Below, piece after piece: positions 1 through 64,000 of a DNA stretch of 64,000 bases (positions within the stretch are counted from its first letter, which is position 1; the number at the start of each line of letters is the position of its first letter). Made by a program: the position numbers and the translations under genes. The stretch covers positions 45,639-109,638 of the forward strand of contig CAZJUY010000006.1 in the NCBI GenBank assembly GCA_964549315.1, given 5' to 3'. Under the pieces are notes generated by a model. That model was given only the letters and a program-made list of their open reading frames with translations. It was not told where the DNA came from and did no database searches. This stretch comes from an uncultured Chitinophaga sp. Lineage in GTDB: Bacteria; Bacteroidota; Bacteroidia; 2-12-FULL-35-15.

Positions 1-1
1 C

Positions 2-3000
2 CCAACAGCAAGTACCTATGAAATAGGACTTAGAGGTGCTTCCAATGCTGATTTTAATAACCGCACAACTACAACTGATTGGAGTGCAACAACTGCAGGA
101 GCAGTAAACTCAGCAAACAATACATTAACTACAACCGTATTTCCCGCATCAGGACAGACATATACATGGACACCTCCATTACCTTGCTCTGGAACTCCTG
201 TAGCAGGAACAGCATCTGGTCCTGCTGCGGCTTGTTCGGGAACTAATTTTAATGTCTCTTTATCTGGTTACACAACGGGGGCAACTGGTATTGTTTTTCA
301 ATGGCAATCCTCTCCGGATGGAGTTACTTATTCAAATATCGCTGGAGCTACAAATGCTACTTCTGCAGTTAATCAAACATCCACTACATACTATCAATGT
401 ATTGTTACCTGTACTGCAAGTGGATTATCTTCCACATCTAATGCATTTCAAGTAACAATGAACCCTTTTTACAATTGTTATTGTGCAAGCAATGCAACAA
501 ATGCTGGTGACGAAGAAATTTTTAATGTAACCGTTGGGTCATTAAATAATTCTTCAACTTGTGCTACAACAGGTGGACCAGGTTCTGTTTTAAGTCTATA
601 TTCAGATTATACAACAATTGCAACTGCTCCCAATTTGGCGAAGTCAGCAAATTATACTTTCTCAATTCAAATTGGAACTTGTGGTGGAAACTTTACAAGT
701 GGTACAGCAATATTTATAGATTACAATCAAAATGGATTATTTACTGACCCAGGGGAGCAAGTATTTACAACACCTGTAGGGACAAATGGCCCACATACGG
801 TTACAGGTAATTTTACGGTTCCAATGGCTGCATTAAGTGGCACAACCAGAATGCGTGTTATTAATGCAGAAGGCTTTGCAGGTGCAGGAATTACTCCTTG
901 TTTAGTTTATGGTTATGGTGAAACTGAAGATTATTTAGTAAATATTGTTCCATTGCCACCTAATCCTCCTACACCGGTTCAAGACCCAAGCATCCCTACT
1001 TGTGCTAGTGGAACAGATTTAACAGTCCCTGGCTCTCCAGCCCCTGGTGACGCATGGTATTGGCAAACAACTGCAATGGGAACAAGCACAGCTAATGCTG
1101 TTTCTGGACCGTACACTGTATTTTTAAATGGAACATATTATGTAAGAACGTACAATGCTGCAAATATGATTTGGTCTGCTGGTTCTGATTCTGTTGTGGT
1201 TTCAAATATTCCTTTGGCACCATTGCCACCTTCACCAACTGCTGCTGCAAGTCCTGCTTGTACAAGTACTACAATTTCGGTTGTTGCACCTCCTTCTGGT
1301 GTGGGTTATTTTTGGCAAGGAACAACTGTTAACGGAACAAGTACTACACAAAATGCAACGAGTCCATATACCGTAAATGCAAGTGGAACGTATTATGTTT
1401 CTGCTTATGATTCTACTTCATCTTGTTGGTCGAACACAAATGGAGTAGCAGTTCAAATAGATACATTTATTCCACAAGCACCTGTAAGTTCTGGAAATGT
1501 TACAATATGTGCTGGTGCATCTTCTGCAATGATTGCTGCAACTGTTGCTTCATCAGGATCACAAACAGTTAGTTTTGGAACAAATTTAATTTCAACAGGT
1601 ACAGTTCCTGCTGTTTTTAATGCTACAATTCCAGCATTACCTGCAGGAGCTACTATTACAGGAACTCAATTGGAAATATTGGGTGCTACTGCTTTAGGTG
1701 GTTCATACAGAAGCGAAATTCGTGTTGCATTGTCAGGAGTTATTACTTTGCCTGCCACACAAATTTCTCCTTTAGCATCAGCAGGATTAATTACACCAGA
1801 CCCAGTTATTACAGTTGCTAATCCTCCAATAGGCGGTGGTGCTGTTACATTAACATTAACGGAAACATTTGATGATGGAGGTAATGATGCTTCATTTAAC
1901 GAAATAAGATTAATAATTAACTATACATTACCTACAACAACTATCAATTGGTACAATGCTTCAACAGCTGGAGTTATGCAAGGTTCAGGTTCTCCATTCC
2001 AAACAGTTGGAACAACATTGTTACCAAACACAAATACTGCAGGAACATATACGTTTTATGCCGAAGCAGTTTCTGGAGCATGTGCAAGTACAACTCGTTC
2101 AAATGTGGACGTGATTATTAATCCATTACCAGTAATGACATTAAACGATACTGCAGTTTGTACAGGTTCTACCTATACACTTGATGCACAAAATGCAGGA
2201 AGTACTTATCTGTGGAATACTACCGAAACAACTCAAACAATTGTTGTTTCAACAGGAGGAGCTTATTCTGTAGATATTACAACAGCATTAGGTTGTACCG
2301 CAACTGACAATATGAATTTAATTTTAAATTCATTACCAATTGTAAACTTAGGTGCTGATGTTGCTTTTTGTGATGGCGATAACATTACACTTGATGCAGG
2401 AAATACTGGAATGGATTTTTTATGGAATGATACAGCCGCATCTACAACACAAACAATAACAGTTACAACGGGTGCAACTTATTCGGTATTGGTAACAAAC
2501 CCAAGTACGGGTTGTTCAAATACAGATGATATAATTGTAACAGTAAATCCAAATCCAGTTCAAAATTTAGGAGCTGATTCTGCACAATGTGCTGGAACAA
2601 TTACCTTGGATGCAGGTTCAGGAAATTATAATTACATGTGGAACGATGCTTCTACATCACAAACATTAATTGCATCTGCAACTGGAACGTATTCTGTTAT
2701 GGTAGTAGATAGTATTACCGGATGTTATCAGGCAGATTCTATAAACGTTACTATCAATTCATTGCCAGTAGTTGATTTAGGACTTGATTCAATCCAATGT
2801 GGTGGAACAATTGTTTTAGATGCTGGTAATACAGGTTCTACTTATTTATGGAGCGATGCATCGGCAAGTCAAACACTTTCTGCTACATCCACAGGAACCT
2901 ATGCTGTAACAGTAACTGACGTGAATTCATGTTCAGCTTCTGATACAATTGACATCACAATTAATAATTTACCTACACCAAATTTAGGTGCAGATTCTTC

Positions 3001-3892
3001 TTCTTGCGGAGGAAGTATTACACTTGATGCTGGAAATTCAGGAATGGATTATTTGTGGAACAACAGTTCAACAAGTCAAACCATTACCGTATTTATTACA
3101 GGAACTTATTCTGTAATGGTTACTGATTTGTCAACTGGATGTCAAGCAGCAGATACAGTTAATTTAACAATTGGAAGTATTCCTGTTGTGAATATTGGGA
3201 ATGATAGTACACAATGCGGAGGTGTAATTACATTAAATGCTCAAAATGCTGGTGCTACTTATTTATGGAGTACTTCAGCAAGTACACAAACTATAACAGT
3301 TAGTACAAGTGGTACATACAATGTAACAGTTACAAATTCCGATGGATGTTCTGCAAGCGATACAGTAATGCTAACAATTAATCCTTTACCTGGTGTTGGA
3401 TTAATTCCATTTAGCAGCCCGGTTTGTAATGATTTAACATCATTTATTTTAACAAACGGAACACCTTCCGGTGGAGTATATAGCGGACCTACAGTTGTAG
3501 GAAATGTGTTTAATCCACAGGCAGCAGGTGTTGGCTCGCATACTATTACATATACAATTACTGATGGTAATGGATGTTCTAATTCATCTTCACAAAATAT
3601 AATGGTAAACAATTGTATAGGAATAATTGAAAGTAGCAATACTTATTTTGTAAATGTATATCCAAACCCAACACAAGGTACATTTACATTAGCTATTGAT
3701 AATGCTTCAATTGATGAGTTGTTAATTTCAATAGTAGATATGCAAGGGAAAGAAGTATTTGCTGTTCGCGAAAAAAATATTGCAACAGAGTACAAAAAAC
3801 AAATTGATTTATCTGATGTTTCAAAAGGAATTTACTTTATTAAATTAAGTACAGGTTCCGATGTTAAAGTTCAGAAATTAATTATTCAATAA
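2..3892 (+). CDS. Large secreted cell-surface repeat protein, T9SS cargo with a type-A (Por_Secre_tail) C-terminal sorting domain. The 5' end is partial: the frame is open from the window edge and the tracked Met at 458 is internal.
   Basis: The frame containing 458..3892 is open back to nt 2 with the same Thr/Ser/Gly-rich composition. The C-terminus 'VNVYPNPTQGTFTLAIDN...GIYFIKLSTGSDVKVQKLIIQ' is a typical Por secretion tail. There are 6-7 tandem ~70-aa repeats, each with two conserved Cys ('LPxxNLGAD..C.G..TLDAGN.G..YLWN..ST.QTITV...GTYSV.VT....C...D...VTIN', nt ~2120-3400), and two ~85-aa repeats (nt ~950-1460). Confidence 0.8.
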   Translation, partial: PTASTYEIGLRGASNADFNNRTTTTDWSATTAGAVNSANNTLTTTVFPASGQTYTWTPPLPCSGTPVAGTASGPAAACSGTNFNVSLSGYTTGATGIVFQWQSSPDGVTYSNIAGATNATSAVNQTSTTYYQCIVTCTASGLSSTSNAFQVTMNPFYNCYCASNATNAGDEEIFNVTVGSLNNSSTCATTGGPGSVLSLYSDYTTIATAPNLAKSANYTFSIQIGTCGGNFTSGTAIFIDYNQNGLFTDPGEQVFTTPVGTNGPHTVTGNFTVPMAALSGTTRMRVINAEGFAGAGITPCLVYGYGETEDYLVNIVPLPPNPPTPVQDPSIPTCASGTDLTVPGSPAPGDAWYWQTTAMGTSTANAVSGPYTVFLNGTYYVRTYNAANMIWSAGSDSVVVSNIPLAPLPPSPTAAASPACTSTTISVVAPPSGVGYFWQGTTVNGTSTTQNATSPYTVNASGTYYVSAYDSTSSCWSNTNGVAVQIDTFIPQAPVSSGNVTICAGASSAMIAATVASSGSQTVSFGTNLISTGTVPAVFNATIPALPAGATITGTQLEILGATALGGSYRSEIRVALSGVITLPATQISPLASAGLITPDPVITVANPPIGGGAVTLTLTETFDDGGNDASFNEIRLIINYTLPTTTINWYNASTAGVMQGSGSPFQTVGTTLLPNTNTAGTYTFYAEAVSGACASTTRSNVDVIINPLPVMTLNDTAVCTGSTYTLDAQNAGSTYLWNTTETTQTIVVSTGGAYSVDITTALGCTATDNMNLILNSLPIVNLGADVAFCDGDNITLDAGNTGMDFLWNDTAASTTQTITVTTGATYSVLVTNPSTGCSNTDDIIVTVNPNPVQNLGADSAQCAGTITLDAGSGNYNYMWNDASTSQTLIASATGTYSVMVVDSITGCYQADSINVTINSLPVVDLGLDSIQCGGTIVLDAGNTGSTYLWSDASASQTLSATSTGTYAVTVTDVNSCSASDTIDITINNLPTPNLGADSSSCGGSITLDAGNSGMDYLWNNSSTSQTITVFITGTYSVMVTDLSTGCQAADTVNLTIGSIPVVNIGNDSTQCGGVITLNAQNAGATYLWSTSASTQTITVSTSGTYNVTVTNSDGCSASDTVMLTINPLPGVGLIPFSSPVCNDLTSFILTNGTPSGGVYSGPTVVGNVFNPQAAGVGSHTITYTITDGNGCSNSSSQNIMVNNCIGIIESSNTYFVNVYPNPTQGTFTLAIDNASIDELLISIVDMQGKEVFAVREKNIATEYKKQIDLSDVSKGIYFIKLSTGSDVKVQKLIIQ

Positions 3893-3911
3893 AATTTAAT
3901 TAGTATAAAGT

Positions 3912-3944
3912 AAAACGCCTCAGAATTTCTGAGGCGTTTTTTGC
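3912..3944. terminator. Rho-independent bidirectional terminator between convergent genes
   Basis: Perfect dyad 'aaaacgcctcagaa / ttctgaggcgtttt' followed by a T-run (ttttttgc). It lies between the stop at 3892 (+) and the stop at 3964 (-). Confidence 0.8.
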
Positions 3945-3963
3945 TTTTAATGATAGTGTTTTA

Positions 3964-5922
3964 TCACTTCTGCTGTTCAGCAAAAGTAGAAATAGCAATA
4001 ATCTGGATTTTTCGTTCTAGAGCAGCCGCAGGGCTGTAAACAGAGTTTTTAGTGTCGTAATAATCATCACTCACATTTGGTCTTGCTTTTAATTCTCCTA
4101 TTTCTTCTTCAAAAAAAGTAATACTTCCTTCTGCCGTATTTGAGTTGTTTACATATTTTACCAATATGCCATTTTCATATTCCATAAAATAATTTTTTAA
4201 GCTCGAAATTCTTCGTTTAGCTAAATTCACATTGTAATCGGTAGAAGCAAGTGGGCTACAATAGCCTTTCATGGTAATAGTTACTTTTTCATTGTTTTTT
4301 AAAACTTTTACAAGCAGTTGAGCAAAACGTTCAAGGTCTTGCATTCCTGCATCCACACTATCATCAAACAATGCATCAATATCATTTATGGCGCGCTCAT
4401 AATCTTTTTCTTTTGCGCCTTTACTATATTCTTTTTTATACTGCTCACGCATCACCGAATAATCTTCGTATGTTTTTTTGTAATTCTTTTTGGTGCTTGT
4501 TGCTAAAGTTTTTTTATCAGGCTCATCATTATGGAAATAAAGCGTAAGCGGAACCAACACTTTCATTTGTGTTATAAATATTTGTGTGCTATCCACTTTT
4601 TTTGGTGTTTCTTCAATCTTCGGAATTTTAAACATATAAATATCATTACAGCAAGATTCTTTTTCTTCGAAATAAGAACCCAAACGATTAGATGAAATAA
4701 ATGCTTGTGTTTTTTTTGAGTTGATGCTAAAATAAATATCGTTGTAATTGCTGTTTATGGGTAGTCCTAAATTTTTGGGGTCTTCAAACGTGCTTTCTTT
4801 GTAAGCACTTTTAAAAATATCAAAACCACCTAATCCTTTATGCCATGTACTGCTAAAAAATAATTCGTTACAAGGTGTACAATAAAAAGGGGTTATTTCA
4901 TCTTCAATAGAATTTACTTTTTTTCCCGCATTAACAGGCTTTCCATAACTGCCATCTTTATTAATTTTACTATACCAAATATCCATTTGTCCTTCTCCTC
5001 CTGGTCGGTTCGAAGAGAAAAATAAAACTTCATCATCACCCAAAAAACCTGTTGCGGGTTGTGTATTGGTATACCCTTTTGCATTTATATCATCTGGTAA
5101 TTTTTTAAGCGTTAGCCAATGTCCGTCTTTGTATTCGGACGAATAAATTTCACAATTAAACTCCTGCGCATTTTTTTGTTGGCATCGGCTGATATATACT
5201 TTTGTATAATCACTGTTAAAAGCAGTGTTGGCAGTATGAATACCTTGTTGGTTAAAAAGTGTATCCAACTCTTTTGATTTTTGCCATTTAATTGAATCCT
5301 GAATGGAAGTATATATTTTGTTATAATTAACATTGTTTTTTTTATCTCTGTCTTTTGCATCACGTAAGGAAGAGAAGTAGAGTAGGCTATCCACCTGCAT
5401 GGGCGCATATTCCGAAACTTTACTATTTACTGTGCTATCTAAATGAATAACGGTGATTGATTTGTCGGGAGTACTTGTTAATATTTGCGCTAAATCACAA
5501 GCAGCTACTTCTTGCAATGCTTTTTTTACAAAATAACTGTCTTTCTTTTTTTTGTTTTTCTTTGCGTACTTATCAAACATTTTTTTTGCATCCTTGTACT
5601 TGCCTTTGTTTTTTTTGATTGATGCTAACCAAAACACACATTCAGGATACAACTTTCCGCTTGGGTCTTTTTTATAAACTTTGCTATACCAATGGTCGGC
5701 AATGTCAAAATCGTAATTTAATCTGCTTGCATCAGCATATTTGTATTGCAATGTAACATCCGATGAATCCTGTAAAATAGCTTGGTTATAATAGATAGAT
5801 GCGCTAAAAAAATTGTTTTCAGCAAAGGCTTTATCTCCGTCTTCAATCAGCTGTTTATACTTCTGAGCTTTTGAAAACAAACTAGTAAGGAGGAATAAAA
5901 AGAAAATTGTTTTTCTCAACAT
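3964..5922 (-). CDS. OmpA-family envelope protein with an N-terminal TPR-like region and TolB-like (PD40/WD40-like) beta-propeller repeats
   Basis: Signal peptide MLRKTIFFLFLLTSLFSKAQ. PD40-like motifs 'LLYFSSLRD', 'VLFFSSNRPGGEGQMDIWYS', 'ELFFSSTWHKGLGGFDIFKS'. C-terminal OmpA-like peptidoglycan-binding motif 'MKGYCSPLASTDYNVNLAKRRISSLKNYF'. Confidence 0.75.
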   Translation of the reverse strand: MLRKTIFFLFLLTSLFSKAQKYKQLIEDGDKAFAENNFFSASIYYNQAILQDSSDVTLQYKYADASRLNYDFDIADHWYSKVYKKDPSGKLYPECVFWLASIKKNKGKYKDAKKMFDKYAKKNKKKKDSYFVKKALQEVAACDLAQILTSTPDKSITVIHLDSTVNSKVSEYAPMQVDSLLYFSSLRDAKDRDKKNNVNYNKIYTSIQDSIKWQKSKELDTLFNQQGIHTANTAFNSDYTKVYISRCQQKNAQEFNCEIYSSEYKDGHWLTLKKLPDDINAKGYTNTQPATGFLGDDEVLFFSSNRPGGEGQMDIWYSKINKDGSYGKPVNAGKKVNSIEDEITPFYCTPCNELFFSSTWHKGLGGFDIFKSAYKESTFEDPKNLGLPINSNYNDIYFSINSKKTQAFISSNRLGSYFEEKESCCNDIYMFKIPKIEETPKKVDSTQIFITQMKVLVPLTLYFHNDEPDKKTLATSTKKNYKKTYEDYSVMREQYKKEYSKGAKEKDYERAINDIDALFDDSVDAGMQDLERFAQLLVKVLKNNEKVTITMKGYCSPLASTDYNVNLAKRRISSLKNYFMEYENGILVKYVNNSNTAEGSITFFEEEIGELKARPNVSDDYYDTKNSVYSPAAALERKIQIIAISTFAEQQK

Positions 5923-5959
5923 ATATCAAAAATATAGCTTTTAAAATTAGAACACAATT

Positions 5960-7504
5960 TTATTTTTTAAGACGATTGATTGTTTTTGATATGTATATTT
6001 CTGTTGGCATTAATGAATGCTGAATACGTTTTGCATATTTAATACTATCAATAATTTCTCTCTGTTTTTCTTCTATTATTTCTTTTTGAAGAGTTATTTC
6101 AAGATTTGCTTTTTTCTTTTCTCTAAATCTTTTGTAGGATAAAAATGCTAAGCCTATAAGCAATAGTATTCCTCCAATCATTGCATATGTAATTATGTTT
6201 TGGCGAGCAATACGTTCGTTTTTTACTTCTTGGTCTTTTGTCAATAATTCTATTTCTTTTTGTTTTTTCTCACTTTCGTATTGTGTTTCAAGTTCATTCA
6301 ATTGTTTTGAATTTGTTTCATTTAACAACGAGTCTTTAGTTGCCATATATTCATTCACATATTCATAAGCTTTTTCAAAATTTTTCATTTTAGCATAGGT
6401 TTGCGAAAGAGCCAAATAAGAATTTTTTAATTCCTCTTTTATATCTAACTCTTTTGATAGTTTTAATGAGTTCAATTGATATTCAAGTGCTTTTTTGTAA
6501 TCTCCTTTTTCTGAATAAGCAGAACCTACACTATAATCAATATTTGCAATTGTCTGTTTGTTGCCAATTTCTTCGGCAATTTTTCTTGATTTTAAATAAT
6601 ACTCAATTGATAAATCAAATTGTTTGTATTCGTAAAATATATTTGCCAATATAGAATAAGAGTACTGCAAGCCACCAACATCTCCAATTTCATTTTGAAT
6701 GGCAATAGCTTTATTCACAGCTTCTGAAGCTTCGGTGTGTTTTTTTAGTTGGTTCAATGCACTTGATTCTAAAATATAAGTGGTAGCAACACCACTTTTG
6801 TCATTTAGTTCTGTACGAATGGTTCTGCATTTTTTAGCATATTCTATGGCTTGTAAATGTTTTCCTTGCATATAAAAAGCTCTACCAATATTATAGTATG
6901 CCATGTTGATCCCATAATTGTCTTTTGCTTTTTCAAATACTTTCAAAGATTTAAATAAATACTCTGAAGACAATTTGTAATCCCCTTTCATATTGTAGGT
7001 ATTTCCCAAATTTTGATAAGAGGTTGCAATACTTTTTTCATTGTTTAATTTTTTGCTATACTCTAAACTCATTTCTTGATAATAAATAGCCGAATCAAAC
7101 ATTGCTAGTCCATTAAAAGCACTACCAATATTTCCCGAAGAACTAGCCATTCCTTTTAAGAAGTTTACTTCGGTATAGCCACTAAGAGTTTTCATAAAAT
7201 ATTGCCGAGCATTAGCAAAATCTTGTTTTAAATAGTAATAAACCCCAATAACATTATTTGCTGCAGCTTCAGTTGTTTTGTAATTTGATTTGATGGAGAG
7301 AGCTAAAGCTTCTTCTGCTAGTTTTTTTGATTTTTCTGGGTCAGAAAATTTTATTTCAAACCCAATTTGTGCCAATAAGCTTGCTCGGGTTGTGTCATGT
7401 TTTGCTTTTGGAAGAAGCGCTTCCAAACTATCTACTTTTGAAGTTTGAGAAAATAGTGATTGAATTATTATGCAAAAAAATAATGTGGTTGCCTTAAATT
7501 TCAT
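5960..7504 (-). CDS. TPR-repeat membrane protein. It is the short paralog of the TPR-PP2C sensors: TPR array, then coiled coil/TM, then the juxtamembrane 'YAKRIQ.SL.P' motif, with no phosphatase domain.
   Basis: Signal/TM at the N-terminus, then ~9 TPR-like repeats (NxGxxY patterns). There is a coiled-coil 'LNELETQYESEKKQKEIELLTKDQE' and a TM 'IITYAMIGGILLLIGLAFLSY'. The protein ends 'IIDSIKYAKRIQHSLMPTEIYISKTINRLKK*', 37 bp from the next gene. Confidence 0.75.
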   Translation of the reverse strand: MKFKATTLFFCIIIQSLFSQTSKVDSLEALLPKAKHDTTRASLLAQIGFEIKFSDPEKSKKLAEEALALSIKSNYKTTEAAANNVIGVYYYLKQDFANARQYFMKTLSGYTEVNFLKGMASSSGNIGSAFNGLAMFDSAIYYQEMSLEYSKKLNNEKSIATSYQNLGNTYNMKGDYKLSSEYLFKSLKVFEKAKDNYGINMAYYNIGRAFYMQGKHLQAIEYAKKCRTIRTELNDKSGVATTYILESSALNQLKKHTEASEAVNKAIAIQNEIGDVGGLQYSYSILANIFYEYKQFDLSIEYYLKSRKIAEEIGNKQTIANIDYSVGSAYSEKGDYKKALEYQLNSLKLSKELDIKEELKNSYLALSQTYAKMKNFEKAYEYVNEYMATKDSLLNETNSKQLNELETQYESEKKQKEIELLTKDQEVKNERIARQNIITYAMIGGILLLIGLAFLSYKRFREKKKANLEITLQKEIIEEKQREIIDSIKYAKRIQHSLMPTEIYISKTINRLKK

Positions 7505-7582
7505 AATAGTAGTATTGGTATATCAAAAATAGAAAATCTCAACGAATATTCGTTGAGATTTTCACACTTGGTTCTTACTTAT

Positions 7583-10500
7583 TTATTCACCTTTTAATAA
7601 TGTTACATGTCCTGTGTAATCATGATTTCTGTTTCTGAAATCTTTTACGTTAATTTTATAAACGTAAACTCCTGTTTGTGAGATTTCACTTCCACCATTT
7701 GCTGTTCCATTCCAACCTTGGTAGATATTATCCGTTTCAAAAATTAATTCTCCCCAACGGTTAAATATCATCATTTTAAATTCGTTTATTTCGGCACCTT
7801 TTGCAGTAAAATAATCATTGTGTCCATTTCCATCAGGTGTAAATGCATTAGGGATATAAAGTGTAAATTCTGGTTTTATCTCTACTGGAATAGCAATTGA
7901 GTCTCTACATCCATCAGGACTTATTGTAATTAGAGTTACTAGGTACTCGCCTTTATCAGCATAAGTGTGCTGCGGATTTATTTGAGTAGATGTTCCTCCA
8001 TCACCAAAACTCCAAGTATGTGATGCATAATTGATAGAGTTATTTACAAATTTGTAAATCGGACTTATAGTAGTTCCATCCATCGCTTCGGCAGTAAACA
8101 ATGCTTTTGAAGGAGTGTAAACTACTACAGTTGCTGTTGTGTTTGCAGTATTCACACATCCAAATGGGGAAGTTACAGCTACAGTAATATTGTAAATCCC
8201 ACTTTGTCCGTAGGTATGTTGCGGACTCGTTTGATAAGAAGTTGTACCATCACCAAAATTCCAATTGTATTGAGCTCCATTATTAGTTGTAGAATTATCT
8301 ACAAAGGTTAAATTCACTTCACCACAATCAACTGCTGAAGCAGGTGTCAAACTTATAACTGGCAATGGATTTACTATCACTGGAACTGTTCCAGTAATTG
8401 AATTATTACATGCATCTGTTACCGTTACAATGTAGTTTGTTGTATTTGTAGGAGATACTGTAAATGGTCCATTTCCTGAACCTAATCCATTACTCCAAAC
8501 TACTGTTACGGGGCCAGTATTTCCTGAAACAGTTGAAGAAATAATCGCACTATTTCCTACACAAATTGATGATGAAGGAGAAATCGTTAAATTGGCTGCA
8601 GTTAAAGATGTAACGTTTATAGAAACACTTGCCATATTACCTGTACATCCGTTCGCATCGGTTACACTTACATTATAAACGGTTGGTGATGTAGGAGACA
8701 CATTTTGTGATGCTCCTATCATTGAGCCATTCCAGATGTAAATGTATCCACCATTACCACCAGTTGCATTTGCATTTATAGTTGTTGATTGCCCAGAACA
8801 AATAGTGGTTGTTCCTGCGGCAATTAAACTAATAGGTGCTGGTTGTGTAACACTCACACTTGATGTTGCAGTACATCCATTATTATCTGTTACTGTAATA
8901 TTATATGTTCCAGAACATAATCCGTTTGCACTAGCACTTGTTCCACCAGTTGGTAACCATTGATAAGAATATGTTGGTGAACCGCCACTTGGGATTACCA
9001 CTGCCTGTCCATTACAAGCGCCATTGCATGTTGCTGGGAAGCCTGCTGTTGCCAATGTAATAGGTGTAGGTTGTGTAATATTAATATTTGAAGTAGAAAC
9101 ACAACCATTTGCATCTGTTACAGTTGCAATATAATTTCCAACAGATAATCCATTTATTGTTTGCGTGTTTTGTATTGGTGATGTGTTCCATGAATAAGTA
9201 TAAGGGCCAACTCCTCCAGATGCACCCACTGTTGCTTGTCCATTATTTAAACCATTGCAAGTAATATTATTTACCACCATGGCATTACTTATAAGGGCAG
9301 TAGGTTCTGTGATAATAAAACTTTGAGTGATTGAACATCCATTGTTATCAGTTACTATAACAGATATACTTCCTGCATACAAGTTTGTTGCAGTTGATGT
9401 AGTTTGTGTAGGGGTTGAATTCCAAACATAAGAATAGGGCGCTGTTCCTCCTGAAGGTAAAATTGTTGCAGATCCATTATTTGATCCATTACAAGTTACA
9501 TTGGTTTGGTTGGATGTATATGCTAATGCAGTTGCAGGTTGTGTAATTGTTACACTTGAACTTGTAACACAACCATTTGCTGTGGTAACAGATACATTAT
9601 ATGTCCCTGCTGCTAAATTATTTATTGTGGCAGTGGTTGCTCCGTTGCTCCATAAGTAGGTATATGGTGGCTGACCACCATTTGCATTTACCGTTGCACT
9701 TCCATTATTCCCTCCATAACAACCTACGTTTGTAGAACTCATGTTCACATTTCCAGGAGCAGCTCCGCTTCCAACGGTAACATTTGCCGTACTTGAACAA
9801 CCTCCTGCACCGGTTACAGTTACTCCATAAGTTCCTGCACTCAATCCATTGTGTGTTGGATTACTTCCTCCAACCGACCATGAATATGTAAAAGGTCCTG
9901 TTCCACTTACAACAGAAACTGTAGCCGTGCCATTTGATGCTCCACAGTTTGCATTTGTAGAGGAAGTGTTTAATACAATTCCAGTAACGCTTATGCAAAA
10001 TGAATAAGATTGTGTTCCATTGTATGGACAGTTGTTATCTTGAACAGTAACAGTAAAACAGTTAGATGCATTTCCAATATTTGCTTGGGTTGGAGTCCAG
10101 CTAAAAGTTCCTGTTGGTCTTGAGCCACCACTTGATGTAAATGTTGCACCACTAATTCCACTGTTCCATGTGATGGTTACGTTTTGTGATGCATCAGCAT
10201 CAAAAGTTGGAATGTTAAAATTAATTGGAACACCTGCACAAGCAGTTAAGGAATAAACTCCTGTGTTATTAATACCATTCACATAAGGGTTGTTGTTTGT
10301 ACAAGTGATTGTACGCAATTGAATGTCTCTCATCACACTGCCAACTAAAACTTCATTACGATATTCTTGTACTAAAATGGTAAATACTGTTACTTGTAAT
10401 GCAGTTGGCGTCATACACATGTCTCCAGTTAAGTTATTAAACGTAACTGCTGGAGATGATAATAATGGTTGTTGTGCTGAGTAAGGTGCGTTATAAGTTA

Positions 10501-11146
10501 CAGTGGTTGTTGGGCTAGTGTTAGGGGTGATTAAAGTATAATATAATGAGTCTCCATCAATATCAGTAGAACCATTATTAAAACAATAAGGTTGACCTAC
10601 ACAAACAAAAGGGATGGGTGGATTCGAAAATGTAGGGGAGCTATTGCAAGGGAAATTAAGATTATCTAAATGCGCCTCGATATAAATATTTTGACTGCCT
10701 GGAGCTTGAATTGTGCCTATTGCAGCATTTCTACAGCATAGGTTAAAACTCATCACCCAGTCGGTACATTGTGCTGGGAATGTTACAATGCCTCTGTATA
10801 TGTATTCCTGAACACCTGGGTATGTTCCTCCCGAACATTGCGTTGTCATTGTAGCGCATATAGGAGTAACTTCTATACCTGTGTTTGCAATACGATTTAA
10901 TGTTACGTTAAAATTTTGGTTGCACGATGCCGATGAAATATTTATTGAGGCTGTGTTTGGTGCTGCTACACCCGCGCAGTCGCGATAAAAGGAAAGTGAA
11001 ATTTGATACTGATTGCCACCTAGGCATTGGTATGTTAAGTCCGCACTTTGTGCATGCGAAGCATAAGCTTCATTTTGTGATTGAATAAATAATATTAAGA
11101 AACTTATTGCAACGAAAACCTGTTTTATAATAGTAGTTGTTTTCAT
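7583..11146 (-). CDS. SprB-repeat cell-surface adhesin with PKD domains and a type-B T9SS C-terminal domain (gliding-motility-associated CTD)
   Basis: Signal peptide [29 protein letters not shown]. There are at least six SprB-type repeats ('[25 protein letters not shown]', '[25 protein letters not shown]', and others). Two PKD-like modules ('[30 protein letters not shown]', '[30 protein letters not shown]'). C-terminus '[18 protein letters not shown]...NRWGELIF...GVYVY' matches the TIGR04131 type-B CTD. Confidence 0.85.
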   Translation of the reverse strand: [1187 protein letters not shown]

Positions 11147-11362
11147 AATAATCCTCCGTTTCTTTTAAATGGGTAAAACAATAAATTAAGAACTTACCTC
11201 TTTCAACGCCCCAAAAAATAAAGAGTTTCAAAAAAGCTAATAAAAATTCTATTTTGTTAATTAGCTGAAAGTGCCCAAAAATAAAAAGATACAAAAGGTT
11301 GAAACTTAATAAAATTTGTTTCGTACAACTATGCCAGTGGTTAGAATCTTTAAAGAAATAGC

Positions 11363-13453
11363 TCAAATAATTAATCCTATCACAACCACATCATCCACTT
11401 GTTCTAAGTTTCCTTTCCAATTATCAAATGTGTTTGCAATTATTTCTTTTTGAGTATCTATTGGCTTGTTATAATTTTCGGATAGCAATTTTTTGAGCTG
11501 ATTGTATTTGAATTTTTTCCCTTTGTCGCCACCAAATTGGTCAGCATACCCATCACTAAACAAATAAACAGCATCTCCTTTTTGTAGTTGAATTTTATGG
11601 TTGGTGTAATTATCTACAATACCATCTAAATTTATTCCTATTGGAAATTTATCAGCTTTTATCTCAAATATTTTTTGGTTTCTTACATAATATAAAGAAT
11701 TGAATGCACCAGCATATTGCAATTCATTTGTTTTAGTATTTAAAGTGCACAAAGATAAATCCATTCCATCTTTAACTCCTTTACCATCTTCTGATTGGCG
11801 TAATGTTTTTGTAACACCAGCATCTAAATGTTTTAAAATTTCTGCAGGTTCTGTTAAACCAACTTCATTTACTGCTTGAGTTAATAAGTTAAACCCTACC
11901 ACACTCATTAAGGCACCTGGAACTCCATGGCCAGTACAATCAACTGCTGCGAAACAAACAAATTCATTTTTTTGTTCTATCCAATAAAAATCACCGCTAA
12001 CAATATCTTTTGGTCTGTAAAAAATAAAACTATTGGGTAAAAGCGTTTTCCAGTGTTGATTGGGCGGCAAGATAGACTCCTGAATGCGTTTGGCATAATT
12101 AATACTATCTGTAATTTCTTTTTTTTGCTGAGTTATTTCAATATTTTGATGTTCTAATAATTTGTTTGCTTTTTGTTTTAACTGGAATCTGTTTAGTAAA
12201 AACAACGATAGAGTTACGACTAGCAAAATGGATACTATTAAAATAAACATCCACATTTTGTTTTTGTTCAACTGCAATGACTGAATCTCAGATTCCTTTG
12301 TAATTATTTCTAATTCTTTTTGTCGTTTTTCCGATTCATATTTTGTTTGTAATTCATTTAGTTGTTTAGTATTTTCAGAGTTAAAAATCGAGTCTTTTAT
12401 ATTTATCAACTCTTTTTGGCTTTCAAATGCTTTTTGATAATTTCCCATTTTAGCATATGATTCAGAATAGGTTTCATATCCGTATCTTATTAACTCTTTT
12501 GCATTTAACTCTTTAGCAATAGCCATTGCCCTGTCTAAGTATTGAAAACCTTTTTCGTATTTTGATCGATTACAATAATTGCTACCCATACTAAAAAGTG
12601 TTATTGCTAAGTTGTATTTATCTTTTAGCTTTTCTCTAATTTTTAATGATTGTTCAAAATAGAATAAAGCAACTTCATGTTTCCCTTCATCTTCATACAC
12701 ACTTCCAATATTATTTAATGTAAGAGCTGTCCCCGATTCGTCATTTGCTTCTTTTCTTGCGACTAATGCTTTTCTATTGTATTCTAAACTTTTTGCTGTG
12801 TCTCCTTTGACTTTATAGATTAAGGCAATGTTGTGTAGTGAGTTGCCAATTCCTCTTTTGTTATTTATTTCTGTTTTTATTTTTAATGACTTATGTTGAT
12901 ACTCTAATGCTTCATCATATTTGCCAAGAAATTTATAAATTAAAGCAATGTTGTTATAAGTACTTCCAAGCTGCCATTTACTTCCTCCTACTTCTTCAGA
13001 AATTTTTAATGATTGTAAATAATAATCTAAAGCTTTGTTATAATCCGCTTTGTCGTCATACACTAAACCAATATTGTTTAGGGCAACTGCAATTTTATTT
13101 TTATTATTTAGTTGTTTCGCAATTTTTAATGAACGGTTAAAATATTCTAAAGCTTTTTCATAATTGCTGGAATAATAGGAGATAAGTCCGATGTTATTAT
13201 AAGAATTCATTTTCCCTTCATTAAAATCAATTTTTTCAGATAGGGTCAATGCTTCGTTTGCCAGTTTTAAAGCATCTTCTGTGTTGTCTGCAGAGTATTC
13301 GTAAGCAAGCTCATTTGTTATTTTAATTCGTAATGTATCAACAATATTTTTTTGAAGAATATTTTTTAAACTATCGGCAGTATGGTTGCTTTGAGAAACT
13401 GAAAATTTCGCAAACAGGAATAGCAATAGAAAATATGCAATTTTTTGTTTCAT
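11363..13453 (-). CDS. TPR-repeat membrane sensor fused to a PP2C-type (SpoIIE/RsbU-like) serine phosphatase domain
   Basis: Signal peptide, ~9 TPR repeats, a coiled coil 'LNELQTKYESEKRQKELEII', a TM 'MWMFILIVSILLVVTLSLFLL', then 'SINYAKRIQESILPP...SGDFYW'. PP2C motifs present: 'VDCTGHGVPGALMS', 'DGMDLSLC', 'FSDGYADQFGG' and 'EQVDDVVVIGLII'. Confidence 0.85.
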   Translation of the reverse strand: MKQKIAYFLLLFLFAKFSVSQSNHTADSLKNILQKNIVDTLRIKITNELAYEYSADNTEDALKLANEALTLSEKIDFNEGKMNSYNNIGLISYYSSNYEKALEYFNRSLKIAKQLNNKNKIAVALNNIGLVYDDKADYNKALDYYLQSLKISEEVGGSKWQLGSTYNNIALIYKFLGKYDEALEYQHKSLKIKTEINNKRGIGNSLHNIALIYKVKGDTAKSLEYNRKALVARKEANDESGTALTLNNIGSVYEDEGKHEVALFYFEQSLKIREKLKDKYNLAITLFSMGSNYCNRSKYEKGFQYLDRAMAIAKELNAKELIRYGYETYSESYAKMGNYQKAFESQKELINIKDSIFNSENTKQLNELQTKYESEKRQKELEIITKESEIQSLQLNKNKMWMFILIVSILLVVTLSLFLLNRFQLKQKANKLLEHQNIEITQQKKEITDSINYAKRIQESILPPNQHWKTLLPNSFIFYRPKDIVSGDFYWIEQKNEFVCFAAVDCTGHGVPGALMSVVGFNLLTQAVNEVGLTEPAEILKHLDAGVTKTLRQSEDGKGVKDGMDLSLCTLNTKTNELQYAGAFNSLYYVRNQKIFEIKADKFPIGINLDGIVDNYTNHKIQLQKGDAVYLFSDGYADQFGGDKGKKFKYNQLKKLLSENYNKPIDTQKEIIANTFDNWKGNLEQVDDVVVIGLII

Positions 13454-16400
13454 TATATTTTAATTCCGATTACCAATATATCATCAACTTGTTCTAGGTT
13501 CCCTTGCCATTCAGAAATTGTTTTGTCTAGCAGCACCCCTTGTTCTTCCATTTCGGTGTTTTTTTGTAAAGCTATTAAAGTTTGATGAAATCTTTTCACC
13601 ATATATTTTTTACCTTTTTCTCCGCCAAATTGATCAGCGTATCCATCCGTTGTCATATAAATAACATCTCCTTTTTCTAATTCTAAAGTATGATTTGTAA
13701 ACACACGATCTTCATTCATCTGATCTCCACCGATGGGCTGTTTATCAGCTTTAATTTCTTGCAATTTATTTTCTTTAATAAGTATTAAAGAACGATTTGC
13801 TCCTGCATACTGCAATTGTGTTTTGTTGTTATTAAATACACAAATAGAAATATCCATTCCATCACGAGTTTCGCTTTGTTCTAAATCTTGTTTTAAAGAT
13901 TGCCGAACGCGTTCATGAAGTAAGTTTAAAATTTTGGCTGGTGTAACAATATTTTTTTCTATTACAATTTCATTAAGTAAGGTATTTCCAATCATACTCA
14001 TAAATGCACCAGGAACACCATGTCCTGTGCAATCAACGCATGCAATAATGTATTGATTGTTATGTTTTGTAAACCAGTAAAAATCACCACTTACAATATC
14101 TCTTGGTTTAAATAGTACGAATGATTTTGGGAATGTTTTTTTTATTTCGTCCTTTAATGGAAGTATTGCTTCTTGAATGCGTTTTGCATAATTGATACTT
14201 GATTTTATATCATTGTAAGCAACTTCTATAATTGTATTTTTTTCTATTAGTTCTTCTTTTTGCTTTACAACTTCAGATGTTCTTTCTGATACTATTCGTT
14301 CGAGTTTTATTTTTGCTACTTGTAGTCGTCTAACACTTAATTGAACTATTAGAATAATAATAATGATAAGTCCTAAGAAGTAAAATACATAAGCCCAAAT
14401 TGTTCTATATAAAGGAGGCAGTATGGTAAACTTATAATTAGCTATTGTACTTTCATGCTCATATATATTTTTTGCTTTTACTGAAAAGGTGTATTCGCCT
14501 TCATAGAGATTAGTGTATTGTTTTACTCCTGTTGAAGACCAATCCGACCAAGCAGTATCAAAGCCCGAAAGCTTATAACTGTAAAGTAATTTATCTTCTC
14601 TTTCAAAAAATGCAGCAGCGTAATCAAAGGAAATAGAATTGTAATTATAGTTGATAGTTTGTTCAATATTTTTTTTAGTGCTATCACTTACAATGATATT
14701 AAGCAAGGAGTCTTTTCCGATTGTTACTTTTCTAATAATTGTATTATAATTAGGAGAGTAGTTCTTTTTAATGCCTCCGTCATATCTTACAAGCACATCT
14801 GTTAATCCTATCCACAATATTTTATCACTATTTTGATAAAAAGTGTAGCCTTGATTTTCTAGGAATAATAATGCTTTTTGAGTGATTTTTCCTCCTGCTG
14901 ATTTTTTGTTTAATAAATCTAATTTGTTGCCACTATGATTGTATGTTATATCTAAGCCTTTTGAAATGGCAAAACATTTCTGTTTACCCTTGTCTAAGTT
15001 TGGAAGATATTCGTAGGTGTTTGTTGTAGTGAAAAAAAATAATTTATCATTGTTGTTTACAATATTCGTAGCTTGTTTAGGTGCACCCTGCGTACTATCA
15101 TATTGAGATATTTTATAATTTAATTTCGCATCTAATGTTATTTTTAAGATTCCACTATTTCTTGTTGCTGCCCATAGTTCAGAATTTACATTCTTGTTTA
15201 TTTCTATTAAATGTAAGACATCACTTGTGGGAATTTCAATGTATTTAATGATTTTCCATTCATTGTTTTTATCTTTTTCTAAAATTTTTAACCCGTCTTT
15301 TTCTCCAACATACATTCTATTGCTATTAGTAGTTGAATTACACAGAACAGTTGAATAAGCTTTAGTTAGCCTTTTGCTATTATTCCCAACTATTTCAAAT
15401 ACACCGTCACTAGTTGCTGCAAACAGTTGATTTCCATTTGCATTAAAATTCCAAACTTCAAAATAAGTTCCTCCTATTTGTTCAAATTGTAATGGTTTTG
15501 GCTTTCCGCTAATATTATTATCGTTTAAAATAGCTGAACTCATCCCTGAAGTAGTTCCTAAATAAATTTTATTATTAAAAATAATAATCGACTCAATATT
15601 ACCACTAAACCCTGTTTTATTGCTGTAATAATATAATGGAGAATGAATAGATATTTTACCGATACCATTATTTGTACACACCCACAGTTGATCTTCAGAA
15701 TCAAAAAAAATGTTTGCTATAGATTCATCGTTTAAACCATCTGTTTTGTTGATTCGACTAGTAATTTCTAGATTTTTATTTAGAAAAAACAATCCAGAAC
15801 GTGTATTTAAAATAATAGAGGAATCATTAAACCACCTTATTCCCAGAGGGCCTGCATCTAGTATTTCTTTTTGTGAAACAGGGTTTATTTTTTTTGTTTC
15901 ATTTGTTGCAAGATTCATTATAAAGAAACCTTGATCAACAGATAATGCAATGATTTGGTTTGTGTTTTCTTTTGGGTAATTTACCATTCCAACGATAGGC
16001 TCGTTGGCAAACAACTCTCCTCCAGAAATTAATGTTGTTTTTTTTCCATCAAATTGTAGCATGCCAATTTTGCGTTCTCGAAAATAAATTTTGTCCCCTA
16101 TTTTGAATGAGATAGATGCAAAAGAATTTGATGAAGGTGGAATTGTTTTTACAATCCCATTCTCATATACAAATAAGTTTTCACTGGACTGAAATATAAC
16201 TGCATCATTAAGTTCATGAATTTCCCATATATCTGCAAATTTTTTTGCTTCTTGATTTAAGTTTTTTGAGATCGATTGATAGGTCATTTCACCTTTTTCA
16301 TTTGGTTTTAAGTACCCAAATTCTCCAACTGCCCCAACGTAAATAGTTCCTTTTTTATCTTTTATCAAAGAGCGAATAGCAACACCGCTTGTAATAAATA

Positions 16401-16617
16401 TCTTTCGCCAAGATTTCCCGTCATACTCAAGTATATTAGTACTGTTGCCAAAATAAAGAACGCCTCTCTCATCTTGCACACAATTCCAAACTTGCATAAA
16501 ACCATTGTACTCTTTTGGTGAATAGTTGCGTATTGGATAGCCATTGTACTGAGCAAACAGTTTTATGCTATAGCAAAGAATTAATAAGGTGAAAAATATT
16601 TTTTTAAGGTAATACAC
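13453..16617 (-). CDS. Periplasmic beta-propeller (two-component-regulator propeller repeats) plus Y_Y_Y sensor, then a TM helix, fused to a cytoplasmic PP2C/SpoIIE phosphatase
   Basis: Signal peptide. Repeated Reg_prop-like blades ('VWNCVQDERGVLYFGNSTNILEYDGKSWRKI' and others). Y_Y_Y-like segment 'YSYKLSGFDTAWSDWSSTGVKQYTNLYEGEYTFSVKAKN'. TM 'IWAYVFYFLGLIIIIILIV'. Then 'SINYAKRIQEAILP...SGDFYWF', 'VDCTGHGVPGAFMS', 'DGMDISICV', 'TTDGYADQFGG' and 'EQVDDILVIGIKI'. The stop overlaps the start of the downstream paralog (ATGA at 13453). Confidence 0.85.
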   Translation of the reverse strand: MYYLKKIFFTLLILCYSIKLFAQYNGYPIRNYSPKEYNGFMQVWNCVQDERGVLYFGNSTNILEYDGKSWRKIFITSGVAIRSLIKDKKGTIYVGAVGEFGYLKPNEKGEMTYQSISKNLNQEAKKFADIWEIHELNDAVIFQSSENLFVYENGIVKTIPPSSNSFASISFKIGDKIYFRERKIGMLQFDGKKTTLISGGELFANEPIVGMVNYPKENTNQIIALSVDQGFFIMNLATNETKKINPVSQKEILDAGPLGIRWFNDSSIILNTRSGLFFLNKNLEITSRINKTDGLNDESIANIFFDSEDQLWVCTNNGIGKISIHSPLYYYSNKTGFSGNIESIIIFNNKIYLGTTSGMSSAILNDNNISGKPKPLQFEQIGGTYFEVWNFNANGNQLFAATSDGVFEIVGNNSKRLTKAYSTVLCNSTTNSNRMYVGEKDGLKILEKDKNNEWKIIKYIEIPTSDVLHLIEINKNVNSELWAATRNSGILKITLDAKLNYKISQYDSTQGAPKQATNIVNNNDKLFFFTTTNTYEYLPNLDKGKQKCFAISKGLDITYNHSGNKLDLLNKKSAGGKITQKALLFLENQGYTFYQNSDKILWIGLTDVLVRYDGGIKKNYSPNYNTIIRKVTIGKDSLLNIIVSDSTKKNIEQTINYNYNSISFDYAAAFFEREDKLLYSYKLSGFDTAWSDWSSTGVKQYTNLYEGEYTFSVKAKNIYEHESTIANYKFTILPPLYRTIWAYVFYFLGLIIIIILIVQLSVRRLQVAKIKLERIVSERTSEVVKQKEELIEKNTIIEVAYNDIKSSINYAKRIQEAILPLKDEIKKTFPKSFVLFKPRDIVSGDFYWFTKHNNQYIIACVDCTGHGVPGAFMSMIGNTLLNEIVIEKNIVTPAKILNLLHERVRQSLKQDLEQSETRDGMDISICVFNNNKTQLQYAGANRSLILIKENKLQEIKADKQPIGGDQMNEDRVFTNHTLELEKGDVIYMTTDGYADQFGGEKGKKYMVKRFHQTLIALQKNTEMEEQGVLLDKTISEWQGNLEQVDDILVIGIKI

Positions 16618-16634
16618 GTAATAAAAATAAGCTA

Positions 16635-17909
16635 TTATTTCAAACGATTTAAATTTTTTTCAATGTACTTGTCTTTTGGTAGTAAAGACTGTTGTATTCG
16701 TTTAGCGTAATGAATGCTATCTAAAATTTCTTTTTGTTTACCATCAACAATAGCTTTCTGGAATTCAACTTCTCGTTTTTGTTCTAAAATAAGTTCGTTT
16801 GCTTTTTGTTTGTTCTTATAACCAATAAAAATGGTTGCTATTACAATCAATAATAATGCTGATAGTATATATAGATTTTGTGTTTTAGCAGTTTGTTGTT
16901 CAAGTTTAACCTCTTTTATTTCGTTTTCTTTATTTAGGTTTTCGATTTGCAGTTGTTTTTTTTCATTTTGATATTTAGCTTCCATTTCATTTATAAGCCT
17001 TGCGTTTTCTGTGTTGTAAATTGTGTCTTTTAGGTTTGAGTATTCTGCAAAGTATTCATAAGCTTTTATGTAATTGTTTTGTTTTATATAAATATCAGAA
17101 GCCATTCTGTAGGAGTGTTTCAATAAATCCACATAGTTTATTTCTTTGGAAAGTTCTATGCATTTATTAAAATTCGTAAGGGCATTATCATATTGTTTCA
17201 TTTGTAAATACACTTCGCCAATATTTGTGTAGTTAATTGCAACTGATTTTTTGTCATCTAGCTCTAGTCGCAATTTCAATCCCTTATTTAAATAAGAGAT
17301 GGCCTCATTATACTTGCTTTGTGATGCATAAACTTCTGCTAAATAATTTAAACAGTAAGATTCTCCTAATTTATTATGTGATGATTGGTAAATTTTTAGC
17401 CCTTTCGTAAAACAGTCTATAGCTAAAAATGTATCATTGTTAAGTTGATGAATAAGTCCTATATCGCCCAATGAAGAAGCCATTGCGGAGCTATCATTCA
17501 TTGATTTTGCTAGGTTATATCCGGCAGTAAATTGCTCCAAAGACGCTTTTAAATTATTTTGTTTTTTATAATATGTTCCATAATAGTTATACATGGAAAT
17601 TAAAACATCGTTATATTTTTCTTGCTCAGCTATTTTCACAGCTTTTTGATAATACTCTAATGCTTTTGGGTAATTTCCTTTGTAATAATTCGCAATGCCT
17701 TTGTTTTTATAGCCTTCTGCAAGAGCGTGTTTGTTGTGGTTGGACTCAGCATATTTTATTAATTGTTCAGCAAAATAAATACTGCTATCTAAATTTGTGT
17801 TGGTAGTTCGGTTAAAATTATTTAATAAGACAGATAGTGTATCTGCTTTAGTTTTGTTAGTAAGTATTACTAGGAATATAGTTATATATATTTTAAATAG
17901 TTCTTTCAT
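16635..17909 (-). CDS. TPR-repeat membrane protein, second short paralog ending at the 'YAKRIQ.SL.P...NRLK' motif with no PP2C domain
   Basis: Signal peptide, TPR array, coiled coil 'INEMEAKYQNEKKQLQIENLNKENE' and TM 'LYILSALLLIVIATIFIGY'. The C-terminus 'ILDSIHYAKRIQQSLLPKDKYIEKNLNRLK*' ends 18 bp before the start of the next gene (16617). Confidence 0.75.
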   Translation of the reverse strand: MKELFKIYITIFLVILTNKTKADTLSVLLNNFNRTTNTNLDSSIYFAEQLIKYAESNHNKHALAEGYKNKGIANYYKGNYPKALEYYQKAVKIAEQEKYNDVLISMYNYYGTYYKKQNNLKASLEQFTAGYNLAKSMNDSSAMASSLGDIGLIHQLNNDTFLAIDCFTKGLKIYQSSHNKLGESYCLNYLAEVYASQSKYNEAISYLNKGLKLRLELDDKKSVAINYTNIGEVYLQMKQYDNALTNFNKCIELSKEINYVDLLKHSYRMASDIYIKQNNYIKAYEYFAEYSNLKDTIYNTENARLINEMEAKYQNEKKQLQIENLNKENEIKEVKLEQQTAKTQNLYILSALLLIVIATIFIGYKNKQKANELILEQKREVEFQKAIVDGKQKEILDSIHYAKRIQQSLLPKDKYIEKNLNRLK

Positions 17910-18024
17910 AAATTATTCAATAAATATAACTGATTTAAGCATAAATTAAGTTTTTGTAATAATATTTTTTTAGATTTAATTTATTCCTAAATTAGCATAG
18001 GAATAAAGTTACCTCTTAAGAATT

Positions 18025-19674
18025 TTGTTAAAAATAAAGTTACCAATTTTTGTTTTTTTGTTTGCCCTCTTATTTATAGGAGGTGAAAATAGCTATGCGC
18101 AAGTAAACAATAAAAGAGGCGCGAAAACCTATTTGGCTAATGAAGATTACAACCGCGCTTTAAAAGAATATCTTAAACAATATCCCGAAAAAAAAACCGA
18201 TTTGCCTCTGAATTTAAACATAGGGATGTGTTATTTGAACATAAATGATGATAAATCAAAAGCAATACCTTATTTAGATTACGTTTATAGAAGTGGAAAG
18301 TATAATAATAACTTGCTTCTCTATTTGGGAATGGCTTATATGTACAATTATGAGTTTGATAAAGCCATTGGTTTTTTTAATGATTATAAAACAAAATCAA
18401 AAGATATAGATGTAGCAAATGCATTAATAGACAATTGCGAAAGCGCAAAAGTGCTAATTAAAAAGCCCATAAATGTTTCATTTGAAAATTTAGGAAAAGA
18501 AATAAATACTGCCTTTCCTGATTATTATCCTTTTGTTAATGAAGAAGAAAGCATCCTTTATTTTACAACGAGAAGAGATGCAACCATAGGAAATGTGCAG
18601 AGCTGGCAAGGATATTATACTTCTGACATTTATTTTTCTAAAGTGCAAAACGGAAAATGGTCAAAAGCTAAAAATGCTGGACCACTTTTAAATTCGCAGG
18701 AAGATGAACAATGTGTTTATCTTTCTCCTGATGGTAAAATTATGGTCGTTTATATTGATAATCAAAAAGTAGCAAGTGATTTGTTTGTTACTTCGATGTC
18801 TGGTAAAATAAAAAATTTTCCTAAGCCAACAATAATTGATGAGCCTATAAGTTCCGCAGATGTTGAATTTGAAGGTTGTATCACAGAAGATGGAAGTACA
18901 ATTATTTTTAATAGCGACAGGGCAGGAGGTTTTGGCGGAATGGATTTATACATGAGTAAAAAATTGCCGAATGGTAATTGGGGCACACCAGTAAATTTGG
19001 GAAGTGCTGTGAATACTAAATATAACGAAGGGTTTCCAAATTTTGATGAAAAAAACAACATTTTATATTTTGCATCTGAAGGACATTTTAATATGGGAGG
19101 CTATGATATTTTTAAATCAAAATTTAATTTAAAGACACAAAAATTTGAAGAAGCTGTTAATATTGGTTATCCATTGAATACTCCAGAAGACAATGTTCAG
19201 TTTTCATTAGCTGGAAACAAAAGAGATGGTTATATATCTGCTTACCGTAAAGAAGGTTATGGTGATTTAGATATTTATAAAGTGGTGTTTCACGATATTG
19301 AGCCTGCTCTAACAGCCTTTAAAGGTATTATTACCACAAACGACTCTTCTATAAAAGAAATAAATGCTTCTGTAAGGTTGTTGAATGCCCAAACTAAAGA
19401 AGAAATAGAATGGAAAGAGGTTAATTCTAAAACAAAACGTTTTGTTTTTGCTCTTGAGGCTGGTAATTATACAATTGAAGTGGAATGTGCTGGTTATGAT
19501 AAATACACAGAAAATTTTAGCATTTTGGATATGTCTGACTTTACTTCAGTAAAAGAAAAAAAAATACAACTTACTAAAATAGGTTCTGCTCCAATCTCAC
19601 CTGCTGCTAATACTAAACCGCAAGGAGCACCCAAATCTCCGCCTTCAAAGTCCACTGCAGTTAAGCCTAAATAA
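18025..19674 (+). CDS. Secreted TPR/TolB-like (PD40) repeat protein with a carboxypeptidase-regulatory-like beta-sandwich and a Pro-rich tail. It is a paralog of 3964..5922 but lacks the OmpA domain.
   Basis: Signal peptide MLKIKLPIFVFLFALLFIGGENSYA. PD40-like motifs 'ILYFTTRRDA', 'IIFNSDRAGGFGGMDLYMS' and 'ILYFASEGHFNMGGYDIFKS'. C-terminus 'GNYTIEVECAGYDKYTENF' then 'APISPAANTKPQGAPKSPPSKSTAVKPK'. Confidence 0.7.
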   Translation: MLKIKLPIFVFLFALLFIGGENSYAQVNNKRGAKTYLANEDYNRALKEYLKQYPEKKTDLPLNLNIGMCYLNINDDKSKAIPYLDYVYRSGKYNNNLLLYLGMAYMYNYEFDKAIGFFNDYKTKSKDIDVANALIDNCESAKVLIKKPINVSFENLGKEINTAFPDYYPFVNEEESILYFTTRRDATIGNVQSWQGYYTSDIYFSKVQNGKWSKAKNAGPLLNSQEDEQCVYLSPDGKIMVVYIDNQKVASDLFVTSMSGKIKNFPKPTIIDEPISSADVEFEGCITEDGSTIIFNSDRAGGFGGMDLYMSKKLPNGNWGTPVNLGSAVNTKYNEGFPNFDEKNNILYFASEGHFNMGGYDIFKSKFNLKTQKFEEAVNIGYPLNTPEDNVQFSLAGNKRDGYISAYRKEGYGDLDIYKVVFHDIEPALTAFKGIITTNDSSIKEINASVRLLNAQTKEEIEWKEVNSKTKRFVFALEAGNYTIEVECAGYDKYTENFSILDMSDFTSVKEKKIQLTKIGSAPISPAANTKPQGAPKSPPSKSTAVKPK

Positions 19675-19719
19675 TTGGTTTGATTTTTGTTCTAGTATAC
19701 ATTATTAATACTGAATAAA

Positions 19720-20220
19720 ATGAAATGTCTATTTTATGTTTTAGCATTGTCTTTAATGTTTTCTTGTAATACCAACAGTCAAACTGCCAATCAAACATCC
19801 ACAAAAAATATGAGCACAAATAACAATGACACATCAAAAGTTGTAAAAACTGAAGAAGAATGGAAAAAGATTTTAAGCCCAGAACAGTACAATGTTATTA
19901 GAGAAAAAGGCACTGAAGCGCCATTTTCTGGTAAATTTTATTTGCATAAAGAAAAAGGAACCTATGTTTGTGCTGCTTGCGGGGCAGAACTATTTACATC
20001 CAATACCAAATTTGATGCAGGATGCGGCTGGCCTAGCTTTTTTGAGGCAATAGATTCTACTAAAATAGTTTATACAAAAGACAAAAGTCACGGTATGATT
20101 CGTACCGAAATTACATGTGCAAAGTGTGGAGGCCATTTGGGTCATGTTTTTGATGATGGTCCAGCGCCTACAGGACTTAGATATTGTGTAAATTCCTTGT
20201 CGATTGAATTTAAAAAGTAA
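19720..20220 (+). CDS. msrB: Peptide-methionine (R)-S-oxide reductase MsrB, with a lipoprotein-type signal peptide
   Basis: Two CxxC zinc pairs ('CAACGAELF', '[16 protein letters not shown]') and 'GCGWPSF'. The N-terminus [17 protein letters not shown] carries a lipobox. Confidence 0.9.
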
Positions 20221-20260
20221 AAAAATGTTAAAAATATTATATGTATATACATATAATGTG

Positions 20261-20268
20261 TATATTTG
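20261..20268 (+). promoter_or_regulatory. Candidate Bacteroidetes sigma-A -7 box (TAnnTTTG) upstream of the YceI-family gene
   Basis: 'TATATTTG' sits ~31 bp upstream of the ATG at 20299, in an AT-rich spacer. The same 12-mer 'tatatttgtaat' recurs at 22311. Confidence 0.45.
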
Positions 20269-20298
20269 TAATCTGAAATCAATAAAAATTATATAAAA

Positions 20299-20901
20299 AT
20301 GAAAAACAAAATTACAATTGCCTTTATGGCTGTGGCTGCAGTAGCAGCATTTGCATTTACAACTCCTAATGCAAAAACAACTTATACAGTTGATACAAAA
20401 ACGACAACTTCGCACTGGTTAGGTAAAAAAGTAACTGGTCAGCACGAAGGAAATATTTCTGTTTCAAAAGGAACGATTATGGTTGACGGTAAAAACATCA
20501 CTGGAGGAACAGTTGAGTTTGATATGACTACCATTACTTGTACTGATTTAACAGATAAAGAATGGAACGAAAAACTGGTAGGACATTTAAAAGCAGATGA
20601 TTTTTTTGGAGTTGATAAATTCAAAACTGCTAGTATAGAAATTACTAAAGTAGCTTTGAAAGATGGTTCTAATTATGATGTAACAGGTAAGTTAACTATT
20701 AAAGGAATTACAAATGATATTACTTTTCCTGCGGTTATTAAAATGGAAGGGAAGGCTTTAGTTGTAGTTGCCAAAGTAACTGTAAACAGAACAAAATTTG
20801 GAATTAAATATGGTTCAGCTTCATTTTTTGATAGCATTGGCGACAAAGCTATTAACGATGATTTTGAATTAGATGTGAATTTAGTTGCTACAACTAAATA
20901 A
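20299..20901 (+). CDS. YceI-family periplasmic (polyisoprenoid-binding-like) protein
   Basis: Signal peptide followed by the YceI-like pattern 'WLGKKVTGQHEGNISVSKGTI...GGTVEFDMTTI...LKADDFFGVDKFKTASIEITKV...DVTGKLTIKGIT'. Confidence 0.75.
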   Translation: MKNKITIAFMAVAAVAAFAFTTPNAKTTYTVDTKTTTSHWLGKKVTGQHEGNISVSKGTIMVDGKNITGGTVEFDMTTITCTDLTDKEWNEKLVGHLKADDFFGVDKFKTASIEITKVALKDGSNYDVTGKLTIKGITNDITFPAVIKMEGKALVVVAKVTVNRTKFGIKYGSASFFDSIGDKAINDDFELDVNLVATTK

Positions 20902-20923
20902 TTACTTGGTTAGTAATTGCAAA

Positions 20924-20958
20924 TAAAAAAAGAGGTGAATTTATTCACCTCTTTTTAT
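20924..20958. terminator. Bidirectional rho-independent terminator
   Basis: 'aaaaaaagaggtgaat tt attcacctctttttattt': a 10-bp perfect stem flanked by an A-run and a T-run, between the yceI stop and the convergent PLP-enzyme stop (20959). Confidence 0.8.
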
Positions 20959-22227
20959 TTATATTTTTTCCAATGCTTGTTCTATATCAGCAATAATATC
21001 TTCATAGTATTCTACACCAACCGATAAGCGAATCATTTTTTCGGTCAAGTTCATTTTCTTTTTTAAATCATCATTTACAGGAGTATGTGTCATGCTGTAA
21101 GGATGTTCCGCTAATGATTCAGTACTACCTAAACTAACAGCTAGCTTAATTAATTTCATAGCATTTAAAACTTTAAATGCTTGTTTTTCTCCTCCTTTCA
21201 CATCAAAGCTAATCATTGCACCAGGCGATAGGCATTGACGTTTGTATGTTGCAAATTGTTTGTCTCCTTTTTTTAATAAACCTAAGTAATATACTTTTTC
21301 AACCTTTGGATGTTTGTTTAACCAATTGGCAATTTTTATTGCATTTTCTGCTTGTAAAGTCATTCTCATTTTTAATGTTTCCAAACTTCGCATCAATAAC
21401 CAGCCTGTATTGGGGGATGCCATTGTCCCCATGATACTTCTAAAAGACTTTATTCTTTTCATAACTTCTTTTGAGCCTACACAAGCTCCTGCAATTACAT
21501 CGCTATGTCCGCCAATATATTTTGTAGCTGAATATAAAACCAAATCAAAGCCATGTTTTAAAGGGTGAGAAAAAACAGGTCCTAAAAATGTATTATCAAT
21601 AGCGGTAATTACTTTTTTATTTTTTGTTGAATATTTTTTTGCAATCTTCACACACATTTTCATGTCAATCAAATCGTTGGTGGGGTTTGCGGGGCTTTCA
21701 ATAAATATCATTGCTAAGTTTGCTGCTTTTCCTGTTGACTCAACAAGTTTTATAATTTCCTCTTTGGATTGGTTAGGCATAAAACCAATACTATGAATAC
21801 CAAATTTTGCTAATACATGTTTGAAAAAATGGTCACTACCTCCGTAAATAGGCTCACTATGTAATAATAAATCTCCAGGTTGTAAAAGTTCTAAAACAGA
21901 AGTGCTAATTGCAGCCATTCCGCTTTCAAATACGGCTCCATCTTCTGCTTCATCCCATAGACAAAGACGATTTTCTAAAATTTCTAAATCAGGATTATTA
22001 ATCCGACTATATATTAAACCAACTTCTTCTTTCGGCTTTAAATTTCTTTTGCCATAAGCAACTTCAAAAAAAGATTTTCCTTCTTCTGCTGTTTTAAAAA
22101 CAAAAGTGGATGTTTGAAATATTGGACATTTTACGGCACCTTCTGATAATTCTGGTTTATAACCATAACTCATCATTAAACTTTCTGGGCGCATTTTCTT
22201 TTTTGTTGTGGCCTTAACTTTAGACAT
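20959..22227 (-). CDS. Cys/Met-metabolism PLP-dependent enzyme of the methionine gamma-lyase / cystathionine gamma-synthase family
   Basis: PLP-lysine motif 'YSATKYIGGHSDVIAGA'. N-terminal 'YGYKPELSEGAVKCPIFQTSTFVF' is typical of the trans-sulfuration family. It is divergently paired with an Lrp/AsnC regulator, as in mdeR-mdeA. Confidence 0.8.
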   Translation of the reverse strand: MSKVKATTKKKMRPESLMMSYGYKPELSEGAVKCPIFQTSTFVFKTAEEGKSFFEVAYGKRNLKPKEEVGLIYSRINNPDLEILENRLCLWDEAEDGAVFESGMAAISTSVLELLQPGDLLLHSEPIYGGSDHFFKHVLAKFGIHSIGFMPNQSKEEIIKLVESTGKAANLAMIFIESPANPTNDLIDMKMCVKIAKKYSTKNKKVITAIDNTFLGPVFSHPLKHGFDLVLYSATKYIGGHSDVIAGACVGSKEVMKRIKSFRSIMGTMASPNTGWLLMRSLETLKMRMTLQAENAIKIANWLNKHPKVEKVYYLGLLKKGDKQFATYKRQCLSPGAMISFDVKGGEKQAFKVLNAMKLIKLAVSLGSTESLAEHPYSMTHTPVNDDLKKKMNLTEKMIRLSVGVEYYEDIIADIEQALEKI

Positions 22228-22310
22228 AATAGAGAGATTTTATTTTATATAAAGGTAATGTAGATCTTTTGTAGTTCTGCATATTCATGAAAAAATAGAA
22301 AATATATCTA

Positions 22311-22318
22311 TATATTTG
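22311..22318 (+). promoter_or_regulatory. Candidate -7 box (TAnnTTTG) for the Lrp/AsnC regulator gene
   Basis: 'TATATTTG' lies ~65 bp upstream of the ATG at 22383, in the divergent intergenic region. Confidence 0.35.
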
Positions 22319-22382
22319 TAATATTATAGATAATAATACTATAAATTGGAATTAACTAATTATAAAAAGAAAAATTTACTGC

Positions 22383-22847
22383 ATGGAAAAATTAGATAAA
22401 TTGGATAAAAGAATACTGCATTTATTGCAAATGGACTCTTCTTTAAATACTAAACAGATAGCAGATGAAATTGGTTTATCTGCCACTCCAACTTATGAGC
22501 GAATTAAACGAATGGAAAAATCTGGGCTTATTCAAAAATATGTTGCTCTTTTAAATAAAGAAAAAGTTGGAAAAAATTTAGTTGTTTATTGTAGTGTTTC
22601 ATTGCAAGTACATTCAAAACCCTTGTTGAAAAAATTTGAACAAGCAATTGCTAAATTGGATGAAGTAATGGAATGTTATCACACTGCTGGAACGTTTGAC
22701 TATTTATTAAAAGTGGTATCAAACGATATGAATCATTATCAAGATTTTATAACAAATAAATTAGCAGCAGCAGAAAATATTGCACATGTACAAAGTTCTT
22801 TTGTGATGACAGAAGTGAAGCACAAGACAGGATATAAAATTGAATAA
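22383..22847 (+). CDS. Lrp/AsnC-family transcriptional regulator
   Basis: N-terminal HTH 'LDKRILHLLQMDSSLNTKQIADEIGLSATPTYERIKRMEKSGLI' followed by a RAM/AsnC_trans-like C-terminal domain. Length is 154 aa. Confidence 0.85.
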   Translation: MEKLDKLDKRILHLLQMDSSLNTKQIADEIGLSATPTYERIKRMEKSGLIQKYVALLNKEKVGKNLVVYCSVSLQVHSKPLLKKFEQAIAKLDEVMECYHTAGTFDYLLKVVSNDMNHYQDFITNKLAAAENIAHVQSSFVMTEVKHKTGYKIE

Positions 22848-22870
22848 AGAAAGTTTGTAGAATAATTAGT

Positions 22871-24208
22871 CTATCTGGAAATAATTATTTTTTTCTGAAT
22901 ACTACTGTTTGTTGTTGTAAATTTTAAGAAATAGCAACCTTGATTTAGATTGCCAACATCAATTTTTTTGTAATTTTCATTCATTACATTTTCAATTTTT
23001 ACAATTCGTCCAGTAATGTCAATTAATTCTATTTTTGAATTATCAAACACGGTTTTCCCAAATGATATTAATAATTCATCTGTTGCTGGATTAGGGCTAA
23101 TCATAATGTTTTCCAAATTGTTCTCTGTTATATTGGTAATTGTTATTATACTAATATTTGAAAAAGCCATATTATTCAAAGAGCGCGAAGGCTGACACGG
23201 AGCGGGTGGAATTACAGAAATAACATAATAATTTAAACCGCTTATCGGATTTATGTCTGTATAAGTTGTAAACCCAGAAGCAATAGAATCATAAAGAGTA
23301 ATCGAGGAAGGTGAATTTCCTCTGCTAATATAGAATGTGCCATAGCCAAATCCACTATATGGATTCCAAGAAAGCTGAGGATAACCCAAAAATAGATTGA
23401 GACTTGATTGTAGATGCATTGTTCTGTGTATGCCTCCTCCATTGTTTATATTTCCGCATGTATCTGCTGTTTGTATTTTGTATTTGTATGCTTGCACCAT
23501 TGTATTAGATGTTATGTCTTCGTAAACAGATGTGTCTGATGATGGAATGGAGGCAATTGTCGAATAAACACCACTTGTACTTGTTTCTCTTTGAATGTTG
23601 TAAAAACCAGTGAAAGAGGAAGTCTTATCCCAAAAAATAAGATTGTGATTACTTACGTTATTTGCTGTTACTTTGCAAATTGGTTGTAAAGGGGCAATGC
23701 ATGGGTTACTTAAGGCAGTTGAATCACATGCTACACCTATAGTAGCAGCATTTGTAGAAAGGGTAAAGGCTCCAGGGTTACCTGAAAAATTAGTAATCAT
23801 AAGAACGTAAAATTCTCCTTGCAAAGCATTTGGAATATTAAACTGTTCTGATAGCCCTGTTGAAAAACTGCAATCGAAAGGACTTGAGCTACCCGAAGAA
23901 ATAGTGCTACACATTGTAGATGAGTTTGAAAATGGGCCCCAAGCTACAAAATCAACATCTAAAGTGGCGCTAGTTATATCAATACTTATATTCCCATCTG
24001 AACAGAGTCCTAAGTAAAACCATGTTGGGTTTGATGTTGCTGTCAGACATCCATAATTTGGACCTAGTGGTGCGGTAGATGATGTTTCTGCTGGATAAGA
24101 TACACTCGTGCCAGTAAGATAAGGGTAAGCGCTATTGCAATTGTTTTGGGCTGCAGTGTTCTTAAGAAACAAAAGTAGTATAAACGGGAGTAGGAAACTT
24201 TTTTTCAT
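22871..24208 (-). CDS. Secreted protein of unknown function carrying a type-A T9SS C-terminal sorting domain
   Basis: Signal peptide MKKSFLLPFILLLFLKNTAAQ. C-terminus 'ISPNPATDELLISFGKTVFDNSKIELIDITGRIVKIENV...GCYFLKFTTTNSSIQKKIIISR' matches the Por_Secre_tail pattern. Confidence 0.75.
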   Translation of the reverse strand: MKKSFLLPFILLLFLKNTAAQNNCNSAYPYLTGTSVSYPAETSSTAPLGPNYGCLTATSNPTWFYLGLCSDGNISIDITSATLDVDFVAWGPFSNSSTMCSTISSGSSSPFDCSFSTGLSEQFNIPNALQGEFYVLMITNFSGNPGAFTLSTNAATIGVACDSTALSNPCIAPLQPICKVTANNVSNHNLIFWDKTSSFTGFYNIQRETSTSGVYSTIASIPSSDTSVYEDITSNTMVQAYKYKIQTADTCGNINNGGGIHRTMHLQSSLNLFLGYPQLSWNPYSGFGYGTFYISRGNSPSSITLYDSIASGFTTYTDINPISGLNYYVISVIPPAPCQPSRSLNNMAFSNISIITITNITENNLENIMISPNPATDELLISFGKTVFDNSKIELIDITGRIVKIENVMNENYKKIDVGNLNQGCYFLKFTTTNSSIQKKIIISR

Positions 24209-24252
24209 GGAGCAAATTTTAAGTCTATATCAAATATAGCATAATTTTAAAA

Positions 24253-24300
24253 AAAAGCAAAAACAAAAGCCTGGATTTCCAGGCTTTTGTTTTTGCTTTT
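24253..24300 (-). terminator. Rho-independent terminator downstream of recQ
   Basis: Long perfect dyad 'aaaagcaaaaacaaaagcctgga tt tccaggcttttgtttttgctttt' immediately 3' of the recQ stop (24301), with a T-run on the transcribed strand. Confidence 0.8.
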
Positions 24301-26505
24301 TTAATTTCCAAATTCACTCATAAATCGAATACGCATTAATCGCATTTCTTCTTCGGTATATTCATCTTCACCTAATTCTTTTAAGGCTGCATCTATTGAA
24401 TCGCTTTCTGATTCTTTAAAATATTCCATTGCTTCTTCTTGTTTATCTTCATCCATGATATCATTTAAATAATAAGTGATATTCACTTTTGTTCCAGAAG
24501 AAACAATGCTTTCAATTTCTGTGATCAAATCTGTTAATGTTAATCCTTTTGCTTTTGCAACATCTTCTAATTTTAATTTACGGTCAATACTTTGTATGAT
24601 GTAAACTTTTAAACCAGATTTGTTTACAATGGATTTTACTACCATGTCTAATGGTCGTTCGATCTCATTTTCGTCAACATATTTTGCAATTAAATCAATA
24701 AATGGTTTTCCGAATTTTTGAGCTTTACCTTGTCCAACACCAGTAATGTTAACCAATTCATCCATTTTAATTGGATATTGAATTGCCATTTCTTGTAAAG
24801 ATATTTCTTGGAAAATTACATAAGGAGGTAATTTTAATTTGTTTGCTGTTTGTTTTAATAAATCTTTTAATGCAGCAAATAAGGCTTCATCAGCTCCTGC
24901 GCTTCCACCTTTTGCTCCGCTTGGTCCGTCATCGTCATCGCTTTCTGTCCCTTCGTAGTCATGATCTTTTGTTACCATTACACTATAAGGTTTATCCATG
25001 AATTTTTTTCCTTCTGCTGTAACTTTTAATAAACCGTAATTTTCAATGTCTTTAGATAAAAGACCAGTTACCAACGCTTGACGTATTACAGCATTCCAAT
25101 ATTTTTCTGTTTTATCATCTTCTGCACCTTTTCCGTAACACTCTAAATCATTGTGTTTGTATGTTTTTACAGTAGATGTTAAATTGCCGAGAAGAATATT
25201 AATAATATCTTTTGTTTTAAATTTTTCTTTTACATCCAAAACAGCTTCAATAGCTAAAGCTACATCATCCATTCCTTCAAATTTTTGTTTTGGGTTACGA
25301 CAGTTGTCGCACATTGAATTACACCCTTTTTCATCAAATTCTTCACCAAAGTAGTGCAATAAAAATTTTCTACGGCAACTAGAAGTTTCGGCATAAGAAA
25401 CCGTTTCTGTTAAAAGTTGTTTCCCAATTTCTTGTTCAGCAACAGGCTTGCCTTTCATGAATTTTTCAAGTTTTACAATATCATCATAACTGTAAAACGT
25501 AACACAATTTCCTTCACCACCATCACGTCCAGCACGTCCAGTTTCTTGGTAGTAGCCTTCAAGTGATTTAGGAATGTCGTGGTGTATAACAAAACGAACA
25601 TCTGGTTTATCGATTCCCATTCCAAATGCAATTGTTGCAACAATCACATCAATATCTTCCATCAAAAATGCATCTTGTGTAGCGGCACGTTCTTTTGCTT
25701 CTAAACCAGCATGGTAAGGAGCTGCTTTAATTCCATTTACTTTTAATGTTTCTGCTAACTCTTCAACTTTTTTACGGCTCAAGCAATAAACAATTCCAGA
25801 TTTTCCTTGTTGACCTTTTATATATTTTATAATTTCTTTTGCTACATTTTGTTTTGGACGAATTTCATAATATAAATTATTACGATTAAAAGATGACTTA
25901 AAAACATTGGCTTTTGTCATGCCTAAGTTTTTTTGAATGTCTTGCTGCACTTTTGGAGTTGCAGTAGCAGTAAGCGCAATAATAGGAACTTTACCAATGT
26001 TTTCTATAATTGGTCTTAATCTGCGGTATTCTGGTCTGAAATCATGTCCCCATTCCGAAATACAATGTGCCTCATCAATTGCAAAAAAAGAAATAGTTAT
26101 TTCATTAAAAAAAGCAATGTTTTCTTCTTTGGTTAAACTTTCGGGAGCAACATATAGTAATTTTGTTTTTCCAGATTTAATATCACTTTTAACTTTTGCA
26201 ATTTCTGTTTTATTTAACGATGAATTTAAAAAGTGAGCAATACCTTCTTCATTACCAAAATTTCTTAATGCATCTACCTGGTTTTTCATTAATGCAATTA
26301 AAGGAGAAACGATAATTGCTGTGCCTTCACTTACCAAAGCAGGTAATTGATAGCATAAAGATTTACCACCACCTGTTGGCATAATAACAAATGTGTCTTT
26401 GCCATCAAGCACACTACTAATAATTTCCTCTTGTTGACCTTTAAAACTATCGAATCCGAAAAATTTTTGTAAACATTCTTGAAGAGAAGTCTCTGTTACC
26501 ACCAT
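24301..26505 (-). CDS. recQ: ATP-dependent DNA helicase RecQ
   Basis: 'FGFDSFKGQQEEIISSVLDGKDTFVIMPTGGGKSLCYQLPAL', a DEAH box 'FAIDEAHCISEWGHDFRPEY', an RQC zinc-binding Cys cluster and a C-terminal HRDC-like region. Length is 734 aa. Confidence 0.9.
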   Translation of the reverse strand: MVVTETSLQECLQKFFGFDSFKGQQEEIISSVLDGKDTFVIMPTGGGKSLCYQLPALVSEGTAIIVSPLIALMKNQVDALRNFGNEEGIAHFLNSSLNKTEIAKVKSDIKSGKTKLLYVAPESLTKEENIAFFNEITISFFAIDEAHCISEWGHDFRPEYRRLRPIIENIGKVPIIALTATATPKVQQDIQKNLGMTKANVFKSSFNRNNLYYEIRPKQNVAKEIIKYIKGQQGKSGIVYCLSRKKVEELAETLKVNGIKAAPYHAGLEAKERAATQDAFLMEDIDVIVATIAFGMGIDKPDVRFVIHHDIPKSLEGYYQETGRAGRDGGEGNCVTFYSYDDIVKLEKFMKGKPVAEQEIGKQLLTETVSYAETSSCRRKFLLHYFGEEFDEKGCNSMCDNCRNPKQKFEGMDDVALAIEAVLDVKEKFKTKDIINILLGNLTSTVKTYKHNDLECYGKGAEDDKTEKYWNAVIRQALVTGLLSKDIENYGLLKVTAEGKKFMDKPYSVMVTKDHDYEGTESDDDDGPSGAKGGSAGADEALFAALKDLLKQTANKLKLPPYVIFQEISLQEMAIQYPIKMDELVNITGVGQGKAQKFGKPFIDLIAKYVDENEIERPLDMVVKSIVNKSGLKVYIIQSIDRKLKLEDVAKAKGLTLTDLITEIESIVSSGTKVNITYYLNDIMDEDKQEEAMEYFKESESDSIDAALKELGEDEYTEEEMRLMRIRFMSEFGN

Positions 26506-26677
26506 TTTAATAATTTATTTTTTGCGTATTAGTACTGAAAAATTATTTTTGTTTGTTCATTTATTACTTGTAAATATATAATAAAAAATTGTTACACAGC
26601 CAAACATTTCTATACTTTAATTTAATTTTTCTACGAAGTGAATAATTCTATCGATAAAATATTTTACTTTTACCGAA

Positions 26678-27394
26678 ATGCTCAAAATAGCTGCAATTGT
26701 TCCTGCTTATAACGAAGAAAAATCGATAGAAAATGTTGTAAAAAGTATTAATTCTATTGATTCAAATGGTCTATTTTCAATTGATGTAATTGTTATAAAT
26801 GACTGTTCAAAAGATTCAACATCTGATATTATTCATTCATTAAAATGCATCGCCTTGGACTTGCCAATTAATTTGGGCATTGGAGGTGCAGTGCAAACTG
26901 GGTTTAAATACGCCTTTGAAAATAATTATGATTTTGCTATTCAAGTGGATGGTGACGGACAGCATCCCGCCAATGAAATATATAAAATTGTGAAAGATGC
27001 TGTGGATCATAATGCTGATGTTGCAATAGGTTCACGGTTTATTAATAAACAAGGGTTTCAATCTTCTGCTATGAGAAGATTTGGAATAAATTATTTTAGA
27101 AAACTAAATAATTTGTTGGTCGGTATAGTTGTTACAGATAGCACTTCTGGTTTTCGATTGATAAATAAAAAGGTTTTGGAAAAAGTGAGCGAATATTACC
27201 CTGATGAATACCCAGAACCTGAAGCAATTATTTTATATGCATTAAATAATTTTAAAATTATAGAAGTGCCTGTTAATATGATGGAAAGGCAAGGTGGTGT
27301 TTCGTCAATTGGTTTTATGTCTTCTATTTATTACATGTTTAAAGTTAGTTTGGCAATTATTTATACTTTTATCCGATTAAAATTTAAGAAGTAA
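26678..27394 (+). CDS. Family-2 glycosyltransferase (polyprenol-phosphate / DPM1-like)
   Basis: 'IVPAYNEEKSIENVV', 'VIVINDCSKDST', 'DGDGQHPANEI' and a C-terminal TM. Confidence 0.8.
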   Translation: MLKIAAIVPAYNEEKSIENVVKSINSIDSNGLFSIDVIVINDCSKDSTSDIIHSLKCIALDLPINLGIGGAVQTGFKYAFENNYDFAIQVDGDGQHPANEIYKIVKDAVDHNADVAIGSRFINKQGFQSSAMRRFGINYFRKLNNLLVGIVVTDSTSGFRLINKKVLEKVSEYYPDEYPEPEAIILYALNNFKIIEVPVNMMERQGGVSSIGFMSSIYYMFKVSLAIIYTFIRLKFKK

Positions 27395-27399
27395 GCCTT

Positions 27400-27873
27400 A
27401 TGCAAACAAAATATTTTAAAGTGAATAAGAAAGAGTATTGTCATATTACGGATGAAAATATTTTTGTTACTAATGAAAAAATTCCAACACGTATTCCTTT
27501 AGAGTATGATTTAAGTGAAGCTTGGAGTGTAAAAAGCATACTGAATTATATATTTTTTGGTTTGCTATTTATTTACACAGCAATATCTATTAATTATTAT
27601 GGAGTAAATTTTTTCAAGCATATCGAAAATTACGGAGCTATTTTATTGTTGCTTCTTTCTTTTGTTCGTATGAAAAATGGCCTTCTGTCGAGTTACACGC
27701 CTACAATAAATCGTTCAAGTATTAAATCTGTTTATTTTAAAACTCCGTTTTTTTCGTTTGCTCGACTTGTAATTTATTTTGAAGGGCCAGAGGGCAAAAC
27801 ATTAAGAAAAGTAATTCCTATTTTATATAAAAAACAAGCAGAGTCAATTTTGAAAGAATTAAAATTAATTTAA
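27400..27873 (+). CDS. Small hypothetical membrane protein (2-3 predicted TM segments)
   Basis: The ORF follows the GT2 gene after a 5-bp gap. Hydrophobic stretches 'ILNYIFFGLLFIYTAISI' and 'AILLLLLSFV'. I recognise no family. Confidence 0.45.
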   Translation: MQTKYFKVNKKEYCHITDENIFVTNEKIPTRIPLEYDLSEAWSVKSILNYIFFGLLFIYTAISINYYGVNFFKHIENYGAILLLLLSFVRMKNGLLSSYTPTINRSSIKSVYFKTPFFSFARLVIYFEGPEGKTLRKVIPILYKKQAESILKELKLI

Positions 27874-28352
27874 TCAATCGATTTTATCATTCCCCAAGCT
27901 AAATCGCTTTCAAAGCCTCTTGAAATAGCGTATTGAACAGCTTTGTAGTTTTTTTGGTATTCTTGTTCGCCTTTATTTTCTTTTATTTTTTTTAGCAAAA
28001 TTTCTTTTAATGTATTTTCGTAATCGTCTTCATCAATCTCTTTCATTCCGGCTTTTATACAATAATCAGAAATCTTTCTTTTTTTAAGTTCAATTTTTAT
28101 TTTCACTTTGCCCCATTTTTTTATTCTAAATTTTCCGCCAGCAAAAGCTTTTGCAAATCGTTCTTCATTTAAAAAATTTTCTGTAATTAAATTTGCAAGA
28201 ATATTTTCTACATCATTACTATACAAACCCCATTCGTATAATTTATCGCGCATTTCTTGCTGACAACGCTCCTGATAAGCGCAGTATTTTTGTGCTTTGA
28301 TATATGCTTGGTTGGGAGTAAGTTTTTTCTTTGGTTTATTTTCAAAATCCAT
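27870..28352 (-). CDS. recX: RecX-family regulatory protein
   Basis: 160 aa. 'LTPNQAYIKAQKYCAYQERCQQEMRDKLYEWGL...ERFAKAFAGGKFRIKKWGKVKIKIELKKRKI' matches the three-repeat RecX pattern of Bacteroidetes. Confidence 0.6.
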   Translation of the reverse strand: MDFENKPKKKLTPNQAYIKAQKYCAYQERCQQEMRDKLYEWGLYSNDVENILANLITENFLNEERFAKAFAGGKFRIKKWGKVKIKIELKKRKISDYCIKAGMKEIDEDDYENTLKEILLKKIKENKGEQEYQKNYKAVQYAISRGFESDLAWGMIKSID

Positions 28353-28356
28353 AATA

Positions 28357-29691
28357 CTAAATCAGTCCTCGCGCTTTTAGTTCCAGATATTTATTAATAG
28401 AATTTACAGATAAATTTTGTGGTGGGGTGAGTATGCTTTGTATTCCATATTTTTCTAACTCTTTTGCAATTAACTTTTTTTCAAATGCAAATTTTTCTGC
28501 AATTGCTTTGCTGTAAATTTCTTCTGTAGTTTTTGCTGGTTTGTTTAAAAAATCAGTTAGCTCGGTATTTTCAAAAAATATAACTACTAACAAGTGGTCT
28601 TTTGCTAGACGCAATAAATATTTTAATTGCCGCTTTAAACCCGATAGGCTCTCAAAATTGGTGTAGAGTAATAATAAACTGCGTTGAGAGATTTTTGTTT
28701 TAATGTTTATATACAAGTTTTCATAATCACTTTCTAAATAACCCGTTTTTTGGTTGTATAATAAATGCAATATTTTATTTAGCTGCCCGCTTTTTCTTTC
28801 TGCTGGTAAAACAGATTGAACCTTATTAGAAAACGTTACAATTCCCGCTTTGTCATGTTTTAACATTGCAATATTAGTAATTACCAAACTAGAGTTAATA
28901 GCATAATCCAATAAACTTAATCCATCAAATGGCATACGCATAATTCTACCCATGTCTATTACAGCATATACTTGTTGTGATTTTTCATCTTGATACTGAT
29001 TGGTCATCAATTTGTTTTTTCTTGCAGTAGCTTTCCAATTGATTGTTCTATAATCATCACCAAAAACGTATTCTTTTATCTGATCAAATTCGCTATTGTT
29101 TCCGATTTTTCTGATTTTTTTGATGCCAAAATCTGTAAGCCTATTTGATATAGCTAATAATTCATATTTACGCATTTGCATAAATGATGGAAAAACAGGA
29201 ACCATTATATCCTGTGAAAATTTGAATCTTTTTTGAATGAATCCAATTGGGCTTTTAACAAAAATATTTACAGATCCAAAATGATATTCTCCACGTTTTA
29301 CTGGTCGAACATCATATTCTATTGTTCTGTGTTTTCCTGAACCTATTTTTAGATGAAAAGAATTGTTTCTTAATTGGAATTGAAAAGGTAACTCGTCAAT
29401 AACTTCAATTTTTATAGGGAATAAATAAAAATTTTCAATAAATATTTGTACTGGATTGTCATCTCCGTTTGAAAGCTTGTCGAGTGTATCTCGTCTCGCA
29501 AATACTCCATTTTTATTTGCATATAAAATGATAATATCAACAAGTAGCAAAGCAACGATTAGTATTAATGAATAAATTGCAAAATCTGCTACCTCATTAA
29601 AGAAAAAGCCAAACACCAAAAACACAACTTCCAATGAAATGATGTAATAAATGAGAGTAGAAAAGTATATTGACTTTATAAATGATTTCAT
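28357..29691 (-). CDS. DUF58-family protein (vWA-like), partner of the MoxR ATPase
   Basis: N-terminal TM pair, then 'YVFGDDYRTINWKATARKNKLMTNQYQDEKSQQVYAVIDMGRIM', the conserved DUF58 core. It sits immediately downstream of moxR. Confidence 0.8.
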   Translation of the reverse strand: MKSFIKSIYFSTLIYYIISLEVVFLVFGFFFNEVADFAIYSLILIVALLLVDIIILYANKNGVFARRDTLDKLSNGDDNPVQIFIENFYLFPIKIEVIDELPFQFQLRNNSFHLKIGSGKHRTIEYDVRPVKRGEYHFGSVNIFVKSPIGFIQKRFKFSQDIMVPVFPSFMQMRKYELLAISNRLTDFGIKKIRKIGNNSEFDQIKEYVFGDDYRTINWKATARKNKLMTNQYQDEKSQQVYAVIDMGRIMRMPFDGLSLLDYAINSSLVITNIAMLKHDKAGIVTFSNKVQSVLPAERKSGQLNKILHLLYNQKTGYLESDYENLYINIKTKISQRSLLLLYTNFESLSGLKRQLKYLLRLAKDHLLVVIFFENTELTDFLNKPAKTTEEIYSKAIAEKFAFEKKLIAKELEKYGIQSILTPPQNLSVNSINKYLELKARGLI

Positions 29692-29707
29692 TTTTGTATT
29701 CTATATA

Positions 29708-30685
29708 CTATCTAGGAATTTCTATTTTTTCAATTATTTGTTTAATAATTTCATTCGAAGTAATACCCTCCATTTCTTTTTCTGGAGTGAGTATTACTCT
29801 GTGTTTTAAAACATTCACAGCAACGTATTTAATATCGTCTGGTGTTACAAAATCTCTTCCTTTGATTGCAGCTATTGCTTTTGCGCTTGTAAGCATAGAT
29901 AAAGACGCACGAGGAGAAGCTCCTAAATAAAGCGAAGTGTTATTTCTAGTTTGGTTTACAATTTTAGCGATATATGAAATTAAGTTTTGGTCAATATGAA
30001 CCTGACTGACTTTTTCTCTGTAATTTTTTACATCACTTGCAGTCATAACAGAATTAACAGTATTGATATCAACTGTGTTTTTTCTATCGTGATAATCAGC
30101 AATTATTTTTGTTTCATCTTCTAAAGATGGGTAATCAATATTTATTTTGAATAAAAATCTATCTAATTGTGCTTCAGGTAAACGGTATGTTCCTTCATGT
30201 TCTACAGGGTTTTGTGTTGCCAATACAATAAATGGTGCGGCTAAAGGATAAGTTTTTCCATCCACAGTAATTTGCCTTTCTTCCATTGCCTCAAATAATG
30301 CTGCTTGCGTTTTTGCCGGAGCGCGGTTGATTTCATCGATAAGTACAATGTTCGAAAATAGAGGTCCTGGTTTAAATTCAAATTCACTTGTTTTTAAATT
30401 GAATATACTTGTTCCGATAATATCGGAAGGCATTAAATCGGGCGTAAATTGAATACGGGAAAAATTTACTGACATTGTTCTTGATAGCAATTTTGCAGTA
30501 AGTGTTTTAGCTACTCCAGGCACGCCCTCTATTAATACATGTCCGTCTGCTAATACGGCAGCTATAAGCATTTCAATCATCGTGTCCTGCCCAACAATAA
30601 TTTTATTTATTTCGGACTTAATAGAATTTACAGCTTGTTGTAATCCGCTCAAATCAATTCTGTTTTCAAAGGTTTGGTTTTCCAT
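29708..30685 (-). CDS. MoxR-family AAA+ ATPase
   Basis: 'IIVGQDTMIEMLIAAVLADGHVLIEGVPGVAKTLTAK', 'VLIDEINRAPAKTQAALFEAMEERQITVDGKTY' and 'RFLFKI'. Confidence 0.9.
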   Translation of the reverse strand: MENQTFENRIDLSGLQQAVNSIKSEINKIIVGQDTMIEMLIAAVLADGHVLIEGVPGVAKTLTAKLLSRTMSVNFSRIQFTPDLMPSDIIGTSIFNLKTSEFEFKPGPLFSNIVLIDEINRAPAKTQAALFEAMEERQITVDGKTYPLAAPFIVLATQNPVEHEGTYRLPEAQLDRFLFKINIDYPSLEDETKIIADYHDRKNTVDINTVNSVMTASDVKNYREKVSQVHIDQNLISYIAKIVNQTRNNTSLYLGASPRASLSMLTSAKAIAAIKGRDFVTPDDIKYVAVNVLKHRVILTPEKEMEGITSNEIIKQIIEKIEIPR

Positions 30686-30690
30686 AGTTT

Positions 30691-31920
30691 TTATCTTTTA
30701 TTGTAAGTGTGAAATTCTTCTATCATAGCATTTAATTTCCCTAACTCATTTTCTGTGATTAAATTTTTTGCTGTTATATCAGAGAAATAATAAAATAGTT
30801 TGTGAATTTTTTCTAATTCAATTCCTGACAAAACACTTATTCTATTGATAAATAAATCATCATAAATAGTTGTTTTTACTTGAAATGTTTTTCGGATGTA
30901 TTCTAAAAAATAAGTTATTTTTTTATCTGCTATATTTTTGTGATTTCCTGATTGATAATATAAGGTGCCTACGACATCAACAAAATCAAGTGTAGTATTT
31001 CTCATTGGTTCAATAACGGGTATAATTCTTTGTTTACGTTTAATGCCGATGAGTATAAATAATAATAAAGAAATAAGTGCTACAAAATAAGCTGTTTTTA
31101 ATGATGTGTTTGCAAACAGAACTCTTAACATATTATCGTTTTGTCCATTCCCCACTTTGTAATACTCATCCCAAATTAAATTTGAAAGCGGTAAATAAGA
31201 TAAACACTTATAAACGTATTCGGAATTGGGTTCATCTGTAAAAAAATAATTCGTAAATACTTCAGGTGTAGAATGGATGTATATTTTCCCTTTCCCGAAT
31301 TTCATTTCAATAAAATTGATTTCATCGTCTGCTGTAATTCCTAATATTTTTGATGCTGTTGTGTCAAAAGAAGTAAAGTAAGTGTTTGTTATTTGTTTGC
31401 TATACTGATAAAATTTTTCAGAATGCAAGCTGGGGCTTGAAAAGTTGAATTGAATAGAATCACTTTTTTTAGTAAAATTATTTATTGCGGAGGAATCAAT
31501 GCTAAATCCATCATCATAATTATAAAAAGCGTCTGTACTTATTTTTAAAGTGTCGGCAAATTTTCCTGAAAAATAGTTTGCTGAAATAAAAGCAGTATTT
31601 CCATTCGTTACAAATTTTAGTAATTCTTTAGTATCTAAATCATCGGGCTCAAAAGATTCATTAATTAATAAATAGTTTGTGTTTTTAAGCGAATTGTTTT
31701 TTAAAATATTGTACAAAGGAGCTTTTTCTGTACTTATAGTTGTTGAACTATATATCTCTGTTATTGCATCATACAGAGCTTTTGTTCCATAAGGAATTTT
31801 ATCTTTTTTGGAATAAGATAAAGACCAATCAATAGGTTTTGGAGAATATATTTTTAAAAGTATTAATGCTAAAAAGCATAATACAAGTACAATGATATAT
31901 TTTTTATTCCCTTTAAACAT
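30691..31920 (-). CDS. DUF4350-like membrane protein (N-terminal TM, large extracytoplasmic domain, C-proximal TM)
   Basis: N-terminal TM 'YIIVLVLCFLALILL'. C-proximal TM 'TAYFVALISLLLFILIGIKRKQRIIPVIEPMRNTTLDFVDVVGTLYYQS'. It has the conserved position within the MoxR cluster. Confidence 0.55.
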   Translation of the reverse strand: MFKGNKKYIIVLVLCFLALILLKIYSPKPIDWSLSYSKKDKIPYGTKALYDAITEIYSSTTISTEKAPLYNILKNNSLKNTNYLLINESFEPDDLDTKELLKFVTNGNTAFISANYFSGKFADTLKISTDAFYNYDDGFSIDSSAINNFTKKSDSIQFNFSSPSLHSEKFYQYSKQITNTYFTSFDTTASKILGITADDEINFIEMKFGKGKIYIHSTPEVFTNYFFTDEPNSEYVYKCLSYLPLSNLIWDEYYKVGNGQNDNMLRVLFANTSLKTAYFVALISLLLFILIGIKRKQRIIPVIEPMRNTTLDFVDVVGTLYYQSGNHKNIADKKITYFLEYIRKTFQVKTTIYDDLFINRISVLSGIELEKIHKLFYYFSDITAKNLITENELGKLNAMIEEFHTYNKR

Positions 31921-32677
31921 TTATCGAATTAAATTTTTCTACAGTTTGCTTAAACTTGTTTTCATCTAATGGAAAATTACCATACCAAAAATATTCGTAT
32001 AGAATACTTAACTCTTTAAATTGCCTGCTAAACTTATTGTTTGAGAGCTCTATTAAATAGTCATTATTTGTTTTATCAATTTTCCATTGTATTAATTTTT
32101 TGTCGGAAAGTTGTTTTAACAACATTAAAAAATGTAAGCGAATAGCTTTTCTATAATCTTTTTTTGATATTGCTTCTGCAATCATTTTCGTAAAATCAAT
32201 TTTATCGATGTCTTCTTCAATTTCACCAAAATCTAATTTTACGCTTGCACTTTTACCATAAAATAAAGCACGAACATTGTTTTTTAAAAGAAGTAAAACA
32301 ACTGTAACTATTACGGTAGCTATTAAAACGTATTGGAATATTTTCCAACCTGTTTGGCCCTCTTCGGTATTGAATAATTTTGATACCATTCGTGCAACCC
32401 ATTCTTTAAATTCTTCCCATGGTGTTCTTGGAGCAGAAGATATTTTATCGTATTTGTAATCCGAGTCATTAAAAATTTCTTTTTGTTTTTCTTCTGATAA
32501 TTTTCGCACTTCAATTTTTGAAGAATCAAATACAACCGTCTTTTTTGTTTTTATGCTATCACTCAGGCAATACATATTTGTATTGTGAAAAATAAAACAC
32601 AATAAAACAGTTGTGAATTTTAAGATACTAAAACTGGGGTTTGTACTCATCGTTATTTGGTTTAGCACCAATTTCAT
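31913..32677 (-). CDS. DUF4129-like protein
   Basis: TM 'IFQYVLIATVIVTVVLLLL', then 'DYRKAIRLHFLMLLKQLSDKKLIQWKIDKTNNDYL...YEYFWYG', the typical DUF4129 C-terminal pattern. The start is uncertain: it overlaps the upstream gene by up to 50 nt. Confidence 0.5.
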   Translation of the reverse strand: MKLVLNQITMSTNPSFSILKFTTVLLCFIFHNTNMYCLSDSIKTKKTVVFDSSKIEVRKLSEEKQKEIFNDSDYKYDKISSAPRTPWEEFKEWVARMVSKLFNTEEGQTGWKIFQYVLIATVIVTVVLLLLKNNVRALFYGKSASVKLDFGEIEEDIDKIDFTKMIAEAISKKDYRKAIRLHFLMLLKQLSDKKLIQWKIDKTNNDYLIELSNNKFSRQFKELSILYEYFWYGNFPLDENKFKQTVEKFNSINV

Positions 32678-33575
32678 TAATACGTTCCATTAAACCAATA
32701 CCCTCTTTCTTTTCTGCTAAACTGTAATAGTGAAAAGCATTTACAAGATAGTAGATGCTATAAATAAATGATGCTAAAAAAGTACAAACAGAAGACACAA
32801 TTATAAATGATAATGAGCTATAGCCTTGCACTGATCCACTTAAAACAATTACTATGGTGTAAATTAATTGAGGAACTAAAATTACCATTGAAATAATTAT
32901 AACCATTATATAATTACAAACCATTAGTAACCATGTCCACCAAAACTCACCACGCATTACTTCTCTAATTCTGGATAATGAATTAATTACAGAATCTTCA
33001 TCATGCATCATTGGAAGATAAAAAGTGGAAAATTGCCATATAAACGGAGGTCCTAAAATCAATAACCCTATTACCACAATAAATCCCATTAAAATTGCAA
33101 CCGCAGTGTGAATAGAACCAATTAAACCTATAATAAAAAATGCTCCAAATCCTATTATAACAATCAACAGAAGCAAAAGAAAAAAACCACCTATTATTTT
33201 GCCAATGTTTTTAATAAAGAGACTTGCCACATCACTTGTGCTTACATTTCCTGGTCCGTTTTTATTATAACAAATCAAATAAGAGAACGTTGTTCCCATT
33301 AATGTTAAACCCGCGAGCAGAGATAAAAATAATGTTACAAAATATTTCCAATTAAAAATATTTGCAAGCATAGCAAATGAATTTAAAGACCCTCCTGAAT
33401 TAACAGTTGTTTGGTAATAAATTCCAAATAAAGTAGATAGCAAAAACAATGGACCTGCTATAAAAATTAAGGATTTAAAAAAGGGTTTAAAGTTTTGACG
33501 TAAAAATTTTATGGTAACATTAAATGTTTCACCAAAATCTCGTGCTTGAAATAAATTTATTTTTTCTTGATTCAT
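32628..33575 (-). CDS. Polytopic membrane protein (hypothetical), part of the MoxR-associated cluster
   Basis: About 6 predicted TM segments. 'ETFNVTIKFLRQNFKPFFK' at the N-terminus. I recognise no family. Confidence 0.55.
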   Translation of the reverse strand: MNQEKINLFQARDFGETFNVTIKFLRQNFKPFFKSLIFIAGPLFLLSTLFGIYYQTTVNSGGSLNSFAMLANIFNWKYFVTLFLSLLAGLTLMGTTFSYLICYNKNGPGNVSTSDVASLFIKNIGKIIGGFFLLLLLIVIIGFGAFFIIGLIGSIHTAVAILMGFIVVIGLLILGPPFIWQFSTFYLPMMHDEDSVINSLSRIREVMRGEFWWTWLLMVCNYIMVIIISMVILVPQLIYTIVIVLSGSVQGYSSLSFIIVSSVCTFLASFIYSIYYLVNAFHYYSLAEKKEGIGLMERINEIGAKPNNDEYKPQF

Positions 33576-33586
33576 ATTTTTATTTT

Positions 33587-34558
33587 TTAAAGGGTGGAAA
33601 TAGATTGTGCTTTTTTATTTAGTTGAATAGGATAAATTACAAAATACCAAATTATAAAAAAGAGAGAACTTCCAATTATTGTTATGCTTAACCAAATAGG
33701 CATATTTGAATAGCGTGTAATAAAACTTTCTAAAAACCCTGCAGCAATAAAAACAGGCACTAGGCCAATAGCAATTTTTACCCCTTGTTTCGCTCCTTTC
33801 ACAAATGAAACTCCTCTAGAATAAGTTCCCGGGAAAAGAATGCTATTGCCTAGGGTTAAACCTGCACAACCTGCAATTACAATAGCTGAAATTTCTAATG
33901 TTCCGTGTATCCAAATAGATAATATAGAATCTAATAATAAGCCTTTTGAATGAAAAAAGTATTGGAATGAACCCAACATTACTGCATTTGAAAATAAAAG
34001 ATACCCAGTTCCTACCGAAAATAATGCTCCTAAAATAAAACACAAGAAGGATACATAAATATTATTTACAGTTATTCCTAAAAACATATCTACTTGATTC
34101 ATGCTTTTATAAACAGCCATTGGATCACCTTTGTCAATATTTTCCAGTGTCATATTTACATAACTATCACCTAAAATAAGGCGAACAAAACTATCGTCAT
34201 AGGCGGAAGAAACAATTCCAACAAGCATTCCAACAATAAAAATGATAAATGAATACAGCAATTGTTTGTGTGAATTTTTAAAAACAAAGGGTAATTCGTA
34301 TTTCCAAAAATGAGCAATACGTGATTTTTTTTCTTTCTTGTTTTTATAAATTTCTTGATGAACTCTGGCGGCTACTGCATTTAAATATTGAGTAGTTTTT
34401 GATTTTGGATAGTGCGTTTTAGAATAAGATAAGTCATCTGTAAGTTGAATAAACAATTCTGCCATTAAATCTGGATTAGATGAGCCTTTTGTCGAAACAA
34501 GAGTTTCAAATTCTTGCCATTTATCAGCATTTTGTTTTAAAAAAGTTATTTCTTTCAC
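33587..34558 (-). CDS. Stage II sporulation protein M-like (DUF95) polytopic membrane protein
   Basis: The N-terminal soluble region is followed by ~5 TM helices ('FIIFIVGMLVGIVSSAY', 'ISAIVIAGCAGLTLG', and others). Architecture and cluster position match the SpoIIM-like member of this conserved module. Confidence 0.45.
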   Translation of the reverse strand: MKEITFLKQNADKWQEFETLVSTKGSSNPDLMAELFIQLTDDLSYSKTHYPKSKTTQYLNAVAARVHQEIYKNKKEKKSRIAHFWKYELPFVFKNSHKQLLYSFIIFIVGMLVGIVSSAYDDSFVRLILGDSYVNMTLENIDKGDPMAVYKSMNQVDMFLGITVNNIYVSFLCFILGALFSVGTGYLLFSNAVMLGSFQYFFHSKGLLLDSILSIWIHGTLEISAIVIAGCAGLTLGNSILFPGTYSRGVSFVKGAKQGVKIAIGLVPVFIAAGFLESFITRYSNMPIWLSITIIGSSLFFIIWYFVIYPIQLNKKAQSISTL

Positions 34559-34612
34559 TCAAGAAAATAGATTTAATTTGCACTTCTGTAAATTTATATA
34601 AATATTTGTTAA

Positions 34613-35329
34613 ATGGATAATATTAAAATACAAACCGCTCAAAATGTTGATATAGAATATGAGGTAGCAAGTGTGGGAGATCGTATTTTGGCAACCTTAT
34701 TAGATTATCTTTTTTTTACAGCATATATTTTTATTTGGATGTTTGTCGCAGCATTAACCAAAGGAATTATTTTTGAAAGTATTGCCATTACAGTAATTAT
34801 TTTCCTCCCCATTTTACTTTATGATTTAGTATTAGAAGCTTTATTTCAGGGAAAATCATTTGGGAAAATGATTATGAAAATCAAAGTTGTAAAAGTGGAT
34901 GGAACTCAAGCCACATTTGGTTCTTATCTAATTCGTTGGCTTATGCGTATTGTTGATATGCGCTTGTTTTCGGGGTTGGTGGCATTAATCACTATTGTGC
35001 TAAACGGGAAAGGACAGCGGTTGGGTGATTTAGCTGCAGGTACTACTGTAATTAAGTTAAAACAAAAAGTAACATTAAATGATACTATTTTAAACAAAAC
35101 AAGACCAGATTATACTGTCGTTTTTCCTGAAGTTTCAAAGCTTTCTGATAATGATGTAGCCATTATAAAAGACGTAATGAAAATGAGTATTCAGAACGAT
35201 AATTACGAAGCTATTGATAAGTTGGCAAAAAAAACAAAACAAGCGATGGGTATTACTACAAACCTGCCTCATAAACAGTTTTTAGCCATTGTAGTTCAGG
35301 ATTATAGCCATTATAGTTTTGACAAATAA
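34613..35329 (+). CDS. RDD-family membrane protein
   Basis: 'RILATLLDYLFFTAYIFIWMF', the R-D-D signature residues and 3 TM segments. It is divergent from the SpoIIM-like gene. Confidence 0.75.
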   Translation: MDNIKIQTAQNVDIEYEVASVGDRILATLLDYLFFTAYIFIWMFVAALTKGIIFESIAITVIIFLPILLYDLVLEALFQGKSFGKMIMKIKVVKVDGTQATFGSYLIRWLMRIVDMRLFSGLVALITIVLNGKGQRLGDLAAGTTVIKLKQKVTLNDTILNKTRPDYTVVFPEVSKLSDNDVAIIKDVMKMSIQNDNYEAIDKLAKKTKQAMGITTNLPHKQFLAIVVQDYSHYSFDK

Positions 35330-35410
35330 TACCTCCAAATAATTTGAACAATTCGTTTGCATATTTAAGTAACAAAATGTACTTTTAGCATTCTTTGAAA
35401 AACACCAAAA

Positions 35411-37216
35411 ATGGCAAAAGACATTTTATTAGAGATAAAAAATTTAGTTACTGAATTTAGAACAGAAGAAGATTCTGTAAAAGCTGTTAACGATATTTCA
35501 TTTACACTTTCGAAAGGCGAAACAATTGGTATTGTTGGTGAATCAGGTTCAGGAAAGTCAGTAACATCATTATCCGTAATGCGATTGATTCCCAATCCTC
35601 CAGGTAAAATAACAGGAGGAGAAATAATATACCATTCTAAAACTCGTGGACCAGTTGATATTGTAAAGCTTTCTGAAAAAGAAATGCGCACATTAAGAGG
35701 GAATGAAATAGCAATGATTTTTCAGGAGCCAATGACTTCATTGAACCCTGTTTACACTTGTGGAGATCAAGTAATGGAAGCAATTTTGCTTCATCAAAAA
35801 TGCACTAAAAAAGAAGCGAAGGAAAAAACAATTGCACTATTCAACGAAGTACAACTACCAAGACCTGAAGCTATTTTTGATAGTTATCCTCATCAAATTT
35901 CTGGAGGTCAAAAGCAGCGTGTAATGATTGCTATGGCAATGAGTTGTAATCCCAATATTTTAATTGCAGATGAACCTACTACTGCATTGGACGTTACTGT
36001 ACAAGCTACTATTTTAGATTTGATGTTGAAACTGCAACGCCAGCACGATATGGGAATTATGTTTATTACACATGATTTAGGTGTTATTGCTGAACTTGCC
36101 GACAAAGTAGTAGTAATGTACAAAGGAAAAATTGTTGAACAAGGAAGTGTATTGGATATTTTTTCAAACCCTAAACACCCTTATACAAAAGGACTTTTAG
36201 CATGTCGTCCACCATTGAATAAACGTTTGCATTGGTTGCCAACAGTTTCAGATTTTATGAAAACAAACGACCAAGGCGAAATGACGGAAAGCAACCAAAC
36301 TGTTGCACAGGTTACAGATAAGTTGGTAGTTACAGGTCAGGAAAGAGAAGAACAACACAAAAAATTATATGCAAAAGAACCGATTTTGCAAATCAAAAAT
36401 TTAAAGACTTATTTCCCAATTAATAAATCTCTGTTTGGAAAAGCAAAAGATTTTGTTCATGCAGTAGATGATGTTTCATTTGATGTATATCCTGGAGAAA
36501 CACTTGGTTTGGTTGGAGAATCAGGTTGCGGTAAAACAACATTAGGAAGAACAGTATTGCGTTTGATTGAGCCAACTTCTGGTGATGTAATTTTCTTTGG
36601 GAAAAATATTACGAAACTCAAAGCCGAAGAAATGCGAGAGTTGCGTAAGGATATTCAAATTATTTTTCAAGATCCATATTCTTCATTGAATCCAAGGATT
36701 ACAATTGGAGAAGCTATTATGGAGCCAATGAAAGTACATGGTATTTTAGAAAATGATAAAGCAAGACGTGAACGCGTAATTGAATTATTGCATAGAGTAA
36801 ATATGACCGAAAGTCATTTCTATCGTTATCCGCATGAGTTTTCGGGTGGGCAACGTCAACGAATTTGTATTGCACGAGCACTAGCTTTAAAACCAAAATT
36901 TATTATTTGTGATGAATCTGTTTCTGCATTGGATGTTTCTGTTCAAGCACAAGTATTGAATTTGTTGAACGAATTAAAAAGAGAATTTGATTTCACCTAT
37001 ATTTTTATTTCTCATGACTTATCTGTTGTTAAATTTATGAGTGATAGAATGGTGGTAATGAATCAAGGTAAAGTGGTTGAAATGGGTGATGCTGATAGCA
37101 TCTACAATTCCCCTCAAAGTGAATACACACAAAAATTAATCAACGCAATTCCTAAAGGACAATTAGAAGATATAAAAGCTTCTATTGAAAAGAAAAAACA
37201 ACAGCAAGCAATTTAA
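35411..37216 (+). CDS. ABC transporter ATP-binding protein with two tandem ATPase domains (Dpp/Opp-type, YejF/GsiA-like)
   Basis: Two Walker A motifs ('GESGSGKSVTS', 'GESGCGKTTLG'). Two signature motifs ('QISGGQKQRVMIAMA', 'EFSGGQRQRICIARA'). Two Walker B motifs ('ILIADEPTTALD', 'FIICDESVSALD'). Confidence 0.9.
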   Translation: MAKDILLEIKNLVTEFRTEEDSVKAVNDISFTLSKGETIGIVGESGSGKSVTSLSVMRLIPNPPGKITGGEIIYHSKTRGPVDIVKLSEKEMRTLRGNEIAMIFQEPMTSLNPVYTCGDQVMEAILLHQKCTKKEAKEKTIALFNEVQLPRPEAIFDSYPHQISGGQKQRVMIAMAMSCNPNILIADEPTTALDVTVQATILDLMLKLQRQHDMGIMFITHDLGVIAELADKVVVMYKGKIVEQGSVLDIFSNPKHPYTKGLLACRPPLNKRLHWLPTVSDFMKTNDQGEMTESNQTVAQVTDKLVVTGQEREEQHKKLYAKEPILQIKNLKTYFPINKSLFGKAKDFVHAVDDVSFDVYPGETLGLVGESGCGKTTLGRTVLRLIEPTSGDVIFFGKNITKLKAEEMRELRKDIQIIFQDPYSSLNPRITIGEAIMEPMKVHGILENDKARRERVIELLHRVNMTESHFYRYPHEFSGGQRQRICIARALALKPKFIICDESVSALDVSVQAQVLNLLNELKREFDFTYIFISHDLSVVKFMSDRMVVMNQGKVVEMGDADSIYNSPQSEYTQKLINAIPKGQLEDIKASIEKKKQQQAI

Positions 37217-37226
37217 TAATTCAGTA

Positions 37227-39272
37227 ATGCAAAGTAGGAGAAGAATCAACATAGCATTGCTAGTATTATTGTTGGCTGCTGTTGTAGGTTTGATTGTTGT
37301 TGAAAAAAATAAAAAGACAGAGAAACTTTCTGTCTCTTCGAATATTACTTTCCAAGATTCAACATATTACTCTGAATTATATGCCGAGTTTTTTAATTTC
37401 GAAAATATTGATTTAGGTATAACTGCTTCTAAAAAGACTTATTCTGGAACGCAAAGCACTATGCTTACTCCTGAAATTGAGTTTGGTTTTGGAATTACTA
37501 AATCTATTACCCAACTATCGGTATTAAAAAATACAGAACAAGTTATCATTGATTTTATGTGCATGTCTCCAATTGTAGATAGTAGCGTTCATTATGTTTT
37601 GTCTGTGAGTAATGCTAAAAACGAATCCGTTTTTTGGGATGGAAAACCAATTAAAATTGAAAAAGCAAATACTTGGATAAAAAGTCAAATTAAATTTAGC
37701 ATTAGTCCAGAATTGCTTATTCCTGAAAATACATTTCAATTTTATTTATGGAATAGAGATAAAAAGGAATTATACGTTGATGATTTAAATTTCACACTGT
37801 ATGGAAAAGTGATATATAAAGAGGAAAAATCAACACAAATTTCGTCTAATTATTTTTTTGATTTTGAAACAAATGATGGTTTGTCGGGCACAGATAATTT
37901 AAAAGCTTGTACTTCTCATTCAGGTAAAATAGCTTGCGATTTGAGTGAAGGACAAGAGTTTGGTGTTTCAGTTATAAAAACAGTAAAAGAAATAAGTGAT
38001 GCGCCTTTAACAAAAATAAGTGCTAGTGTTTGGTTTTACTCATTAGAAGAAAATACAAATACGCACCTTACGGCTTCAGTAGTAAACGATAAAAATGAAA
38101 CAGTGTTTTGGGGAGGAAAAGGAACGGATACTGGAAAATTTCCTAAGAATCAATGGACAAAATTGAATGTTTCGTTTGCTTTGCCTAGCGATAAAATCTC
38201 TATGAATGATGTGGTTCAAGTAAATATTTGGAATAAAGGAAAAAATAAAATTATTGTTGATGATTTAGAAATTATTTATGGCGATCAGCCAGAAAGAAAA
38301 GGGAAACCAAATGTTATAGACCCATCAGCATTTACAGGGAGCAGTTTTGTTCCTGAAAAAAACAAGCCTCCTTTTCAAATTTTGTATTTGAATAAACAGA
38401 TTGTTGATATTGATGTTTTGAAAAATTATAATTCAAATGACCAGTTTTTTTCTGGTGATTTTGTTAAAGACAAAAATAATTTGGATGAATTACTTAGTAT
38501 AAAAAACAATAAAGCTGAATTGTTGAAATTCAATACTGAACAAAAACAATTTATGAGCGTTTGGAAAAGCAGTTCTGATAATGATTTGACTTCAACAGAA
38601 ATATGGAATTCCAATAATTATATTTTTTCTGCAGATTTTAATGGCGATGAGAAAACAGATTTATTGACGATAGATAAGACTTCAGGGGAAACCAAACTTT
38701 ATAATTTTGAAACAAATAAATTTATTTTAAAAAATACGTTAAAAGGCATAGACAAAAAGCATTTAAAATATTTGAACAATATGAATGTTGTTTCCAACTT
38801 TAATATAAATAAACTGCCTGCTTTAGTTTATTTCACTGAAAAAAATATGGTATTACTTCAGTTGAAGGCTGACAAATTGGAAGAAAATCAAACAAACTTA
38901 ACTGGAGACTTTATGATTTTTAAAACTGCAGATAAACTATTTTCTATAGTTTCTTCTTCTCAAAAAAACACTTTATTAAGATTGAATACAGAATGGCGAT
39001 TTGATTTACAGCTAATTGAAAAAAACAGTTCAGAAATTAGCATTAAAAATGTTTTAGATTTTAAAGGATATGCTAATGACTACAATCCTAAATATTACGA
39101 ATACACAAAAATTATAATAGGAAGATTTATGGATAAAAATAGTTCTTCTGTTTTGGTTGTTTCCTGCAATTGTAAAGACGATAAGTTTGATGGTGTGCTT
39201 TGTAATGAAATTGAAAATTTAAAAGAATTACCCAATTCAATTAATATTTATTCAGTAGATGATGTTAAATAG
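37227..39272 (+). CDS. Single-TM hypothetical protein carrying two copies of a ~130-aa beta-rich domain shared with the C-termini of the GT-C-like proteins further right
   Basis: The likely start is MQSRRRINIALLVLLLAAVVGLIVV at 37227; the tracked ATG at 37185 overlaps the ABC gene. Domain copies end 'FQFYLWNRDKKELYVDDLNFTLYG' and 'VQVNIWNKGKNKIIVDDLEIIYGD'. Confidence 0.6.
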   Translation: MQSRRRINIALLVLLLAAVVGLIVVEKNKKTEKLSVSSNITFQDSTYYSELYAEFFNFENIDLGITASKKTYSGTQSTMLTPEIEFGFGITKSITQLSVLKNTEQVIIDFMCMSPIVDSSVHYVLSVSNAKNESVFWDGKPIKIEKANTWIKSQIKFSISPELLIPENTFQFYLWNRDKKELYVDDLNFTLYGKVIYKEEKSTQISSNYFFDFETNDGLSGTDNLKACTSHSGKIACDLSEGQEFGVSVIKTVKEISDAPLTKISASVWFYSLEENTNTHLTASVVNDKNETVFWGGKGTDTGKFPKNQWTKLNVSFALPSDKISMNDVVQVNIWNKGKNKIIVDDLEIIYGDQPERKGKPNVIDPSAFTGSSFVPEKNKPPFQILYLNKQIVDIDVLKNYNSNDQFFSGDFVKDKNNLDELLSIKNNKAELLKFNTEQKQFMSVWKSSSDNDLTSTEIWNSNNYIFSADFNGDEKTDLLTIDKTSGETKLYNFETNKFILKNTLKGIDKKHLKYLNNMNVVSNFNINKLPALVYFTEKNMVLLQLKADKLEENQTNLTGDFMIFKTADKLFSIVSSSQKNTLLRLNTEWRFDLQLIEKNSSEISIKNVLDFKGYANDYNPKYYEYTKIIIGRFMDKNSSSVLVVSCNCKDDKFDGVLCNEIENLKELPNSINIYSVDDVK

Positions 39273-41205
39273 ATTGTTTAATAAAGTAAAAAGGGAAGCA
39301 AGTATGCTATTACTTATAGTAATTGTATTGGCATCTTGTAATTCTGATAATAAAGACAAACAATCATTTTCTTGTGAGGATTTTTCTGTTCAAAATTTTA
39401 ACCCAATTGTAAACTATCAATCAGATAGCAGTAACAATAAAACTATTTATATTGACTATAACAATGCGTTGGATGGTTTTGTAATCCCTTCTGTAAATCA
39501 AACGGAGGATGGACAATTTGAGTTTGAATTTGAAATAAAAAATAAGAGCAAAAAAGCACAAAAATTTTATTACAAAATATATTATCAAAACGAAAGCTAT
39601 AAATTTTTAGAATATGATTCTTTGGCGAAAGCTCCAAATCCATTGGCCGAAGAAAATTTCTATGGAAGCTGGGAAGTTGCAGATGTTATTTTTAGAGAAA
39701 CTGCCTCTATTCCTTCTACTGAAGATTTTATTAAAATAAAAGACAAATTTCGTATTGTAGGGAACCCTAGAAATGAGTTGAGGTACTTTAATGAAAATGT
39801 GAACGACAGGTGGAAACGAAACCCAAGAGTAGGGAAGTATAAATTTATGTTGGTAGTTTGTACCGTAGAGGATTTGAAACTTATTCCTAATGAAATCAAA
39901 AATATTTGTATTAAAGAAAAAGAACATTTTATAAATCCATTTTATTATTATAATTATGGTGAAGGCAAGTCACTAAAACAATCTATTGTATATAATGCTT
40001 CTCAAGATTTAAATGTAATTGCGAAACCTAATTTGGGTGTAGGAATTTACATTAATGATATGATTTTTAAGGGAAATAATTATGATAGATCATACTTCTG
40101 CAAAACATGTGGGCAAGACAGCAATATCTACAAAAATTCTGCTATTCAACAATTTATAAATTATGTGGATGCATCCACTAAAATGGAAAATATTCCGGTG
40201 ATTGCCGATATTTTAAAAGACAACTATTCAAATATGGATTATAATTGGAACAAAAATTTTTATAAAAAAGAAGAATTGATTCCTACTTTAATTCAAACAT
40301 CTAAGCATCCTTGCCAAACCGTTTTTTCTGATGAAAAAGAAAATAAAATTGTGATTAAAAATCCTGCTACAAAATATGGCGAATGGAAAAAAGAAAGTGT
40401 AGGAATTATTACACGTCACGGTTTTACTTATGGTAAGTACAGAGTAAAAGTAAAGCTTACGGAATTACTAAATAAAAATGGAGTATGGAATGGTTTAACA
40501 AATGCAATTTGGTTAATTACACAAGGTGGTGGTGAATGGAATTACAGAAGAAATTGCAACAAAGAAGGTTATATGGCTAGTTACTGGGGAGGAAGGGATG
40601 ATAAACGTGTTCCAGCAGTGGATTATTCTGAAATAGATTTTGAAATATTAAAAACACCGCCTTATTGCCCTGACAATGCTTTTCCTCCAGTATTTAAAAA
40701 TTCAAAAGACAATAATAAAAATATAAATAGTTGGAATGTATCCATGCCTACTGATATTACTGACAATAAAAATAATATTACAGTAGCTTGTACCAATTGG
40801 GACATGGCTTGTTGGGAACCCAAAAACTTTGGAGTAGGTTGTAACGAATTAAAACACAAAGAACAAACATATTATACTCATCGTTGGGATCATTGGTACA
40901 GAGCCCTAACCGAAAAGAAAGAAGAGAATGATGATGAGCTTTTTGCAGGTGAATTTTATTATTTTGAAATAGATTGGCGCCCAACCGAAATTATTTGGCG
41001 TATAGGACCAAGTCCTGATAAAATGCGTGAGGTAGGTTATATGAATGAAACAGTAACTTCCATACCAAATAACCAAATGCTTTTAATAATAACACAAGAA
41101 TACCATAATACCAAGTGGTGGCCTGGCGCACCTTACTCACAAGATAATTTGCCATTCCCTTTGAATGATATTAAGGGTGAGATTTATGAGTTGGTGATTG
41201 AGTAA
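39259..41205 (+). CDS. Lipoprotein, possibly a GH16-like (concanavalin-fold) glycoside hydrolase
   Basis: Lipobox 'LIVIVLASCNSD'. 'VWNGLTNAIWLITQGG', then 'DYSEIDFEILK' (E-x-D-x-E, like the lichenase 'EIDIEFLG'), then 'YYFEIDWRPTEIIWRIG'. The call rests on motifs only. Confidence 0.4.
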   Translation: MMLNRLFNKVKREASMLLLIVIVLASCNSDNKDKQSFSCEDFSVQNFNPIVNYQSDSSNNKTIYIDYNNALDGFVIPSVNQTEDGQFEFEFEIKNKSKKAQKFYYKIYYQNESYKFLEYDSLAKAPNPLAEENFYGSWEVADVIFRETASIPSTEDFIKIKDKFRIVGNPRNELRYFNENVNDRWKRNPRVGKYKFMLVVCTVEDLKLIPNEIKNICIKEKEHFINPFYYYNYGEGKSLKQSIVYNASQDLNVIAKPNLGVGIYINDMIFKGNNYDRSYFCKTCGQDSNIYKNSAIQQFINYVDASTKMENIPVIADILKDNYSNMDYNWNKNFYKKEELIPTLIQTSKHPCQTVFSDEKENKIVIKNPATKYGEWKKESVGIITRHGFTYGKYRVKVKLTELLNKNGVWNGLTNAIWLITQGGGEWNYRRNCNKEGYMASYWGGRDDKRVPAVDYSEIDFEILKTPPYCPDNAFPPVFKNSKDNNKNINSWNVSMPTDITDNKNNITVACTNWDMACWEPKNFGVGCNELKHKEQTYYTHRWDHWYRALTEKKEENDDELFAGEFYYFEIDWRPTEIIWRIGPSPDKMREVGYMNETVTSIPNNQMLLIITQEYHNTKWWPGAPYSQDNLPFPLNDIKGEIYELVIE

Positions 41206-41238
41206 AAAAATTATATTTGTATAGTAAATTTTAGAGCG

Positions 41239-41973
41239 ATGTTTTATTATAAAAAATGGGCCATTGTAGTACCAATGGCAAACGAAGAAGAAGATTTTAA
41301 ACCATTTATAGAAATGGTGAATTTTGTGATTAATGAACTAAACCCAGGTAATGTTTATTTTATAATCGACAAAGCATCTAAGGATAGAACATTGGAGTTG
41401 TGTCAGGAATTATCAGCAAAAGACCCGCGTTATGTAACAGTTTGGGCGCCCGATAATAAAAATGTGGTAGATGCTTATGTTAAAGGATTACGTGTTGCTT
41501 ATGAAGCAGGACACGAGATTATTATTGAAATGGATGCAGGCTTATCGCATGACCCAAGAGCAATACCAATGTTTTTACGAGTATTGAACGAAGGAAATGA
41601 ATGTGCATTTGGAAGTAGATTTATTAATGGTGGTTCTATGGGCGATTCTCCTTTTAAACGCAGAATGCTTTCTAAAACGGGGACAGTATTAGCAAATATG
41701 CTTTTAGGAACAAAATTAAAAGACATGACATCTGGGTACCAAGGTTTTCATAGAGATGTAGTAGAAAAGATTATTAATCATGATTTTAAATCCAAAGCAC
41801 ATTTTTATCAAACAGAGTTAAGGTATTTATTACGTAAACGAAGAATGTTTGAAGTGCCAATTCATTATCAAGCACCATCTCCTCGTGTATCAAAAAATGC
41901 AATAAAAAATGCATATCAAACATTGTTTTATTATTTCTTTCAACGATTGATAGGAAATAAACCAACATTGTAG
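41239..41973 (+). CDS. Family-2 glycosyltransferase (polyprenol-phosphate sugar synthase-like)
   Basis: 'WAIVVPMANEEEDFKPF', 'YFIIDKASKDRT' and 'EMDAGLSHDP', the DxD/QxxD region of DPM1-like GT2 enzymes. Confidence 0.8.
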   Translation: MFYYKKWAIVVPMANEEEDFKPFIEMVNFVINELNPGNVYFIIDKASKDRTLELCQELSAKDPRYVTVWAPDNKNVVDAYVKGLRVAYEAGHEIIIEMDAGLSHDPRAIPMFLRVLNEGNECAFGSRFINGGSMGDSPFKRRMLSKTGTVLANMLLGTKLKDMTSGYQGFHRDVVEKIINHDFKSKAHFYQTELRYLLRKRRMFEVPIHYQAPSPRVSKNAIKNAYQTLFYYFFQRLIGNKPTL

Positions 41974-41983
41974 CACCTTGTCT

Positions 41984-42200
41984 TTTCGAACGAAACGTAG
42001 TGTAGAGAGAAAAGAAATCTTACAAATAATGAGATTCCTCTCTGCGGTCGGAATGACACATAAAAACTGTCATTTCGAACGGAATGAAATGAAGTGAGAA
42101 ATCTTACAAATAATGAGATTTCTCCTTACAGTCGAAATGACAAATAGGAATTGTCATTTCGAACGGAATAGAATGGAGTGAGAAATCTCTTAAAGTAGAC
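41984..42200. repeat. Array of ~85-bp REP-like repeat units (2.5 copies), each containing two hairpins, upstream of the GIY-YIG gene
   Basis: Unit 'TTTCGAACGGAATGAAATGAAGTGAGAAATCTTACAAATAATGAGATTTCTCC..GTCGGAATGACA....TGTCA'. Hairpin 1 is 'gagaaatct(N11)agatttctc'. Hairpin 2 is 'cggaatgaca(N9)tgtcatttcg'. Confidence 0.85.
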
Positions 42201-42210
42201 TTTTATTAAA

Positions 42211-42522
42211 ATGAACTACAATTATTTTATTTATATACTTACAAATAAGAATAAAACCGTACTATATATTGGAGTTACAAACAATTTGGAAAGAAGACTT
42301 TTAGGACACTCAAATATTTTCAAAAATAAGTTTAAATTTACGACTCGTTATAATTGTGTCCATTTGATTTATTATGAGAGGTTTTCAGATATTAATCAAG
42401 CAATAAAACGAGAAACAGAAATTAAAAAGTGGAGAAGGGAAAAGAAAGAAAATTTAATTAAATCAGTCAACCCTAAATGGGAATTTCTGAATGATGAAAT
42501 TAAAGAACGTTTTTTTGAATGA
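42211..42522 (+). CDS. GIY-YIG nuclease family protein (COG2827-type small URI-domain endonuclease)
   Basis: 103 aa. 'YFIYILTNKNKTVLYIGVTNNLERRLLGH' carries the GIY, YIG, Arg and His motifs. 'NQAIKRETEIKKWRREKKENLI' carries the catalytic Glu. Confidence 0.85.
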   Translation: MNYNYFIYILTNKNKTVLYIGVTNNLERRLLGHSNIFKNKFKFTTRYNCVHLIYYERFSDINQAIKRETEIKKWRREKKENLIKSVNPKWEFLNDEIKERFFE

Positions 42523-42525
42523 TGG

Positions 42526-42730
42526 GGTTTCTTCTCGCAATCAGAATGACAAACACGAAGCTGTCATTTCGAGTGAAGTGAAGCGAAACGAGAAATCTTT
42601 TAAATAATGAGATTTCTCCCTATGGGCGGAATGACAAATAGGGGATGTCATTTCGAACGAAATGCAATGAAGTGAGAAATCTTTTAAATAGTAAGATTCC
42701 TCCCAATGGTCGGAATGACAGTATAAATTT
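42526..42730. repeat. Second block (about 2.5 copies) of the same ~85-bp double-hairpin repeat, downstream of the GIY-YIG gene
   Basis: '...cagaatgacaaacacgaagctgtcatttcgagtgaagtgaagcgaaacgagaaatcttttaaataatgagatttctccctatgggcggaatgacaaataggggatgtcatttcgaacg...'. The six-frame ORF 42541..42906 (-) is just a translation of these repeats. Confidence 0.85.
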
Positions 42731-42793
42731 GAAAAAAACATAACGGTATAAATACTAATAAAAACTGCGCCTTTGCGCCTCAGCGGTAAAAAT

Positions 42794-43795
42794 ATGAAAT
42801 CACTAATTATAACATCTATTGCAAACGATAAACATCCAATCTTAAAACAATTTGCAAAAGAATGCAAAGAGCATAATACTCCTTTTATTGTAATAGGGGA
42901 TACCAAATCACCAGCTGAATTTGATCTTGAAGGCTGCGATTTTTGGAGTGTAGAACGTCAATTAACTTTGCCCTTTGAATTAGCAAAAATTACTCCTACA
43001 CGTCACTACTCAAGAAAAAACTTGGGTTATTTATTAGCCATAAAAAATGGCGCAACAGAGTTAGTTGAAACCGATGACGATAATATCCCACGCAAAGAAT
43101 TTTGGGAAGCAAAATCGCGTGAAGTAAAAAGTTACAAGTTTGAAAATACAGGTTGGGTAAATGTGTATCATTATTTTACCAAGCAAATGATTTGGCCTAG
43201 AGGATTTCCATTAGAAGAGTTGCAAAAAAAACAAATAGATACAGCTACTTTAAAATACGAAGCAATAAATTGCCCGATACAGCAAGGATTGGCTGATGAA
43301 AACCCAGATGTGGATGCCGTTTACCGATTAACTTATCCTTTGCCACTAAATTTTGAAATAAAAACACAATTGGCATTAGGAAAAAATGCATGGAGCCCAT
43401 TCAATAGCCAAAATACATATTGGTTTAAAGAAGCATTTGCATTAATGTATTTGCCATCTTATTGTAGTTTTAGGATGACAGATATTTGGCGCAGTTATGT
43501 AGCACAACGTATTGCTTGGGAATGTGGCTGGAGTGTTTTATATCATGAACCAACCGTTTGGCAAGAACGTAATGAACATAATTTGATGAAAGATTTTGAA
43601 GATGAGATTTCTGGCTACACTAATAATTTTAATATTTGTAAAGAATTACAAAGTCTTGAACTAAAAAAAGGACAAGAAAATATTTTTGATAATTTAATTA
43701 CCTGCTATCAAAAACTAATTGACATAAATGTAATTGGCAAAGAGGAGATGGTTTTGCTAAAAACTTGGGTTGGGGATTTAGGGAAATTGATTTAA
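42794..43795 (+). CDS. Hypothetical protein, possibly a nucleotide-sugar (GT-A-like) glycosyltransferase
   Basis: The likely start is 'MKSLIITSIANDKHP' at 42794; the tracked 42773 ATG lies inside a small dyad. Acidic 'ELVETDDDNIP' is DxD-like. The call rests on the locus context of glycosylation genes. Confidence 0.4.
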   Translation: MKSLIITSIANDKHPILKQFAKECKEHNTPFIVIGDTKSPAEFDLEGCDFWSVERQLTLPFELAKITPTRHYSRKNLGYLLAIKNGATELVETDDDNIPRKEFWEAKSREVKSYKFENTGWVNVYHYFTKQMIWPRGFPLEELQKKQIDTATLKYEAINCPIQQGLADENPDVDAVYRLTYPLPLNFEIKTQLALGKNAWSPFNSQNTYWFKEAFALMYLPSYCSFRMTDIWRSYVAQRIAWECGWSVLYHEPTVWQERNEHNLMKDFEDEISGYTNNFNICKELQSLELKKGQENIFDNLITCYQKLIDINVIGKEEMVLLKTWVGDLGKLI

Positions 43796-43805
43796 AATTG
43801 GACTT

Positions 43806-45677
43806 ATGTTTTCAAAAATTAACAAGAACAATAAAATTTCTCTTCTTGCAGTTTTTGTTATCTCTTTTATAATATTATACTTTCATTATACACTTCCTAG
43901 GTATAAATATTACGGATTTACAAAAGAATTTGAGTGGGATATTCTATCTTACTACTTGTATTTGCCTTTGACTTTTATTAAGCATGATTATGGGATAAGC
44001 GATTACGCTTATATTCAAACTATTTTTGAGCAGTATCATTTTTCTCCTTCTTTTTACCAAGCCAATCAGTTGCATAATGGTAATTGGGTAATGGTTTATA
44101 CATCTGGCATGGCAATTTTACAATTCCCCTTTTTTTGTATTGGACATCTTTGGGCTAACTTGGGAGGATATCCAATGGATGGATTTTCGTTCCCATATCA
44201 ATTTTGTGTTTCGACAGGGAATATGTTTTATATCATTTCTGGCATTTTTTTGATGAGAAAAATTTTATTGAACTATTTTTCTGACGGTATTGTATCGGTT
44301 ACTCTTATATTATTATTATTAGGTACAAATTATTTTCGAGAAGCGACAGACTATAATATGGGGCCTCACGCAATTCTTTTTGCATTATACTGTCTGCTGT
44401 TATTAAATACAATAAAATGGCATAAAACCCCGAAAATTAAATATTCTATACTTGTTGGAATTTCTGTAGGGTTTCTGACCTTAATTCGCCCAACAGAATT
44501 AATTTGTATTCTTATTCCAATTTTTTGGAATGTGAGTAGTCTGCAAACATTAAAAAATAAAATCAGTATTGTTAAACAAAATTGGAAACATTTACTAATA
44601 CTGGTATTTACGGTGCTCCTCGTTGGTTTGCCTCAAATAATTTATTGGAAATATTTAACCGGGTCATGGGTATATAATAGCTACGATAACCAAATATCTT
44701 TTGATATCTCCGAATCTCATTTATTTAAAATTTTATTTAGCTTTAGAAAAGGCTGGTTTGTATATTCTCCATTGATTGTTATTGCATTAATAGGAATCTA
44801 TTTTTTAGGTAGAAATAAATTAATGGAAGCGAGAAGCTCAATTGTTTTATTTATTATCTGCAATGTTTTTATTCTTTCTCATGTGCCTATTTGGTGGAAT
44901 GCTGGTAGTTTTGGGCAAAGATTTATGGTGCAATCTTATGCATTATTGGCACTTCCAATGGCTTGTTTTATAGAGATAATAATCTTTCAAAAAAAAATAT
45001 TTTACAAAATTCTATTAATTCCAATTTTTATCTTTCTTGTATTTTTGAATTTGTTTCAAACATGGCAATTTGTTAGATGGATTATTCCTGGAGATGGAAT
45101 TACAAAAGAATTTTATTTTCGGTCTTTTTTAAAAACTGCTGTTACAGAAGAAGATAGGTCTTATTTGGAATTACAAAGAACTTTTGATAATACTCAAAAA
45201 TTTGACGAGAATAATAAAGCCTATAAGTCAAAAATCCTTGCTTTTTATGATATTGAAAATTTCAAAAAAAATAATTTTGTTGATTCTGCAGGTCATGCTT
45301 TAAGTGGTAAAAAATCATTTATGATGACCAGTGAATATTGTTACTCTCCAGGTGTTGACACTTCATTCTTCGCAATAACCGCTAAGGATCATGCATGGAT
45401 AAAATTTAGTGTTTCTTTGTATTCTTTACGTGAATTAGAAGAGAAGGATGCAGTTATAGTGATGCACTTTTCTCATAAAGAAAAATTATATAGTTATATG
45501 GAATTCCCTTTTAAACAAGATCAAATTGCTGCCAAGAAATGGAATATTATAACAGCATATTATTTAACACCATCAGTTTTTTCAGAAGATGATAGGTTGA
45601 AAGCCTATGTTTGGTACAAAGGAAAAGATACATTATATGTTGATAATATCAAAATTGAGGCATTTGAAAAGAAATAA
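43806..45677 (+). CDS. Polytopic membrane protein, GT-C-superfamily-like, with a C-terminal extracytoplasmic beta-rich domain
   Basis: At least 10 TM segments in the N-terminal 420 aa. The C-terminal soluble domain ends 'LKAYVWYKGKDTLYVDNIKIEAFEKK'. The N-terminus 'MFSKINK' resembles that of the convergent neighbour. Confidence 0.6.
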   Translation: MFSKINKNNKISLLAVFVISFIILYFHYTLPRYKYYGFTKEFEWDILSYYLYLPLTFIKHDYGISDYAYIQTIFEQYHFSPSFYQANQLHNGNWVMVYTSGMAILQFPFFCIGHLWANLGGYPMDGFSFPYQFCVSTGNMFYIISGIFLMRKILLNYFSDGIVSVTLILLLLGTNYFREATDYNMGPHAILFALYCLLLLNTIKWHKTPKIKYSILVGISVGFLTLIRPTELICILIPIFWNVSSLQTLKNKISIVKQNWKHLLILVFTVLLVGLPQIIYWKYLTGSWVYNSYDNQISFDISESHLFKILFSFRKGWFVYSPLIVIALIGIYFLGRNKLMEARSSIVLFIICNVFILSHVPIWWNAGSFGQRFMVQSYALLALPMACFIEIIIFQKKIFYKILLIPIFIFLVFLNLFQTWQFVRWIIPGDGITKEFYFRSFLKTAVTEEDRSYLELQRTFDNTQKFDENNKAYKSKILAFYDIENFKKNNFVDSAGHALSGKKSFMMTSEYCYSPGVDTSFFAITAKDHAWIKFSVSLYSLRELEEKDAVIVMHFSHKEKLYSYMEFPFKQDQIAAKKWNIITAYYLTPSVFSEDDRLKAYVWYKGKDTLYVDNIKIEAFEKK

Positions 45678-45679
45678 AA

Positions 45680-47653
45680 CTATTGTAAGATAATGCTCAA
45701 GTTGTCAACATAAAAATTATTTTCGGAAGGGTTCCAAAAATAAATTTTTAAAATAGCATCCTTTGGTAAGTTATTTGGTAAAATAGATTTCATGCTTATT
45801 TCTTTCCAAACTTCAATTTCTTTAATTTTTTCTGGAATAAATAGTTCTTCTCTAAAAAGTGTTTGGTTTTCTTTTTCAACCGAAACAACTAGGTGAGAAG
45901 TATTACCTTCTTTACAAAAAATAAAAGAAGAAATAATGATTGTTTTTTTTGTGTCTAGCTCTAAAATAGGTTTTGTAATTCCAATGCTGTACTCGTTGTT
46001 TTTATTCAATTTTAAACTGTATTTGCCGTCAAAATATATTTCACTAGAAGTTTCAGAAACATCTTTACATCCTTCTTTTTTTTCGAATGATGTTTTATAA
46101 ACATCTACCGTGTCTTTGTTTGAGTCAATTCCTGCAAAACATTCAAAAACATCACATTTTGCGTTTTTGTTTTTTGTAATAATTTTTACAGGATTACATT
46201 CTAAATTGTTTTTTACAAATAGGGTATATCCCGTATTTATTTTTTTATAATTATCACACTCTTTAAATCCTTTCGAAAGAATAAAAGCATAATTAGCATT
46301 TTCTGGGTCTTCAAATTGGTTGTGAGATTGTACGTATATTATTTTATTAATAGAATCAAAGTTTAATTTTTTCCAGCCAAACCATTCATCCTTTGCAGAA
46401 AAATAGACATTTTTTTTAGCAAGCGCCTCTGCGCTATTTTTGTAGTTTTTAAATGCGCTTAAATCATAGTAAAAAGAAAAATCTTTAAATTTATAAGAGG
46501 CGCAAATAAAGATAACAGTATTCTCATCCTGCATTTTTTTTACCATAGGAACAAAGTGTTTCCAATCATCTTCTCGTTCTTGTGTTATTCTGAAAGATGA
46601 AAAAATAAACAGTAATAGAGGTAAAATGAATGCAAGTTTGTATACATTATTTAACTTAATGTTTGCAAAACAATAGGCTATAAGTAAAAATAGGCCCAAA
46701 CTACTATATAAAATATAACGAGTTAGAAATACAGGAGTGTATTGGGCTATAAAAAAATCCAATCCTATCGGAATAATAAATAATAAGGTAAAAACTGTAA
46801 AATATTTAGAATTGAAATTTTCGTAATACACCCCAATTTTTTTATTTACTATCACTAGAAAAACAAATAAGAATACTAATGTGAGGAATATATAAAACAA
46901 ATTATTATTACCCATTAACAAGTTCGTATGCCATCTAAAATCAGCATAGTTTGGTGCATGTGACCAAAACGATCCTTCTTTAGGAATATTAGATAACAAA
47001 ACATTTACCCATGGTAAAAATGCTAGACTTACTAAAATTTGGCTGGTAAAATAATAGACAACAATTTTTTTATTTTCTTTTAAGAAAAACCAAATACATA
47101 AAAATTGAACAACAAAAATAAAAATTGTTAAATAATGAGTGTAGAGGAGTAGAGTATTTGTTAGGAATAAAAAAATGATATCTCTTTTGTTTTGAGATTT
47201 AATAATATTGAAATAAAAATAAAAGGATAAAATGCATAACAATTGAATTAATGCATAGGGTCTTACTTCAGTAGCGTAAAACTGTTGTGCATTTGAAAAT
47301 AGAAAAAGAAAAGACACTAAATAAGCTGATTGTTTGTTTATGTGCTTTTTTGTAAACAAAAAAAGTACTAATCCTGCTAATGCGCTACATATTACAGAAA
47401 ACATTTTAGCTGACACATCAGAAATCCCAAATATTTTAATCCAAAAATGTAACAATGCTATATGCATTGGTGGATTTTGATCATGCAAAAAAATTTCTTT
47501 TAGTTCTGATAAGCTCTTTTGTGCTTGAAAAATACTGTAAGGTTCGTCACCATACAAACTTTCATTTGTAATTTCATAGCTTCTCACAAAGATGGTGAGC
47601 GATAAAAAAGTCAAAACAAAAAATAGTAAAGGTTTGTTAATCTTTGAAAGCAT
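45680..47653 (-). CDS. GT-C-family glycosyltransferase (ArnT/PMT-like, polyprenol-phosphate-sugar dependent) with a C-terminal beta-rich domain
   Basis: 'LYGDEPYSIFQAQKSL...HDQNPPMHIALLHFWIKIFG' is the first periplasmic-loop DE motif typical of the GT39/GT83 families. There are ~11 TM segments. The C-terminus is '...AILKIYFWNPSENNFYVDNLSIILQ'. Confidence 0.75.
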   Translation of the reverse strand: MLSKINKPLLFFVLTFLSLTIFVRSYEITNESLYGDEPYSIFQAQKSLSELKEIFLHDQNPPMHIALLHFWIKIFGISDVSAKMFSVICSALAGLVLFLFTKKHINKQSAYLVSFLFLFSNAQQFYATEVRPYALIQLLCILSFYFYFNIIKSQNKRDIIFLFLTNTLLLYTHYLTIFIFVVQFLCIWFFLKENKKIVVYYFTSQILVSLAFLPWVNVLLSNIPKEGSFWSHAPNYADFRWHTNLLMGNNNLFYIFLTLVFLFVFLVIVNKKIGVYYENFNSKYFTVFTLLFIIPIGLDFFIAQYTPVFLTRYILYSSLGLFLLIAYCFANIKLNNVYKLAFILPLLLFIFSSFRITQEREDDWKHFVPMVKKMQDENTVIFICASYKFKDFSFYYDLSAFKNYKNSAEALAKKNVYFSAKDEWFGWKKLNFDSINKIIYVQSHNQFEDPENANYAFILSKGFKECDNYKKINTGYTLFVKNNLECNPVKIITKNKNAKCDVFECFAGIDSNKDTVDVYKTSFEKKEGCKDVSETSSEIYFDGKYSLKLNKNNEYSIGITKPILELDTKKTIIISSFIFCKEGNTSHLVVSVEKENQTLFREELFIPEKIKEIEVWKEISMKSILPNNLPKDAILKIYFWNPSENNFYVDNLSIILQ

Positions 47654-47654
47654 G

Positions 47655-48374
47655 TTAGGAGCTGAAATTATACTTTAATATACACCAAATAGCTCTAAAT
47701 CCATCTTTCCAGCCAATTTTTTTGCCTTCTTCATAAGTTCTTCCGTAATAAGAAATTCCAACTTCATAGATTCGAATTTTTGGCACTTTAGAAATTTTTG
47801 CTGTTATCTCTGGTTCAAAACCAAAACGTTTTTCTTTTAGTTTTATATTTTGTATGATTTCTGTTTTAAATAATTTATAACAGGTTTCCATATCTGTTAA
47901 ATTTAAATTGGTAAACATATTGGATAAAAATGTCAAAAATTTATTTCCTATAGTATGCCAAAAAAATAAAATACGATGAGGTTCGCCACCAATAAATCTA
48001 GAGCCATAAACCACATCAGCAAAGCCATTTGCAACGGGTTTTAATAAAATATTATACTCTTCTGGGTCGTATTCTAAATCGGCATCTTGAATAACTATAT
48101 ATTCCCCAGTCGCTAATGAAATTCCTTTGTGTAATGCAGCTCCTTTTCCTTGATTATATTCTTGATTGAATAAGCGAATGTTAAATTGACTGTGCTCGGA
48201 AATATATTTTTCAATTACTTCTTTTGTTCCGTCATTTGAATAATCATTAACAATGATTATTTCTTTTTCAATATTATTTATTAATTCTACTGCAATTACC
48301 TTGTTTAATATTAGGTGAATTGTTGCTGCCTCATTATAAGCAGGAATAATTATAGATAATTTTTTAATTTGCAT
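47655..48374 (-). CDS. Family-2 glycosyltransferase, ArnC/DPM1-like (polyprenol-phosphate sugar synthase)
   Basis: '[14 protein letters not shown]', '[12 protein letters not shown]' and '[12 protein letters not shown]'. The stop (47655) is 2 bp from the stop/start region of the GT-C gene, an operon-like arrangement. Confidence 0.85.
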
Positions 48375-48376
48375 TT

Positions 48377-48467
48377 AATTAGAATAACTAATTCATTTTA
48401 ATTGCATTGTTTTTAAAAGCAATTCTTGTTTATTTGGATTCCAAAGATAAACTTTTAATTCGTCTCC
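48377..48467. repeat. Copy A of a 91-bp near-identical direct repeat (1 mismatch versus 50611..50701). It is a relic of the 3' end of the 50609..52504 gene and abuts the GT2 start codon.
   Basis: 'aattagaataactaat[t/c]cattttaattgcattgtttttaaaagcaattcttgtttatttggattccaaagataaacttttaattcgtctcc' is present at both sites. On the minus strand it encodes '...GDELKVYLWNPNKQELLLKTMQLK'. Confidence 0.9.
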
Positions 48468-48544
48468 CATTTTAATTTCAGATTGATTCTGTTATACTAA
48501 GTTATGCCGTCTTTAGTCCCATTCTACAATGGCGAATTAAAATT

Positions 48545-50440
48545 TCATTGCTGATTTTCAATAATCCAAAGTGCATCAATATAGATAGCAGAATCGAGTG
48601 GTATGTTTTTTGTTTTTGCTTTTTCCTCTATTTCTTTTACCCATGCTGGTACACTTTTAATTTCAAGCATTTTGTTAAAAAGTATTTTTTCTTTTGTAAG
48701 AGTGCTATCGTAAACAAAATTTAAATCTAATTTGAGAACATACGCAGCATTTTTTTTAAGGGCTGTTTCCTCTGATATGTTTTCATTTAATGCTTGTTGT
48801 TTAATAATAGCGTACCATTCAGGAGTTGATTTTATCTCTTTGCTTTTTGAATAAATTTTGTTTTTAGCAATAAATTGCTTTAGTTTAATTGGAGATAGAA
48901 TCCCAATAAAATTATAATCTACATCTATATAGGCCCAATTGTTATTATATTTTAAACAATAACTAATAGAATCAATTGCTTCTTTAGTCAATCCTACATG
49001 TTCAAGATTTTTTAAATAATCGCGATGAACCAATAGTTTAGTAATGTTGTCATCTTCTTTCATATAATAAAAAGGAGATGCGTTAGGGCTACTCATTAGT
49101 TCGGGGAAGTATCTTGAAATAAAAATTACATTATCCGGATTGTAAAGCCGAGGGTAATTTTCAAAAAACCAGTTGGATAAAGGCTTTGGTTGATTCGTAT
49201 CCCAATCATATTTAGTTAATGTGGCATGATAATAAACGGTAGCAATTTGTGTGATTATTGAGAAGTAAATAATAATCTTTTGAATTGCTTCTTTTTGTAA
49301 GTCCATTACTAAATAAAAAAAGTGCACCAAAATAAATCCACTAATATAAGTCACGTACCTTAAAACAACTGATTGCCCATGATTCCAGTCATATATTGTT
49401 GCGGAAATGCAAATAGCGCCTATCATTGAAAATACAATAATTAGATCTAAAAATGGGACACCTTTTTTTATAAAAACAATTTTTCTAACAATAAGAAAAA
49501 TATAAGCGAATAAAACAAATGGTATAGCTAGTATTGCACCTTGATTAACATCAAAAAAGAATCCAACAATTCTGTTTACAGTAACATAGTCAAAACTTAA
49601 TGCTCCTTGGTATTTTATCAAATTAGTTTCCCCAAAATGATAGAAATAGAATACTGAAGGGATAAAAACGATTAATATACTCAAGCCGATTTTAATTAAA
49701 TTTTTTAAATTTATTCCGTTGATATATATTACATAAAGTGATAATCCAGCTATGACAATGGCAATGGGTTGATTTTGTAATGAGGCTAAAGAAATTAAGA
49801 ATAACCCCCAATAATATTTTTTAGAAAGAAACAGCCAAAGACCTAATGTTGCAAAACAAACAGTTGCAATTTCAGGGTGTTGCCATGATAAATACCAATA
49901 GTTAGTGGAATAAAAAAATAAAAAAATAAATGCAGCTGTTTTAAATTCATCAAATACAGAGAATTTGAATAGTAGGAAACAGGTTATTAATAATAAAATT
50001 AAATTTGTTAAAATTCCTATAAACAAGGGATTAAAGCCAATAATATTGCAAAGAATTTTTGAAGGAATATTTAATAAAGAGTAGAAAAAAAAGTGAACAC
50101 TAAATTGCTTCCCATCTTTACTAGTAAAAAAGCGATAGTCAAAATCTAATTTTTTATGGTTCTTTTGTGCTACATACTCTTGAACTTCATCATAGTATTT
50201 TGATTTTTGATTGGTTTCCCACTTGTTTACTTTACAGTACGCCTTTTTAAATGATTCAAAATCTTCTTTATTTACGTCAGGACTAAAATGATTATACAGA
50301 GCCTCTGTTGTGATGGTATATTCTACTGCATCTCCATTAGGATACAAAGGTTTTTCCTTGCTTAAGCGAATAATTGCTAAAATGGTAATTAATAATAGAA
50401 CTACTGTTTTGTACATATTTATTTTCAAGCGCATGCTCAT
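48545..50440 (-). CDS. Polytopic membrane protein, GT-C-like (hypothetical)
   Basis: 'YPNGDAVEYTITTEALY' in the first loop, then ~11 TM segments. Its C-terminal domain differs from that of the neighbouring paralog-like genes. Confidence 0.55.
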   Translation of the reverse strand: MSMRLKINMYKTVVLLLITILAIIRLSKEKPLYPNGDAVEYTITTEALYNHFSPDVNKEDFESFKKAYCKVNKWETNQKSKYYDEVQEYVAQKNHKKLDFDYRFFTSKDGKQFSVHFFFYSLLNIPSKILCNIIGFNPLFIGILTNLILLLITCFLLFKFSVFDEFKTAAFIFLFFYSTNYWYLSWQHPEIATVCFATLGLWLFLSKKYYWGLFLISLASLQNQPIAIVIAGLSLYVIYINGINLKNLIKIGLSILIVFIPSVFYFYHFGETNLIKYQGALSFDYVTVNRIVGFFFDVNQGAILAIPFVLFAYIFLIVRKIVFIKKGVPFLDLIIVFSMIGAICISATIYDWNHGQSVVLRYVTYISGFILVHFFYLVMDLQKEAIQKIIIYFSIITQIATVYYHATLTKYDWDTNQPKPLSNWFFENYPRLYNPDNVIFISRYFPELMSSPNASPFYYMKEDDNITKLLVHRDYLKNLEHVGLTKEAIDSISYCLKYNNNWAYIDVDYNFIGILSPIKLKQFIAKNKIYSKSKEIKSTPEWYAIIKQQALNENISEETALKKNAAYVLKLDLNFVYDSTLTKEKILFNKMLEIKSVPAWVKEIEEKAKTKNIPLDSAIYIDALWIIENQQ

Positions 50441-50465
50441 TAAGTAAAAGTAATATTATCTTGTT

Positions 50466-50606
50466 ATCTTAATTTTTTTAGTCTGAATGTCAATCCAATT
50501 ATGAATACTTCCTTCTGTATAGGTTCTAAAATAGTAGAAAAATTCTGATTTGTAAATTCTAATTCAAAACATCTTTTATCTAATTTAATATTTTGTATGA
50601 TTCTCA
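50466..50606 (-). pseudogene. Decayed, internally deleted remnant of an ArnC-like GT2 gene
   Basis: The minus-strand ORF 'MRIIQNIKLDKRCFELEFTNQNFSTILEPIQKEVFIIGLTFRLKKLR' aligns to residues ~172-215 of the intact GT2 at 47655..48374 ('[42 protein letters not shown]'). It shares a 15-nt identical stretch 'aatcatacaaaatat'. Its ATG sits directly after copy B of the 91-bp repeat, just as the intact GT2 follows copy A. Confidence 0.6.
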
Positions 50607-50608
50607 TT

Positions 50609-52504
50609 TTAATTAGAATAACTAATCCATTTTAATTGCATTGTTTTTAAAAGCAATTCTTGTTTATTTGGATTCCAAAGATAAACTTTTAATTCGTCTC
50701 CTGATTTAGTTTGAATAGGAATATCGTTCGCAGAAAAATTCGCACTGAATACACCTTTTGAACTATAAATGAAATCATTTAATCGGTAATTTTTCCAAAA
50801 ATATAGTGAGCCCTTTTCTTGTAGTGACATTATAAAAAATACATTCCCAGCTATATTTTGGTTAGTTTCAAATTCTACTTGGCAAGAAAGAGCTGTTCTG
50901 CCCTTTGGCAAACTGTCGAGTAAAACAATGTTAATTCCCGGACTATATTCAACTTCCGAATTTATTTTAAATGATGAATAATTAGCAATTGTATCAATAA
51001 AAATGCTTGTTTTTTTGAAAATTAATTTTGGTTTTGCTAACACATTTTTAGTAATAGGATAGATCTTAATTATTTCTAATGAATCAACATTTTCATTTTT
51101 TAAATCTTCTGGTCTTAAAAAAAAATAGTCGTCTAAATAGCTAATTCTTTTTGCACGCATTGTTTGGTTTAACCAGTTAAGTTGGTTTGTATTTCTATAA
51201 AAATTTATACTACTTTCTAATGATAGTGGAATGCCTATTGATAGATTAAATTTTTCAGACGACACTTTTTTTATTTTTTCCAAATCGGATAACATGTCTT
51301 TTGTTTCGCAATCGTCTTTCCACTCATAAACATATTTAAAATTAATCGAAAACAGGAAATGTACAATCACGAATAAGGCGAACAGATGAAGACAAACTTT
51401 GTATATATTCTTTTTCAACATTAACTCTTTTACTAAAAAAATAAATACAACTAAAAAAATAGCATATAAAAACAAGACTGCTCTTTCTATCAAATACAGC
51501 GTGCCCAATAAATAATGTTGTAAAACAGTAAAAAATAATATTCCTAGGAATAATAAAAGCATTACCGTTAAAGAGGATAAGTTTTCTGATTTTTTATTTT
51601 TTAAAAAATTGAAAATACTATAGTATAATGCTATGAATATTACAATAAGAATAAATCCCTTGGAAAGTCTTATTAAATAGTATGAAAAATCTAGTCCGTA
51701 CCATAATCGTGGAATAATAGTTCCTAGTGTATCGGTCCATAATCCACTTTCGCCACCCATAAACAACGCTCCAGCTTTACGTAATTCAAAAGAATAGGGT
51801 AGTATTAGAAACAAGAAAGAACCGAATAGGAATGTTGGTAGTAAAAGTTGGTAAATGGTTTTTTTAATAGCATTTATCTTGTTAGTGTTTTTATTATAAT
51901 TGTTATAGAAAAAAATCAGAATGATAATACAGTACAGAACGAAAAAGTAGTTTAATAATGTTAAATTACCTAGTGTGCCTAATGCTGCAAATAGTAGAGA
52001 AATTACAGCATATTTTATTTTAATTTTTTCTGAATTAAACTCAAACAAATAGTATATGCTTGGCATTAAAAATCCTAAAGAAATTCCATATCCGCGAGAT
52101 AATGAAAAAAAATCTAGCATAAAAGGGTTTAAATTCAAAATTAAAAAAGCAGAAATAGAAACCCATTTATTGTTTAATTTGAGAGTTAATTTAGCAGAAT
52201 AGAAAAGAAAAAACAGGTGAGAAAATAGAGTAGTTAGTCGAAGCGTAAATTCAGAAACGCCAAATAGTTTTGTGAAAAAAATCCCTCCAATTGAATTTAG
52301 TATATGATTGTTTGCTGACATCACTCCAAATTCCTTTGGATAATATATCCCGTGCTTAATAAATTCTAAATATGTATAAGATTCATCCCAAGTAATTGAA
52401 AGAAGGTAAGCTCGAGTTACAGTGTATGAAAAAATTAAAACTCCAAAAACAATGATTGTTATGAATGCAATCTTATTTTTGGAGTAAGGATTATTATTTA
52501 GCAT
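50609..52504 (-). CDS. Polytopic membrane protein, GT-C-like, with the shared C-terminal beta-rich domain
   Basis: 'SITWDESYTYLEF' is a DE-type first-loop motif. There are ~12 TM segments. The C-terminus 'GDELKVYLWNPNKQELLLKTMQLKWISYSN' is encoded by repeat copy B. Confidence 0.6.
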   Translation of the reverse strand: MLNNNPYSKNKIAFITIIVFGVLIFSYTVTRAYLLSITWDESYTYLEFIKHGIYYPKEFGVMSANNHILNSIGGIFFTKLFGVSEFTLRLTTLFSHLFFLFYSAKLTLKLNNKWVSISAFLILNLNPFMLDFFSLSRGYGISLGFLMPSIYYLFEFNSEKIKIKYAVISLLFAALGTLGNLTLLNYFFVLYCIIILIFFYNNYNKNTNKINAIKKTIYQLLLPTFLFGSFLFLILPYSFELRKAGALFMGGESGLWTDTLGTIIPRLWYGLDFSYYLIRLSKGFILIVIFIALYYSIFNFLKNKKSENLSSLTVMLLLFLGILFFTVLQHYLLGTLYLIERAVLFLYAIFLVVFIFLVKELMLKKNIYKVCLHLFALFVIVHFLFSINFKYVYEWKDDCETKDMLSDLEKIKKVSSEKFNLSIGIPLSLESSINFYRNTNQLNWLNQTMRAKRISYLDDYFFLRPEDLKNENVDSLEIIKIYPITKNVLAKPKLIFKKTSIFIDTIANYSSFKINSEVEYSPGINIVLLDSLPKGRTALSCQVEFETNQNIAGNVFFIMSLQEKGSLYFWKNYRLNDFIYSSKGVFSANFSANDIPIQTKSGDELKVYLWNPNKQELLLKTMQLKWISYSN

Positions 52505-52512
52505 GAATGAAT

Positions 52513-53169
52513 TTATTCAATAATCATTTCTGGTATTTCTCCTTCTACAATTAGTTTTCCTTCCGTAGCATTTTTTATTTGCTCAACACTAATGCCAGGT
52601 GCACGTTCTAATAATTTAAATCCTTGTGGTGTAACATCCAGCACTGCTAATTCTGTTACTATTTTTTTTACACATTTTACTCCTGTCAATGGCAAAGTAC
52701 ATTTGGTCAAAAGTTTAGATTCACCTGCTTTATTTACATGTTGCATTGCAACAATAATATTTTTTGCTGATGCAACTAAATCCATTGCGCCACCCATTCC
52801 TTTTACCATCTTGCCTGGTATCTTCCAATTGGCAATATCTCCATTGTCGGCAACTTCCATTGCACCCAGAATAGTTAAATCTACTTTACGTGATCTAATC
52901 ATTCCAAAGCTCATAGCTGAATCAAAAAATACAGAACCAGGAACTGTAGTGATAGTTTGTTTTCCTGCATTTATTAAATCAGGGTCTTCTTCTCCTTCAA
53001 AAGGAAATGGTCCCATTCCAAGTAACCCATTTTCAGATTGTAAAACAACATTCATTCCTTGAGGAATATAATTAGCCACTAACGTAGGAATACCAATTCC
53101 AAGATTTACGTAATAACCATCTTTAATTTCTTTTGCGATACGTTTCGCTATTCCAACCTTGTCTAACAT
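52513..53169 (-). CDS. scoB: 3-oxoacid CoA-transferase subunit B
   Basis: 'VNLGIGIPTLVANYIP', 'VVLQSENGLLGMGP' and 'SFGMIRSRKVDLTILGAMEV'. Length is 218 aa. Confidence 0.85.
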   Translation of the reverse strand: MLDKVGIAKRIAKEIKDGYYVNLGIGIPTLVANYIPQGMNVVLQSENGLLGMGPFPFEGEEDPDLINAGKQTITTVPGSVFFDSAMSFGMIRSRKVDLTILGAMEVADNGDIANWKIPGKMVKGMGGAMDLVASAKNIIVAMQHVNKAGESKLLTKCTLPLTGVKCVKKIVTELAVLDVTPQGFKLLERAPGISVEQIKNATEGKLIVEGEIPEMIIE

Positions 53170-53259
53170 ATTAATTTGAAAATTTGAAAGTGTGTCAATT
53201 TGAAAATGGTATTCTCGTTAACACATTATCTGTTTTACTTCGATTCCGTTTTTAATGTT

Positions 53260-53625
53260 TTAATTTGAGTTTATTATAGTTTTATTTTTTGAAGAAGAAA
53301 TAATCTTCGACAATATTTTAACAATCTCTTTTATTTCTTTTTGTAGCAATTCACAATCAGGGTAATTTTCCGATTTTTGGCACAACAATAACCAATACTC
53401 TGTTTCATCTGCTTCTTTGGCTGCAATTTTCATTTTGTGAATAAAATCTGCCTTGCTTTCTGCATTTTGCGCCTCTCTAACATTTGCTCCAATTGATGTT
53501 CCTGACTTTAATAATTGATTTGCAATTACATATTTTCTGTTGGACTCCAACTGTTCGGCAAACTCAACAATCAATAAAGCAAACTCAAACGTTTTTTCAA
53601 CAATAATATTTGGTTTCTCTTGCAT
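53260..53625 (-). CDS. Four-helix-bundle protein (TIGR02436 family, homolog of the 23S rRNA intervening-sequence protein), inserted between scoA and scoB
   Basis: 'KTFEFALLIVEFAEQL...IANQLLKSGTSIGANVREAQNAESKADFIHKMKIAAKEADETEYWLLL'. Confidence 0.8.
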   Translation of the reverse strand: MQEKPNIIVEKTFEFALLIVEFAEQLESNRKYVIANQLLKSGTSIGANVREAQNAESKADFIHKMKIAAKEADETEYWLLLCQKSENYPDCELLQKEIKEIVKILSKIISSSKNKTIINSN

Positions 53626-53732
53626 AGAAATTTTAATTCCTTTTTTAATTTTTTCGTTTTCTCTATTGGAACAGACATCAATCTTTTAATGATGTCAGCA
53701 TTTTCAAATTTCCAAATTGAAAAATTTCCAAA

Positions 53733-54440
53733 TTATTTTTTCCTAACCGTTCGCTGTTCAATTCGTTTTTCATAGTTTACTCCTTGAAAGATTCTGTGTA
53801 CATATATTCCTGGTGTATGAATATGATCTGGATTTAATTCTCCAGAAGGAACTAACTCTTCTACTTCTGCAATTGTTATTTTTCCAGCCATTGCCATCAT
53901 AGGATTAAAATTTCGTGCAGTTTCTCTAAAAATTAAATTGCCATGAGTATCTCCTTTCCAAGCTTTCACAATAGCAAAATCTGCATCAAAAGCCATTTCC
54001 ATTAAAAATTCTTTTTCTGCACCATCTACTTTAAAAGTTCTTGTTTCCTTTCCAATTGCTACTTCTGTTCCAACACCAGCAGGAGTGAATATTGCAGGCA
54101 TTCCGTATCCCGCTGCTAAACAACGTGTAGCTAATGTGCCTTGTGGAATTAATTCTACTTCCAATTCACCACTTAATAATTGACGTTCAAATTCAGCATT
54201 TTCTCCTACGTAAGAAGAAATCATTTTTTTTACCTGACGTGTTTTAAGCATTAAGCCAATTCCAAAATCATCAACACCAGCATTGTTTGAAATACATGTT
54301 AATCCTTTTACTCCTTTTTTTACAATTGCTGAAATGCAATTTTCTGGAATTCCACATAAACCAAAACCGCCAAGCATTAAAGTCATATTGTCTTTAATAT
54401 CATTTATGGCTTCATCAGCATTTTTTACTGTTTTATTCAT
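53733..54440 (-). CDS. scoA: 3-oxoacid CoA-transferase subunit A
   Basis: 'DNMTLMLGGFGLCGIPEN', 'CISNNAGVDDFGIGLML' and 'ELEVELIPQGTLAT'. Length is 235 aa. Confidence 0.85.
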   Translation of the reverse strand: MNKTVKNADEAINDIKDNMTLMLGGFGLCGIPENCISAIVKKGVKGLTCISNNAGVDDFGIGLMLKTRQVKKMISSYVGENAEFERQLLSGELEVELIPQGTLATRCLAAGYGMPAIFTPAGVGTEVAIGKETRTFKVDGAEKEFLMEMAFDADFAIVKAWKGDTHGNLIFRETARNFNPMMAMAGKITIAEVEELVPSGELNPDHIHTPGIYVHRIFQGVNYEKRIEQRTVRKK

Positions 54441-54451
54441 GATAAATAATT

Positions 54452-54997
54452 CTATTTTATATTCTTAAGTTTATAACCTACTTTTTCTCTTGGTATATTA
54501 TTTTCTTTCTTTTCTAAAAGCTCGTCCAAATATTGAAATATTAGTTCAATGTTCTTACTTTGATTTCCAAGTTTATGTCTAATTTGTTCAATCTCAGTTT
54601 TTAGTTCAGAAGTATCTATAAGTACTTGTTTTATTTTTGTAAATATTCTTATTATTTGAATATTTACACCAATTGCACGTTTGCTATTAAGAACACTAGA
54701 TAGCATTGCCACACCTTGTTCTGTAAAAGCAAAAGGGGCATATCTTAATCCTATTTTGTCAGCTTTGGAGGTCACATTTTGTGATCTCCAAAGTTCAAAT
54801 TCCATTTTTGTTAATTCAAACATAAAGTCTGAAGGAAACCGATCAATATTACGTTTTACAGATTGTTTTAAAACTCTTGTTTCAACTCCATATAATACTG
54901 CCAAATCTCTATCTAGCATTACTTTTTGTCCTCTGATGAAATATATTTGATTCAATACGATTTCTTCAGATAAAATAATCTCTTTTTTCCCTGACAT
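54452..54997 (-). CDS. ORF6N-domain protein (phage antirepressor/KilA-N-related DNA-binding domain)
   Basis: 'IRGQKVMLDRDLAVLYGVETRVLKQSVKRNIDRFPSDFMFELT' matches the ORF6N consensus. There is a C-terminal coiled coil. Confidence 0.75.
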   Translation of the reverse strand: MSGKKEIILSEEIVLNQIYFIRGQKVMLDRDLAVLYGVETRVLKQSVKRNIDRFPSDFMFELTKMEFELWRSQNVTSKADKIGLRYAPFAFTEQGVAMLSSVLNSKRAIGVNIQIIRIFTKIKQVLIDTSELKTEIEQIRHKLGNQSKNIELIFQYLDELLEKKENNIPREKVGYKLKNIK

Positions 54998-57258
54998 TAA
55001 TAAAAATCGTCTGTTACATTAAAATTTTCTTTTCCTTCTTCTAATTCTTTATTGTATTTGCTGCAATCTAAATCGGCATCAATTTTTTTAGCTGGCTTTT
55101 CAAAATCACCTTGTGTAATTTTTATTGATTTATCTGCATATATTTTTGTCATGTACTTAGCAAATATTGGTAATGCCATGCTGGCTCCCTGTCCTTGGTC
55201 GGTAGTATTAAAATGGATTGCTCTATCTTCACCACCTACCCAACAGCCTGAAACTAAATCGGGCGTAATACCCATAAACCAACCATCAGAATTGTTTTGA
55301 GTAGTACCTGTTTTACCAGCCATCGGTTGGTTTAGTTTATAACGGTAACGTAAACGAACACCAGTTCCTGAAGTAACAACACCTTTCATTAATTGTATCA
55401 TGATGTATGCTTTTTCTTCACTCATTACTTCTTCGGTTTTCGGAACAAAGTCCGCTAATACTTTTCCGTTTTTATCTTCTATACGTGTTACAAAAGTTGG
55501 TTCTATCCAAGTTCCTTTATTTGCAAAAGTTGCATTAGCTCCAACCATTTCGAAAACTGAAATTTCTGGTGTGCCCAAGCAAATTGCTGGTACCGCTTCA
55601 ATTGGTGATACAATTCCCATTCTTCGAACCAAATCAACAGTAGCTTGTGGACCAAATTGTTTCATAAAATAAGCAGAAATATAATTTACAGAATTTGCCA
55701 ATGCTTGTTGTATCGTTAGCATTTTACCATTTAATTTATCGTCAGAGTTAGAAGGAGTCCATTCTTTTCCATCATAACTTATTGTAGTTGGTACGTTTGG
55801 CAAACGATAACATGGTAAATATCCTTCTTGAATTGCTAAAGCATATACAAAAGGTTTAAATGTTGAACCTACTTGCCGCGCATGACCAATTTGAACATGG
55901 TCGTACTGAAAATATTTATGGTTAATACCTCCAACCCAAGCTTTGATATAACCTGTTTGAGGTTCAATTGACATAAATCCAGCTTGCAAATAATATTTAG
56001 CATATTTAATTGAATCCCATGGACTAAGTACTGTATCTTTTTCCCCTTGCCATGTAAATAATTTCATTGGAATAGCTGTATTAAATACTTTTTCAATCTC
56101 ATCCATTGATAAACCTGCTTTTTTTAAAACACGATAGCGTTCGCTACGTTTCATTGCAGTTTTCATGATTGTATTGATTTCATCTTTTGAAACATTCCAT
56201 GCAAAAGGTGCATTTTTTTTGCGCGTACAGTCTTTAAAAAATGCTGCTTGCAAATCGGTTAAGTGCTCCGTTACGGCTTGTTCACCATATTTTTGCATTC
56301 GAGAATCAATGGTGGTATAAATTTTTAAACCATCTCTGTAAATATCATATTTAGTACCATCAGGTTTGCGATTTTCTTCGCACCATTTTTTGAGAAATAC
56401 ATCACGCAGGTATTCTCTAAAATATGGTGCCAATCCTTCGTTATGATCTTCGGGGTGAAAATCTAGTTTTAGTGGAATCGCTTTAATTGAATCACATGCT
56501 TGCTCTGTCAAATAACCATATTTACACATTTGTTGAAGAACGGTATTTCTTCTTCCTTCGGCTTTATCATGAAAACGGTTTGGGTTGAAGTAAGAAGGAT
56601 TTTTTGCCATTCCAACAAGCATTGCTGCTTCTTCTATATTCAGCGAATCAGGTGTTGTATTAAAATATATTTGTGCTGCAGATTTTATACCTACAGCATT
56701 ATTCACAAAATCAAATTTATTTAAGTACAATGCAATTATTTCTTCCTTGGTATATTCTTTTTCTAATTTTACTGCAATAATCCATTCCTTGAATTTACGA
56801 ATCACTAAACCAATTTTACTTAAATCCTCGCGAGGGAAAAGCATTTTTGCTAGTTGTTGAGAAATTGTACTACCACCTCCACTTGATGAGCTTCCGGTGA
56901 GTGCACCATAAACAACCCTACCAAGTGATCTGATGTCAATTCCAGAATGTTCAAAAAAACGCGCATCTTCAGTAGCAATAAGTGCATTTATTACATTTGG
57001 AGAGATTTCGCTATACTTAACATTTGTTCTGTTTTCGGCATAAAATTTCCCAATCACTTTTAAGTCGCTGGAATAAATTTCTGTTGCTAAAAGTGTTTTA
57101 GGATTTTGTAATTCTTCTGTATCTGGCAAGTCAGAAAATAAGCGTACAAAAAGCACCATTAAAAATATTCCAACTATTGGGCTTGAAAATAAAACCCAAA
57201 ACCATAGTATTGCTTTTTTGGAATTTTGTTTTTTATCTTTTGTTTTTTCGGTTGTCAT
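54997..57258 (-). CDS. mrcA: Class A penicillin-binding protein (PBP1A: transglycosylase plus transpeptidase)
   Basis: N-terminal TM. GT51 motifs 'ATEDARFFEHSGID' and 'GGSTISQQLAK'. Transpeptidase motifs 'STFKP', 'SVN' and 'KTGTT'. Confidence 0.85.
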   Translation of the reverse strand: MTTEKTKDKKQNSKKAILWFWVLFSSPIVGIFLMVLFVRLFSDLPDTEELQNPKTLLATEIYSSDLKVIGKFYAENRTNVKYSEISPNVINALIATEDARFFEHSGIDIRSLGRVVYGALTGSSSSGGGSTISQQLAKMLFPREDLSKIGLVIRKFKEWIIAVKLEKEYTKEEIIALYLNKFDFVNNAVGIKSAAQIYFNTTPDSLNIEEAAMLVGMAKNPSYFNPNRFHDKAEGRRNTVLQQMCKYGYLTEQACDSIKAIPLKLDFHPEDHNEGLAPYFREYLRDVFLKKWCEENRKPDGTKYDIYRDGLKIYTTIDSRMQKYGEQAVTEHLTDLQAAFFKDCTRKKNAPFAWNVSKDEINTIMKTAMKRSERYRVLKKAGLSMDEIEKVFNTAIPMKLFTWQGEKDTVLSPWDSIKYAKYYLQAGFMSIEPQTGYIKAWVGGINHKYFQYDHVQIGHARQVGSTFKPFVYALAIQEGYLPCYRLPNVPTTISYDGKEWTPSNSDDKLNGKMLTIQQALANSVNYISAYFMKQFGPQATVDLVRRMGIVSPIEAVPAICLGTPEISVFEMVGANATFANKGTWIEPTFVTRIEDKNGKVLADFVPKTEEVMSEEKAYIMIQLMKGVVTSGTGVRLRYRYKLNQPMAGKTGTTQNNSDGWFMGITPDLVSGCWVGGEDRAIHFNTTDQGQGASMALPIFAKYMTKIYADKSIKITQGDFEKPAKKIDADLDCSKYNKELEEGKENFNVTDDFY

Positions 57259-57292
57259 GTTCAGTAGGATGAACTTTATTTTTTAAATAATA

Positions 57293-57775
57293 TTATTCAG
57301 CTTTTTCAATTCTTAAGCCCACATCCATAATCAAAGGGATGTTGTCAGAGCGCATGCCATGCTGAATTTCAAAACTATATTTTCCTGCTAGAGGGAAACG
57401 CACATTTTTTTTAAATGGGATTTGATTGTCGTATATATCTCCAATTCCTTTTCCAATCCATTTTCCATTGGCATCCGCAAGAACACATTCCAATGTATCA
57501 TTTGAATATTTTCCATTTGGGAAAATAGTTTTTATGAATAAAAATAAATTGCTGTATGGATATCCATCTGCATTTCTAACATTTATGTAAAAATTGGTTG
57601 ATGTAGAAGGGTCAAGAATATTCACCTCAAATTTTTTAATATCACTTATTTTCCATCCAGATTCAGGTATATCTTGGTTTTCTTCAAAAACTCTGTTTTT
57701 ATCACAAGATGAAAACAAAAAAATGCCAAGCAAAAATGCGAATGAGAAAATGGTATGTATGCTTTTGTTTTTCAT
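57293..57775 (-). CDS. gldH: Gliding motility lipoprotein GldH
   Basis: 160-aa lipoprotein ('LFSSCDKNRVF'). 'GYPYSNLFLFIKT' and 'LECVLADANGKW.GKG' resemble GldH. The holB - PSP1 - gldH - PBP1A synteny, as I recall it for gliding Bacteroidetes, supports the call. Confidence 0.6.
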   Translation of the reverse strand: MKNKSIHTIFSFAFLLGIFLFSSCDKNRVFEENQDIPESGWKISDIKKFEVNILDPSTSTNFYINVRNADGYPYSNLFLFIKTIFPNGKYSNDTLECVLADANGKWIGKGIGDIYDNQIPFKKNVRFPLAGKYSFEIQHGMRSDNIPLIMDVGLRIEKAE

Positions 57776-59086
57776 TTATTGAGCTTGTGGTGGTTTTGGG
57801 TTGTTATTGTTTGGTCTTGGTTTATTATTATTTCTATTGTTTCTGTTTCTATTGTTGTTTTTGTTTCCCGCATTAGGATTTGGGTTTTGTTTTGCACCCT
57901 GACTAGGATTTGGATTGTTGTGTGGATTAGTTGGTCGTTTCTTATTGTTTTTGTTTCTGTTGTTACTTTTTTTCTTTTTGTCGAATCGAGTTACATCATC
58001 TTGTCCTACAACATTTTCGTAATCTAATTTTTTCTCTACAACTTTTCGTTCTACATAAACCGTTAAATCTGCAGGCTTTTCTCCTTTAGTATTCAATTCA
58101 ATAATTTCTTTAACTCTATCTACAGGTAATGCAATAAAATTGTCAGGTTCAGAAGTGTAAGAGAAAAACATAGTTCTTCTGAAAATATCTGTTTTCTGAT
58201 GAAATGCTCTTCCTTTTTCTGTTTCAAGTTTTACATTATTTACATCAGGAAAATCGTGTAATGCATCCAAATAGCTATCTAATTCAAAGTTTAAACAACA
58301 TTTTAATTTACCACATTGCCCAGCTAACTTTAATGGGTTTAACGATAGTTGTTGATAACGGGCAGCACTTGTTCCTACAGAACGAAAATCTGTTAACCAA
58401 GTCGAACAACATAACTCTCTTCCACATGAACCGATTCCACCCAACCTGCTTGCTTCTTGTCGTGCACCAATTTGGCGCATTTCAATTCTAATTTTAAATT
58501 CATCAGCCATTACTTTAATCAACTCTCTAAAGTCAACTCTTTCATCTGCTGTGTAATAGAATATAGCCTTAGTTTTATCGCCTTGATATTCCACATCACT
58601 AATTTTCATTTGTAAACCTAGCTTCACTGCAATAGTTCTAGCACGATGCATCGTATTGTATTCAAGTTTCTGAGCTTCTTGCCATTTATCAATATCGGTT
58701 TGTTTGGCTTTTCGGTAAACTTTTTTTATTTCAGCAGAATCAAAATTAACATTGTGTTTTTTCATCTGTAATTTTACAAGTTCACCTGTAATGGAAATAG
58801 TTCCAATATCATGTCCAGGAGAAGCTTCTACTGCAACTACATCACCAACAGCCAATGGCAGGTTATTTACATTTTTAAAAAATTCTTTTCTGCTGTTTTT
58901 AAATCGTATTTCAACAATATCAAATTGTGATTGACCACTTGGTAAATCCATATTAGCTAGCCAGTCGAATACGCTTAGTTTATTACAACCGCCAGTTCCA
59001 CAAGAGCCATTATTTTTACAGCCACCAGGCAAGCTTTTACTTGTTGTGCTACACCCTCTACTCGTTGAACATCCACTACATCCCAT
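57776..59086 (-). CDS. PSP1 C-terminal-domain protein (RicT/YaaT-like) with a Cys-rich N-terminus and a long Asn/Pro/Lys-rich low-complexity C-terminal tail
   Basis: PSP1 core 'DIVEIRFKNSRKEFF...GDVVAVEASPGHDIGTI' and 'CGKLKCCLNFE'. N-terminus 'MGCSGCSTSRGCSTTSKSLPGGCKNNGSCGTGGC'. Tail 'NNRNKNNKKRPTNPHNNPNPSQGAKQNPNPNAGNKNNNRNRNNRNNNKPRPNNNNPKPPQAQ'. Confidence 0.75.
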   Translation of the reverse strand: MGCSGCSTSRGCSTTSKSLPGGCKNNGSCGTGGCNKLSVFDWLANMDLPSGQSQFDIVEIRFKNSRKEFFKNVNNLPLAVGDVVAVEASPGHDIGTISITGELVKLQMKKHNVNFDSAEIKKVYRKAKQTDIDKWQEAQKLEYNTMHRARTIAVKLGLQMKISDVEYQGDKTKAIFYYTADERVDFRELIKVMADEFKIRIEMRQIGARQEASRLGGIGSCGRELCCSTWLTDFRSVGTSAARYQQLSLNPLKLAGQCGKLKCCLNFELDSYLDALHDFPDVNNVKLETEKGRAFHQKTDIFRRTMFFSYTSEPDNFIALPVDRVKEIIELNTKGEKPADLTVYVERKVVEKKLDYENVVGQDDVTRFDKKKKSNNRNKNNKKRPTNPHNNPNPSQGAKQNPNPNAGNKNNNRNRNNRNNNKPRPNNNNPKPPQAQ

Positions 59087-59129
59087 ATCTTGTTTTTTCT
59101 TTAAGTTAATTTAATTGCGAAATAAGACA

Positions 59130-60290
59130 TTAATTTACGCCTACTTCATTTGGTTTTGGAACGTTTAACAATTCATTAAATTTAAATGCCAAATCCATAA
59201 ATAAAATTTTTGGATTTGCATTTCGTTCCAAATGATAAAATGCTTTATTCAATTCTTCTGTAAAATGTTCAATATTATTTGCATGCATAAAAGCAGCGAA
59301 TTTTTTTACGAAGTCTAATTCTTTTTCTGTAAGTTTTACTAAAAGCTCAGTGCTGTTGTTCATTAAAAAACATTGTCTAGAAATATGCAATGCATATGTA
59401 ATGAAATTTTTTTGTCGTTCTCTACCAGCTTCACTAATTCCATTTGTCCAGCTGATTATTTCTTTAATGTTAAACTTTAAACAGTTGCGCATTAATGTTT
59501 GGAAGTTTAACAAATTCTGAGAATTGTTTTCAATATCACTTAACAACAGTAAAGCTTCAGAATAATTTCCATCTGATAAATGCGCTGTTTTTTGTGCATC
59601 TTCAAAACTTAACTGATGTTGTTGAACAAGAGCATTTACTATTTGTTCTTCAGTTAGTTTATTTATTTTTATGAGCTGTGTTCTCGAAACGATTGTTCGT
59701 AATAACTGATCTTCATTTTCACACACTAATAGAAATAAAGTTTTTTCAGGTGGCTCTTCCAGTATTTTTAAAAGTTTGTTGGCTGAAGTTGTATTCATTT
59801 TTTCTGGCAACCAAATAATCATAATCTTGTATGCCGATTCGTAAGTGGTAAGACTTAATTTTCGTAATATTTCAGCACTTTCTTCGGTTCCAATTATTGC
59901 TTGTTTGTTTTCTGCGTTCAGAGAATCAAACCAATCAAATAAAGTAATGTAAGGGTTATTTAAAAATGCACTTCTAAATTCGGTTAGCACATCATCGCTT
60001 TTTCGAACATCTTTTGAAAGAGCAATTGGGAATACAAAGTGTAAATCAGGATGAATAATTTTATTGTATTTAATACAAGATAAGCAAGTACCACAGCTAT
60101 CTGTTTCTGATTTATTAGTACATGAAATATATTGAGCGTAGGCAAGTGCAATTGGTAAGGCGCCAGACCCCTGCGGACCCAAAAATAATTGAGCATGACT
60201 AATTCGTTGTTCTTTAACAGAACGAATTAATCTTTCTTTTATATTTTCTTGACCAATTACTTGACTGAATAGCATATTTAATGAAAACAA
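59130..60290 (-). CDS. holB: DNA polymerase III subunit delta' (clamp-loader AAA+)
   Basis: 'HAQLFLGPQGSGALPIALAYAQYISC', a zinc module 'CGTCLSCIKYNK', and the SRT-like motif 'LRTIVSRTQ'. Confidence 0.8.
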   Translation of the reverse strand: MFSLNMLFSQVIGQENIKERLIRSVKEQRISHAQLFLGPQGSGALPIALAYAQYISCTNKSETDSCGTCLSCIKYNKIIHPDLHFVFPIALSKDVRKSDDVLTEFRSAFLNNPYITLFDWFDSLNAENKQAIIGTEESAEILRKLSLTTYESAYKIMIIWLPEKMNTTSANKLLKILEEPPEKTLFLLVCENEDQLLRTIVSRTQLIKINKLTEEQIVNALVQQHQLSFEDAQKTAHLSDGNYSEALLLLSDIENNSQNLLNFQTLMRNCLKFNIKEIISWTNGISEAGRERQKNFITYALHISRQCFLMNNSTELLVKLTEKELDFVKKFAAFMHANNIEHFTEELNKAFYHLERNANPKILFMDLAFKFNELLNVPKPNEVGVN

Positions 60291-60368
60291 CGACTATTTT
60301 TTAGTCAAAAGTTTACGCTCTCAAATATACAGAAATCCTTTGATTTATTTTAGGCTATTTTTCTAGTT

Positions 60369-63308
60369 TTATTTTCTTTCTTCCATTGGTTTTGTAATGG
60401 TATTTTTAGGCAATGTACTTCCTTCTGGAGGATGTAAATTATTCAAATTCCCATCTTTAATAAGTGGATTTCCATCGGTATCTAATTCAACTACCTCATA
60501 CCCTAATTTTTTTAATTTTTCAAAGTTAGATTCCTTATCACCAACAACTAAAATTATCATTTTATCGTAAGGCAACATTTTTTTTGCAAGTCCATCAATT
60601 TCTGTTTTTGAAATAGATTTTAGAATCTCGCTTTGTTTGTCAGTAAAATTCTTTTCTAATTTATAATCAAGAATTCTTTTTATAAATCCTGCTTTTTGTT
60701 GTGCTGTTTCATATTTTAGAGCTTCACTTTGACCCATTGAATTTTTAGTAAACAAAAGCTCTTCTTCAGTAATTCCTTTGTCGGCATAATTTTTTATTTC
60801 ACCTAAAAATTCAATTAAACTACTATCCGTAGCATTTCCTCTAACACCAGCATATCCAGTATAAGGGCCGTTAAATTGGTTGCCATTAAAAAAAGAACGT
60901 GCGCCATATGTCCAGCCGTGTTTCTCCCTTAAACTTAAATTTATTCGGCCATTAAATGCTCCTCCTAAAGGAAAATTCATTATCTGAGCTTTGTAAAACA
61001 TGCCAGTTGCATCATAAGGTATAGAAAGGTATCCAATTCTGATTTCAGATTGAGGAGCTTTTTCTTTGTTTACAAAGTAAATTTTTGTTTTATCAATGTA
61101 AAGTGGGTTGGGCTCTCTATAATGTTCTACCAATATTGGTTTCCATGTTTTTAGGAAATTTATTTTTTGTAAAACTTGTTCTTTTTCAATATCACCAACA
61201 ATTACAATAGATGAAACTGTAGGCGAGAAATTGGTTTGATAATGCTCTTTAATATTTGTTAAGGAAAGTTCAGAAACGGACTTTTTTGTCCCAAGAGAAG
61301 GAATTCCCATGATATGTTTTGAACCGTAAAGCAATTTGCTATATACATTATTTGCAATAGTAGTAGCTTGTGTACTTTGATTTTCAATACTTTCAAGACG
61401 TTGTTTTTTTAATCGTTCAAAATCTTTTTCGTCAAATTTAGGCTGGAATAACATTTCTTCTGCTATTGCCAATGTTGCATCAAGGTTTTTTGTAAGTGAA
61501 AAAATGCTTAACACAATATCTTGCCCGTTGTCATAAATATTTATTGAACTTCCCAAACGATCAAGCATTTCTCCAATTTCTTCGCTTGTGTGTTTTAGTG
61601 TTCCTTCGTTTAGCATACTTGCGGTTAATCCTGCTATCCCCGCTTGTGAGGGATGGCTGTACCTGTGTCCAGCTTCAATACTAAGTTGCATTGTAACAGT
61701 TGGAACTTCTGTGTTTTTTGTACCAATAATTTTTAATCCGTTTTGGGAATTTTCAGTCCAATATTCAGGAGCTTTTACAAGTGCAGCTGGAGGAGAGTTT
61801 GGTTGCTTACTTCTATCTAAATTATCTTTTGCTTTGTTGTAAACTAAATTTTTGTATTCGTCTGCTTCAACAGCATTTGTATTTCTTGGTGGGCATTTAT
61901 AATTATCTGGTTTTGCAATTACTTCCGACTTACCCTTTGGATAGATGCTAAGAACAACTGCATATTTGTTTTTAATATAGGTATTATAAACACGCATCAC
62001 ATCTTCTTTTGTTACTGAATTTGTGGCTTCAATTTCTTTTTTGATGTAATTTGGATTGCCTGTAAATGTTTGGTATGAAGCTAATCTGGTTCCTTTTCCT
62101 TGAACACTGGATAAAGAGTTTATTAAATCCGTTTCTCTGCTTGCTTTAAATTTTATTAAATCGTCATCTGTTACACCTCGTTTTTCAAATTGTAATAAAG
62201 ATACTTTTACCAGAGAATCCATTTGTGAGAGTGTTTTGTTTGGAAATGTTCTTACATTAATTGAAAAATTTCCAGCAAGTTCATCTGTTGGATGAAAAAC
62301 ACTTGCAAATTGTGCCATTCCAGATTTTACAAAATTTTGATAAAAAATAGAACTTTTCCCTCCGCTTAAAATATCTGCTAAAGCGTCAAGTGCGGCTTCA
62401 TCTTTATGTCTTATTGGAACAGTTGGGAAAACAAAATTGATTTGTGGTGCTCTAATATTGTCTTGATAAGAAATATATCTATCACTTTCTAAGATAACAG
62501 GAGCTACGGTTTGTGCTTTTACCTCTGGTCCTTTAGGAATGGACCCAAAATATTTTTCTGCAAGTTTTACAACTTCAGCGGTATTTACATCACCTGAAAC
62601 AGTTAATGTTGCATTGTTAGGGCCATACCAACGCAAAAAGAATTTTTTCAAATCAGATAAATTCATTTTATTTAAATCGTCAATATATCCTATTGTTAAC
62701 CAGGAGTAGGGGTGTGCAGGAGGGTATAAAGCCTCTCCAATTTTTTCATAAGCCAATGCATACGGTTTGTTATCATAATTTTGACCACGTTCGTTTTTTA
62801 CAGTTTCACGTTGTACTTCAAATTTTCTTTCAGTAACAGAGTCAAGGAAAAACCCCATTCTGTCTGATTCTAACCAGAACGCAGTTTCTAATTTATTGCT
62901 TGGTAAAACCTCAAAGTAATTTGTTCTATCTCTGTTTGTTGTTCCATTTAAGGTGCCACCTGCTTCTGTAACGATTTTAAAATGTTGTTCATCTCCAACA
63001 TGTTCAGAACCTTGAAACATCATGTGTTCAAAGAAATGTGCAAAACCAGAACGCCCTTCTTGTTCTCTTGCAGAACCAACATGATAAGTAACATCAATAT
63101 ATACAATCGGATCTGAGTGGTCTTCATGTACGATTATGGTTAAACCATTTGGTAGTTGATATTTTTCATAAGGGATAACTAATTCAGAACCTTTACGAGT
63201 TACTTTTTCAATTAGTTTGGTTTGAGCAGCACAAAATAATATTGTGGAAATAAATAGTAATGATAGAATATATTTTTTCACGATAATTTGTTTTTTGTTT
63301 AAACACAA
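60369..63308 (-). CDS. Secreted M16-family (pitrilysin/insulinase-like) zinc peptidase with tandem M16 units
   Basis: Signal peptide. Inverted zincin motif 'HFFEHMMFQGSEH' with a downstream Glu ('NGTTNRDRTNYFE'). Length is 979 aa with a second inactive M16 repeat half. Confidence 0.85.
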   Translation of the reverse strand: MCLNKKQIIVKKYILSLLFISTILFCAAQTKLIEKVTRKGSELVIPYEKYQLPNGLTIIVHEDHSDPIVYIDVTYHVGSAREQEGRSGFAHFFEHMMFQGSEHVGDEQHFKIVTEAGGTLNGTTNRDRTNYFEVLPSNKLETAFWLESDRMGFFLDSVTERKFEVQRETVKNERGQNYDNKPYALAYEKIGEALYPPAHPYSWLTIGYIDDLNKMNLSDLKKFFLRWYGPNNATLTVSGDVNTAEVVKLAEKYFGSIPKGPEVKAQTVAPVILESDRYISYQDNIRAPQINFVFPTVPIRHKDEAALDALADILSGGKSSIFYQNFVKSGMAQFASVFHPTDELAGNFSINVRTFPNKTLSQMDSLVKVSLLQFEKRGVTDDDLIKFKASRETDLINSLSSVQGKGTRLASYQTFTGNPNYIKKEIEATNSVTKEDVMRVYNTYIKNKYAVVLSIYPKGKSEVIAKPDNYKCPPRNTNAVEADEYKNLVYNKAKDNLDRSKQPNSPPAALVKAPEYWTENSQNGLKIIGTKNTEVPTVTMQLSIEAGHRYSHPSQAGIAGLTASMLNEGTLKHTSEEIGEMLDRLGSSINIYDNGQDIVLSIFSLTKNLDATLAIAEEMLFQPKFDEKDFERLKKQRLESIENQSTQATTIANNVYSKLLYGSKHIMGIPSLGTKKSVSELSLTNIKEHYQTNFSPTVSSIVIVGDIEKEQVLQKINFLKTWKPILVEHYREPNPLYIDKTKIYFVNKEKAPQSEIRIGYLSIPYDATGMFYKAQIMNFPLGGAFNGRINLSLREKHGWTYGARSFFNGNQFNGPYTGYAGVRGNATDSSLIEFLGEIKNYADKGITEEELLFTKNSMGQSEALKYETAQQKAGFIKRILDYKLEKNFTDKQSEILKSISKTEIDGLAKKMLPYDKMIILVVGDKESNFEKLKKLGYEVVELDTDGNPLIKDGNLNNLHPPEGSTLPKNTITKPMEERK

Positions 63309-63386
63309 ATATATCGATAAGTTTTTAAAAAAAACGTAAGAGATTGTTGAACGGTTTAATCCTCAGAGGAGCGGAGAAAATAATTT

Positions 63387-64000
63387 TTATCTCATTCTGG
63401 CAGCATTGTCTTCTTTTTTGCTGCTATCATGAAACTTAATGCCTATCATTAGTTCATGAGTACCTGTGCTATATTTTTTAATATTTGTCATTGTAAAATC
63501 ATACGAATAAGCGAACATAATATTTTCTTGCATAGTAAAACCAACCATAGCAGAAACAGCATCTAAATATCTAAATGCACCACCAATCCAATACTTGTCT
63601 TTGTAAATTCCACGCAATCCTAAATCAAATTGCAATGGAGCAGGCTTTACATACTTAATACATGTTGAGGGTTCAATTTTAAAATCTTCTCCTAGAGGAA
63701 ACTTATATCCTGCAGTTGCATAGTAGTGTGTTGCTAGCCTACTCAAAGTAGAAGTATTTGTATCAAAAAATTTAATTTTGTTTTGGAAAATTTGCGGAAC
63801 ACTTGCTCCAATATACCATTTTTTATCTTTAGAGTAAACATAAATACCAGCTCCAAAATCAGGAATAAGAACTGATTGAACACCATTACTTATTACATTA
63901 TCTGATGGGTCTCTCAGCGTTATTTTTGAAGCATCAACCATAAATTGTAATATACCTGCATTTAATCCTAACGATACTCTAATGTTTTCACTTGCTTTTA
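63387..64000 (-). CDS. PorP/SprF-family T9SS outer-membrane beta-barrel protein (3' part; the ORF continues past the window edge)
   Basis: The frame is open beyond 64000 ('...KASENIRVSLGLNAGILQFMVDASK...'). 'YYATAGYKF', 'LGLRGIYKDKYWIGGAFRY' and the terminal 'HELMIGIKF' match the PorP/SprF pattern. Confidence 0.7.
   Translation of the reverse strand, partial: KASENIRVSLGLNAGILQFMVDASKITLRDPSDNVISNGVQSVLIPDFGAGIYVYSKDKKWYIGASVPQIFQNKIKFFDTNTSTLSRLATHYYATAGYKFPLGEDFKIEPSTCIKYVKPAPLQFDLGLRGIYKDKYWIGGAFRYLDAVSAMVGFTMQENIMFAYSYDFTMTNIKKYSTGTHELMIGIKFHDSSKKEDNAARMR

Follow-up and report, generated by a model that had tools for sequence, protein, structure and literature searches.

Membrane sensors that end before the PP2C domain: a short-form family in Bacteroidota and a possible split phosphatase

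Introduction

What is the role of a membrane sensor that carries the linker helix of a phosphatase but no phosphatase domain? The question is raised by a stretch of 64,000 nucleotides from an uncultured Chitinophaga sp. (hereafter the window), in which two of four sensors of one design lack the catalytic domain of the other two. In the current understanding, a bacterial PPM phosphatase is one polypeptide whose catalytic domain is controlled by a sensor domain via a helical linker. If such short forms act on a catalytic domain in trans, their natural and widespread split at the linker/catalytic junction would put the linker model to a ready-made test, as the linker could then function only in trans. 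Such a split would further illustrate the funnelling of many inputs into one Ser/Thr phosphatase and suggest a function for thousands of proteins now labelled only 'tetratricopeptide repeat protein'.

Two short and two long sensors of one design

The four sensor ORFs described in an earlier note on this DNA were recovered on the minus strand as the short forms S1 (5960..7504, 514 aa) and S2 (16635..17909, 424 aa) and the long forms L1 (11363..13453, 696 aa) and L2 (13453..16617, 1054 aa). The common design proposed there holds as well: short and long forms alike have a signal peptide, a periplasmic sensor, one TM helix and a cytoplasmic 'DSIxYAKRIQxSLLP' helix, and three of them (S1, L1, S2) share the periplasmic 'LNELETQYESEKKQKE'-type motif. 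Pfam searches detected only TPRs in S1 and S2, TPRs together with SpoIIE in L1, and Reg_prop/Y_Y_Y together with SpoIIE in L2. The sequence 'YAKRIQ' lies at residue 490 of 514 in S1 and 401 of 424 in S2, and at residue 453 of 696 in L1 and 810 of 1054 in L2, where it leads into the PP2C domain as previously noted.

Both long forms belong to the PP2C phosphatases, with matches to PF07228 (SpoIIE; E=4e-21 for L1 and 3e-18 for L2) and all metal-binding Asp motifs (SGDFY, DCTGHG, DGMD, DGxxDQ, QxDD). L1 has its TM helix at 12194-12256, the alpha0 motif at 12065-12109, a connector at 12029-12067 and the PP2C domain at 11366-12031; the TM helix, motif and PP2C domain of L2 are located at 14338-14400, 14158-14202 and 13456-14124. 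The structure of SiaA (PDB 6K4E) was matched by L1 in phmmer with E=1e-42 and in Foldseek with a target-normalised TM of 0.90, and the alpha0 motif of S1, DSIKYAKRIQHSLMP (6005..6049), can be aligned to residues 418-432 of SiaA, which lie in the first helix traced in this structure. The YAKRIQ motif is the linker helix (alpha0) of SiaA/RsbU-type PP2C phosphatases.

S1 is composed of a TPR array (~6350-7444), a periplasmic stalk helix (6197-6325), a TM helix (6134-6196) and a cytoplasmic alpha0 helix (6008-6133), and ends with the family-specific tail PTEIYISKTINRLKK (5963..6007) followed by the stop codon. The corresponding parts of S2 are the TPRs (~17082-17792), stalk (16875-17018), TM helix (16818-16874), alpha0 helix (16680-16817) with its motif (16677-16721), and the tail (16638-16679), which ends in PKDKYIEKNLNRLK. 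Both proteins stop about 14-15 residues past the alpha0 motif, S1 reading DSIKYAKRIQHSLMP-TEIYISKTINRLKK and S2 DSIHYAKRIQQSLLP-KDKYIEKNLNRLK across motif and tail, in agreement with the family patterns 'EEKQKEIxDSIxYAKRIQxSLLP' and 'xEKYIxKxLxRLKK'. The AF2 model of S2 (pLDDT 89) shows a single helix over residues 280-409, a kink at P-K-D (410-412) and a tail helix (413-423), with helices only; in that of L1 (pLDDT 88), the helix kinks at P-P-N and a short connector helix leads into beta1. Since helix, kink and short helix are the same in both models, the short forms are predicted to keep everything up to beta1, and their stop falls, in these models, immediately before PP2C beta-strand 1.

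S1 and S2 lack a Pfam SpoIIE match, and with it the PP2C catalytic fold, and are not phosphatases. The PP2C HMM, run in all six frames of the window, matched L1 and L2 only, revealing neither a free-standing PP2C nor PP2C remnants in S1/S2 downstream gaps or next genes. An origin of the short forms by frameshift or read-through was rejected based on this lack of a PP2C signal in any frame, the unrelated next genes and the downstream gaps, which measure 37 nt for S1, as reported before, and 17 nt rather than the reported 18 for S2. The S1 orthologue in the related locus L001 (76% identity, same length) and the S2 orthologue P0014 (63% identity, in the order S2-L2-L1-adhesin) are short as well, and dN/dS of S1 is 0.094 overall and 0.047 for the cytoplasmic helix and tail. 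S1 and S2 are intact and under selection.

A large family of sensors with a conserved tail

The short forms are part of a large family of membrane sensors without a catalytic domain that occurs in Bacteroidota and has no name as yet. The module was matched by 16,114 cluster representatives at E<=1e-3 (7,068 at E<=1e-10), and 119 of the 150 best matches end 12-30 residues after the motif. An exact look-up of the S1 sequence returned no record, and a word-index search with its C-terminus gave three matches, two of them short forms bearing other sensors. We compiled 123 short forms from 79 genome loci, with at least 13 per MAG in two MAGs; in the genomes examined they outnumber the long forms. 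S1 and S2 show the features that define the family, namely an N-terminal signal peptide, a periplasmic sensor and a single TM helix. The sensor is a TPR array in 80 and GldM_1st in three of 84 family members, and the short form P0002 has a Y_Y_Y sensor. Our search of the literature on TPR/SpoIIE proteins in Bacteroidetes, PPM architectures, BT3442 and Flavobacterium PP2C found no description of this short-form family.

When 84 full-length short forms were aligned (mean column identity 14%), no columns but D, S, I, A, R and Q of the motif proved invariant; this invariance was partly imposed, except for the R column, by the regular expression that served to choose the sequences. The near-invariant residues K385, K391, K393, E394 and I395 are independent of this expression. 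The amphipathic and basic tail has the consensus P-S-E-K-Y-I-x-K-x-L-x-R-L-K-K (n=123), and its E-K-Y-I residues occur in 84, 71, 87 and 86% of the short forms compared to 25-36% at the equivalent positions of the long forms, whose connector holds only 1.15 bits per column. The resemblance among the sensors is far beyond chance, and the earlier view of the short forms as a conserved family and not frameshifted pseudogenes is borne out by thousands of members, short orthologues and dN/dS.

A clean separation of short and long forms into monophyletic groups was rejected by a best-hit test, in which 88 of 99 short forms hit a short form and 27 of 54 long forms a long one. As the best hits are interleaved, repeated interconversion between the two states is likely. 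The S1 lineage includes both: the earlier note had named orthologues that always carry a full PP2C domain as evidence against a short family, and the outcome is mixed, with short proteins among the nearest orthologues (L001, P0014) and a full PP2C domain in the S1 positional orthologues of three more distant relatives (L002-L004). The short versions of this lineage bear the family tail and not simply a clipped long-form connector.

The adhesin locus and the S1 cassette

S1 is separated from the other three sensor genes by a 1187-aa T9SS adhesin (7583..11146, minus strand) with five SprB repeats, PKD_4 and CHU_C in Pfam and a type-B sorting domain (TIGR04131); its orthologues are 88% identical in L001 and 65-79% identical in L002-L004. 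S2, L2 and L1 are contiguous, with the 17-nt gap followed by a 1-nt overlap and no terminator-like site between them, and the order S2-L2-L1 followed by the adhesin is kept in L166. Between adhesin and S1, a terminator-like hairpin with a 14-bp stem (7532..7563, minus strand) is kept in L166 and L001. A sigma-70 promoter scan gave nothing above shuffles, the sigma-70 model not being appropriate for Bacteroidota.

S1 is a repeat-flanked single-gene indel. It is bounded by two minus-strand copies of the 13-nt direct repeat TATTTTTGATATA, of which the upstream one (7519..7531) contains a TAnnTTTG promoter-like element and the downstream one (5922..5934) ends on the A of the start codon of a PorE-like gene; the repeat occurs twice in 64 kb, where 0.04 copies would be expected. 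L166, which is otherwise collinear with the window, has a single copy and no S1. The PorE-like gene 3' of S1 (3964..5922, minus strand) encodes a CHU_0125-family OmpA-like protein (partial matches to NF053607 and NF052230) and is probably not part of the signalling unit; a second PorE-like paralogue (18025..19674, plus strand) is divergent from S2.

The case for the earlier proposal of the four genes as one unit that controls the adhesin is weak. In its favour, an S1-lineage sensor comes after the adhesin orthologue in five of six related loci, and T9SS cargo makes up about 10 of the 99 genes that neighbour short forms at other loci. Against it are the hairpin, the absence of S1 from L166 and the heterogeneity of these neighbours, which cover 147 Pfam families and, in this census of 99 genes, include no conserved partner, kinase or substrate. 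The link of the sensors to the adhesin is weak.

A free-standing PP2C is encoded beside short forms

A free-standing PP2C of ~236 aa, tightly conserved, is encoded in related genomes. The best 120 clusters are all 229-253 aa long and 69-97% identical, start with 'METxTETKxFFILYKPKD', lack alpha0 and keep all catalytic motifs. What is new here is that this alpha0-less PP2C is encoded beside short forms: the two genes directly adjoin in nine lineages (L005, L012, L050, L061, L078, L084/85, L086, L167 and L169), five of the nine pairs coming from loci picked for holding a short form. Most of the gaps measure 4-28 nt, with 19 nt for L167 and 75 nt for L078. L078 and L086 are near relatives of the window organism, with an ABC-F ATPase 89-91% identical.

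The short forms concerned are a minority, with 8 adjacencies among 123. Eight contexts centred on the free-standing PP2C showed an adjacent short form in four and an adjacent long form in three, and genome-wide co-occurrence of both proteins was seen in only six or seven MAGs. A metagenome scan with the free-standing PP2C profile yielded mostly long forms among the matches listed, L086 being informative. Conservation of alpha1 and alpha2 was compared between free-standing PP2C and long forms in samples of differing depth. Some free-standing PP2C clusters also have a conserved 150-aa protein beside them, which looks merely syntenic.

Discussion

Starting from the observed architecture, family, conservation and gene adjacency with the free-standing PP2C, we see an even chance that each short form is the sensing half of a phosphatase split in two, and that it docks a catalytic domain in trans. 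The stalk helix crosses the membrane once and continues as a ~45-residue cytoplasmic alpha0 helix, which a kink at proline separates from the short tail helix, itself basic and amphipathic. In L1 and L2, alpha0 is covalently joined to the phosphatase and, by analogy to RsbU, RssB and SiaA, would position two catalytic domains for dimerisation. The short forms would signal in the same way to a catalytic domain on a separate polypeptide, which alpha0 and tail would dock and switch; we infer this physical docking, as well as the direction of regulation, the ligand and the substrate. The partner could be the free-standing, alpha0-less PP2C of ~236 aa or the PP2C domain of a long form encoded nearby, e.g., L2 or L1, and one enzyme might be shared by many sensors. 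Two observations point to docking in trans, namely the alpha0-less PP2C beside short forms and a tail much more conserved than the long-form connector; the operonic arrangement of S2 with L2 and L1 fits a heterodimer of short and long forms equally well.

Such heterodimers, formed via stalk, TM helix and alpha0, could make the short forms decoys or modulators, as the earlier note suggested: a dimer with one PP2C domain could not form the active pair, and signalling by L1 and L2 would be damped or re-tuned. In line with this, S2-L2-L1 are contiguous in an order kept in L166, a long form is the immediate neighbour of 14 of the 123 short forms, in-frame short-short fusion proteins show that such modules are combined in one protein, and PPM activation needs domain dimerisation (PMC12143880). 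However, most short forms stand alone or in arrays, 46 of the 79 loci being free of a PP2C domain within 10 kb, and they exceed the long forms in number; the stalk and TM sequences of S2 are substantially unlike those of L1 and L2. Dimerising helices would suffice for a decoy, yet conservation of the tail beyond the motif exceeds that seen in long forms, and a decoy model would leave the free-standing PP2C without a role. We regard this explanation as unlikely, though a serious competitor. Similarly unlikely in our view is a function independent of PP2C, in which the short forms are membrane-anchored periplasmic TPR scaffolds, e.g., for the handling of the envelope or of T9SS cargo, and helix and tail bind a kinase, a STAS-like protein or the membrane surface, or only oligomerise. 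The T9SS cargo among neighbouring genes, the position of S1 between adhesin and PorE-like gene, and the small DUF7793/SpoIIAA-like proteins in 11 related loci would agree with this, as would an amphipathic and basic tail, which could be a membrane-surface helix. But the helix shows residue-by-residue homology to the PP2C linker found in the long forms and SiaA, members of one orthologous lineage switch between the short and the long state, neighbourhoods are otherwise heterogeneous, and the specific, repeated pairing with the alpha0-less PP2C is left unexplained.

We consider it highly improbable that the short forms are recent, decaying truncations, i.e., strain-specific, pseudogene-like remnants of long forms. 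While the more distant S1 positional orthologues are full-length and S1 is missing in L166, the orthologues at 76% and 63% identity stop at the same residue, dN/dS (0.09 overall, 0.05 in the tail region) is low, the conserved tail is common to thousands of family members, and no PP2C remnants lie downstream. If the split-phosphatase reading is extended to a mostly uncultured Bacteroidota clade, PP2C signalling would be divided between two genes, with dozens of enzyme-less sensors per genome converging via alpha0 and tail on one conserved soluble alpha0-less catalytic subunit, and with switching between fused and split states by exchange of 3' ends. This wider picture is tentative, and we lean against it at present.

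Comparison with known systems

To our knowledge, linker and catalytic domain are part of one polypeptide in all described PPM cases. Among the closest known systems is SiaA (PA0172) of Pseudomonas aeruginosa, the membrane sensor PP2C of the SiaABCD biofilm pathway, with which L1 and L2 share the PP2C domain and the preceding helix ('DSLDYASLIQRAILP' aligned), while S1 and S2, without a catalytic domain, share only the alpha0 helix. In place of the TPR or propeller sensor, SiaA carries two TM segments and a HAMP domain, and the NCBIfam SiaA profile NF038263 was matched over positions 385-656 with 211 and 213 bits against an equivalog cut-off of 700. The ORFs of 458-41205 contain no SiaB, SiaC or SiaD homologue and, in Pfam, no STAS/DUF1987-type substrate, HATPase-type kinase or GGDEF domain. 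An RsbU-type partner-switching module is likewise not visible in this portion, in agreement with the earlier note, which had seen neither such a module nor a phosphatase substrate; no substrate was found here either. The DUF7793/SpoIIAA-like proteins of related loci are not consistently adjacent.

The dimer interface of SiaA is formed by helices alpha1-alpha3 (PMC7647112), and the linker helices of RsbU and RssB pack on alpha1 of the PPM fold, where linker-driven dimerisation activates the enzyme (PMC12143880). In RsbU/RsbT and RsbP/RsbQ of Bacillus subtilis, a helical linker connects the PPM domain with a sensor module that is dimeric, and its ordering brings about dimerisation and activation of the enzyme (Baral et al., eLife 2025, PMC12143880). 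We assume this mechanism for L1 and L2, and a version of it acting in trans for S1 and S2. Their trans regulators RsbT and RsbQ are a different kind of protein, whereas in the short forms the break would fall between linker and catalytic domain. RssB, an E. coli pseudophosphatase adaptor with a truncated PPM that was among the Foldseek matches, sets a precedent for keeping a regulatory linker and partial fold after loss of catalysis (PMC12143880), but it retains part of the fold in a soluble response-regulator fusion, while the short forms are membrane sensors with none of it.

On the periplasmic side, the TPR array, 'KYExEKKxKEI' stalk and single TM helix resemble Porphyromonas FimS (NF053520) and the BT3442 family (NF053779) in partial NCBIfam matches, with scores far below the cut-offs. 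The match to NF053520 is confined to its TPR and stalk part (83-144 bits, cut-off 600), no HisKA/HATPase was detected by Pfam, and the cytoplasmic helix of S1 and S2 is, in contrast to FimS-like kinases, of the PP2C type. Chemoreceptor (MCP)/CheA arrays have no sequence or fold relation to the short forms and serve as an analogy only: there, many enzyme-less TM sensors control a shared soluble enzyme, as the short forms may share one PP2C.

Sensor genes with and without a PP2C domain

Six consecutive minus-strand genes encode, from upstream to downstream, the short-form sensor S2 (16635–17909; 424 aa), the long-form sensors L2 (13453–16617; 1054 aa) and L1 (11363–13453; 696 aa), an adhesin (7583–11146; 1187 aa) with five SprB repeats, PKD domains and a CHU_C type-B T9SS sorting domain, the second short form S1 (5960–7504; 514 aa), and a PorE-like OmpA-family protein (3964–5922). 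Pfam assigns only TPR to S1 and S2, TPR plus SpoIIE/PP2C to L1, and Reg_prop/Y_Y_Y plus SpoIIE/PP2C to L2; no PP2C signal was detected anywhere else in the 64-kb window. All four sensors carry YAKRIQ within (D/S)SIxYAKRIQxS(I/L)(L/M)P. S1 ends 15 residues past this motif with the tail PTEIYISKTINRLKK, and S2 ends 14 residues past it with the tail PKDKYIEKNLNRLK. ORFs and Pfam domains thus confirm the earlier note, which had described four sensors with a common motif, two of them ending just past it; its gap of 37 nt between S1 and the next gene holds, while that downstream of S2 is 17 nt instead of 18 nt.

A paralogue of the PorE-like gene (18025–19674, plus strand) lies on the other flank of the sensor cluster; both CHU_0125-family proteins have TPR, PD40-like propeller and OmpA-like parts and share ∼28% identity. 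The window also encodes a large T9SS cargo protein with GEVED, Ig_7 and Por_Secre_tail domains (458–3892, plus strand; its stop-to-stop ORF is truncated by the window start), whose orthologue in the related locus L001 is 84% identical, and a MoxR-type cluster (28357–35329) comprising DUF58, an AAA_3 MoxR ATPase, DUF4350, a SpoIIM-like membrane protein, an RDD protein and two ORFs without Pfam hit.

The shared motif aligns with the linker helix of PP2C phosphatases

The cytoplasmic region of L1 is similar in sequence to the crystallised SiaA PP2C domain (6K4E, E=1e-42), and the sensor motif aligns with SiaA DSLDYASLIQRAILP inside the first helix of that structure (residues 418–432, placed from the construct numbering 386–663, traced from residue 407). 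This helix and the next two build the SiaA dimer interface (PMC7647112). In RsbU and RssB the linker helices cross, pack against alpha1 in the PPM domain and bring about enzyme dimerisation, which is activating; predictions extend this arrangement, an alpha0/alpha1/alpha2 interface, to PPM phosphatases carrying diverse sensors (PMC12143880).

In the AF2 model of the C-terminal part of L1 (pLDDT 88), an unbroken helix runs through the TM to "...ESIL", after which come a kink at P-P-N, a connector helix of 7 residues and beta1, the first strand of the catalytic fold. The S2 model (pLDDT 89) shows TPR helices and then a single helix, residues 280–409, forming stalk, TM and cytoplasmic alpha0, which ends in a P-K-D kink and a tail helix (413–423). 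By these modelled helix boundaries, the short forms retain everything up to the first catalytic strand and nothing beyond it.

Short forms constitute a conserved family

Searching with a profile built on the short C-terminal module gave 16,114 cluster representatives (clusters at 50% identity) at E≤1e-3 and 7,068 at E≤1e-10. Among the best 150 matches, 119 stop 12–30 residues past the motif and 17 run on into PP2C. Together with the shared tail and with orthologues that are also short, this equivalent end point bears out the suggestion that the short forms are a conserved family. A scan of one genome per species yielded 79 loci, all from uncultured Bacteroidota, with 123 short and 56 long forms. 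Tandem arrangements are common, since 39 short forms have another one immediately downstream, and two MAGs carry at least 13 short forms each in the sampled loci alone. The sensor is of TPR type in 80 of 84 members and GldM-N-like in three, and at least one short form carries Y_Y_Y.

Invariant columns of the full-length alignment (mean column identity 14%) are confined to the cytoplasmic motif, an invariance partly imposed by the regular expression used to select the sequences. Past the motif, the short forms share the tail consensus P-S-E-K-Y-I-x-(K/R)-x-L-x-(K/R)-L-K-K, in which E, K, Y and I reach 84, 71, 87 and 86%, compared to 25–36% at the equivalent positions of long forms; the mean for the long-form connector is 1.15 bits per column. 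The long form P0031 carries, ahead of beta1, a lengthened tail resembling that of short forms. Literature searches found no published description of the family, and the single named cluster among those looked up bears the generic name "tetratricopeptide (TPR) repeat protein".

Several database proteins of ∼940 aa (P0004, P0007–P0011, P0019, P0020, P0024 and P0069) are in-frame fusions of two complete short-form modules, the first tail joining directly onto the would-be signal peptide of the second module; such a protein is predicted to have three TM segments and would contain two alpha0 helices. The alpha0 helix is also found on small multi-TM sensors in place of TPR (L061:7209–7922, L169:4260–4991, L080:6595–7965 and L170:3213–4574), again as short (238–243 aa) and long (453–456 aa) forms.

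S1 is a repeat-flanked gene with short and long orthologues

Locus L001 (MAG JAJNQB01) is collinear with the window from L2 through L1, adhesin and S1 to the PorE-like gene. Its S1 orthologue is 76% identical and ends at the same residue, with a dN/dS of 0.094 overall and 0.047 in the cytoplasmic helix and tail. P0014, the orthologue of S2 at 63% identity, is likewise short. It lies on metagenome contig L166, where the order S2-L2-L1-adhesin is retained; S1 is missing there, and the PorE-like gene comes straight after the adhesin terminator hairpin. In the window, two exact copies of a 13-nt direct repeat, TATTTTTGATATA, flank S1 (5922–5934 and 7519–7531, minus strand); they are the only ones in the 64 kb, versus 0.04 expected. 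As L166 has one copy of the repeat and no S1, the gene is a repeat-flanked single-gene indel. The repeat includes TAnnTTTG, the Bacteroidetes −7 promoter consensus. A second single-gene indel, missing from the otherwise collinear L166, encodes a protein of 445 aa that has a Por_Secre_tail T9SS signal (22871–24208, minus strand).

In three more distant MAGs, L002–L004, whose adhesins are 65–79% identical, the gene directly downstream of the adhesin is an S1 orthologue (59–63% identity; L002:8828–11032, L003:2512–4716, L004:9431–11032) encoding a 735-aa full-length PP2C sensor with an ordinary connector ("...RIQRALLASDNLLKKNLPEHFVLYKPKD"). The earlier note had held that orthologues always carrying a full PP2C domain would speak for strain-specific truncation; those in L001 and P0014 are short, whereas the S1 orthologues of L002–L004 are long, so that the short state of S1 is probably derived. 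Short S1 has a family-type tail and not a clipped connector. Within the S1 lineage, the L001 and L002 sequences are fully identical as far as "...EIIEEK" and less similar thereafter, suggesting an exchange of the 3′ end.

A free-standing PP2C is encoded beside short forms

Among the PP2C-containing ORFs of the related loci are ∼236-aa ORFs beginning "ME(T)xxETKxFFILYKPKDIVSGDFY", which start just ahead of beta1, lack alpha0 and keep all catalytic motifs. These free-standing PP2Cs are closely related orthologues: each of the best 120 clusters at 90% identity has a length of 229–253 aa and is 69–97% identical to the query, and lineage-specific features such as "SLNPEGSEEESKDGMDC" are common to them.

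A short form is the immediate same-strand neighbor of a free-standing PP2C in L005, L012, L050, L061, L078, L084/85, L086, L167 and L169, five of these nine pairs stemming from loci picked because they hold a short form. Most intergenic gaps measure 4–28 nt, with 19 nt for the pair in L167 and 75 nt for that in L078; either gene can come first. In eight contexts centered on the free-standing PP2C, the adjacent sensor was a short form in four, a long form in three and neither in one; by our rough estimate, supposing 60 short forms among 4,000 genes, four such adjacencies in eight contexts have a chance probability of ∼6e-5. The organisms behind L078 and L086 are closely related to that of the window (ABC-F ATPase 89–91% identical to the one in the window), and one of these two MAGs also carries the long S1 orthologue of L002.

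Just downstream of several free-standing PP2C/sensor clusters lies a very conserved 150-aa protein without Pfam family ("MFEILKSFESKYGHLKKKGL..."; L061:8156–8605, L080:8941–9393, L081:11563–12015), which is probably merely syntenic. The same ABC-F ATPase is adjoined in L078 by homologues (38% and 86% identity) of two window ORFs of 695 and 648 aa without Pfam hit at E≤1e-4 (37185–39272 and 39259–41205, plus strand).

A possible split phosphatase

Short forms may be the sensor subunits of a split phosphatase, a reading to which we give about an even chance: sensor and linker would dock a PP2C catalytic domain encoded as a separate polypeptide. For S1 and S2, the docked domain could come from a free-standing PP2C encoded in another part of the genome, or from L2 and L1. 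This reading fits best because the break falls exactly at the junction of alpha0/connector and beta1, the tail is more constrained where sensor and enzyme are not covalently joined, a conserved enzyme lacking alpha0 is a gene neighbor of short forms, and fused and split states interconvert in one orthologous lineage. It is from such genomic evidence that we infer docking in trans. The earlier note had instead suggested, as a working model, that short forms are partners or decoys that heterodimerise to tune PP2C signaling; this would fit the S2-L2-L1 operon but leaves both the conserved short-form tail and the free-standing enzyme unexplained, and we consider it rather unlikely. A PP2C-independent role of the short forms also seems unlikely, and decay of truncated genes, which the conservation data contradict, is highly improbable.

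Control of the adhesin by the four-sensor unit is weakly suggested. Of six related loci, five have an S1-lineage sensor after the adhesin orthologue, and T9SS cargo makes up ∼10% of the genes neighboring short forms elsewhere. In contrast, S1 is dispensable in L166, a terminator-like hairpin separates adhesin and S1, and the neighborhoods of the family are otherwise heterogeneous. In agreement with the earlier note, which saw no substrate or partner-switching module, a Pfam scan of window part 458–41205 detected no kinase, STAS-type substrate or cyclase. Small DUF7793/SpoIIAA-like (STAS-like) proteins, absent from the window, occur near short forms, long forms or free-standing PP2Cs in 11 related loci (e.g., L168:1983–2384) and are possible phosphatase substrates.

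Under the split-phosphatase reading, the short forms would represent a variant of sensor-linked PPM phosphatases in which sensor and linker are encoded apart from the enzyme. Among solved structures, SiaA is closest to L1 (Foldseek, target-normalised TM 0.90), followed by RssB, SpoIIE, RsbX and Rv1364c; the likeness to SiaA covers the PP2C domain of L1 and its preceding helix, with the motif helix aligned to the first helix of SiaA.

What the first reader, a model, noticed from the sequence alone, without database searches (positions are those of the whole stretch)
13453..16617. Two-component-regulator-type beta-propeller/Y_Y_Y periplasmic sensor wired to a PP2C phosphatase instead of a histidine kinase
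The N-terminal ~730 aa have the Reg_prop blade pattern and a Y_Y_Y module. In Bacteroidetes these are best known from hybrid two-component sensors of glycan utilisation loci. Here a single TM is followed by a SpoIIE-type PP2C catalytic domain with all the metal-binding motifs. I see no HisKA/HATPase or receiver domains. This sensor-output combination implies Ser/Thr dephosphorylation signalling from a propeller sensor. The start codon overlaps the stop of the TPR-PP2C paralog (ATGA at 13453), which suggests co-translation in one operon.
Basis: partly seen in the sequence, partly recalled or inferred. Interest (0 to 1): 0.55.

Follow-up and report, generated by a model that had tools for sequence, protein, structure and literature searches.

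The report
Propeller-sensor membrane PP2C phosphatase, common family

Summary
An intact 1054-aa ORF lies at 13453..16617, on the minus strand. It has a signal peptide, a roughly 14-bladed double beta-propeller with a Y_Y_Y domain, one TM helix, a helical linker and a SpoIIE/PP2C domain. The model's best PDB fold matches are the BT4663, BT4673 and BT3049 sensor domains, then SiaA-PP2C (TM 0.93). All SiaA active-site residues are present and invariant in 42 homologues. No HisKA, HATPase or receiver domain was found.

One detail is inverted. The gene's stop (TAA) overlaps the start of the downstream TPR-PP2C paralogue (TAATG), not the reverse.

The architecture is not rare. More than 150 clusters at 50% identity are full length, and it occurs in at least 43 Bacteroidota species genomes. 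Sources name it 'SpoIIE family protein phosphatase' or 'RsbU/ligand-binding sensor'. I found no experimental paper on it.

New here: linker lengths between the membrane and PP2C differ by exact multiples of seven residues (41/42 and 59/63 homologues). This supports coiled-coil transmission to a dimeric phosphatase.

No STAS, SiaC or RsbW partner gene lies in the window or is conserved next to homologues, so the substrate is unknown.

A conserved phosphatase-less TPR paralogue lies upstream. Interest is low to moderate.

The parts
13453..16617 (-). Whole gene: 1054-aa propeller/Y_Y_Y-TM-PP2C sensor phosphatase (GTG start at 16617, TAA stop at 13455-13453)
   Evidence: ORF list and translation. 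Homologues align from residue 2-10 to 1054, which supports the GTG start.
16552..16617 (-). N-terminal signal peptide or membrane anchor (aa 1-22, MYYLKKIFFTLLILCYSIKLFA|Q)
   Evidence: Hydrophobic segment 4-22 and helix 2-18 in the model. Cleavage was not tested.
14758..16551 (-). Periplasmic double beta-propeller (aa ~23-620, about 14 four-stranded blades; Reg_prop repeats)
   Evidence: Pfam Reg_prop at 28 bits. The AF2 model shows about 56 strands. Foldseek matches 4a2l/4a2m, 3ott/3va6 and 3v9f, and phmmer finds stretches matching 4a2l.
14413..14757 (-). Y_Y_Y beta-sandwich domain (aa ~621-735)
   Evidence: Pfam Y_Y_Y at residues 674-732. phmmer aligns residues 656-740 to BT4663 residues 703-788.
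14332..14406 (-). Single transmembrane helix (aa ~738-762)
   Evidence: Hydropathy peak of 2.88 over 736-770. Continuous helix 740-775 in the model.
14128..14331 (-). Cytoplasmic signalling helix / coiled-coil linker plus PP2C helices alpha1-alpha2 (aa ~763-830, includes SINYAKRIQEAILP)
   Evidence: The linker length between invariant P735 and Y810 varies only in heptad steps in 41/42 and 59/63 homologues. The region aligns with SiaA residues 389 onward, and SiaA dimerises through alpha1-alpha3.
13456..14127 (-). SpoIIE/PPM (PP2C) catalytic domain (aa ~831-1054) with D845, D862, G865, D922, D991, G992, D995 and D1045
   Evidence: Pfam SpoIIE at 67 bits. The NCBIfam SiaA C-terminal half scores 212.7 bits. 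phmmer to 6k4e gives E 9.6e-39 and Foldseek gives TM 0.93. These residues are invariant in 42 homologues.
11363..13453 (-). Downstream paralogue: signal peptide-TPR-TM-PP2C (696 aa). Its ATG overlaps the stop of the propeller gene (TAATG).
   Evidence: Pfam TPR_12 and SpoIIE. The C-terminal modules are 44% identical, with a 14-residue linker gap. The same pair and junction occur in L001 and L002.
16635..17909 (-). Upstream paralogue: signal peptide-TPR-TM plus a 58-aa tail homologous to the phosphatase linker, with no catalytic domain (424 aa). It ends 17 nt before the propeller gene.
   Evidence: Pfam finds TPR only. The tail is 51% identical to the TPR-PP2C linker, with a 7-residue gap. It is conserved as a 420-424-aa gene, and the TM plus tail is its best-conserved part.
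7583..11146 (-). Next gene downstream: SprB-repeat/PKD/CHU_C T9SS cargo protein (1187 aa), followed by the first minus-strand terminator-like hairpin (7563..7532)
   Evidence: Pfam and the terminator scan. The position is conserved in L001 and L002. It may have its own promoter in the 216-nt gap, so membership of the unit is uncertain.

Best explanation
The gene encodes a single-pass inner-membrane sensor phosphatase of Bacteroidota. Outside the membrane it has a double seven-bladed beta-propeller plus a Y_Y_Y domain, of the kind that binds oligosaccharides in Bacteroides hybrid two-component systems. This sensor is joined through one TM helix and a continuous coiled-coil signalling helix to a SiaA/RsbU-like PPM (SpoIIE-family PP2C) domain in the cytoplasm. 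The protein most likely works as a homodimer (inferred). Ligand binding in the periplasm would change the relative position of the two Y_Y_Y/TM legs, as proposed for BT4663 ('scissor-blade closing'). That movement would travel down the heptad-registered coiled coil to helices alpha1/alpha2 of the PP2C dimer and switch Mn2+/Mg2+-dependent phosphatase activity on or off. The output would be dephosphorylation of a phospho-Ser/Thr on a small STAS- or SiaC-like partner-switch protein encoded elsewhere in the genome. This gene and the adjacent TPR-PP2C paralogue probably converge on the same substrate, as RsbU and RsbP do in Bacillus. Shown here: the domain anatomy, the fold, intact catalytic residues, heptad-quantised linkers, the conserved tandem arrangement, and the wide distribution of the family. 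Inferred: the dimer, the direction of the switch, the ligand and the substrate.
For: Domains are established. The fold is established: BT4663/BT4673/BT3049 sensors at E 1e-32 to 1e-26, and SiaA-PP2C at TM 0.93. The SiaA active-site residues D457, D474, G477, D600, G601 and D653, with D534 and D604 (PMC7647112), map to D845, D862, G865, D991, G992 and D1045, with D922 and D995. All are invariant in 42 homologues at 26-67% identity. The spacing between invariant P735 and Y810 is 75 residues or 75 +/- 7n in 41/42 homologues. In an independent set of 63 genome-encoded homologues, 59 fit the same rule. The three paralogues in the window differ by 7 and 14 residues. SiaA-PP2C is a dimer through alpha1-alpha3. 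Coiled-coil-linker control of PPM dimers, with sensor domains exchangeable among PPM, HK and GGDEF outputs, is an established model (PMC12143880). Scissor-like signalling has been reported for BT4663 (PMC8534201 citing Lowe 2012). The same sensor is found with HK/REC/AraC, LuxR and cyclase outputs. Sensor-PP2C genes occur in tandem in 8 of 47 loci.
Against: No STAS, DUF1987/SiaC or HATPase_c_2 gene was found in the 64-kb window (Pfam scans; phmmer). No partner gene is conserved next to 47 full-length homologues. Only one locus, L019, has an RsbW-type HATPase_c_2 gene, 3 kb away. The substrate class is therefore inferred only from the SpoIIE/SiaA family relationship. The linker has pLDDT below 50 for residues 771-794 in the monomer model, and no dimer model could be made. 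There is no SusC/SusD or other glycan-utilisation context, so the ligand is unknown. No member of this architecture has been studied experimentally in the literature I could search.
Confidence: 0.7

Rival explanations
1. The anatomy is the same, but the phosphatase does not act in a STAS/SiaC partner switch. It would instead reverse phosphorylation by Hanks-type Ser/Thr kinases, or act directly on another target such as a transcription factor, a T9SS or gliding component, or the neighbouring sensors.
For: No partner-switch genes lie in the window or are conserved beside homologues. The gene sits next to a SprB/CHU_C T9SS cargo gene in the window, L001 and L002.
Against: The catalytic domain belongs to the SpoIIE (PF07228) / SiaA-like branch. 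The characterised members of that branch act on STAS or SiaC-type proteins (PMC7647112, PMC11418112 abstract). CHU_C neighbours occur in only 8 of 47 loci, which is about what the density of such genes would give by chance.
Confidence: 0.2
2. The three co-oriented sensors work as one heteromeric unit. These are the phosphatase-less TPR-TM protein, the propeller-PP2C and the TPR-PP2C. Their heptad-matched juxtamembrane helices would pair with each other, so the catalytically empty paralogue titrates or tunes the two phosphatases.
For: The 424-aa protein keeps the TM helix and a linker helix 51% identical to that of TPR-PP2C, offset by exactly 7 residues. The tail is the best-conserved part of the orthologue at 63% identity. 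The trio is conserved in order in L001 and L002.
Against: The trio is seen only in close relatives (at least 62% identity). More distant homologues stand alone or have other neighbours. No interaction evidence exists, and multimer modelling was not available.
Confidence: 0.1
3. The PP2C domain is a non-catalytic remnant (pseudo-phosphatase), or the ORF is an assembly or fusion artefact of an HTCS sensor gene and a phosphatase gene.
For: None beyond the unusual appearance of the combination.
Against: All metal-binding residues are invariant. More than 150 clusters at 50% identity align end to end. At least 43 species-level genomes carry the same full-length gene.
Confidence: 0.02

Closest known systems
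SiaA of Pseudomonas aeruginosa (membrane sensor-HAMP-PP2C phosphatase of the SiaABCD pathway; PDB 6k4e)
   Same: It is the closest solved catalytic module: E 9.6e-39 over residues 777-1052, TM 0.93 and 33% identity. All active-site residues are shared. Both have an N-terminal alpha1-alpha3 dimerisation region preceded by a helical linker, and both are membrane-anchored with an extracytoplasmic sensor.
   Different: The sensor is a double propeller plus Y_Y_Y instead of SiaA's periplasmic domain with HAMP. There is no siaB/siaC/siaD-like operon. The NCBIfam SiaA equivalog score is 212.7 against a cut-off of 700, so this protein is not an orthologue.
Bacteroides thetaiotaomicron hybrid two-component systems BT4663, BT4673 and BT3049 (periplasmic domains 4a2l/4a2m, 3ott/3va6, 3v9f)
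   Same: The periplasmic architecture is the same (two beta-propellers plus a Y_Y_Y domain, about 740 aa) and is followed by a single TM helix.
   Different: Sensor identity is only about 15-16%. The cytoplasmic HisKA/HATPase/REC/AraC modules are replaced by a PP2C domain. The gene is not next to a polysaccharide utilisation locus.
RsbU/RsbP of Bacillus subtilis and the transmembrane RsbU of Chlamydia trachomatis (sensor PPM phosphatases of partner-switching systems)
   Same: These are SpoIIE-family PPM domains controlled by an N-terminal sensor through a helical or coiled-coil linker (PMC12143880). Chlamydial RsbU is likewise described as a sensor phosphatase with a periplasmic domain (PMC11619594). 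Several sensor phosphatases may converge on one substrate.
   Different: The sensor domains differ. In those systems the rsbV and rsbW partner genes are known, whereas none was identified here.
Database family 'SpoIIE family protein phosphatase' / 'serine phosphatase RsbU + ligand-binding sensor domain-containing protein' (Reg_prop/Y_Y_Y + SpoIIE) of Bacteroidota
   Same: The architecture and length are identical and identity is 26-93%. This gene is simply a member.
   Different: Nothing structural differs. The exact sequence is not on record and the nearest relative is 93% identical.

Membership tests
Bacteroides-type hybrid two-component system (HTCS) | Periplasmic double beta-propeller (Reg_prop) plus Y_Y_Y sensor followed by a TM helix | tested here: met
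   Pfam and Foldseek matches to BT4663, BT4673 and BT3049 at E 1e-32 to 1e-26
Bacteroides-type hybrid two-component system (HTCS) | Cytoplasmic HisKA + HATPase_c kinase core | tested here: not met
   No such Pfam or NCBIfam hit at E <= 0.01. The cytoplasmic part is fully accounted for by the linker and the PP2C domain.
Bacteroides-type hybrid two-component system (HTCS) | Receiver domain and AraC-type HTH output in the same polypeptide | tested here: not met
   Absent. Both are present in sensor relatives such as P0071, P0073 and P0076.
Bacteroides-type hybrid two-component system (HTCS) | Linkage to a polysaccharide utilisation locus (SusC/SusD pair) | tested here: not met
   No SusC/SusD-type family appeared in the Pfam scans of 44 window ORFs.
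SpoIIE/RsbU-type PPM (PP2C) phosphatase | PPM alpha-beta-beta-alpha fold | tested here: met
   Pfam SpoIIE at 67 bits against a cut-off of 25. TM 0.93 and rmsd 1.9 A to 6k4e.
SpoIIE/RsbU-type PPM (PP2C) phosphatase | Conserved metal-coordinating Asp/Gly residues (SiaA D457, D474, G477, D600, G601, D653) | tested here: met
   D845, D862, G865, D991, G992 and D1045 are present and invariant in 42 homologues.
SpoIIE/RsbU-type PPM (PP2C) phosphatase | Regulatory helical or coiled-coil linker feeding the alpha1/alpha2 switch of a phosphatase dimer | tested here: met
   The heptad-quantised linker length supports a coiled coil. The region is homologous to the SiaA alpha1-alpha3 dimer region. The dimer itself was not modelled, so this part remains inferred.
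SpoIIE/RsbU-type PPM (PP2C) phosphatase | Mn2+/Mg2+-dependent phospho-Ser/Thr phosphatase activity | not testable with these tools
   This needs a biochemical assay.
Partner-switching system (phosphatase + STAS/SiaC phosphoprotein + RsbW/SiaB kinase) | Cognate STAS- or SiaC-type substrate and HATPase_c_2 kinase genes, usually linked | tested here: not met
   None is in the 64-kb window. None is conserved beside 47 homologues. One HATPase_c_2 gene lies near the homologue in L019. Presence elsewhere in the genome could not be tested.
SiaA (NCBIfam NF038263 equivalog) | Full-length score at or above the curated cut-off (700 bits), SiaA-type sensor with HAMP, and a siaBCD operon | tested here: not met
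   The score is 212.7 bits and only the C-terminal half (profile positions 385-656) matches. There are no siaBCD-like neighbours.

The most novel reading that the evidence does not exclude
The conserved trio of phosphatase-less TPR-TM protein, propeller-PP2C and TPR-PP2C would be a heteromeric signal-integration device. Its members would pair through heptad-matched juxtamembrane coiled coils (offsets of exactly 7 and 14 residues). The catalytically empty paralogue would act as a built-in modulator, and the output would be Ser/Thr dephosphorylation of an unlinked, still unidentified Bacteroidota substrate. That output would control the adjacent SprB-type T9SS adhesin or surface behaviour.
Probability: 0.1. 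Interest if true: 0.6.

Novelty: new member of a known kind. Interest (0 to 1): 0.25.

Why it matters
The finding is a clean example of modular rewiring: the glycan-type HTCS sensor of Bacteroidota is coupled to Ser/Thr-phosphatase output instead of His-Asp phosphorelay. That supports the 'exchangeable toolkit' idea for PPM, HK and GGDEF outputs. The family is large and apparently unstudied, and its ligand and substrate are both unknown, so Bacteroidota have a substantial uncharted branch of envelope-to-cytoplasm signalling. The heptad-quantised linker gives a direct, testable handle on the transmission mechanism. As a discovery, however, it is incremental. The architecture is already recognised by routine annotation, and this copy has no unusual feature.

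Tried and rejected
- **Exact look-up of the protein:** it is not on record, so source identification failed. The nearest relative is 93% identical, from a Logan assembly.
- **Literature searches:** three searches for the architecture gave nothing relevant (Y_Y_Y + PP2C + propeller; Reg_prop/SpoIIE/Bacteroidetes; 'two component regulator propeller' + SpoIIE). A search for RsbU or partner-switching in gliding Bacteroidota returned no paper that mentions RsbU.
- **Partner genes:** I ran Pfam on 44 window ORFs. There were no window hits. The apparent RsbV hit in L085 turned out to be a CHU_C/PKD protein.
- **Neighbourhood clustering over 47 full-length loci:** no conserved partner emerged. The most recurrent neighbours were other PP2C sensors and large CHU_C-type proteins.
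- **Link to T9SS/CHU_C cargo:** only 8 of 47 loci have such a neighbour. I rejected this as a general association.
- **Sigma-70 promoter scan:** 69 sites were found against 70.8 expected, so it is uninformative. Bacteroidota also use a different promoter consensus. TAnnTTTG-like motifs seen by eye in the 216-nt gap upstream of the SprB gene leave co-transcription of that gene open.
- **The 424-aa upstream ORF as a recent pseudogene:** rejected, because an orthologue at 63% identity ends at the same position and has a highly conserved tail.
- **Multimer modelling of the dimer or heterodimer:** not possible with the tools.
Full report
**Observation**

The coordinates 13453..16617 delimit one intact ORF of 1054 codons, on the minus strand. 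It starts at GTG 16617 and ends at TAA 13455-13453. No other start codon lies between the upstream in-frame stop and this GTG. Homologues align from residue 2-10 to the last residue, so the start is credible.

The window has 31% G+C. It carries GldH, CHU_C and Por_Secre_tail genes, so it comes from a member of the Bacteroidota. The exact protein is not on record. The nearest relative is 93% identical.

**Domain content**

Pfam finds three families above their gathering cut-offs:
- SpoIIE at residues 854-1053, 67 bits.
- Y_Y_Y at residues 674-732, 39 bits.
- Reg_prop, 28 bits for the whole protein.

Pfam finds no HisKA, HATPase_c or receiver domain. NCBIfam matches only the C-terminal half of SiaA: residues 771-1053 against profile positions 385-656, at 212.7 bits. 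That is far below the equivalog cut-off of 700.

Hydropathy shows a signal-like N-terminus (residues 4-22) and a single TM segment around residues 738-762.

An AlphaFold2 model built on 42 homologues has mean pLDDT 85.7. It shows:
- about 56 beta-strands between residues 29 and 613, which corresponds to about 14 blades;
- a beta-sandwich at residues 625-732;
- a long helix at residues 740-775;
- helices at residues 793-818 and 822-828;
- an alpha/beta phosphatase domain.

Against the PDB, the best Foldseek matches are the periplasmic domains of the B. thetaiotaomicron HTCSs BT4663, BT4673 and BT3049. These score E 2.6e-32 to 2e-26 and align over their whole ~745 residues at 13-16% identity. 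Next comes SiaA-PP2C (6k4e), with TM 0.93, rmsd 1.9 A and 33% identity. Sequence search of the PDB finds the same two.

**Catalytic competence**

The SiaA structure paper (PMC7647112) names D457, D474, G477, D600, G601 and D653 as the conserved active-site residues. It names D534 and D604 as supporting a third metal.

In the gap-checked alignment these residues correspond to D845, D862, G865, D991, G992, D1045, D922 and D995. Every one of them is present. Each is invariant across 42 homologues that are only 26-67% identical to the query, except D922, which is Glu in two of them.

The gene is on the minus strand. 'ATGA at 13453' is the ATG of the downstream TPR-TM-PP2C gene (11363..13453) followed by its next base. 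The real overlap is TAATG: the stop of the propeller gene shares one base with the start of the paralogue. The same junction occurs in a relative at 62% identity. Translational or operonic coupling is therefore supported, but with the gene order reversed.

**How common it is**

The word-indexed search returned more than 60 clusters at 90% identity that carry Reg_prop/Y_Y_Y plus SpoIIE. Sources name them 'SpoIIE family protein phosphatase' or 'serine phosphatase RsbU (regulator of sigma subunit)/ligand-binding sensor domain-containing protein'.

The exhaustive search of 50%-identity representatives listed 150 proteins of about 1000-1350 aa. The 150th still scored 543 bits (E 1e-157), so the family is much larger than the list.

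A scan of species-representative genomes kept at least 43 loci with end-to-end matches. They come from Bacteroidales, Rikenellaceae, Flavobacteriales, Crocinitomicaceae, Cytophagales, Sphingobacteriaceae and other groups.

The same sensor also occurs with HK/REC/AraC, LuxR-HTH, guanylate-cyclase and PAS-containing outputs. The architecture is thus a routine, already annotated product of domain shuffling. I found no paper that studies it.

**Mechanism**

The new piece of evidence obtained here concerns the linker. I counted residues between the invariant Pro at the periplasm/membrane boundary (P735) and the invariant Tyr of the SINYAKRIQ helix (Y810).
- In the 42 aligned homologues, the distance is 75 in 29 of them and 61, 68, 96, 103, 110 or 124 in 12 others. 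All of these are 75 +/- 7n. One sequence has 67.
- In an independent set of 63 genome-encoded full-length homologues, 59 fall on 61, 68, 75, 82, 89, 103 or 131. The exceptions are 66, 91 and two proteins with large insertions.
- Within the window, the propeller-PP2C linker is exactly 14 residues longer than that of the TPR-PP2C paralogue. The linker of the 424-aa upstream protein is exactly 7 residues longer than the TPR-PP2C linker.

Indels restricted to whole heptads are what a continuous, register-sensitive coiled coil predicts. This fits three published findings:
- SiaA-PP2C is a dimer through helices alpha1-alpha3 (PMC7647112).
- There is a general model in which coiled-coil linkers control PPM phosphatase dimers and make sensor domains exchangeable among PPM, HK and GGDEF outputs (PMC12143880).
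- Scissor-like transmembrane signalling has been reported for the BT4663 sensor (Lowe 2012, cited in PMC8534201).

I therefore propose the following sequence. A ligand-induced rearrangement of a periplasmic dimer is transmitted through the TM helix and coiled coil to the alpha1/alpha2 switch of a PP2C dimer. The dimer, the sign of the response and the ligand are all inferred.

**Substrate**

SpoIIE/SiaA-type phosphatases normally act on STAS- or SiaC-type phosphoproteins that are phosphorylated by RsbW/SiaB-type kinases. None of these is encoded in the window, according to Pfam on 44 ORFs and phmmer.

Clustering the neighbours of 47 full-length homologues found no conserved partner. Only L019, a Catalimonadaceae MAG, has a HATPase_c_2 gene, 3 kb away from the phosphatase.

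The partner-switch output is therefore the best guess from family membership, not a demonstrated feature. A different substrate remains a serious rival.

**Context**

In the window and in relatives at 62-93% identity, the gene order on the coding strand is as follows:
1. TPR-TM, 424 aa.
2. Propeller-PP2C.
3. TPR-PP2C.
4. A 216-nt gap.
5. A SprB-repeat/PKD/CHU_C T9SS cargo protein.
6. The first terminator-like hairpin.

The 424-aa protein keeps the TM helix and the first linker helix but lacks the catalytic domain. Its orthologue at 63% identity ends at the same place, and the tail is its best-conserved region. It is therefore a maintained phosphatase-less paralogue.

More distant homologues stand alone or sit beside other sensor-PP2C genes (8 of 47 loci). 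CHU_C neighbours are no more frequent (8 of 47 loci).

**Verdict**

The object is an ordinary member of a large, auto-annotated but experimentally unexplored Bacteroidota family. Two points carry some interest: the heptad-quantised linker and the conserved phosphatase-less paralogue.

Noticed in passing
window 16635..17909 (-): This is a 424-aa protein with a signal peptide, TPR repeats, a TM helix and a 58-aa cytoplasmic tail. The tail is homologous to the juxtamembrane linker (..DSIHYAKRIQQSLLP..) of the two PP2C sensors, but the protein stops before any catalytic domain. An orthologue at 63% identity ends at the same place, and the TM plus tail is its best-conserved part. It may be a phosphatase-less modulator that pairs with the PP2C sensors.
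   Followed up: partly
window aa 735-810 of the gene 13453..16617 (nt ~14188-14415), and homologues in A1 / L007-L085: Across the family, the linker between the membrane and the PP2C domain varies only in steps of seven residues: 61, 68, 75, 82, 89, 96, 103, 110, 124 and 131. This holds in 41/42 and 59/63 sequences. It is a clean signature of a register-sensitive coiled coil.
   Followed up: yes
window 7583..11146 (-), 5960..7504 (-), 3964..5922 (-): Downstream of the sensors lie three genes. The first is a 1187-aa SprB-repeat/PKD/CHU_C (type B T9SS signal) protein. The second is a 514-aa TPR protein. The third is a 652-aa protein with a weak OmpA-like C-terminus (23.7 bits, below the Pfam cut-off of 27.2). 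Strong hairpin terminators follow the first (7563..7532) and the last (3940..3912). In L002 the 514-aa TPR gene is missing between the adhesin and the 651-aa gene.
   Followed up: partly
L085 7062-8849 with flanking genes 236-2887, 2907-4574, 8968-11544: In a Bacteroidetes MAG, a HAMP-PP2C protein (SiaA-like architecture, 596 aa) is flanked by three CHU_C/SprB/PKD T9SS cargo genes. This echoes the window's adjacency of PP2C sensors and a SprB/CHU_C gene, but the association is not general (8 of 47 loci).
   Followed up: partly
L019 8488-9249: This 254-aa protein has an RsbW-type HATPase_c_2 domain (residues 120-242) and an unassigned 120-aa N-terminus. It lies 3 kb downstream of a propeller-PP2C homologue in a Catalimonadaceae MAG. 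It is the only candidate partner-switch kinase seen near any homologue.
   Followed up: no
window 37185..41205 (+), 48545..52504 (-): Four large ORFs (695, 648, 631 and 631 aa) have no Pfam match. They sit among GT2 and PMT_2-like glycosyltransferase genes and include a tandem pair of equal length (631 aa). They are probably uncharacterised membrane proteins involved in glycosylation or the cell envelope.
   Followed up: no
window 28357..34558 (-): This is a co-oriented run of genes: SpoIIM-like, two unassigned ORFs, DUF4350, a MoxR-type AAA_3 ATPase and DUF58. An RDD-family gene lies divergently at 34613..35329.
   Followed up: no

Follow-up and report, generated by a model that had tools for sequence, protein, structure and literature searches.

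The window analysed (64,000 nucleotides of one contig from an uncultured Chitinophaga sp.) contains a gene island in which a module of about 140-155 aa recurs in five homologous copies on four proteins, two on protein A and one each on F, G and J. Protein A (37227..39272, plus strand, 681 aa) is composed of an N-in signal anchor (RRR and a TM segment at residues 7-25, by hydropathy), two tandem modules and a C-terminal region of ~325 aa with FG-GAP-like repeats, the match to FG-GAP_3 being weak in A itself (E 0.049) and that to FG-GAP above the cut-off in the homologue P0013 (30.8 bits); its start Met is identical in the representative P0003. The gene of protein B (39259..41205, plus, 648 aa), with a lipoprotein-type N-terminus and a very divergent, probably GH16-like C-terminal domain, begins within the last 14 nt of A. 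Further along the plus strand are the GT2 gene C (41239..41973, 244 aa; Pfam Glycos_transf_2, E 4e-15), the STELLO-like glycosyltransferase gene E (42773..43795, 340 aa; 44.5 bits with Pfam STELLO, whose cut-off is 27.8) and the gene of the polytopic protein F (43806..45677, 623 aa), while the minus strand encodes protein G (45680..47653, 657 aa), the GT2 H (47655..48374, 239 aa; Glycos_transf_2, E 1e-34) and the polytopic proteins I (48545..50440, 631 aa) and J (50609..52504, 631 aa). The original prediction had placed A, F, G and J at these same coordinates, and all the C-terminal motifs that it quoted were found; it had counted five carrier proteins, of which the recurrence holds and the number is corrected to five copies on four proteins.

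The copies A1 (37362-37808, plus), A2 (37812-38288, plus), F (45219-45674, plus), G (45683-46099, minus) and J (50621-51034, minus) were compared by profiles built from four copies and scored on the omitted fifth, with 274 six-frame segments as the background. The omitted copies scored from 35 to 69 bits, with A1 at 69.4 bits (E 4.5e-21), F at 55.4 bits (E 9.1e-17), A2 at 53.8 bits (E 3e-16) and the most divergent copy J at 35.1 bits (E 1.7e-10), against about 5 bits (E ~0.1) for the best background segment. By BLASTP in a small local database, G aligned with both A copies at 22-30% identity over 132-138 aa (E ~2-4e-6) and with F at E 1e-3, and the pair of J and G was alone not significant (E 0.3). 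The homology thus covers the whole ~140-155 aa and extends well beyond the short motif, whereas similarity confined to that motif would, by the original prediction's own terms, have refuted it. No sixth copy was found in the window with the module profile, protein I, the fourth polytopic protein of the island, gave no module match, and Rfam returned nothing in 36-54 kb.

The domain begins with the (D)FE strand, about 115 residues upstream of 'Y.WN', and not, as had been proposed, with a 'VFW.GK' or 'W.K' segment, since 'VFW.GK' is found in the middle of the domain, some 38 residues ahead of 'Y.WN', and characterises the A-type copies only. Across 223 family segments the most conserved positions are (D)FE, SG, W111 (100%), Y133, W135, N136 and D145-D146, among which W111, Y133, W135 and N136 are candidate ligand-cleft residues only, judged by conservation. 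Copy J has 'LLLKT' in place of 'YVDD', so that the motif is lost there.

As modelled on copy G, the module is a beta-jelly-roll of ~150 aa (galactose-binding-domain-like) of the CBM type, closest to CBM22, and the model together with the fold search shows the jelly-roll of the CBM22 / Pfam CBM_4_9 (PF02018) group; an earlier AF2 model from a five-sequence alignment was poor (pLDDT 63.6) and was left out of the fold search. The five-copy profile matched nothing among the PDB sequences. A 31-sequence profile found the CBM22-1/CBM22-2 tandem structures 4xup (E 8.8e-7) and 4xun (E 1.6e-3), with per-domain i-E of only 0.02 and 1.4, in an alignment that spans the W...Y..W...YVDD strands. The commonest sub-threshold Pfam match was again CBM_4_9, in 3 of 31 family members (best E 0.0019), and none of the window copies matched that model even at E <= 1; true membership of CBM_4_9 was rejected on these scores below threshold. 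The module is therefore best described as probably a remote relative of the CBM_4_9/CBM22 group, on a divergent branch without database annotation. The statement of the original prediction that it could be placed in no known family stands as far as the Pfam and NCBIfam models are concerned, none of which covers it, and gives way in respect of the remote CBM22 relationship; a mapping to a named CBM family, which had been offered as grounds for refutation, is in this sense partly the case.

A word-indexed homologue search with the five-copy profile returned only two close fragments, and the family became visible in an exhaustive HMM search. The latter yielded 2,986 representative clusters (50% identity) at E <= 1e-3, more than 750 of these ~3,000 being strong matches, and the members that carry an organism name are nearly all from Bacteroidota. 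The precomputed Pfam field was empty in 82 of 82 homologues, at source they are named 'hypothetical protein' or 'uncharacterized membrane protein', save two function-type JGI labels, and no characterised member appears among them. Members of the family are of three kinds. In the first, one to three copies end a polytopic, GT-C-like protein, as in 36 of the 150 best representatives, the membrane domains being of three unrelated types; in the second, the module is borne by small anchored or lipoprotein partners that adjoin GT2 and GT-C pairs; in the third, it stands in tandem in protein A, always preceding the conserved, probably GH16-like lipoprotein. Among the same 150 representatives, lipoprotein signals were found in 9 and an A-type anchor in 54. 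Because of these signals and of the N-in signal anchor of A itself, an extracytoplasmic location of the module is predicted, and it is extended, with appropriate reserve, to the copies borne by GT-C enzymes, where the module follows the last TM helix in F, G and J and the parity of TM counts is an unreliable guide to the side of the C-terminus.

The polytopic proteins of the island have the number of membrane segments expected of GT-C enzymes (about 7-13 TM helices), the crude hydropathy giving about 10-11 for F, 9 for G, at least 7 for I and at least 8 for J. G is a PMT_2-type protein (35.8 bits, above the cut-off of 26.1) with a ~160-aa, presumably periplasmic region before its module. F reaches 20.9 bits with PMT_2, under the cut-off, and matches the NCBIfam LA_3751/3752 family (E 2.7e-10), the NCBIfam matches of both F and G being far below cut-off. 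J, with a membrane domain of a third, unassigned type, has no Pfam, NCBIfam or PDB sequence match, and no relative of that domain was found among the 150 best representatives. Protein I has no Pfam or NCBIfam match and has a 78% identical orthologue in locus L006. PDB searches with the single sequences of F, G and J yielded nothing of use. Acidic motifs read after TM1 ('YGDEPYS' in G, 'TWDESYTY' in J, 'EWDILSYY' in F and 'NGDAVEY' in I) stand where the catalytic motif of GT-C enzymes, in the first extracytoplasmic loop, would be expected. On profile scores the GT-C identity is thus demonstrated for G only, is sub-threshold for F and is presumed for J and I. In the local pool, jackhmmer found no connection between the membrane domains of F or G and those of J or I, and at least three families of membrane domain, mutually without detectable similarity, carry the module.

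Both short GT2 proteins resemble polyprenyl-phosphate hexose synthases, C by sub-threshold NCBIfam matches to PgfS and to dolichyl-phosphate hexose transferase, and H by its best NCBIfam match, AglJ (E 2e-29, below cut-off). The gene of G lies 2 nt downstream of H, and C belongs to the same island. The neighbourhood is conserved elsewhere: orthologues of H with 73-87% identity adjoin module genes in L001, L003 and L008, the STELLO-like E is kept beside C and A in L001 and L006, and in Bacteroidales MAGs a GT2 75% identical to H is followed by a small anchored module protein and an F-like GT-C with its own module, the same set being present in L001. The linkage of a GT2 to a GT-C gene, a feature of three-component systems of extracytoplasmic glycosylation (GT2 synthase, flippase and GT-C), was found in L001, L003-L005 and L008, the specificity of the GT2s being putative; a single-protein scan of genome contigs gave 2 loci only. 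In L008 the F-like GT-C carries a C-terminal beta-trefoil (DUF7910/FRG1) in place of the module, with stand-alone trefoil proteins adjacent. The module has thus moved between membrane domains of unrelated type and has been exchanged for beta-trefoils, and the lectin-like domain in the same C-terminal slot of a paralogous GT-C agrees with a putative role in glycan binding.

A B-type gene lies directly after the A-type gene in 8 of 8 pairs. Protein B is 55-95% conserved across homologues and keeps an invariant E458-I-D-F-E462, that is, an intact ExDxE GH16-like motif; its only PDB matches are four GH16 glucanases at E ~2, and, as a profile search against the PDB did no better than the single sequence, the GH16 assignment stays a lead. 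A more ambitious and rather doubtful extension would make A-B, with an FG-GAP propeller in A, a widespread periplasmic machine for glycan remodelling or transglycosylation. The module would then found a CBM family of its own, specific for an endogenous envelope glycan of Bacteroidota; the machine would cooperate with module-bearing GT-C side-chain transferases, a set that varies, and fast turnover of the module would drive surface-glycan diversity. Of all parts of the island, this conserved pair is understood least and most deserves experiment.

The reading that we consider the probable one, as judged from the sequences, the model and the analogy with known enzymes, is that of an extracytoplasmic glycan-docking module of a divergent CBM22-type branch that tethers the acceptor glycan, the binding of sugar itself being inferred. 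The GT2 proteins C and H would load a sugar onto polyprenyl phosphate, and the polytopic F, G and probably J would transfer it, at the periplasmic face, to a glycan of the envelope; there the C-terminal module may bind the acceptor polymer and so concentrate it near the active site, or select it. The stand-alone modules, on the small anchored proteins of other genomes and in tandem on A, could present or hold the same glycan, and A may keep it ready for the adjacent, probably GH16-like lipoprotein B. In G, the module has diverged faster than the membrane domain (50% against 71% identity to the L006 orthologue), which is more typical of a specificity element. The guess of the original prediction that the domain serves acceptor or glycan recognition for GT-C enzymes agrees with the CBM22-like fold, the lipoprotein and anchored members, the GT2 and GT-C linkage and the trefoil swap; its premise of GT-C carriers is demonstrated for G only.

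Among the alternatives, an unlikely one, though the best of them, is that the module is a beta-sandwich that binds proteins or peptides and has no affinity for sugar, and that it recruits protein acceptors for periplasmic O-glycosylation of the Pmt/PgfM type or docks the GT-C to partners such as A and B. It would suit the membership of G in the PMT_2 family, the best NCBIfam similarity of C to PgfS, the GT2 described for a streptococcal protein O-glycosylation pathway (PMC11092751), the extensive protein O-glycosylation reported in Bacteroidota (PMC12871550) and the presence in the same jelly-roll superfamily, by the fold search, of such protein-binding domains as the ephrin receptor, MAM and toxin RBDs. 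However, polysaccharide-binding CBMs are the best match in structure and the only significant one in sequence, the paralogues carry lectin-type trefoils at the same position, and the CBMs of the precedent GT-C enzymes bind glycans (PMC11127046). Still less probable is a structural or spacer domain that stabilises the enzyme in the periplasm, fixes how far it stands from the membrane or outer membrane, or helps to hold the lipid-linked donor without recognising the acceptor: the best-conserved (D)FE and Y-x-D-D are common to core strands of the CBM_4_9 type and may be structural only, the YVDD motif is dispensed with in copy J, and the CBM of ORF12 was dispensable for activity under the tested conditions (PMC11127046), but stand-alone anchored proteins beside GT2 and GT-C pairs, one to three tandem copies and a swap for lectin-type trefoils are not expected of a spacer, and the uneven divergence of G fits a specificity element better. 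A chance or compositional likeness of short motifs in an AT-rich genome, for which the low pairwise identities (16-30%) and the insignificant match of J to G might speak, is refuted by the leave-one-out scores, the 2,986 matching clusters and the confident common fold.

With a glycan-docking role preferred, the CBM22-like identity gives ~3,000 clusters, nearly all unannotated, a testable function, flags the polytopic carriers as candidate periplasmic glycosyltransferases acting on a polymeric acceptor, and offers the isolated module as a soluble handle for fishing out the acceptor glycan. The named relatives are the xylan-binding CBM22 modules, such as CBM22-1/-2 of Paenibacillus barcinonensis Xyn10C (4XUP, 4XUN, 4XUO) and the CBM22 of C. 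thermocellum Xyn10B (1H6X, 2W5F), to which the identity is 15-22%, under the Pfam threshold; these sit on secreted glycoside hydrolases, whereas the module described here is found on biosynthetic membrane glycosyltransferases and periplasmic anchors.

Small GT2 genes adjoin GT-C genes here as in the GtrABC and Pmt/PgfS-PgfM systems (in the window, H and G; in L003-L005, a GT2 followed by a module protein and a GT-C), but, in contrast to those systems, the GT2s are short (239-244 aa), with orthologues devoid of a hydrophobic segment in a crude hydropathy scan, and no GtrA-like gene is seen in the island: there is none among the ORFs of at least 100 aa in 33-56 kb, where the spaces between genes would not accommodate one, and a flippase could be encoded elsewhere in the genome. 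The lectin-like MIR or beta-trefoil domains of eukaryotic PMTs are extracytoplasmic accessories of polyprenyl-phosphate-sugar-dependent GT-C enzymes, and Ricin-B or FRG1-like trefoils occur on paralogous GT-Cs of related islands, that of L008 at the same C-terminal position of an F-like enzyme; the present module differs in being a jelly-roll and not a beta-trefoil. In the mycobacterial arabinosyltransferases EmbA/B/C and AftD, of which EmbC and AftD are cited as GT-C and CBM precedents in PMC11127046, periplasmic lectin-like beta-sandwich domains bind the acceptor glycan and improve catalysis, and here too a beta-sandwich is joined to a GT-C enzyme, its place outside the cytoplasm being inferred.

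The same overall layout is that of the GT136 enzyme ORF12 of Citrobacter youngae O1/O2, a GT-C whose C-terminal CBM (residues 503-652) binds the unmodified acceptor polysaccharide and which belongs to a three-component polyprenyl-phosphate-sugar system (PMC11127046). Here as there, a GT-C protein (demonstrated for G) of ~650 aa with an all-beta C-terminal domain of ~150 aa is encoded with a GT2-type polyprenyl-phosphate sugar synthase; the likeness is one of layout and size, as the phylum and the GT-C family differ, the CBM of ORF12 is said to be Ig-like, and this island shows neither a flippase nor an epimerase gene. The fusion of a GT-C to a C-terminal CBM is already known, with experimental precedent (PMC11127046), and is no new principle here, the design of a GT-C with an acceptor-binding CBM being probably extended from Actinobacteria and Enterobacteria to Bacteroidota.

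The glycosylation island lies at 37.2-52.5 kb of the window, a low-GC sequence (~29-32%), and is flanked by an ABC-ATPase gene (35411-37216) on one side and CoA-transferase genes (52513-54440) on the other. The forward strand encodes protein A (37227-39272, 681 aa), the lipoprotein-like protein B (39259-41205, 648 aa), the short GT2 glycosyltransferase C (41239-41973), a small GIY-YIG ORF (42211-42522), the STELLO-like glycosyltransferase E (42773-43795) and the polytopic F (43806-45677); the reverse strand encodes the polytopic G (45680-47653; Pfam PMT_2 above cut-off), the second GT2 enzyme H (47655-48374) and the polytopic I (48545-50440) and J (50609-52504). The C-terminal motifs quoted in the original prediction were all found in the ORFs named for them, and the domain which they mark does recur, in five copies on four proteins rather than on five proteins: A1 and A2 on A, and single copies on F, G and J. 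The module measures ~140-155 aa, not ~130 aa, and starts not at 'VFW.GK' but at a (D)FE strand ~115 residues before 'Y.WN', 'VFW.GK' being mid-domain, ~38 residues before 'Y.WN', and present in A-type copies only.

The repeated feature is real, with similarity extending beyond the short motif. In BLASTP against a small local database, G was aligned with both A copies over 132-138 residues (E 2-4e-6) and F with G at E 1e-3, while J against G was not significant in the pairwise comparison alone. Each copy was also scored with a profile of the other four, all 274 six-frame segments of the window serving as background; the left-out copy obtained 35-69 bits (E from 1.7e-10 for J to 4.5e-21 for A1), and the top unrelated segment ~5 bits (E ~0.1). 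The profile search found no sixth copy in the window, and protein I is without the module. Chance similarity of the copies is refuted by the leave-one-out scores, the exhaustive family search and the confident structural model. Over 223 family segments, in the numbering of G 506-657, the most strongly conserved positions are D17-F18-E19, S37-G38, W111 (100%), P121 and N136, together with Y133 (87%), W135 (92%), D145 (98%) and D146 (86%).

The module had been described as unplaceable, which stands as far as the libraries are concerned, since neither Pfam nor NCBIfam has a model that covers it, whether in the window proteins or in homologues, but it has an apparent remote relative in CBM22. An AlphaFold2 model of the G copy, built from a 31-sequence alignment, is confidently all-beta (pLDDT 91.1, pTM 0.84), and the 31-sequence profile matches CBM22 chains by sequence, independently of the model (4xup, E 8.8e-7; 4xun, E 1.6e-3), in an alignment that takes in the conserved W, the strand with Y..W and the YVDD strand at the end. 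The most frequent Pfam match, CBM_4_9, is sub-threshold (three of the 31 family members, best E 0.0019). Because of this model and these matches, the module is placed in the CBM_4_9/CBM22-type jelly-roll superfamily, as a divergent branch missed by current domain libraries, and the signature first noticed is largely the common C-terminal core of that superfamily. The module thus resolves to a CBM22-like domain; membership in CBM22 itself, considered from the fold and the remote sequence similarity, was rejected in favour of a relative only, as the Pfam CBM_4_9 threshold was failed.

The module family is large: when 1.84 billion cluster representatives were searched exhaustively with a profile, 2,986 proteins matched at E <= 1e-3, of which 756 reached E <= 1e-10. 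Of the 150 top-scoring representatives, 54 have the architecture of A, with an N-terminal anchor, two modules and then 200 aa or more of further sequence, which in some members includes FG-GAP repeats, and 36 are polytopic proteins with C-terminal copies (one copy in 23, two in 9, three in 4); a further 9 are small proteins in which one or two modules accompany a lipoprotein signal peptide, and 4 are small TM-anchored module proteins, the rest being mostly short apparent fragments, partial polytopic proteins or outside these classes. The module-bearing membrane domains fall into at least three groups without detectable mutual similarity, namely the F-type (31 relatives), the G-type/PMT_2 (7-10) and the J-type, which indicates repeated domain shuffling. 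The names attached to homologues (Bacteroidia, Bacteroidales and Marinilabiliales) assign the source organism to Bacteroidota, as does the T9SS cargo encoded elsewhere in the window.

Gene context was compared over seven loci on six contigs, each from a different assembly or metagenome sample, and was consistent over all seven. In a Bacteroidia MAG (L001) the same chromosomal slot holds the ABC gene, C, E, A and B, followed by an F-like GT-C enzyme that carries the module, then H, a stand-alone module protein of 171 aa and the CoA-transferase, in that order; in the Bacteroidales MAGs (L003-L005) a GT2 gene (75% identical to H) is followed first by a 208-aa anchored module protein and next by an F-like GT-C enzyme bearing its own module. 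The polytopic genes differ in number and type from island to island (four in the window versus one in L001), the ABC-ATPase and CoA-transferase genes on either side being constant. In the closest relative found, L006 (GCA_021155045.1), identity to the window falls from 98% in C through E (90%), B (81%), I (78%) and G (68%) to 54% in A, and within G from 71% in the membrane domain to 50% in the module. Such very uneven divergence and variable gene content suggest a variable glycosylation island subject to local recombination or diversifying selection. In G, the last hydrophobic segment is separated from the module by a further soluble region of ~160 aa (residues ~361-520) that has no library match; at 73% identity to L006, this region is conserved to the same degree as the membrane domain.

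Other lectin-type domains occur in paralogous polytopic proteins of the related islands, all on the reverse strand (L008 5552-7342 and 17518-18536; L006 18908-20734; L007 15536-17380). The F-like enzyme of L008 carries a C-terminal beta-trefoil (DUF7910/FRG1/fascin-like, residues 498-592) in place of the module of F, with two stand-alone trefoil proteins nearby, and in L006 and L007 a Ricin-B lectin domain is located within a large loop of a polytopic protein.

An A-type gene immediately precedes the B gene in all eight cases (the window, L001, L002, L006, L007, L008 twice, and L009), the start of B overlapping the end of A by 14 nt in the window. Protein B has no Pfam or NCBIfam match, but its homologues number at least 1,613, of which the top 120 are 56-95% identical; those with a source name are all 'hypothetical', and those with an organism given belong to Bacteroidota. 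Its sequence has E458-I-D-F-E462 as an invariant motif, together with a 'YYFEIDWRPTEIIW' strand, and among PDB sequences it matches only four GH16 beta-1,3-glucanases, at E ~2; B is probably a very divergent GH16-like enzyme, which is a lead and not a finding. Protein I has no library match; its 250-aa C-terminal tail shows two similar helical-looking repeats, 'KSTPEWYAIIKQQALNENISEETALKKNAAYVL' and 'KSVPAWVKEIEEKAKTKNIPLDSAIYIDALWII'.

C and E abut, or almost so, in L001 and L006, whereas in the window they are separated by an insertion of ~800 bp (42100-42728), in which palindromic repeat units of ~85-95 nt stand on both sides of the 103-aa GIY-YIG ORF: a single unit occupies 42100-42194, and a tandem array of two to three units, with a spacing of 84-85 nt, occupies 42518-42728. 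The core palindrome has no other occurrence in the window, and the insertion resembles a small mobile or REP-like element. Elsewhere in the window are T9SS cargo with Por_Secre_tail, CHU_C and SprB repeats, including two large proteins (458-3892, forward, GEVED + Ig_7 + Por_Secre_tail; 7583-11146, reverse, SprB repeats + PKD + CHU_C), and a series of regulator genes of the TPR/SpoIIE-phosphatase and Y_Y_Y/Reg_prop types (5960-17909).

The short GT2 enzymes are most like polyprenyl-phosphate hexose synthases (AglJ, PgfS and Dol-P hexose transferase, all below NCBIfam cut-offs), and their genes adjoin GT-C-type genes; a GT2 gene beside a GT-C gene is the standard layout for extracytoplasmic sugar addition to envelope glycans. 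No flippase gene was found in the island. J and I may be counted as GT-C-type by hydropathy and an acidic motif after TM1 only. Signal anchors and lipoprotein signals of the family, not TM counts, would place the module outside the cytoplasm. From this layout and the acceptor-binding CBMs of EmbC, AftD and ORF12, an acceptor-glycan tether on GT-C-type enzymes appears a reasonably likely role for the module, with sugar binding, acceptor identity and the functions of A and B all putative; that glycan would also be what the stand-alone and tandem versions present. The original prediction of a glycan-recognition module on GT-C enzymes was broadly right in this respect. Two related loci have ALGX + MBOAT gene pairs of the polysaccharide O-acyltransferase type within a few genes of those that bear the module (L003 10779-13567; L009 12886-17133), which hints at an acylated envelope polysaccharide as the possible target.

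The PMT_2-like character of G and the similarity of C to PgfS would also suit a protein-binding module serving periplasmic protein O-glycosylation, which we regard as unlikely. A purely structural or spacer domain would agree with ORF12, whose CBM is dispensable in vitro (PMC11127046). This reading is more doubtful still: it does not sit well with the existence of stand-alone partners, with the variation in copy number, with the beta-trefoil swaps or with the faster divergence of the module.

What is new here is an unannotated family of ~3,000 clusters at 50% identity, with named members almost all from Bacteroidota, the promiscuous fusion of its module to different membrane domains, its stand-alone forms, and the way in which the tandem-module A is strictly paired with lipoprotein B, itself highly conserved. 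As for the acceptor-glycan tether, a C-terminal CBM-type domain binds the acceptor polymer in the mycobacterial arabinosyltransferases EmbC and AftD and in the GT136 enzyme ORF12 of Citrobacter youngae, whose residues 503-652 bind the unmodified O-polysaccharide (PMC11127046), and these GT-C + CBM enzymes share the architecture and presumed mechanism of the module-bearing enzymes.

Follow-up and report, generated by a model that had tools for sequence, protein, structure and literature searches.

The ssn locus described here is a Bacteroidota example of the already described Ssn system, with its own version of the repeat. Within the 64-kb window, which is the whole stretch of DNA that was analysed, a gene coding for a 103-aa nuclease (42211-42522, plus strand) is surrounded by five units of about 84 bp (41979-42720). 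This arrangement very probably represents an SRM-ssn-SRM cassette of the Ssn family, in which the repeats are the cognate motifs of the enzyme. A GIY-YIG ORF amid repeats of about 85 bp had been noticed in the preliminary description of this DNA, and both features were recovered.

The Ssn/SRM system was reported by Chenal et al. (2025, Nat Commun 16:2388; PMC11893778), and the family corresponds to CDD cd10448 (GIY-YIG_unchar_3). The study covered 29 curated genomes, and its main text makes no mention of Bacteroidota (PMC11893778). A previously unreported REPIN-like system, which was also considered for the locus, is ruled out by the published Ssn system. Before the Ssn nucleases, no site-specific endonuclease was known that cuts single-stranded DNA only, and each pairing of enzyme and repeat could supply a new specificity for ssDNA tools; the window locus adds a Bacteroidota pair with a 5-bp GA...GA-bracketed stem and a variable loop.

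The ssn gene product

The ssn gene was assigned from the ORF list, Pfam, BLASTP and a profile score. The GIY-YIG domain occupies residues 4-81 of the encoded protein (Pfam, E 7e-17), which matched no Pfam families other than GIY-YIG and T5orf172. No second domain beside GIY-YIG was found by Pfam, nor was an HUH Y1 (IS200/IS605-like) or other transposase domain, and none of the PADLOC models of anti-phage defence matched the protein. It is 38% identical to the 94-aa SsnA orthologue of N. gonorrhoeae (BLASTP, E 5e-18). The residues Y6, Y17 and E64 of SsnA, whose mutation abolishes cleavage (PMC11893778), align with Y8, Y19 and E68 of the window protein. Tyr8, Tyr19, Gly21, Arg29, His33 and Glu68 do not vary among 25 homologues, and these include the Arg, His and Glu positions on which the initial identification of a GIY-YIG gene had depended. 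In a family profile, SsnA of Neisseria scores 83.6 bits and the repeat-flanked Ssn homologues 75-139 bits, and a C-terminal motif, NPxWxxL, is common to the window protein family and SsnA. By its sequence, the window protein is thus predicted to be an SsnA-type single-domain GIY-YIG nuclease.

The same profile gives only 35.2 and 33.4 bits to the UPF0213 proteins BH0048 and EF2693. The 'COG2827-type' label that the gene had received at first is therefore loose, since the UPF0213 (YhbQ-like) structures reach only about 34-35 bits where SsnA reaches 83.6 bits. BH0048 and EF2693 are nevertheless the nearest solved structures. UPF0213/YhbQ proteins (PDB 1zg2 and 1ywl) likewise consist of a minimal GIY-YIG fold, some 100 aa in size and similar in sequence (E 7e-8), and a 2006 classification put such stand-alone domains in the Slx1 cluster and predicted a role in repair. 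On these grounds the gene could code for a housekeeping structure-specific repair nuclease of the UPF0213/YhbQ type (Slx1-like), situated by chance in a locally duplicated intergenic region. This is extremely unlikely, as UPF0213 proteins lack the C-terminal NPxW motif and score 33-35 bits, much below the Ssn members. Moreover, the repeats are not a local duplication, since their family adjoins homologues of the gene in dozens of genomes. To our knowledge, no association with repeats is known for UPF0213/YhbQ proteins.

The protein also has weak matches to TIGR01453, the N-terminal motif of group I intron endonucleases (20.7 bits), and to phrog_7168, annotated as 'homing endonuclease' (21.4 bits), while its ORF is precisely central in one repeat unit. 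The GIY-YIG core and the embedding of the gene in presumed target-related sequence are shared with I-TevI and the Seg proteins, so that a free-standing homing endonuclease could be envisaged, cutting dsDNA inside a pre-existing repeat and copied by double-strand-break repair. A nuclease of this kind is very improbable here, because the TIGR01453 match, limited to residues 6-42, is far under the cut-off of 56.05 bits, the protein consists of the catalytic domain alone and lacks a DNA-binding module, and the family profile groups it with SsnA, a characterised relative that shows no cutting of dsDNA at all (PMC11893778). Unlike the homing endonucleases, the relatives of the window protein cut ssDNA only.

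Repeat units and their hairpin modules

Each of the five units is an inverted doublet of one module of 26-42 nt, with the pattern TGTC-ATTTC-GA...GA-GAAAT-C. A repeat search grouped them in one 5-copy family with starts at 41979, 42068, 42152, 42562 and 42646, and Tandem Repeats Finder detected two period-84 arrays, one of 2.1 copies with 85% matches (42013-42188) and one of 1.9 copies with 82% matches (42562-42720). With no more than 79-85% identity between them, the units of an array are not recent copies. All modules found in the window are located at the ssn locus. The earlier count of about 2.5 copies on either side of the gene is right in the register then used; a more natural register gives five full inverted doublets with the ORF in the third.

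Doublet 1 (41979-42058) begins with a degenerate plus-oriented module (41979-42020) carrying a 5-nt insertion, followed by the centre TACAAATAATG and an inverted module with the 5-mer ATTCC (42033-42058). In doublet 2 (42068-42142), the plus-oriented module (42068-42103), which reads TGTC-ATTTC-GA..GA-GAAAT-C, is separated by an 11-nt centre from an inverted module with a GTA triloop (42117-42142). The third doublet bears the gene, and the ssn ORF stands in place of its short centre. The left module (42152-42187, plus strand) ends 23 nt 5' of the ATG, and the right one, inverted and degenerate (42527-42551, minus strand), starts 4 nt past the stop codon (GGTTTCTTCTCGCAATCAGAATGACA). Intact inverted modules are found at the latter position in three homologous loci, L001, L002 and L004, as well as in the majority of the loci selected for their protein (see below). 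Doublet 4 (42562-42636) comprises a plus-oriented module (42562-42597) and an inverted one with a single mismatch in the 5-mer pair (42610-42636), while doublet 5 (42646-42720) combines a plus-oriented module (42646-42681) with an inverted module that again has the 5-mer ATTCC (42695-42720). Back-to-back modules are separated by spacers at 42059-42067 (9 nt), 42143-42151, 42552-42561 and 42637-42645. Spacers of 5-11 nt are also the main class among 533 modules.

The preliminary description had pointed to two dyads in each unit, and both are present well above the expectation from shuffled sequences. The dyad 'GAATGACA N9 TGTCATTTCG' occurs at 3 sites, all of which match on either strand and so count twice (6 matches, against 0.10 expected), and 'GAGAAATCT N11 AGATTTCTC' at 4 sites (0.02 expected); within the window both are confined to the ssn locus. 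However, these dyads pair neighbouring inverted modules, and covariation backs a different hairpin, TGTC-a...a'-C, which lies within the module. Within a single module the two sides of the stem, the 5-mer and its complement, covary: when right-hand modules were located by fixed anchors alone, the 5-mers were perfectly complementary in 73 of 88, compared with 39.7 expected when the partners are shuffled. The 5-mer differs from that of the left partner in 35 right-hand modules, 21 of which are still perfectly self-complementary. Compensatory changes affect four of the five pairs, and the number of cells changed on both sides is 17 against 5.6 in shuffles, none of 500 shuffles reaching 17. This covariation indicates that the hairpin within each module is the functional unit, and the two dyads arise as a side effect of the inversion of neighbouring modules.

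Fold prediction for doublet 2 as single-stranded DNA gave -15.6 kcal/mol (z -5.4). The hairpins of single modules are weak in this AT-rich genome, at -0.5 to -5 kcal/mol, and fold no better than shuffles. Considering the strong fold predicted at the level of the doublet, neighbouring modules may be joined in the structure formed in vivo.

Folded as RNA, the repeat regions are also more stable than shuffles (z -5.3 upstream and z -2.2 downstream of the gene), and the array lies between 'convergently unremarkable' genes on the same strand. The repeats might accordingly work as RNA, in the manner of terminators, attenuators or the mRNA-stabilising hairpins formed by some REP elements, with the nuclease gene merely adjacent. 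Such a function is highly unlikely. No terminator-like sites were found, the whole window had no Rfam match at the gathering score, the matches at E up to 10 in the region 41900-42800 were at chance level, and RNA is neither bound nor cut by SsnA (PMC11893778), which leaves the structured RNA or terminator array proposed at first unsupported. The repeat also accompanies the gene into many unrelated contexts, and no single orientation of the transcript is favoured, because every doublet has modules both ways. Promoter-like sites are at chance level only. The conserved GA...GA and GCGNAGC loops were considered as an RNA motif, an idea that was dropped because the biochemistry known for the Ssn family concerns ssDNA.

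The module agrees with NTS in the features that proved critical in experiments on SsnA (PMC11893778), namely, GTC upstream of the stem, C directly after it, and a self-complementary stem. The published SRM motif, HGTCWYN(0-2)YYVSBRHN(0-5)WNVSBRGN(0-2)RNCYNB, has no matches on either strand of the window, and of the 80 protein-chosen loci just 1 has a match close to the gene. The window repeat thus represents a variant that the published SRM search pattern does not cover, and its membership in the Ssn system on the repeat side rests on a relaxed, self-defined grammar. Since the published motif misses the GA-bracketed grammar, motif-based surveys probably under-count Ssn systems in many phyla, Bacteroidota and Cyanobacteria among them.

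Association of gene and repeats in other genomes and possible mobility

The association of the gene with the repeats was examined in 80 loci picked by protein homology alone, beside whose genes modules were then sought. Modules are present within 400 nt of the gene in 57 of these loci, and on both sides of it in 44. They number 3.4 per kb in the vicinity of the gene, compared with 0.08 per kb at distances of more than 700 nt. L001, L002 and L004 have three different gene contexts, with repeats on both sides of the gene in each. In seven other genera, belonging to four phyla or classes, homologues are flanked by lineage-specific versions of the repeat; the homologues of Neisseria, Aeromonas, Azospirillum, Shinella, Sinorhizobium and Planktothrix have their own versions in the flanks. 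The fetched Neisseria ssnA orthologue is flanked by CGTCATTCCCGCGCAGGCGGGAATCT, the classical dRS3/NTS repeat. The initial reservation, that the unit might occur only here and near no other GIY-YIG gene, thus does not apply, as members of its repeat family border GIY-YIG homologues in many further genomes.

Among 120 loci chosen by the repeat pattern, five have an Ssn ORF detected by HMM, and in one more, L040, the ORF is cut off at the contig end. The HMM search of the same 120 loci revealed no divergent GIY-YIG ORFs beside solo doublets other than the five Bacteroidota cases. The doublets without a gene resemble gene-bearing units from which the interior has been deleted.

A tentative possibility is that the doublet-ssn-doublet represents an autonomous element, self-transposing or homing, from which the gene-less doublets derive as MITE- or REPIN-like forms mobilised in trans by the GIY-YIG nuclease. 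In favour of a mobile element, the cassette occurs in unrelated gene contexts, and solo doublets are far commoner than gene-bearing ones. The centres of the short units begin and end, for a few bases, like the leader and tail of the gene-bearing unit of the same genome. Module sequences recur, identical or nearly so, in over 15 phyla, and exact ones also in 37 viral contigs. Presence/absence polymorphism is seen in the suf operon of Azospirillum, where A. lipoferum 4B has a doublet-ssn-doublet block of about 520 bp between sufB and sufC, which is missing from relatives with 95-97% identical flanks. An IS-like architecture of Ssn cassettes was raised by the authors of the Ssn study, as a hypothesis only (PMC11893778), and the likeness to REP/BIME repeats with a GIY-YIG enzyme in place of a RAYT, possibly mobile now or formerly, which had been suggested for the window locus, is drawn there too.

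Several observations speak against mobility. Strand-transfer chemistry is not known for a hydrolytic GIY-YIG nuclease, and the Azospirillum polymorphism could reflect deletion rather than insertion. Target-site duplication was not seen beyond chance in 68 doublets, being 0 nt long in 44, 1 nt in 17 and 2 nt in 6. At the window locus itself the cassette has been stable, because L001 is an orthologous locus in which ssn holds the same place between genes of 90-96% identity. Gene content had been thought to change at the array; compared with the syntenic contig L001, the change falls one gene further downstream. It is doubtful that the cassette is an autonomous element with a new mechanism, which would be driven by an ssDNA-specific GIY-YIG nuclease, leave REPIN/MITE-like progeny, spread between phyla and possibly through viruses, and land preferentially in hairpin tips.

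Proposed action and relation to known systems

SsnA is a single-domain GIY-YIG enzyme that binds the hairpin repeat as ssDNA only and cuts it a few nucleotides upstream of GTC, in the variable flank; it has no activity on dsDNA (PMC11893778). Cleavage restricted to ssDNA, in one orientation, was reported for the enzymes of N. meningitidis, N. elongata, N. wadsworthii and Wolbachia (PMC11893778). By analogy, we infer that the window protein cleaves ssDNA specifically. The module, consisting of TGTC, a 5-mer, GA...GA, the complementary 5-mer and C, would form a small hairpin in single-stranded DNA. As proposed from the Neisseria enzyme, the protein may bind this hairpin in one orientation only, with binding dependent on the C after the stem and cleavage on the GTC before it, and would not act on dsDNA or RNA. 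Since the modules come as inverted doublets, each strand carries sites, and the spacers between back-to-back modules are the predicted positions at which the ssDNA of each strand would be cut, if the enzyme behaves as SsnA does. The role of the system may be the restriction or trimming of incoming or exposed ssDNA, the spread of its own repeats, or both.

In common with SsnA and NTS-SRM, the window locus has one GIY-YIG domain in a protein of about 95-100 aa with the Tyr/Tyr/Glu catalytic residues kept, oriented hairpin repeats that are inverted on both sides of the gene and also occur without it, and the repeat grammar (H)GTC, palindrome and C. It differs in its host, which its homologues place in Bacteroidota, in its 5-bp stem with a conserved GA...GA bracket and a variable inner loop, where NTS has a GC-rich 8-bp stem, and in the regular inverted doublets that its modules form in an 84-bp tandem array. 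Module grammar and array organisation are likewise similar in the Neisseria dRS3/NIME and rhizobial RIME elements, whose stem and loop sequences are different. The repeats flanking the Sinorhizobium homologue are presumably linked to RIME.

The likeness to REP/BIME/REPIN elements with RAYT (TnpA_REP) includes a short hairpin repeat that has an orientation and a conserved tetranucleotide at its 5' end, inverted doublets in mosaic arrays, the lack of target-site duplication, recognition at the single-strand level, as predicted for the window protein from its relatives, and a nuclease gene between two inverted repeats. This likeness is a functional analogy only. However, the repeat sequence is unrelated to REP and has no GTAG, and the enzyme is a hydrolytic GIY-YIG nuclease rather than an HUH/Y1 transposase. 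Because a GIY-YIG enzyme forms no covalent intermediate, it offers no obvious route to strand transfer. Inverted ends are shared with IS and MITE elements, but the window cassette has neither a transposase domain nor, in the doublets analysed, target-site duplication beyond chance. The regular doublet arrays, the Azospirillum polymorphism and the wide phyletic spread of identical modules bear on whether the system is a domesticated host function or a selfish seeder of REP-like repeats.

The pattern accounts for common genes annotated as 'GIY-YIG nuclease family protein' and for spurious ORFs called over the repeats. The minus-strand ORF at 42541-42906, which matches no Pfam family and spans repeats together with the 5' end of the next plus-strand gene, is consistent with the artefact it had been taken for.

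Doublet array and nuclease gene

Reading of the region 41500-43300 confirmed the preliminary description of a GIY-YIG ORF amid repeats of about 85 bp. The repeats flank the 103-aa ORF (42211-42522, + strand) on both sides and comprise two period-84 arrays detected by Tandem Repeats Finder, at 42013-42188 (2.1 copies, 85% matches) and 42562-42720 (1.9 copies, 82% matches), while a repeat search returned a five-copy family starting at 41979, 42068, 42152, 42562 and 42646. The dyads GAATGACA-N9-TGTCATTTCG and GAGAAATCT-N11-AGATTTCTC occur at three and four sites against 0.10 and 0.02 matches expected from shuffles, respectively, and all of these sites are confined to the ssn locus within the 64-kb window.

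The repeat is described more informatively as one module that occurs in inverted doublets. On the top strand the sequence of the left module is TGTC-ATTTC-GA-(AC...GT)-GA-GAAAT-C; in the short doublets an 11-nt centre separates it from the right module, a shorter version in reverse complement (bottom strand TGTC-ATTTC-GA-CT-GTA-AG-GA-GAAAT-C). Five doublets are arranged head to tail with spacers of 9-10 nt. In the third, a 23-nt leader, the GIY-YIG ORF and a 4-nt trailer take the place of the short centre, so that the ssn gene lies between two inverted modules, the left at 42152-42187 (+) and the right, which is degenerate, at 42527-42551 (-). In the window and in its three closest homologous loci on long contigs, the short centres begin and end with a few bases that resemble, respectively, the leader start and the ORF end of the gene-bearing unit of the same genome; these short matches suggest that the gene-less doublets may be internal-deletion derivatives.

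The 121-aa minus-strand ORF at 42541-42906 has no Pfam family and spans doublets 4-5 into the start of the next plus-strand gene; it fits the artefact that had been proposed and exemplifies the spurious ORFs to which such repeats give rise. The alternative that the repeats form a structured RNA or terminator array found no support in Rfam and terminator searches.

Relationship to the Ssn/SRM system

The Pfam GIY-YIG domain covers residues 4-81 of the window protein (E 7e-17), and no second domain was found by Pfam in its 103 residues. Its homologues number more than 1,100; the organisms named among the best 120 of them are nearly all Bacteroidota, except for one record labelled Inquilinus. Alignment of 25 homologues shows no variation at Y8, Y19, G21, R29, H33 and E68, and since R29, H33 and E68 are among these residues, the nuclease reading does not founder on a loss of the conserved Arg, His and Glu.

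The 94-aa Neisseria gonorrhoeae SsnA orthologue is 38% identical to the window protein (E 5e-18), with Y6, Y17 and E64 of SsnA opposite Y8, Y19 and E68. With a profile of the window protein's family, Neisseria SsnA reaches 83.6 bits and the other repeat-flanked homologues reach 75-139 bits, against 35.2 and 33.4 bits for the UPF0213 (YhbQ-like) structures BH0048 and EF2693. By these scores the protein belongs with Ssn and not with YhbQ proper, and 'COG2827-type' is therefore a loose label. The reading as a homing endonuclease acting on double-stranded DNA is unlikely, as the protein is without a DNA-binding domain and reaches 20.7 bits with TIGR01453 against a cut-off of 56. No PADLOC defence model was matched.

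The Ssn family was defined as CDD cd10448, GIY-YIG_unchar_3 (Chenal et al. 2025, Nat Commun 16:2388, PMC11893778). The 94-aa SsnA of N. meningitidis binds the NTS hairpin of 28 nt solely as single-stranded DNA and in one orientation, and does not act on double-stranded DNA or RNA. Binding depends most on the C directly after the palindrome, and cleavage on the three nucleotides preceding the palindrome; Y6A, Y17A and E64A variants keep binding and lose cutting. In Neisseria the system lowers the integration of NTS-bearing transforming DNA. The Ssn-related motif (SRM) lies near 71% of Ssn homologues and on both sides in 42%. The NTS-ssnA-NTS layout was called IS-like and likened to REP/BIME elements and RAYT transposases, which makes apt the analogy, drawn in the preliminary description, to REP/BIME repeats with a GIY-YIG nuclease instead of a RAYT. 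The role of Ssn in other bacteria was left open by the authors, and the main text never mentions Bacteroidota (PMC11893778).

Like the NTS, the window repeat has the features shown by experiment to be important, with GTC before a self-complementary stem and C after it. Unlike the published SRM, it is missed by the degenerate SRM motif, which matches nothing in the window and lies near the gene in only one of 80 related loci chosen by protein similarity; the repeat thus represents a variant grammar outside the published search pattern. Judged from sequence, the cassette is a real feature and a probable member of the recently described Ssn/SRM system, with cleavage expected by analogy; as such it does not represent a new class of element. 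The additions made here are modest: a Bacteroidota/Cyanobacteria-type GA-bracketed module missed by the published motif, regular doublet arrays, covariation evidence for a hairpin within each module, identical modules spread over a wide range of phyla and found in 37 predicted viral contigs, and one presence/absence polymorphism of the ssn cassette.

Module hairpin and its association with ssn genes

The search pattern TGTCATTTCGA-N12-36-GAGAAATCT, applied to one-genome-per-species contigs, returned at least 120 loci. It fixes the left module only, and right modules were located by the fixed anchors AG-N5-TC...TC-N5-GACA, which guards against circularity. Among the 80 loci chosen by protein similarity, the 5-mer varies by locus (ATTTC, ATTCT, ATTCC, ATCCC, ATCTC, ATCCT, ATGCT, ACTTC and others) and its intramodule partner remains complementary. 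In the 120 pattern matches listed, the 5-mer pair is perfectly complementary in 73 of 88 right modules against 39.7 expected with shuffled partners. Where the right-module 5-mer is unlike that of the left partner (35 cases), 21 are still perfectly self-complementary. Among 19 distinct sequences, compensatory changes affect four of the five pairs, both-side changes occur in 17 cells against 5.6 in shuffles (a value of 17 was reached in 0 of 500), and pairing is halved when the partner is slid by one column. This covariation argues that selection acts on the hairpin within each module. The two dyads originally described are present; they join neighbouring inverted modules and follow from the geometry of the doublets. 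As a caveat, the predicted DNA hairpins of single modules are weak in this AT-rich genome (-0.5 to -5 kcal/mol), whereas the whole doublet is predicted to fold at -15.6 kcal/mol (z -5.4).

The three closest homologues on long contigs carry the repeat family on both sides in the same orientation, which bears out the expected occurrence of the unit beside other GIY-YIG genes: L001 (84% identical; syntenic, GT2-gene-STELLO), L002 (73%; after CoA-transferase genes) and L004 (72%; in another glycosyltransferase cluster). An unbiased set comprised the 80 metagenome loci picked by protein similarity alone (44-61% identity), searched with a strict grammar of TGTC, 5-mer, GA, 3-50 nt, GA, reverse complement of the 5-mer and C. 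A module lies within 400 nt of the gene in 57 of these loci and on both sides in 44, usually with a + module that lies 40-130 nt before the gene and an inverted one 4-60 nt after it, and module density is 3.4/kb near the gene versus 0.08/kb beyond 700 nt.

Homologues of 32-55% identity were found by tblastn on plasmid-labelled replicons of Spirosoma, Planktothrix, Sinorhizobium, Shinella, Azospirillum, Neisseria, Novosphingobium and Aeromonas, and are flanked by hairpin modules of like plan with lineage-specific stems, such as TGTCATTCTGAGTGAAACGAAGAATCTC in Planktothrix, CGTCATCCCCGCGAAGGCGGGGATCC in Azospirillum, CGTCATTCCCGCGCAGGCGGGAATCC in Aeromonas and CGTCATTCCCGCGCAGGCGGGAATCT in N. 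gonorrhoeae, the last including the classical dRS3 repeat. The Planktothrix cassette (L207 1-3252) lies inside a defence island, with an MmeI-type restriction-modification gene on one side and DISARM drmA on the other. In locus L136 (2387-2650), downstream of an Ssn homologue, seven short modules TGTCATTCCGAAGCG(N)AGCGAGGAATCT follow one another every 39 nt in direct rather than inverted tandem, with a GCGNAGC mini-hairpin sequence as loop. Three or more tandem stutter copies of only the module's outer ~22 nt (TGTC, 5-mer, GA and ~12 nt) adjoin a complete module in L207, L031, L036, L044 and L123, with a mirror image at the doublet's other end; in L207 (Planktothrix agardhii plasmid p1) they lie at about 1800-1880 and 1960-2040. 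Repeated cleavage and template switching at the hairpin might have left such copies behind.

Stability, mobility and distribution

The window and L001 are orthologous across the ssn locus, with identities of 96% for GT2, 90% for the STELLO-like gene, 84% for Ssn and 74% for the upstream gene; the cassette has therefore been inherited in place, the nuclease evolving faster than GT2 and the STELLO-like gene. Doublet number differs, 2+1+2 in the window versus 2+1+~4 in L001. The proposed change in gene content within the glycosylation island is found nearby and not at the cassette itself: between window 42773-45677 and L001 5780-9279 the STELLO-like glycosyltransferase is kept and the next gene downstream is unrelated, encoding a 623-aa PMT_2-like membrane protein in the window and an 817-aa GH16/Por_Secre_tail protein in L001.

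A clean presence/absence case at the family level is seen in Azospirillum (L211, L215, L216 and L217). In A. lipoferum 4B (L211 1370-1990) a doublet-ssn-doublet block of ~520 bp separates the stop of sufB from the start of sufC in the suf operon; it is missing in A. ramasamyi and Azospirillum sp. B510, where the flanks are 95-97% identical, and may reflect insertion or deletion. In Shinella sp. PSBB067 an ssn gene likewise lies between sufB and sufC. It is conceivable, though less likely than not, that the cassette is a mobile element which moves autonomously by means of its nuclease and has REPIN-like progeny.

Listed matches to the exact pattern come from Bacteroidota, Clostridia, Planctomycetota, Chloroflexota, Desulfobacterota, Acidobacteriota, Nitrospirota, Verrucomicrobia, Patescibacteria, Actinomycetota, Spirochaetia, Omnitrophota, Hydrogenedentota and others. 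An Ssn-like ORF is present in only five of the 120 matches listed (up to 8 kb of DNA per locus), and a sixth, on a Thermodesulfobacteriota contig, begins right after a module and is truncated where the contig ends; most doublets among the matches listed are therefore solo. Their centres measure 1-137 nt, spacers of back-to-back modules cluster at 5-11 nt, and no target-site duplication was seen among these matches. About 10% of the listed solo doublets (L117, L012, L073 and L091 from Desulfobacterota; L024, L048, L086 and L098) lie within a further, non-conserved inverted repeat of the flanks (at least 12 of 14 nt), versus 0.4% of controls, which suggests insertion into hairpin tips or composite palindromes. 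Several of the nested Desulfobacterota cases have a common flank, GTGYCTGAACGAAAAC, which looks like another repeat family. The exact pattern also occurs in 37 predicted viral contigs (IMG/VR, L218-L254), of which only L233 carries an Ssn-like ORF fragment, and some, such as L231 and L243, contain 10-15 modules in doublets.
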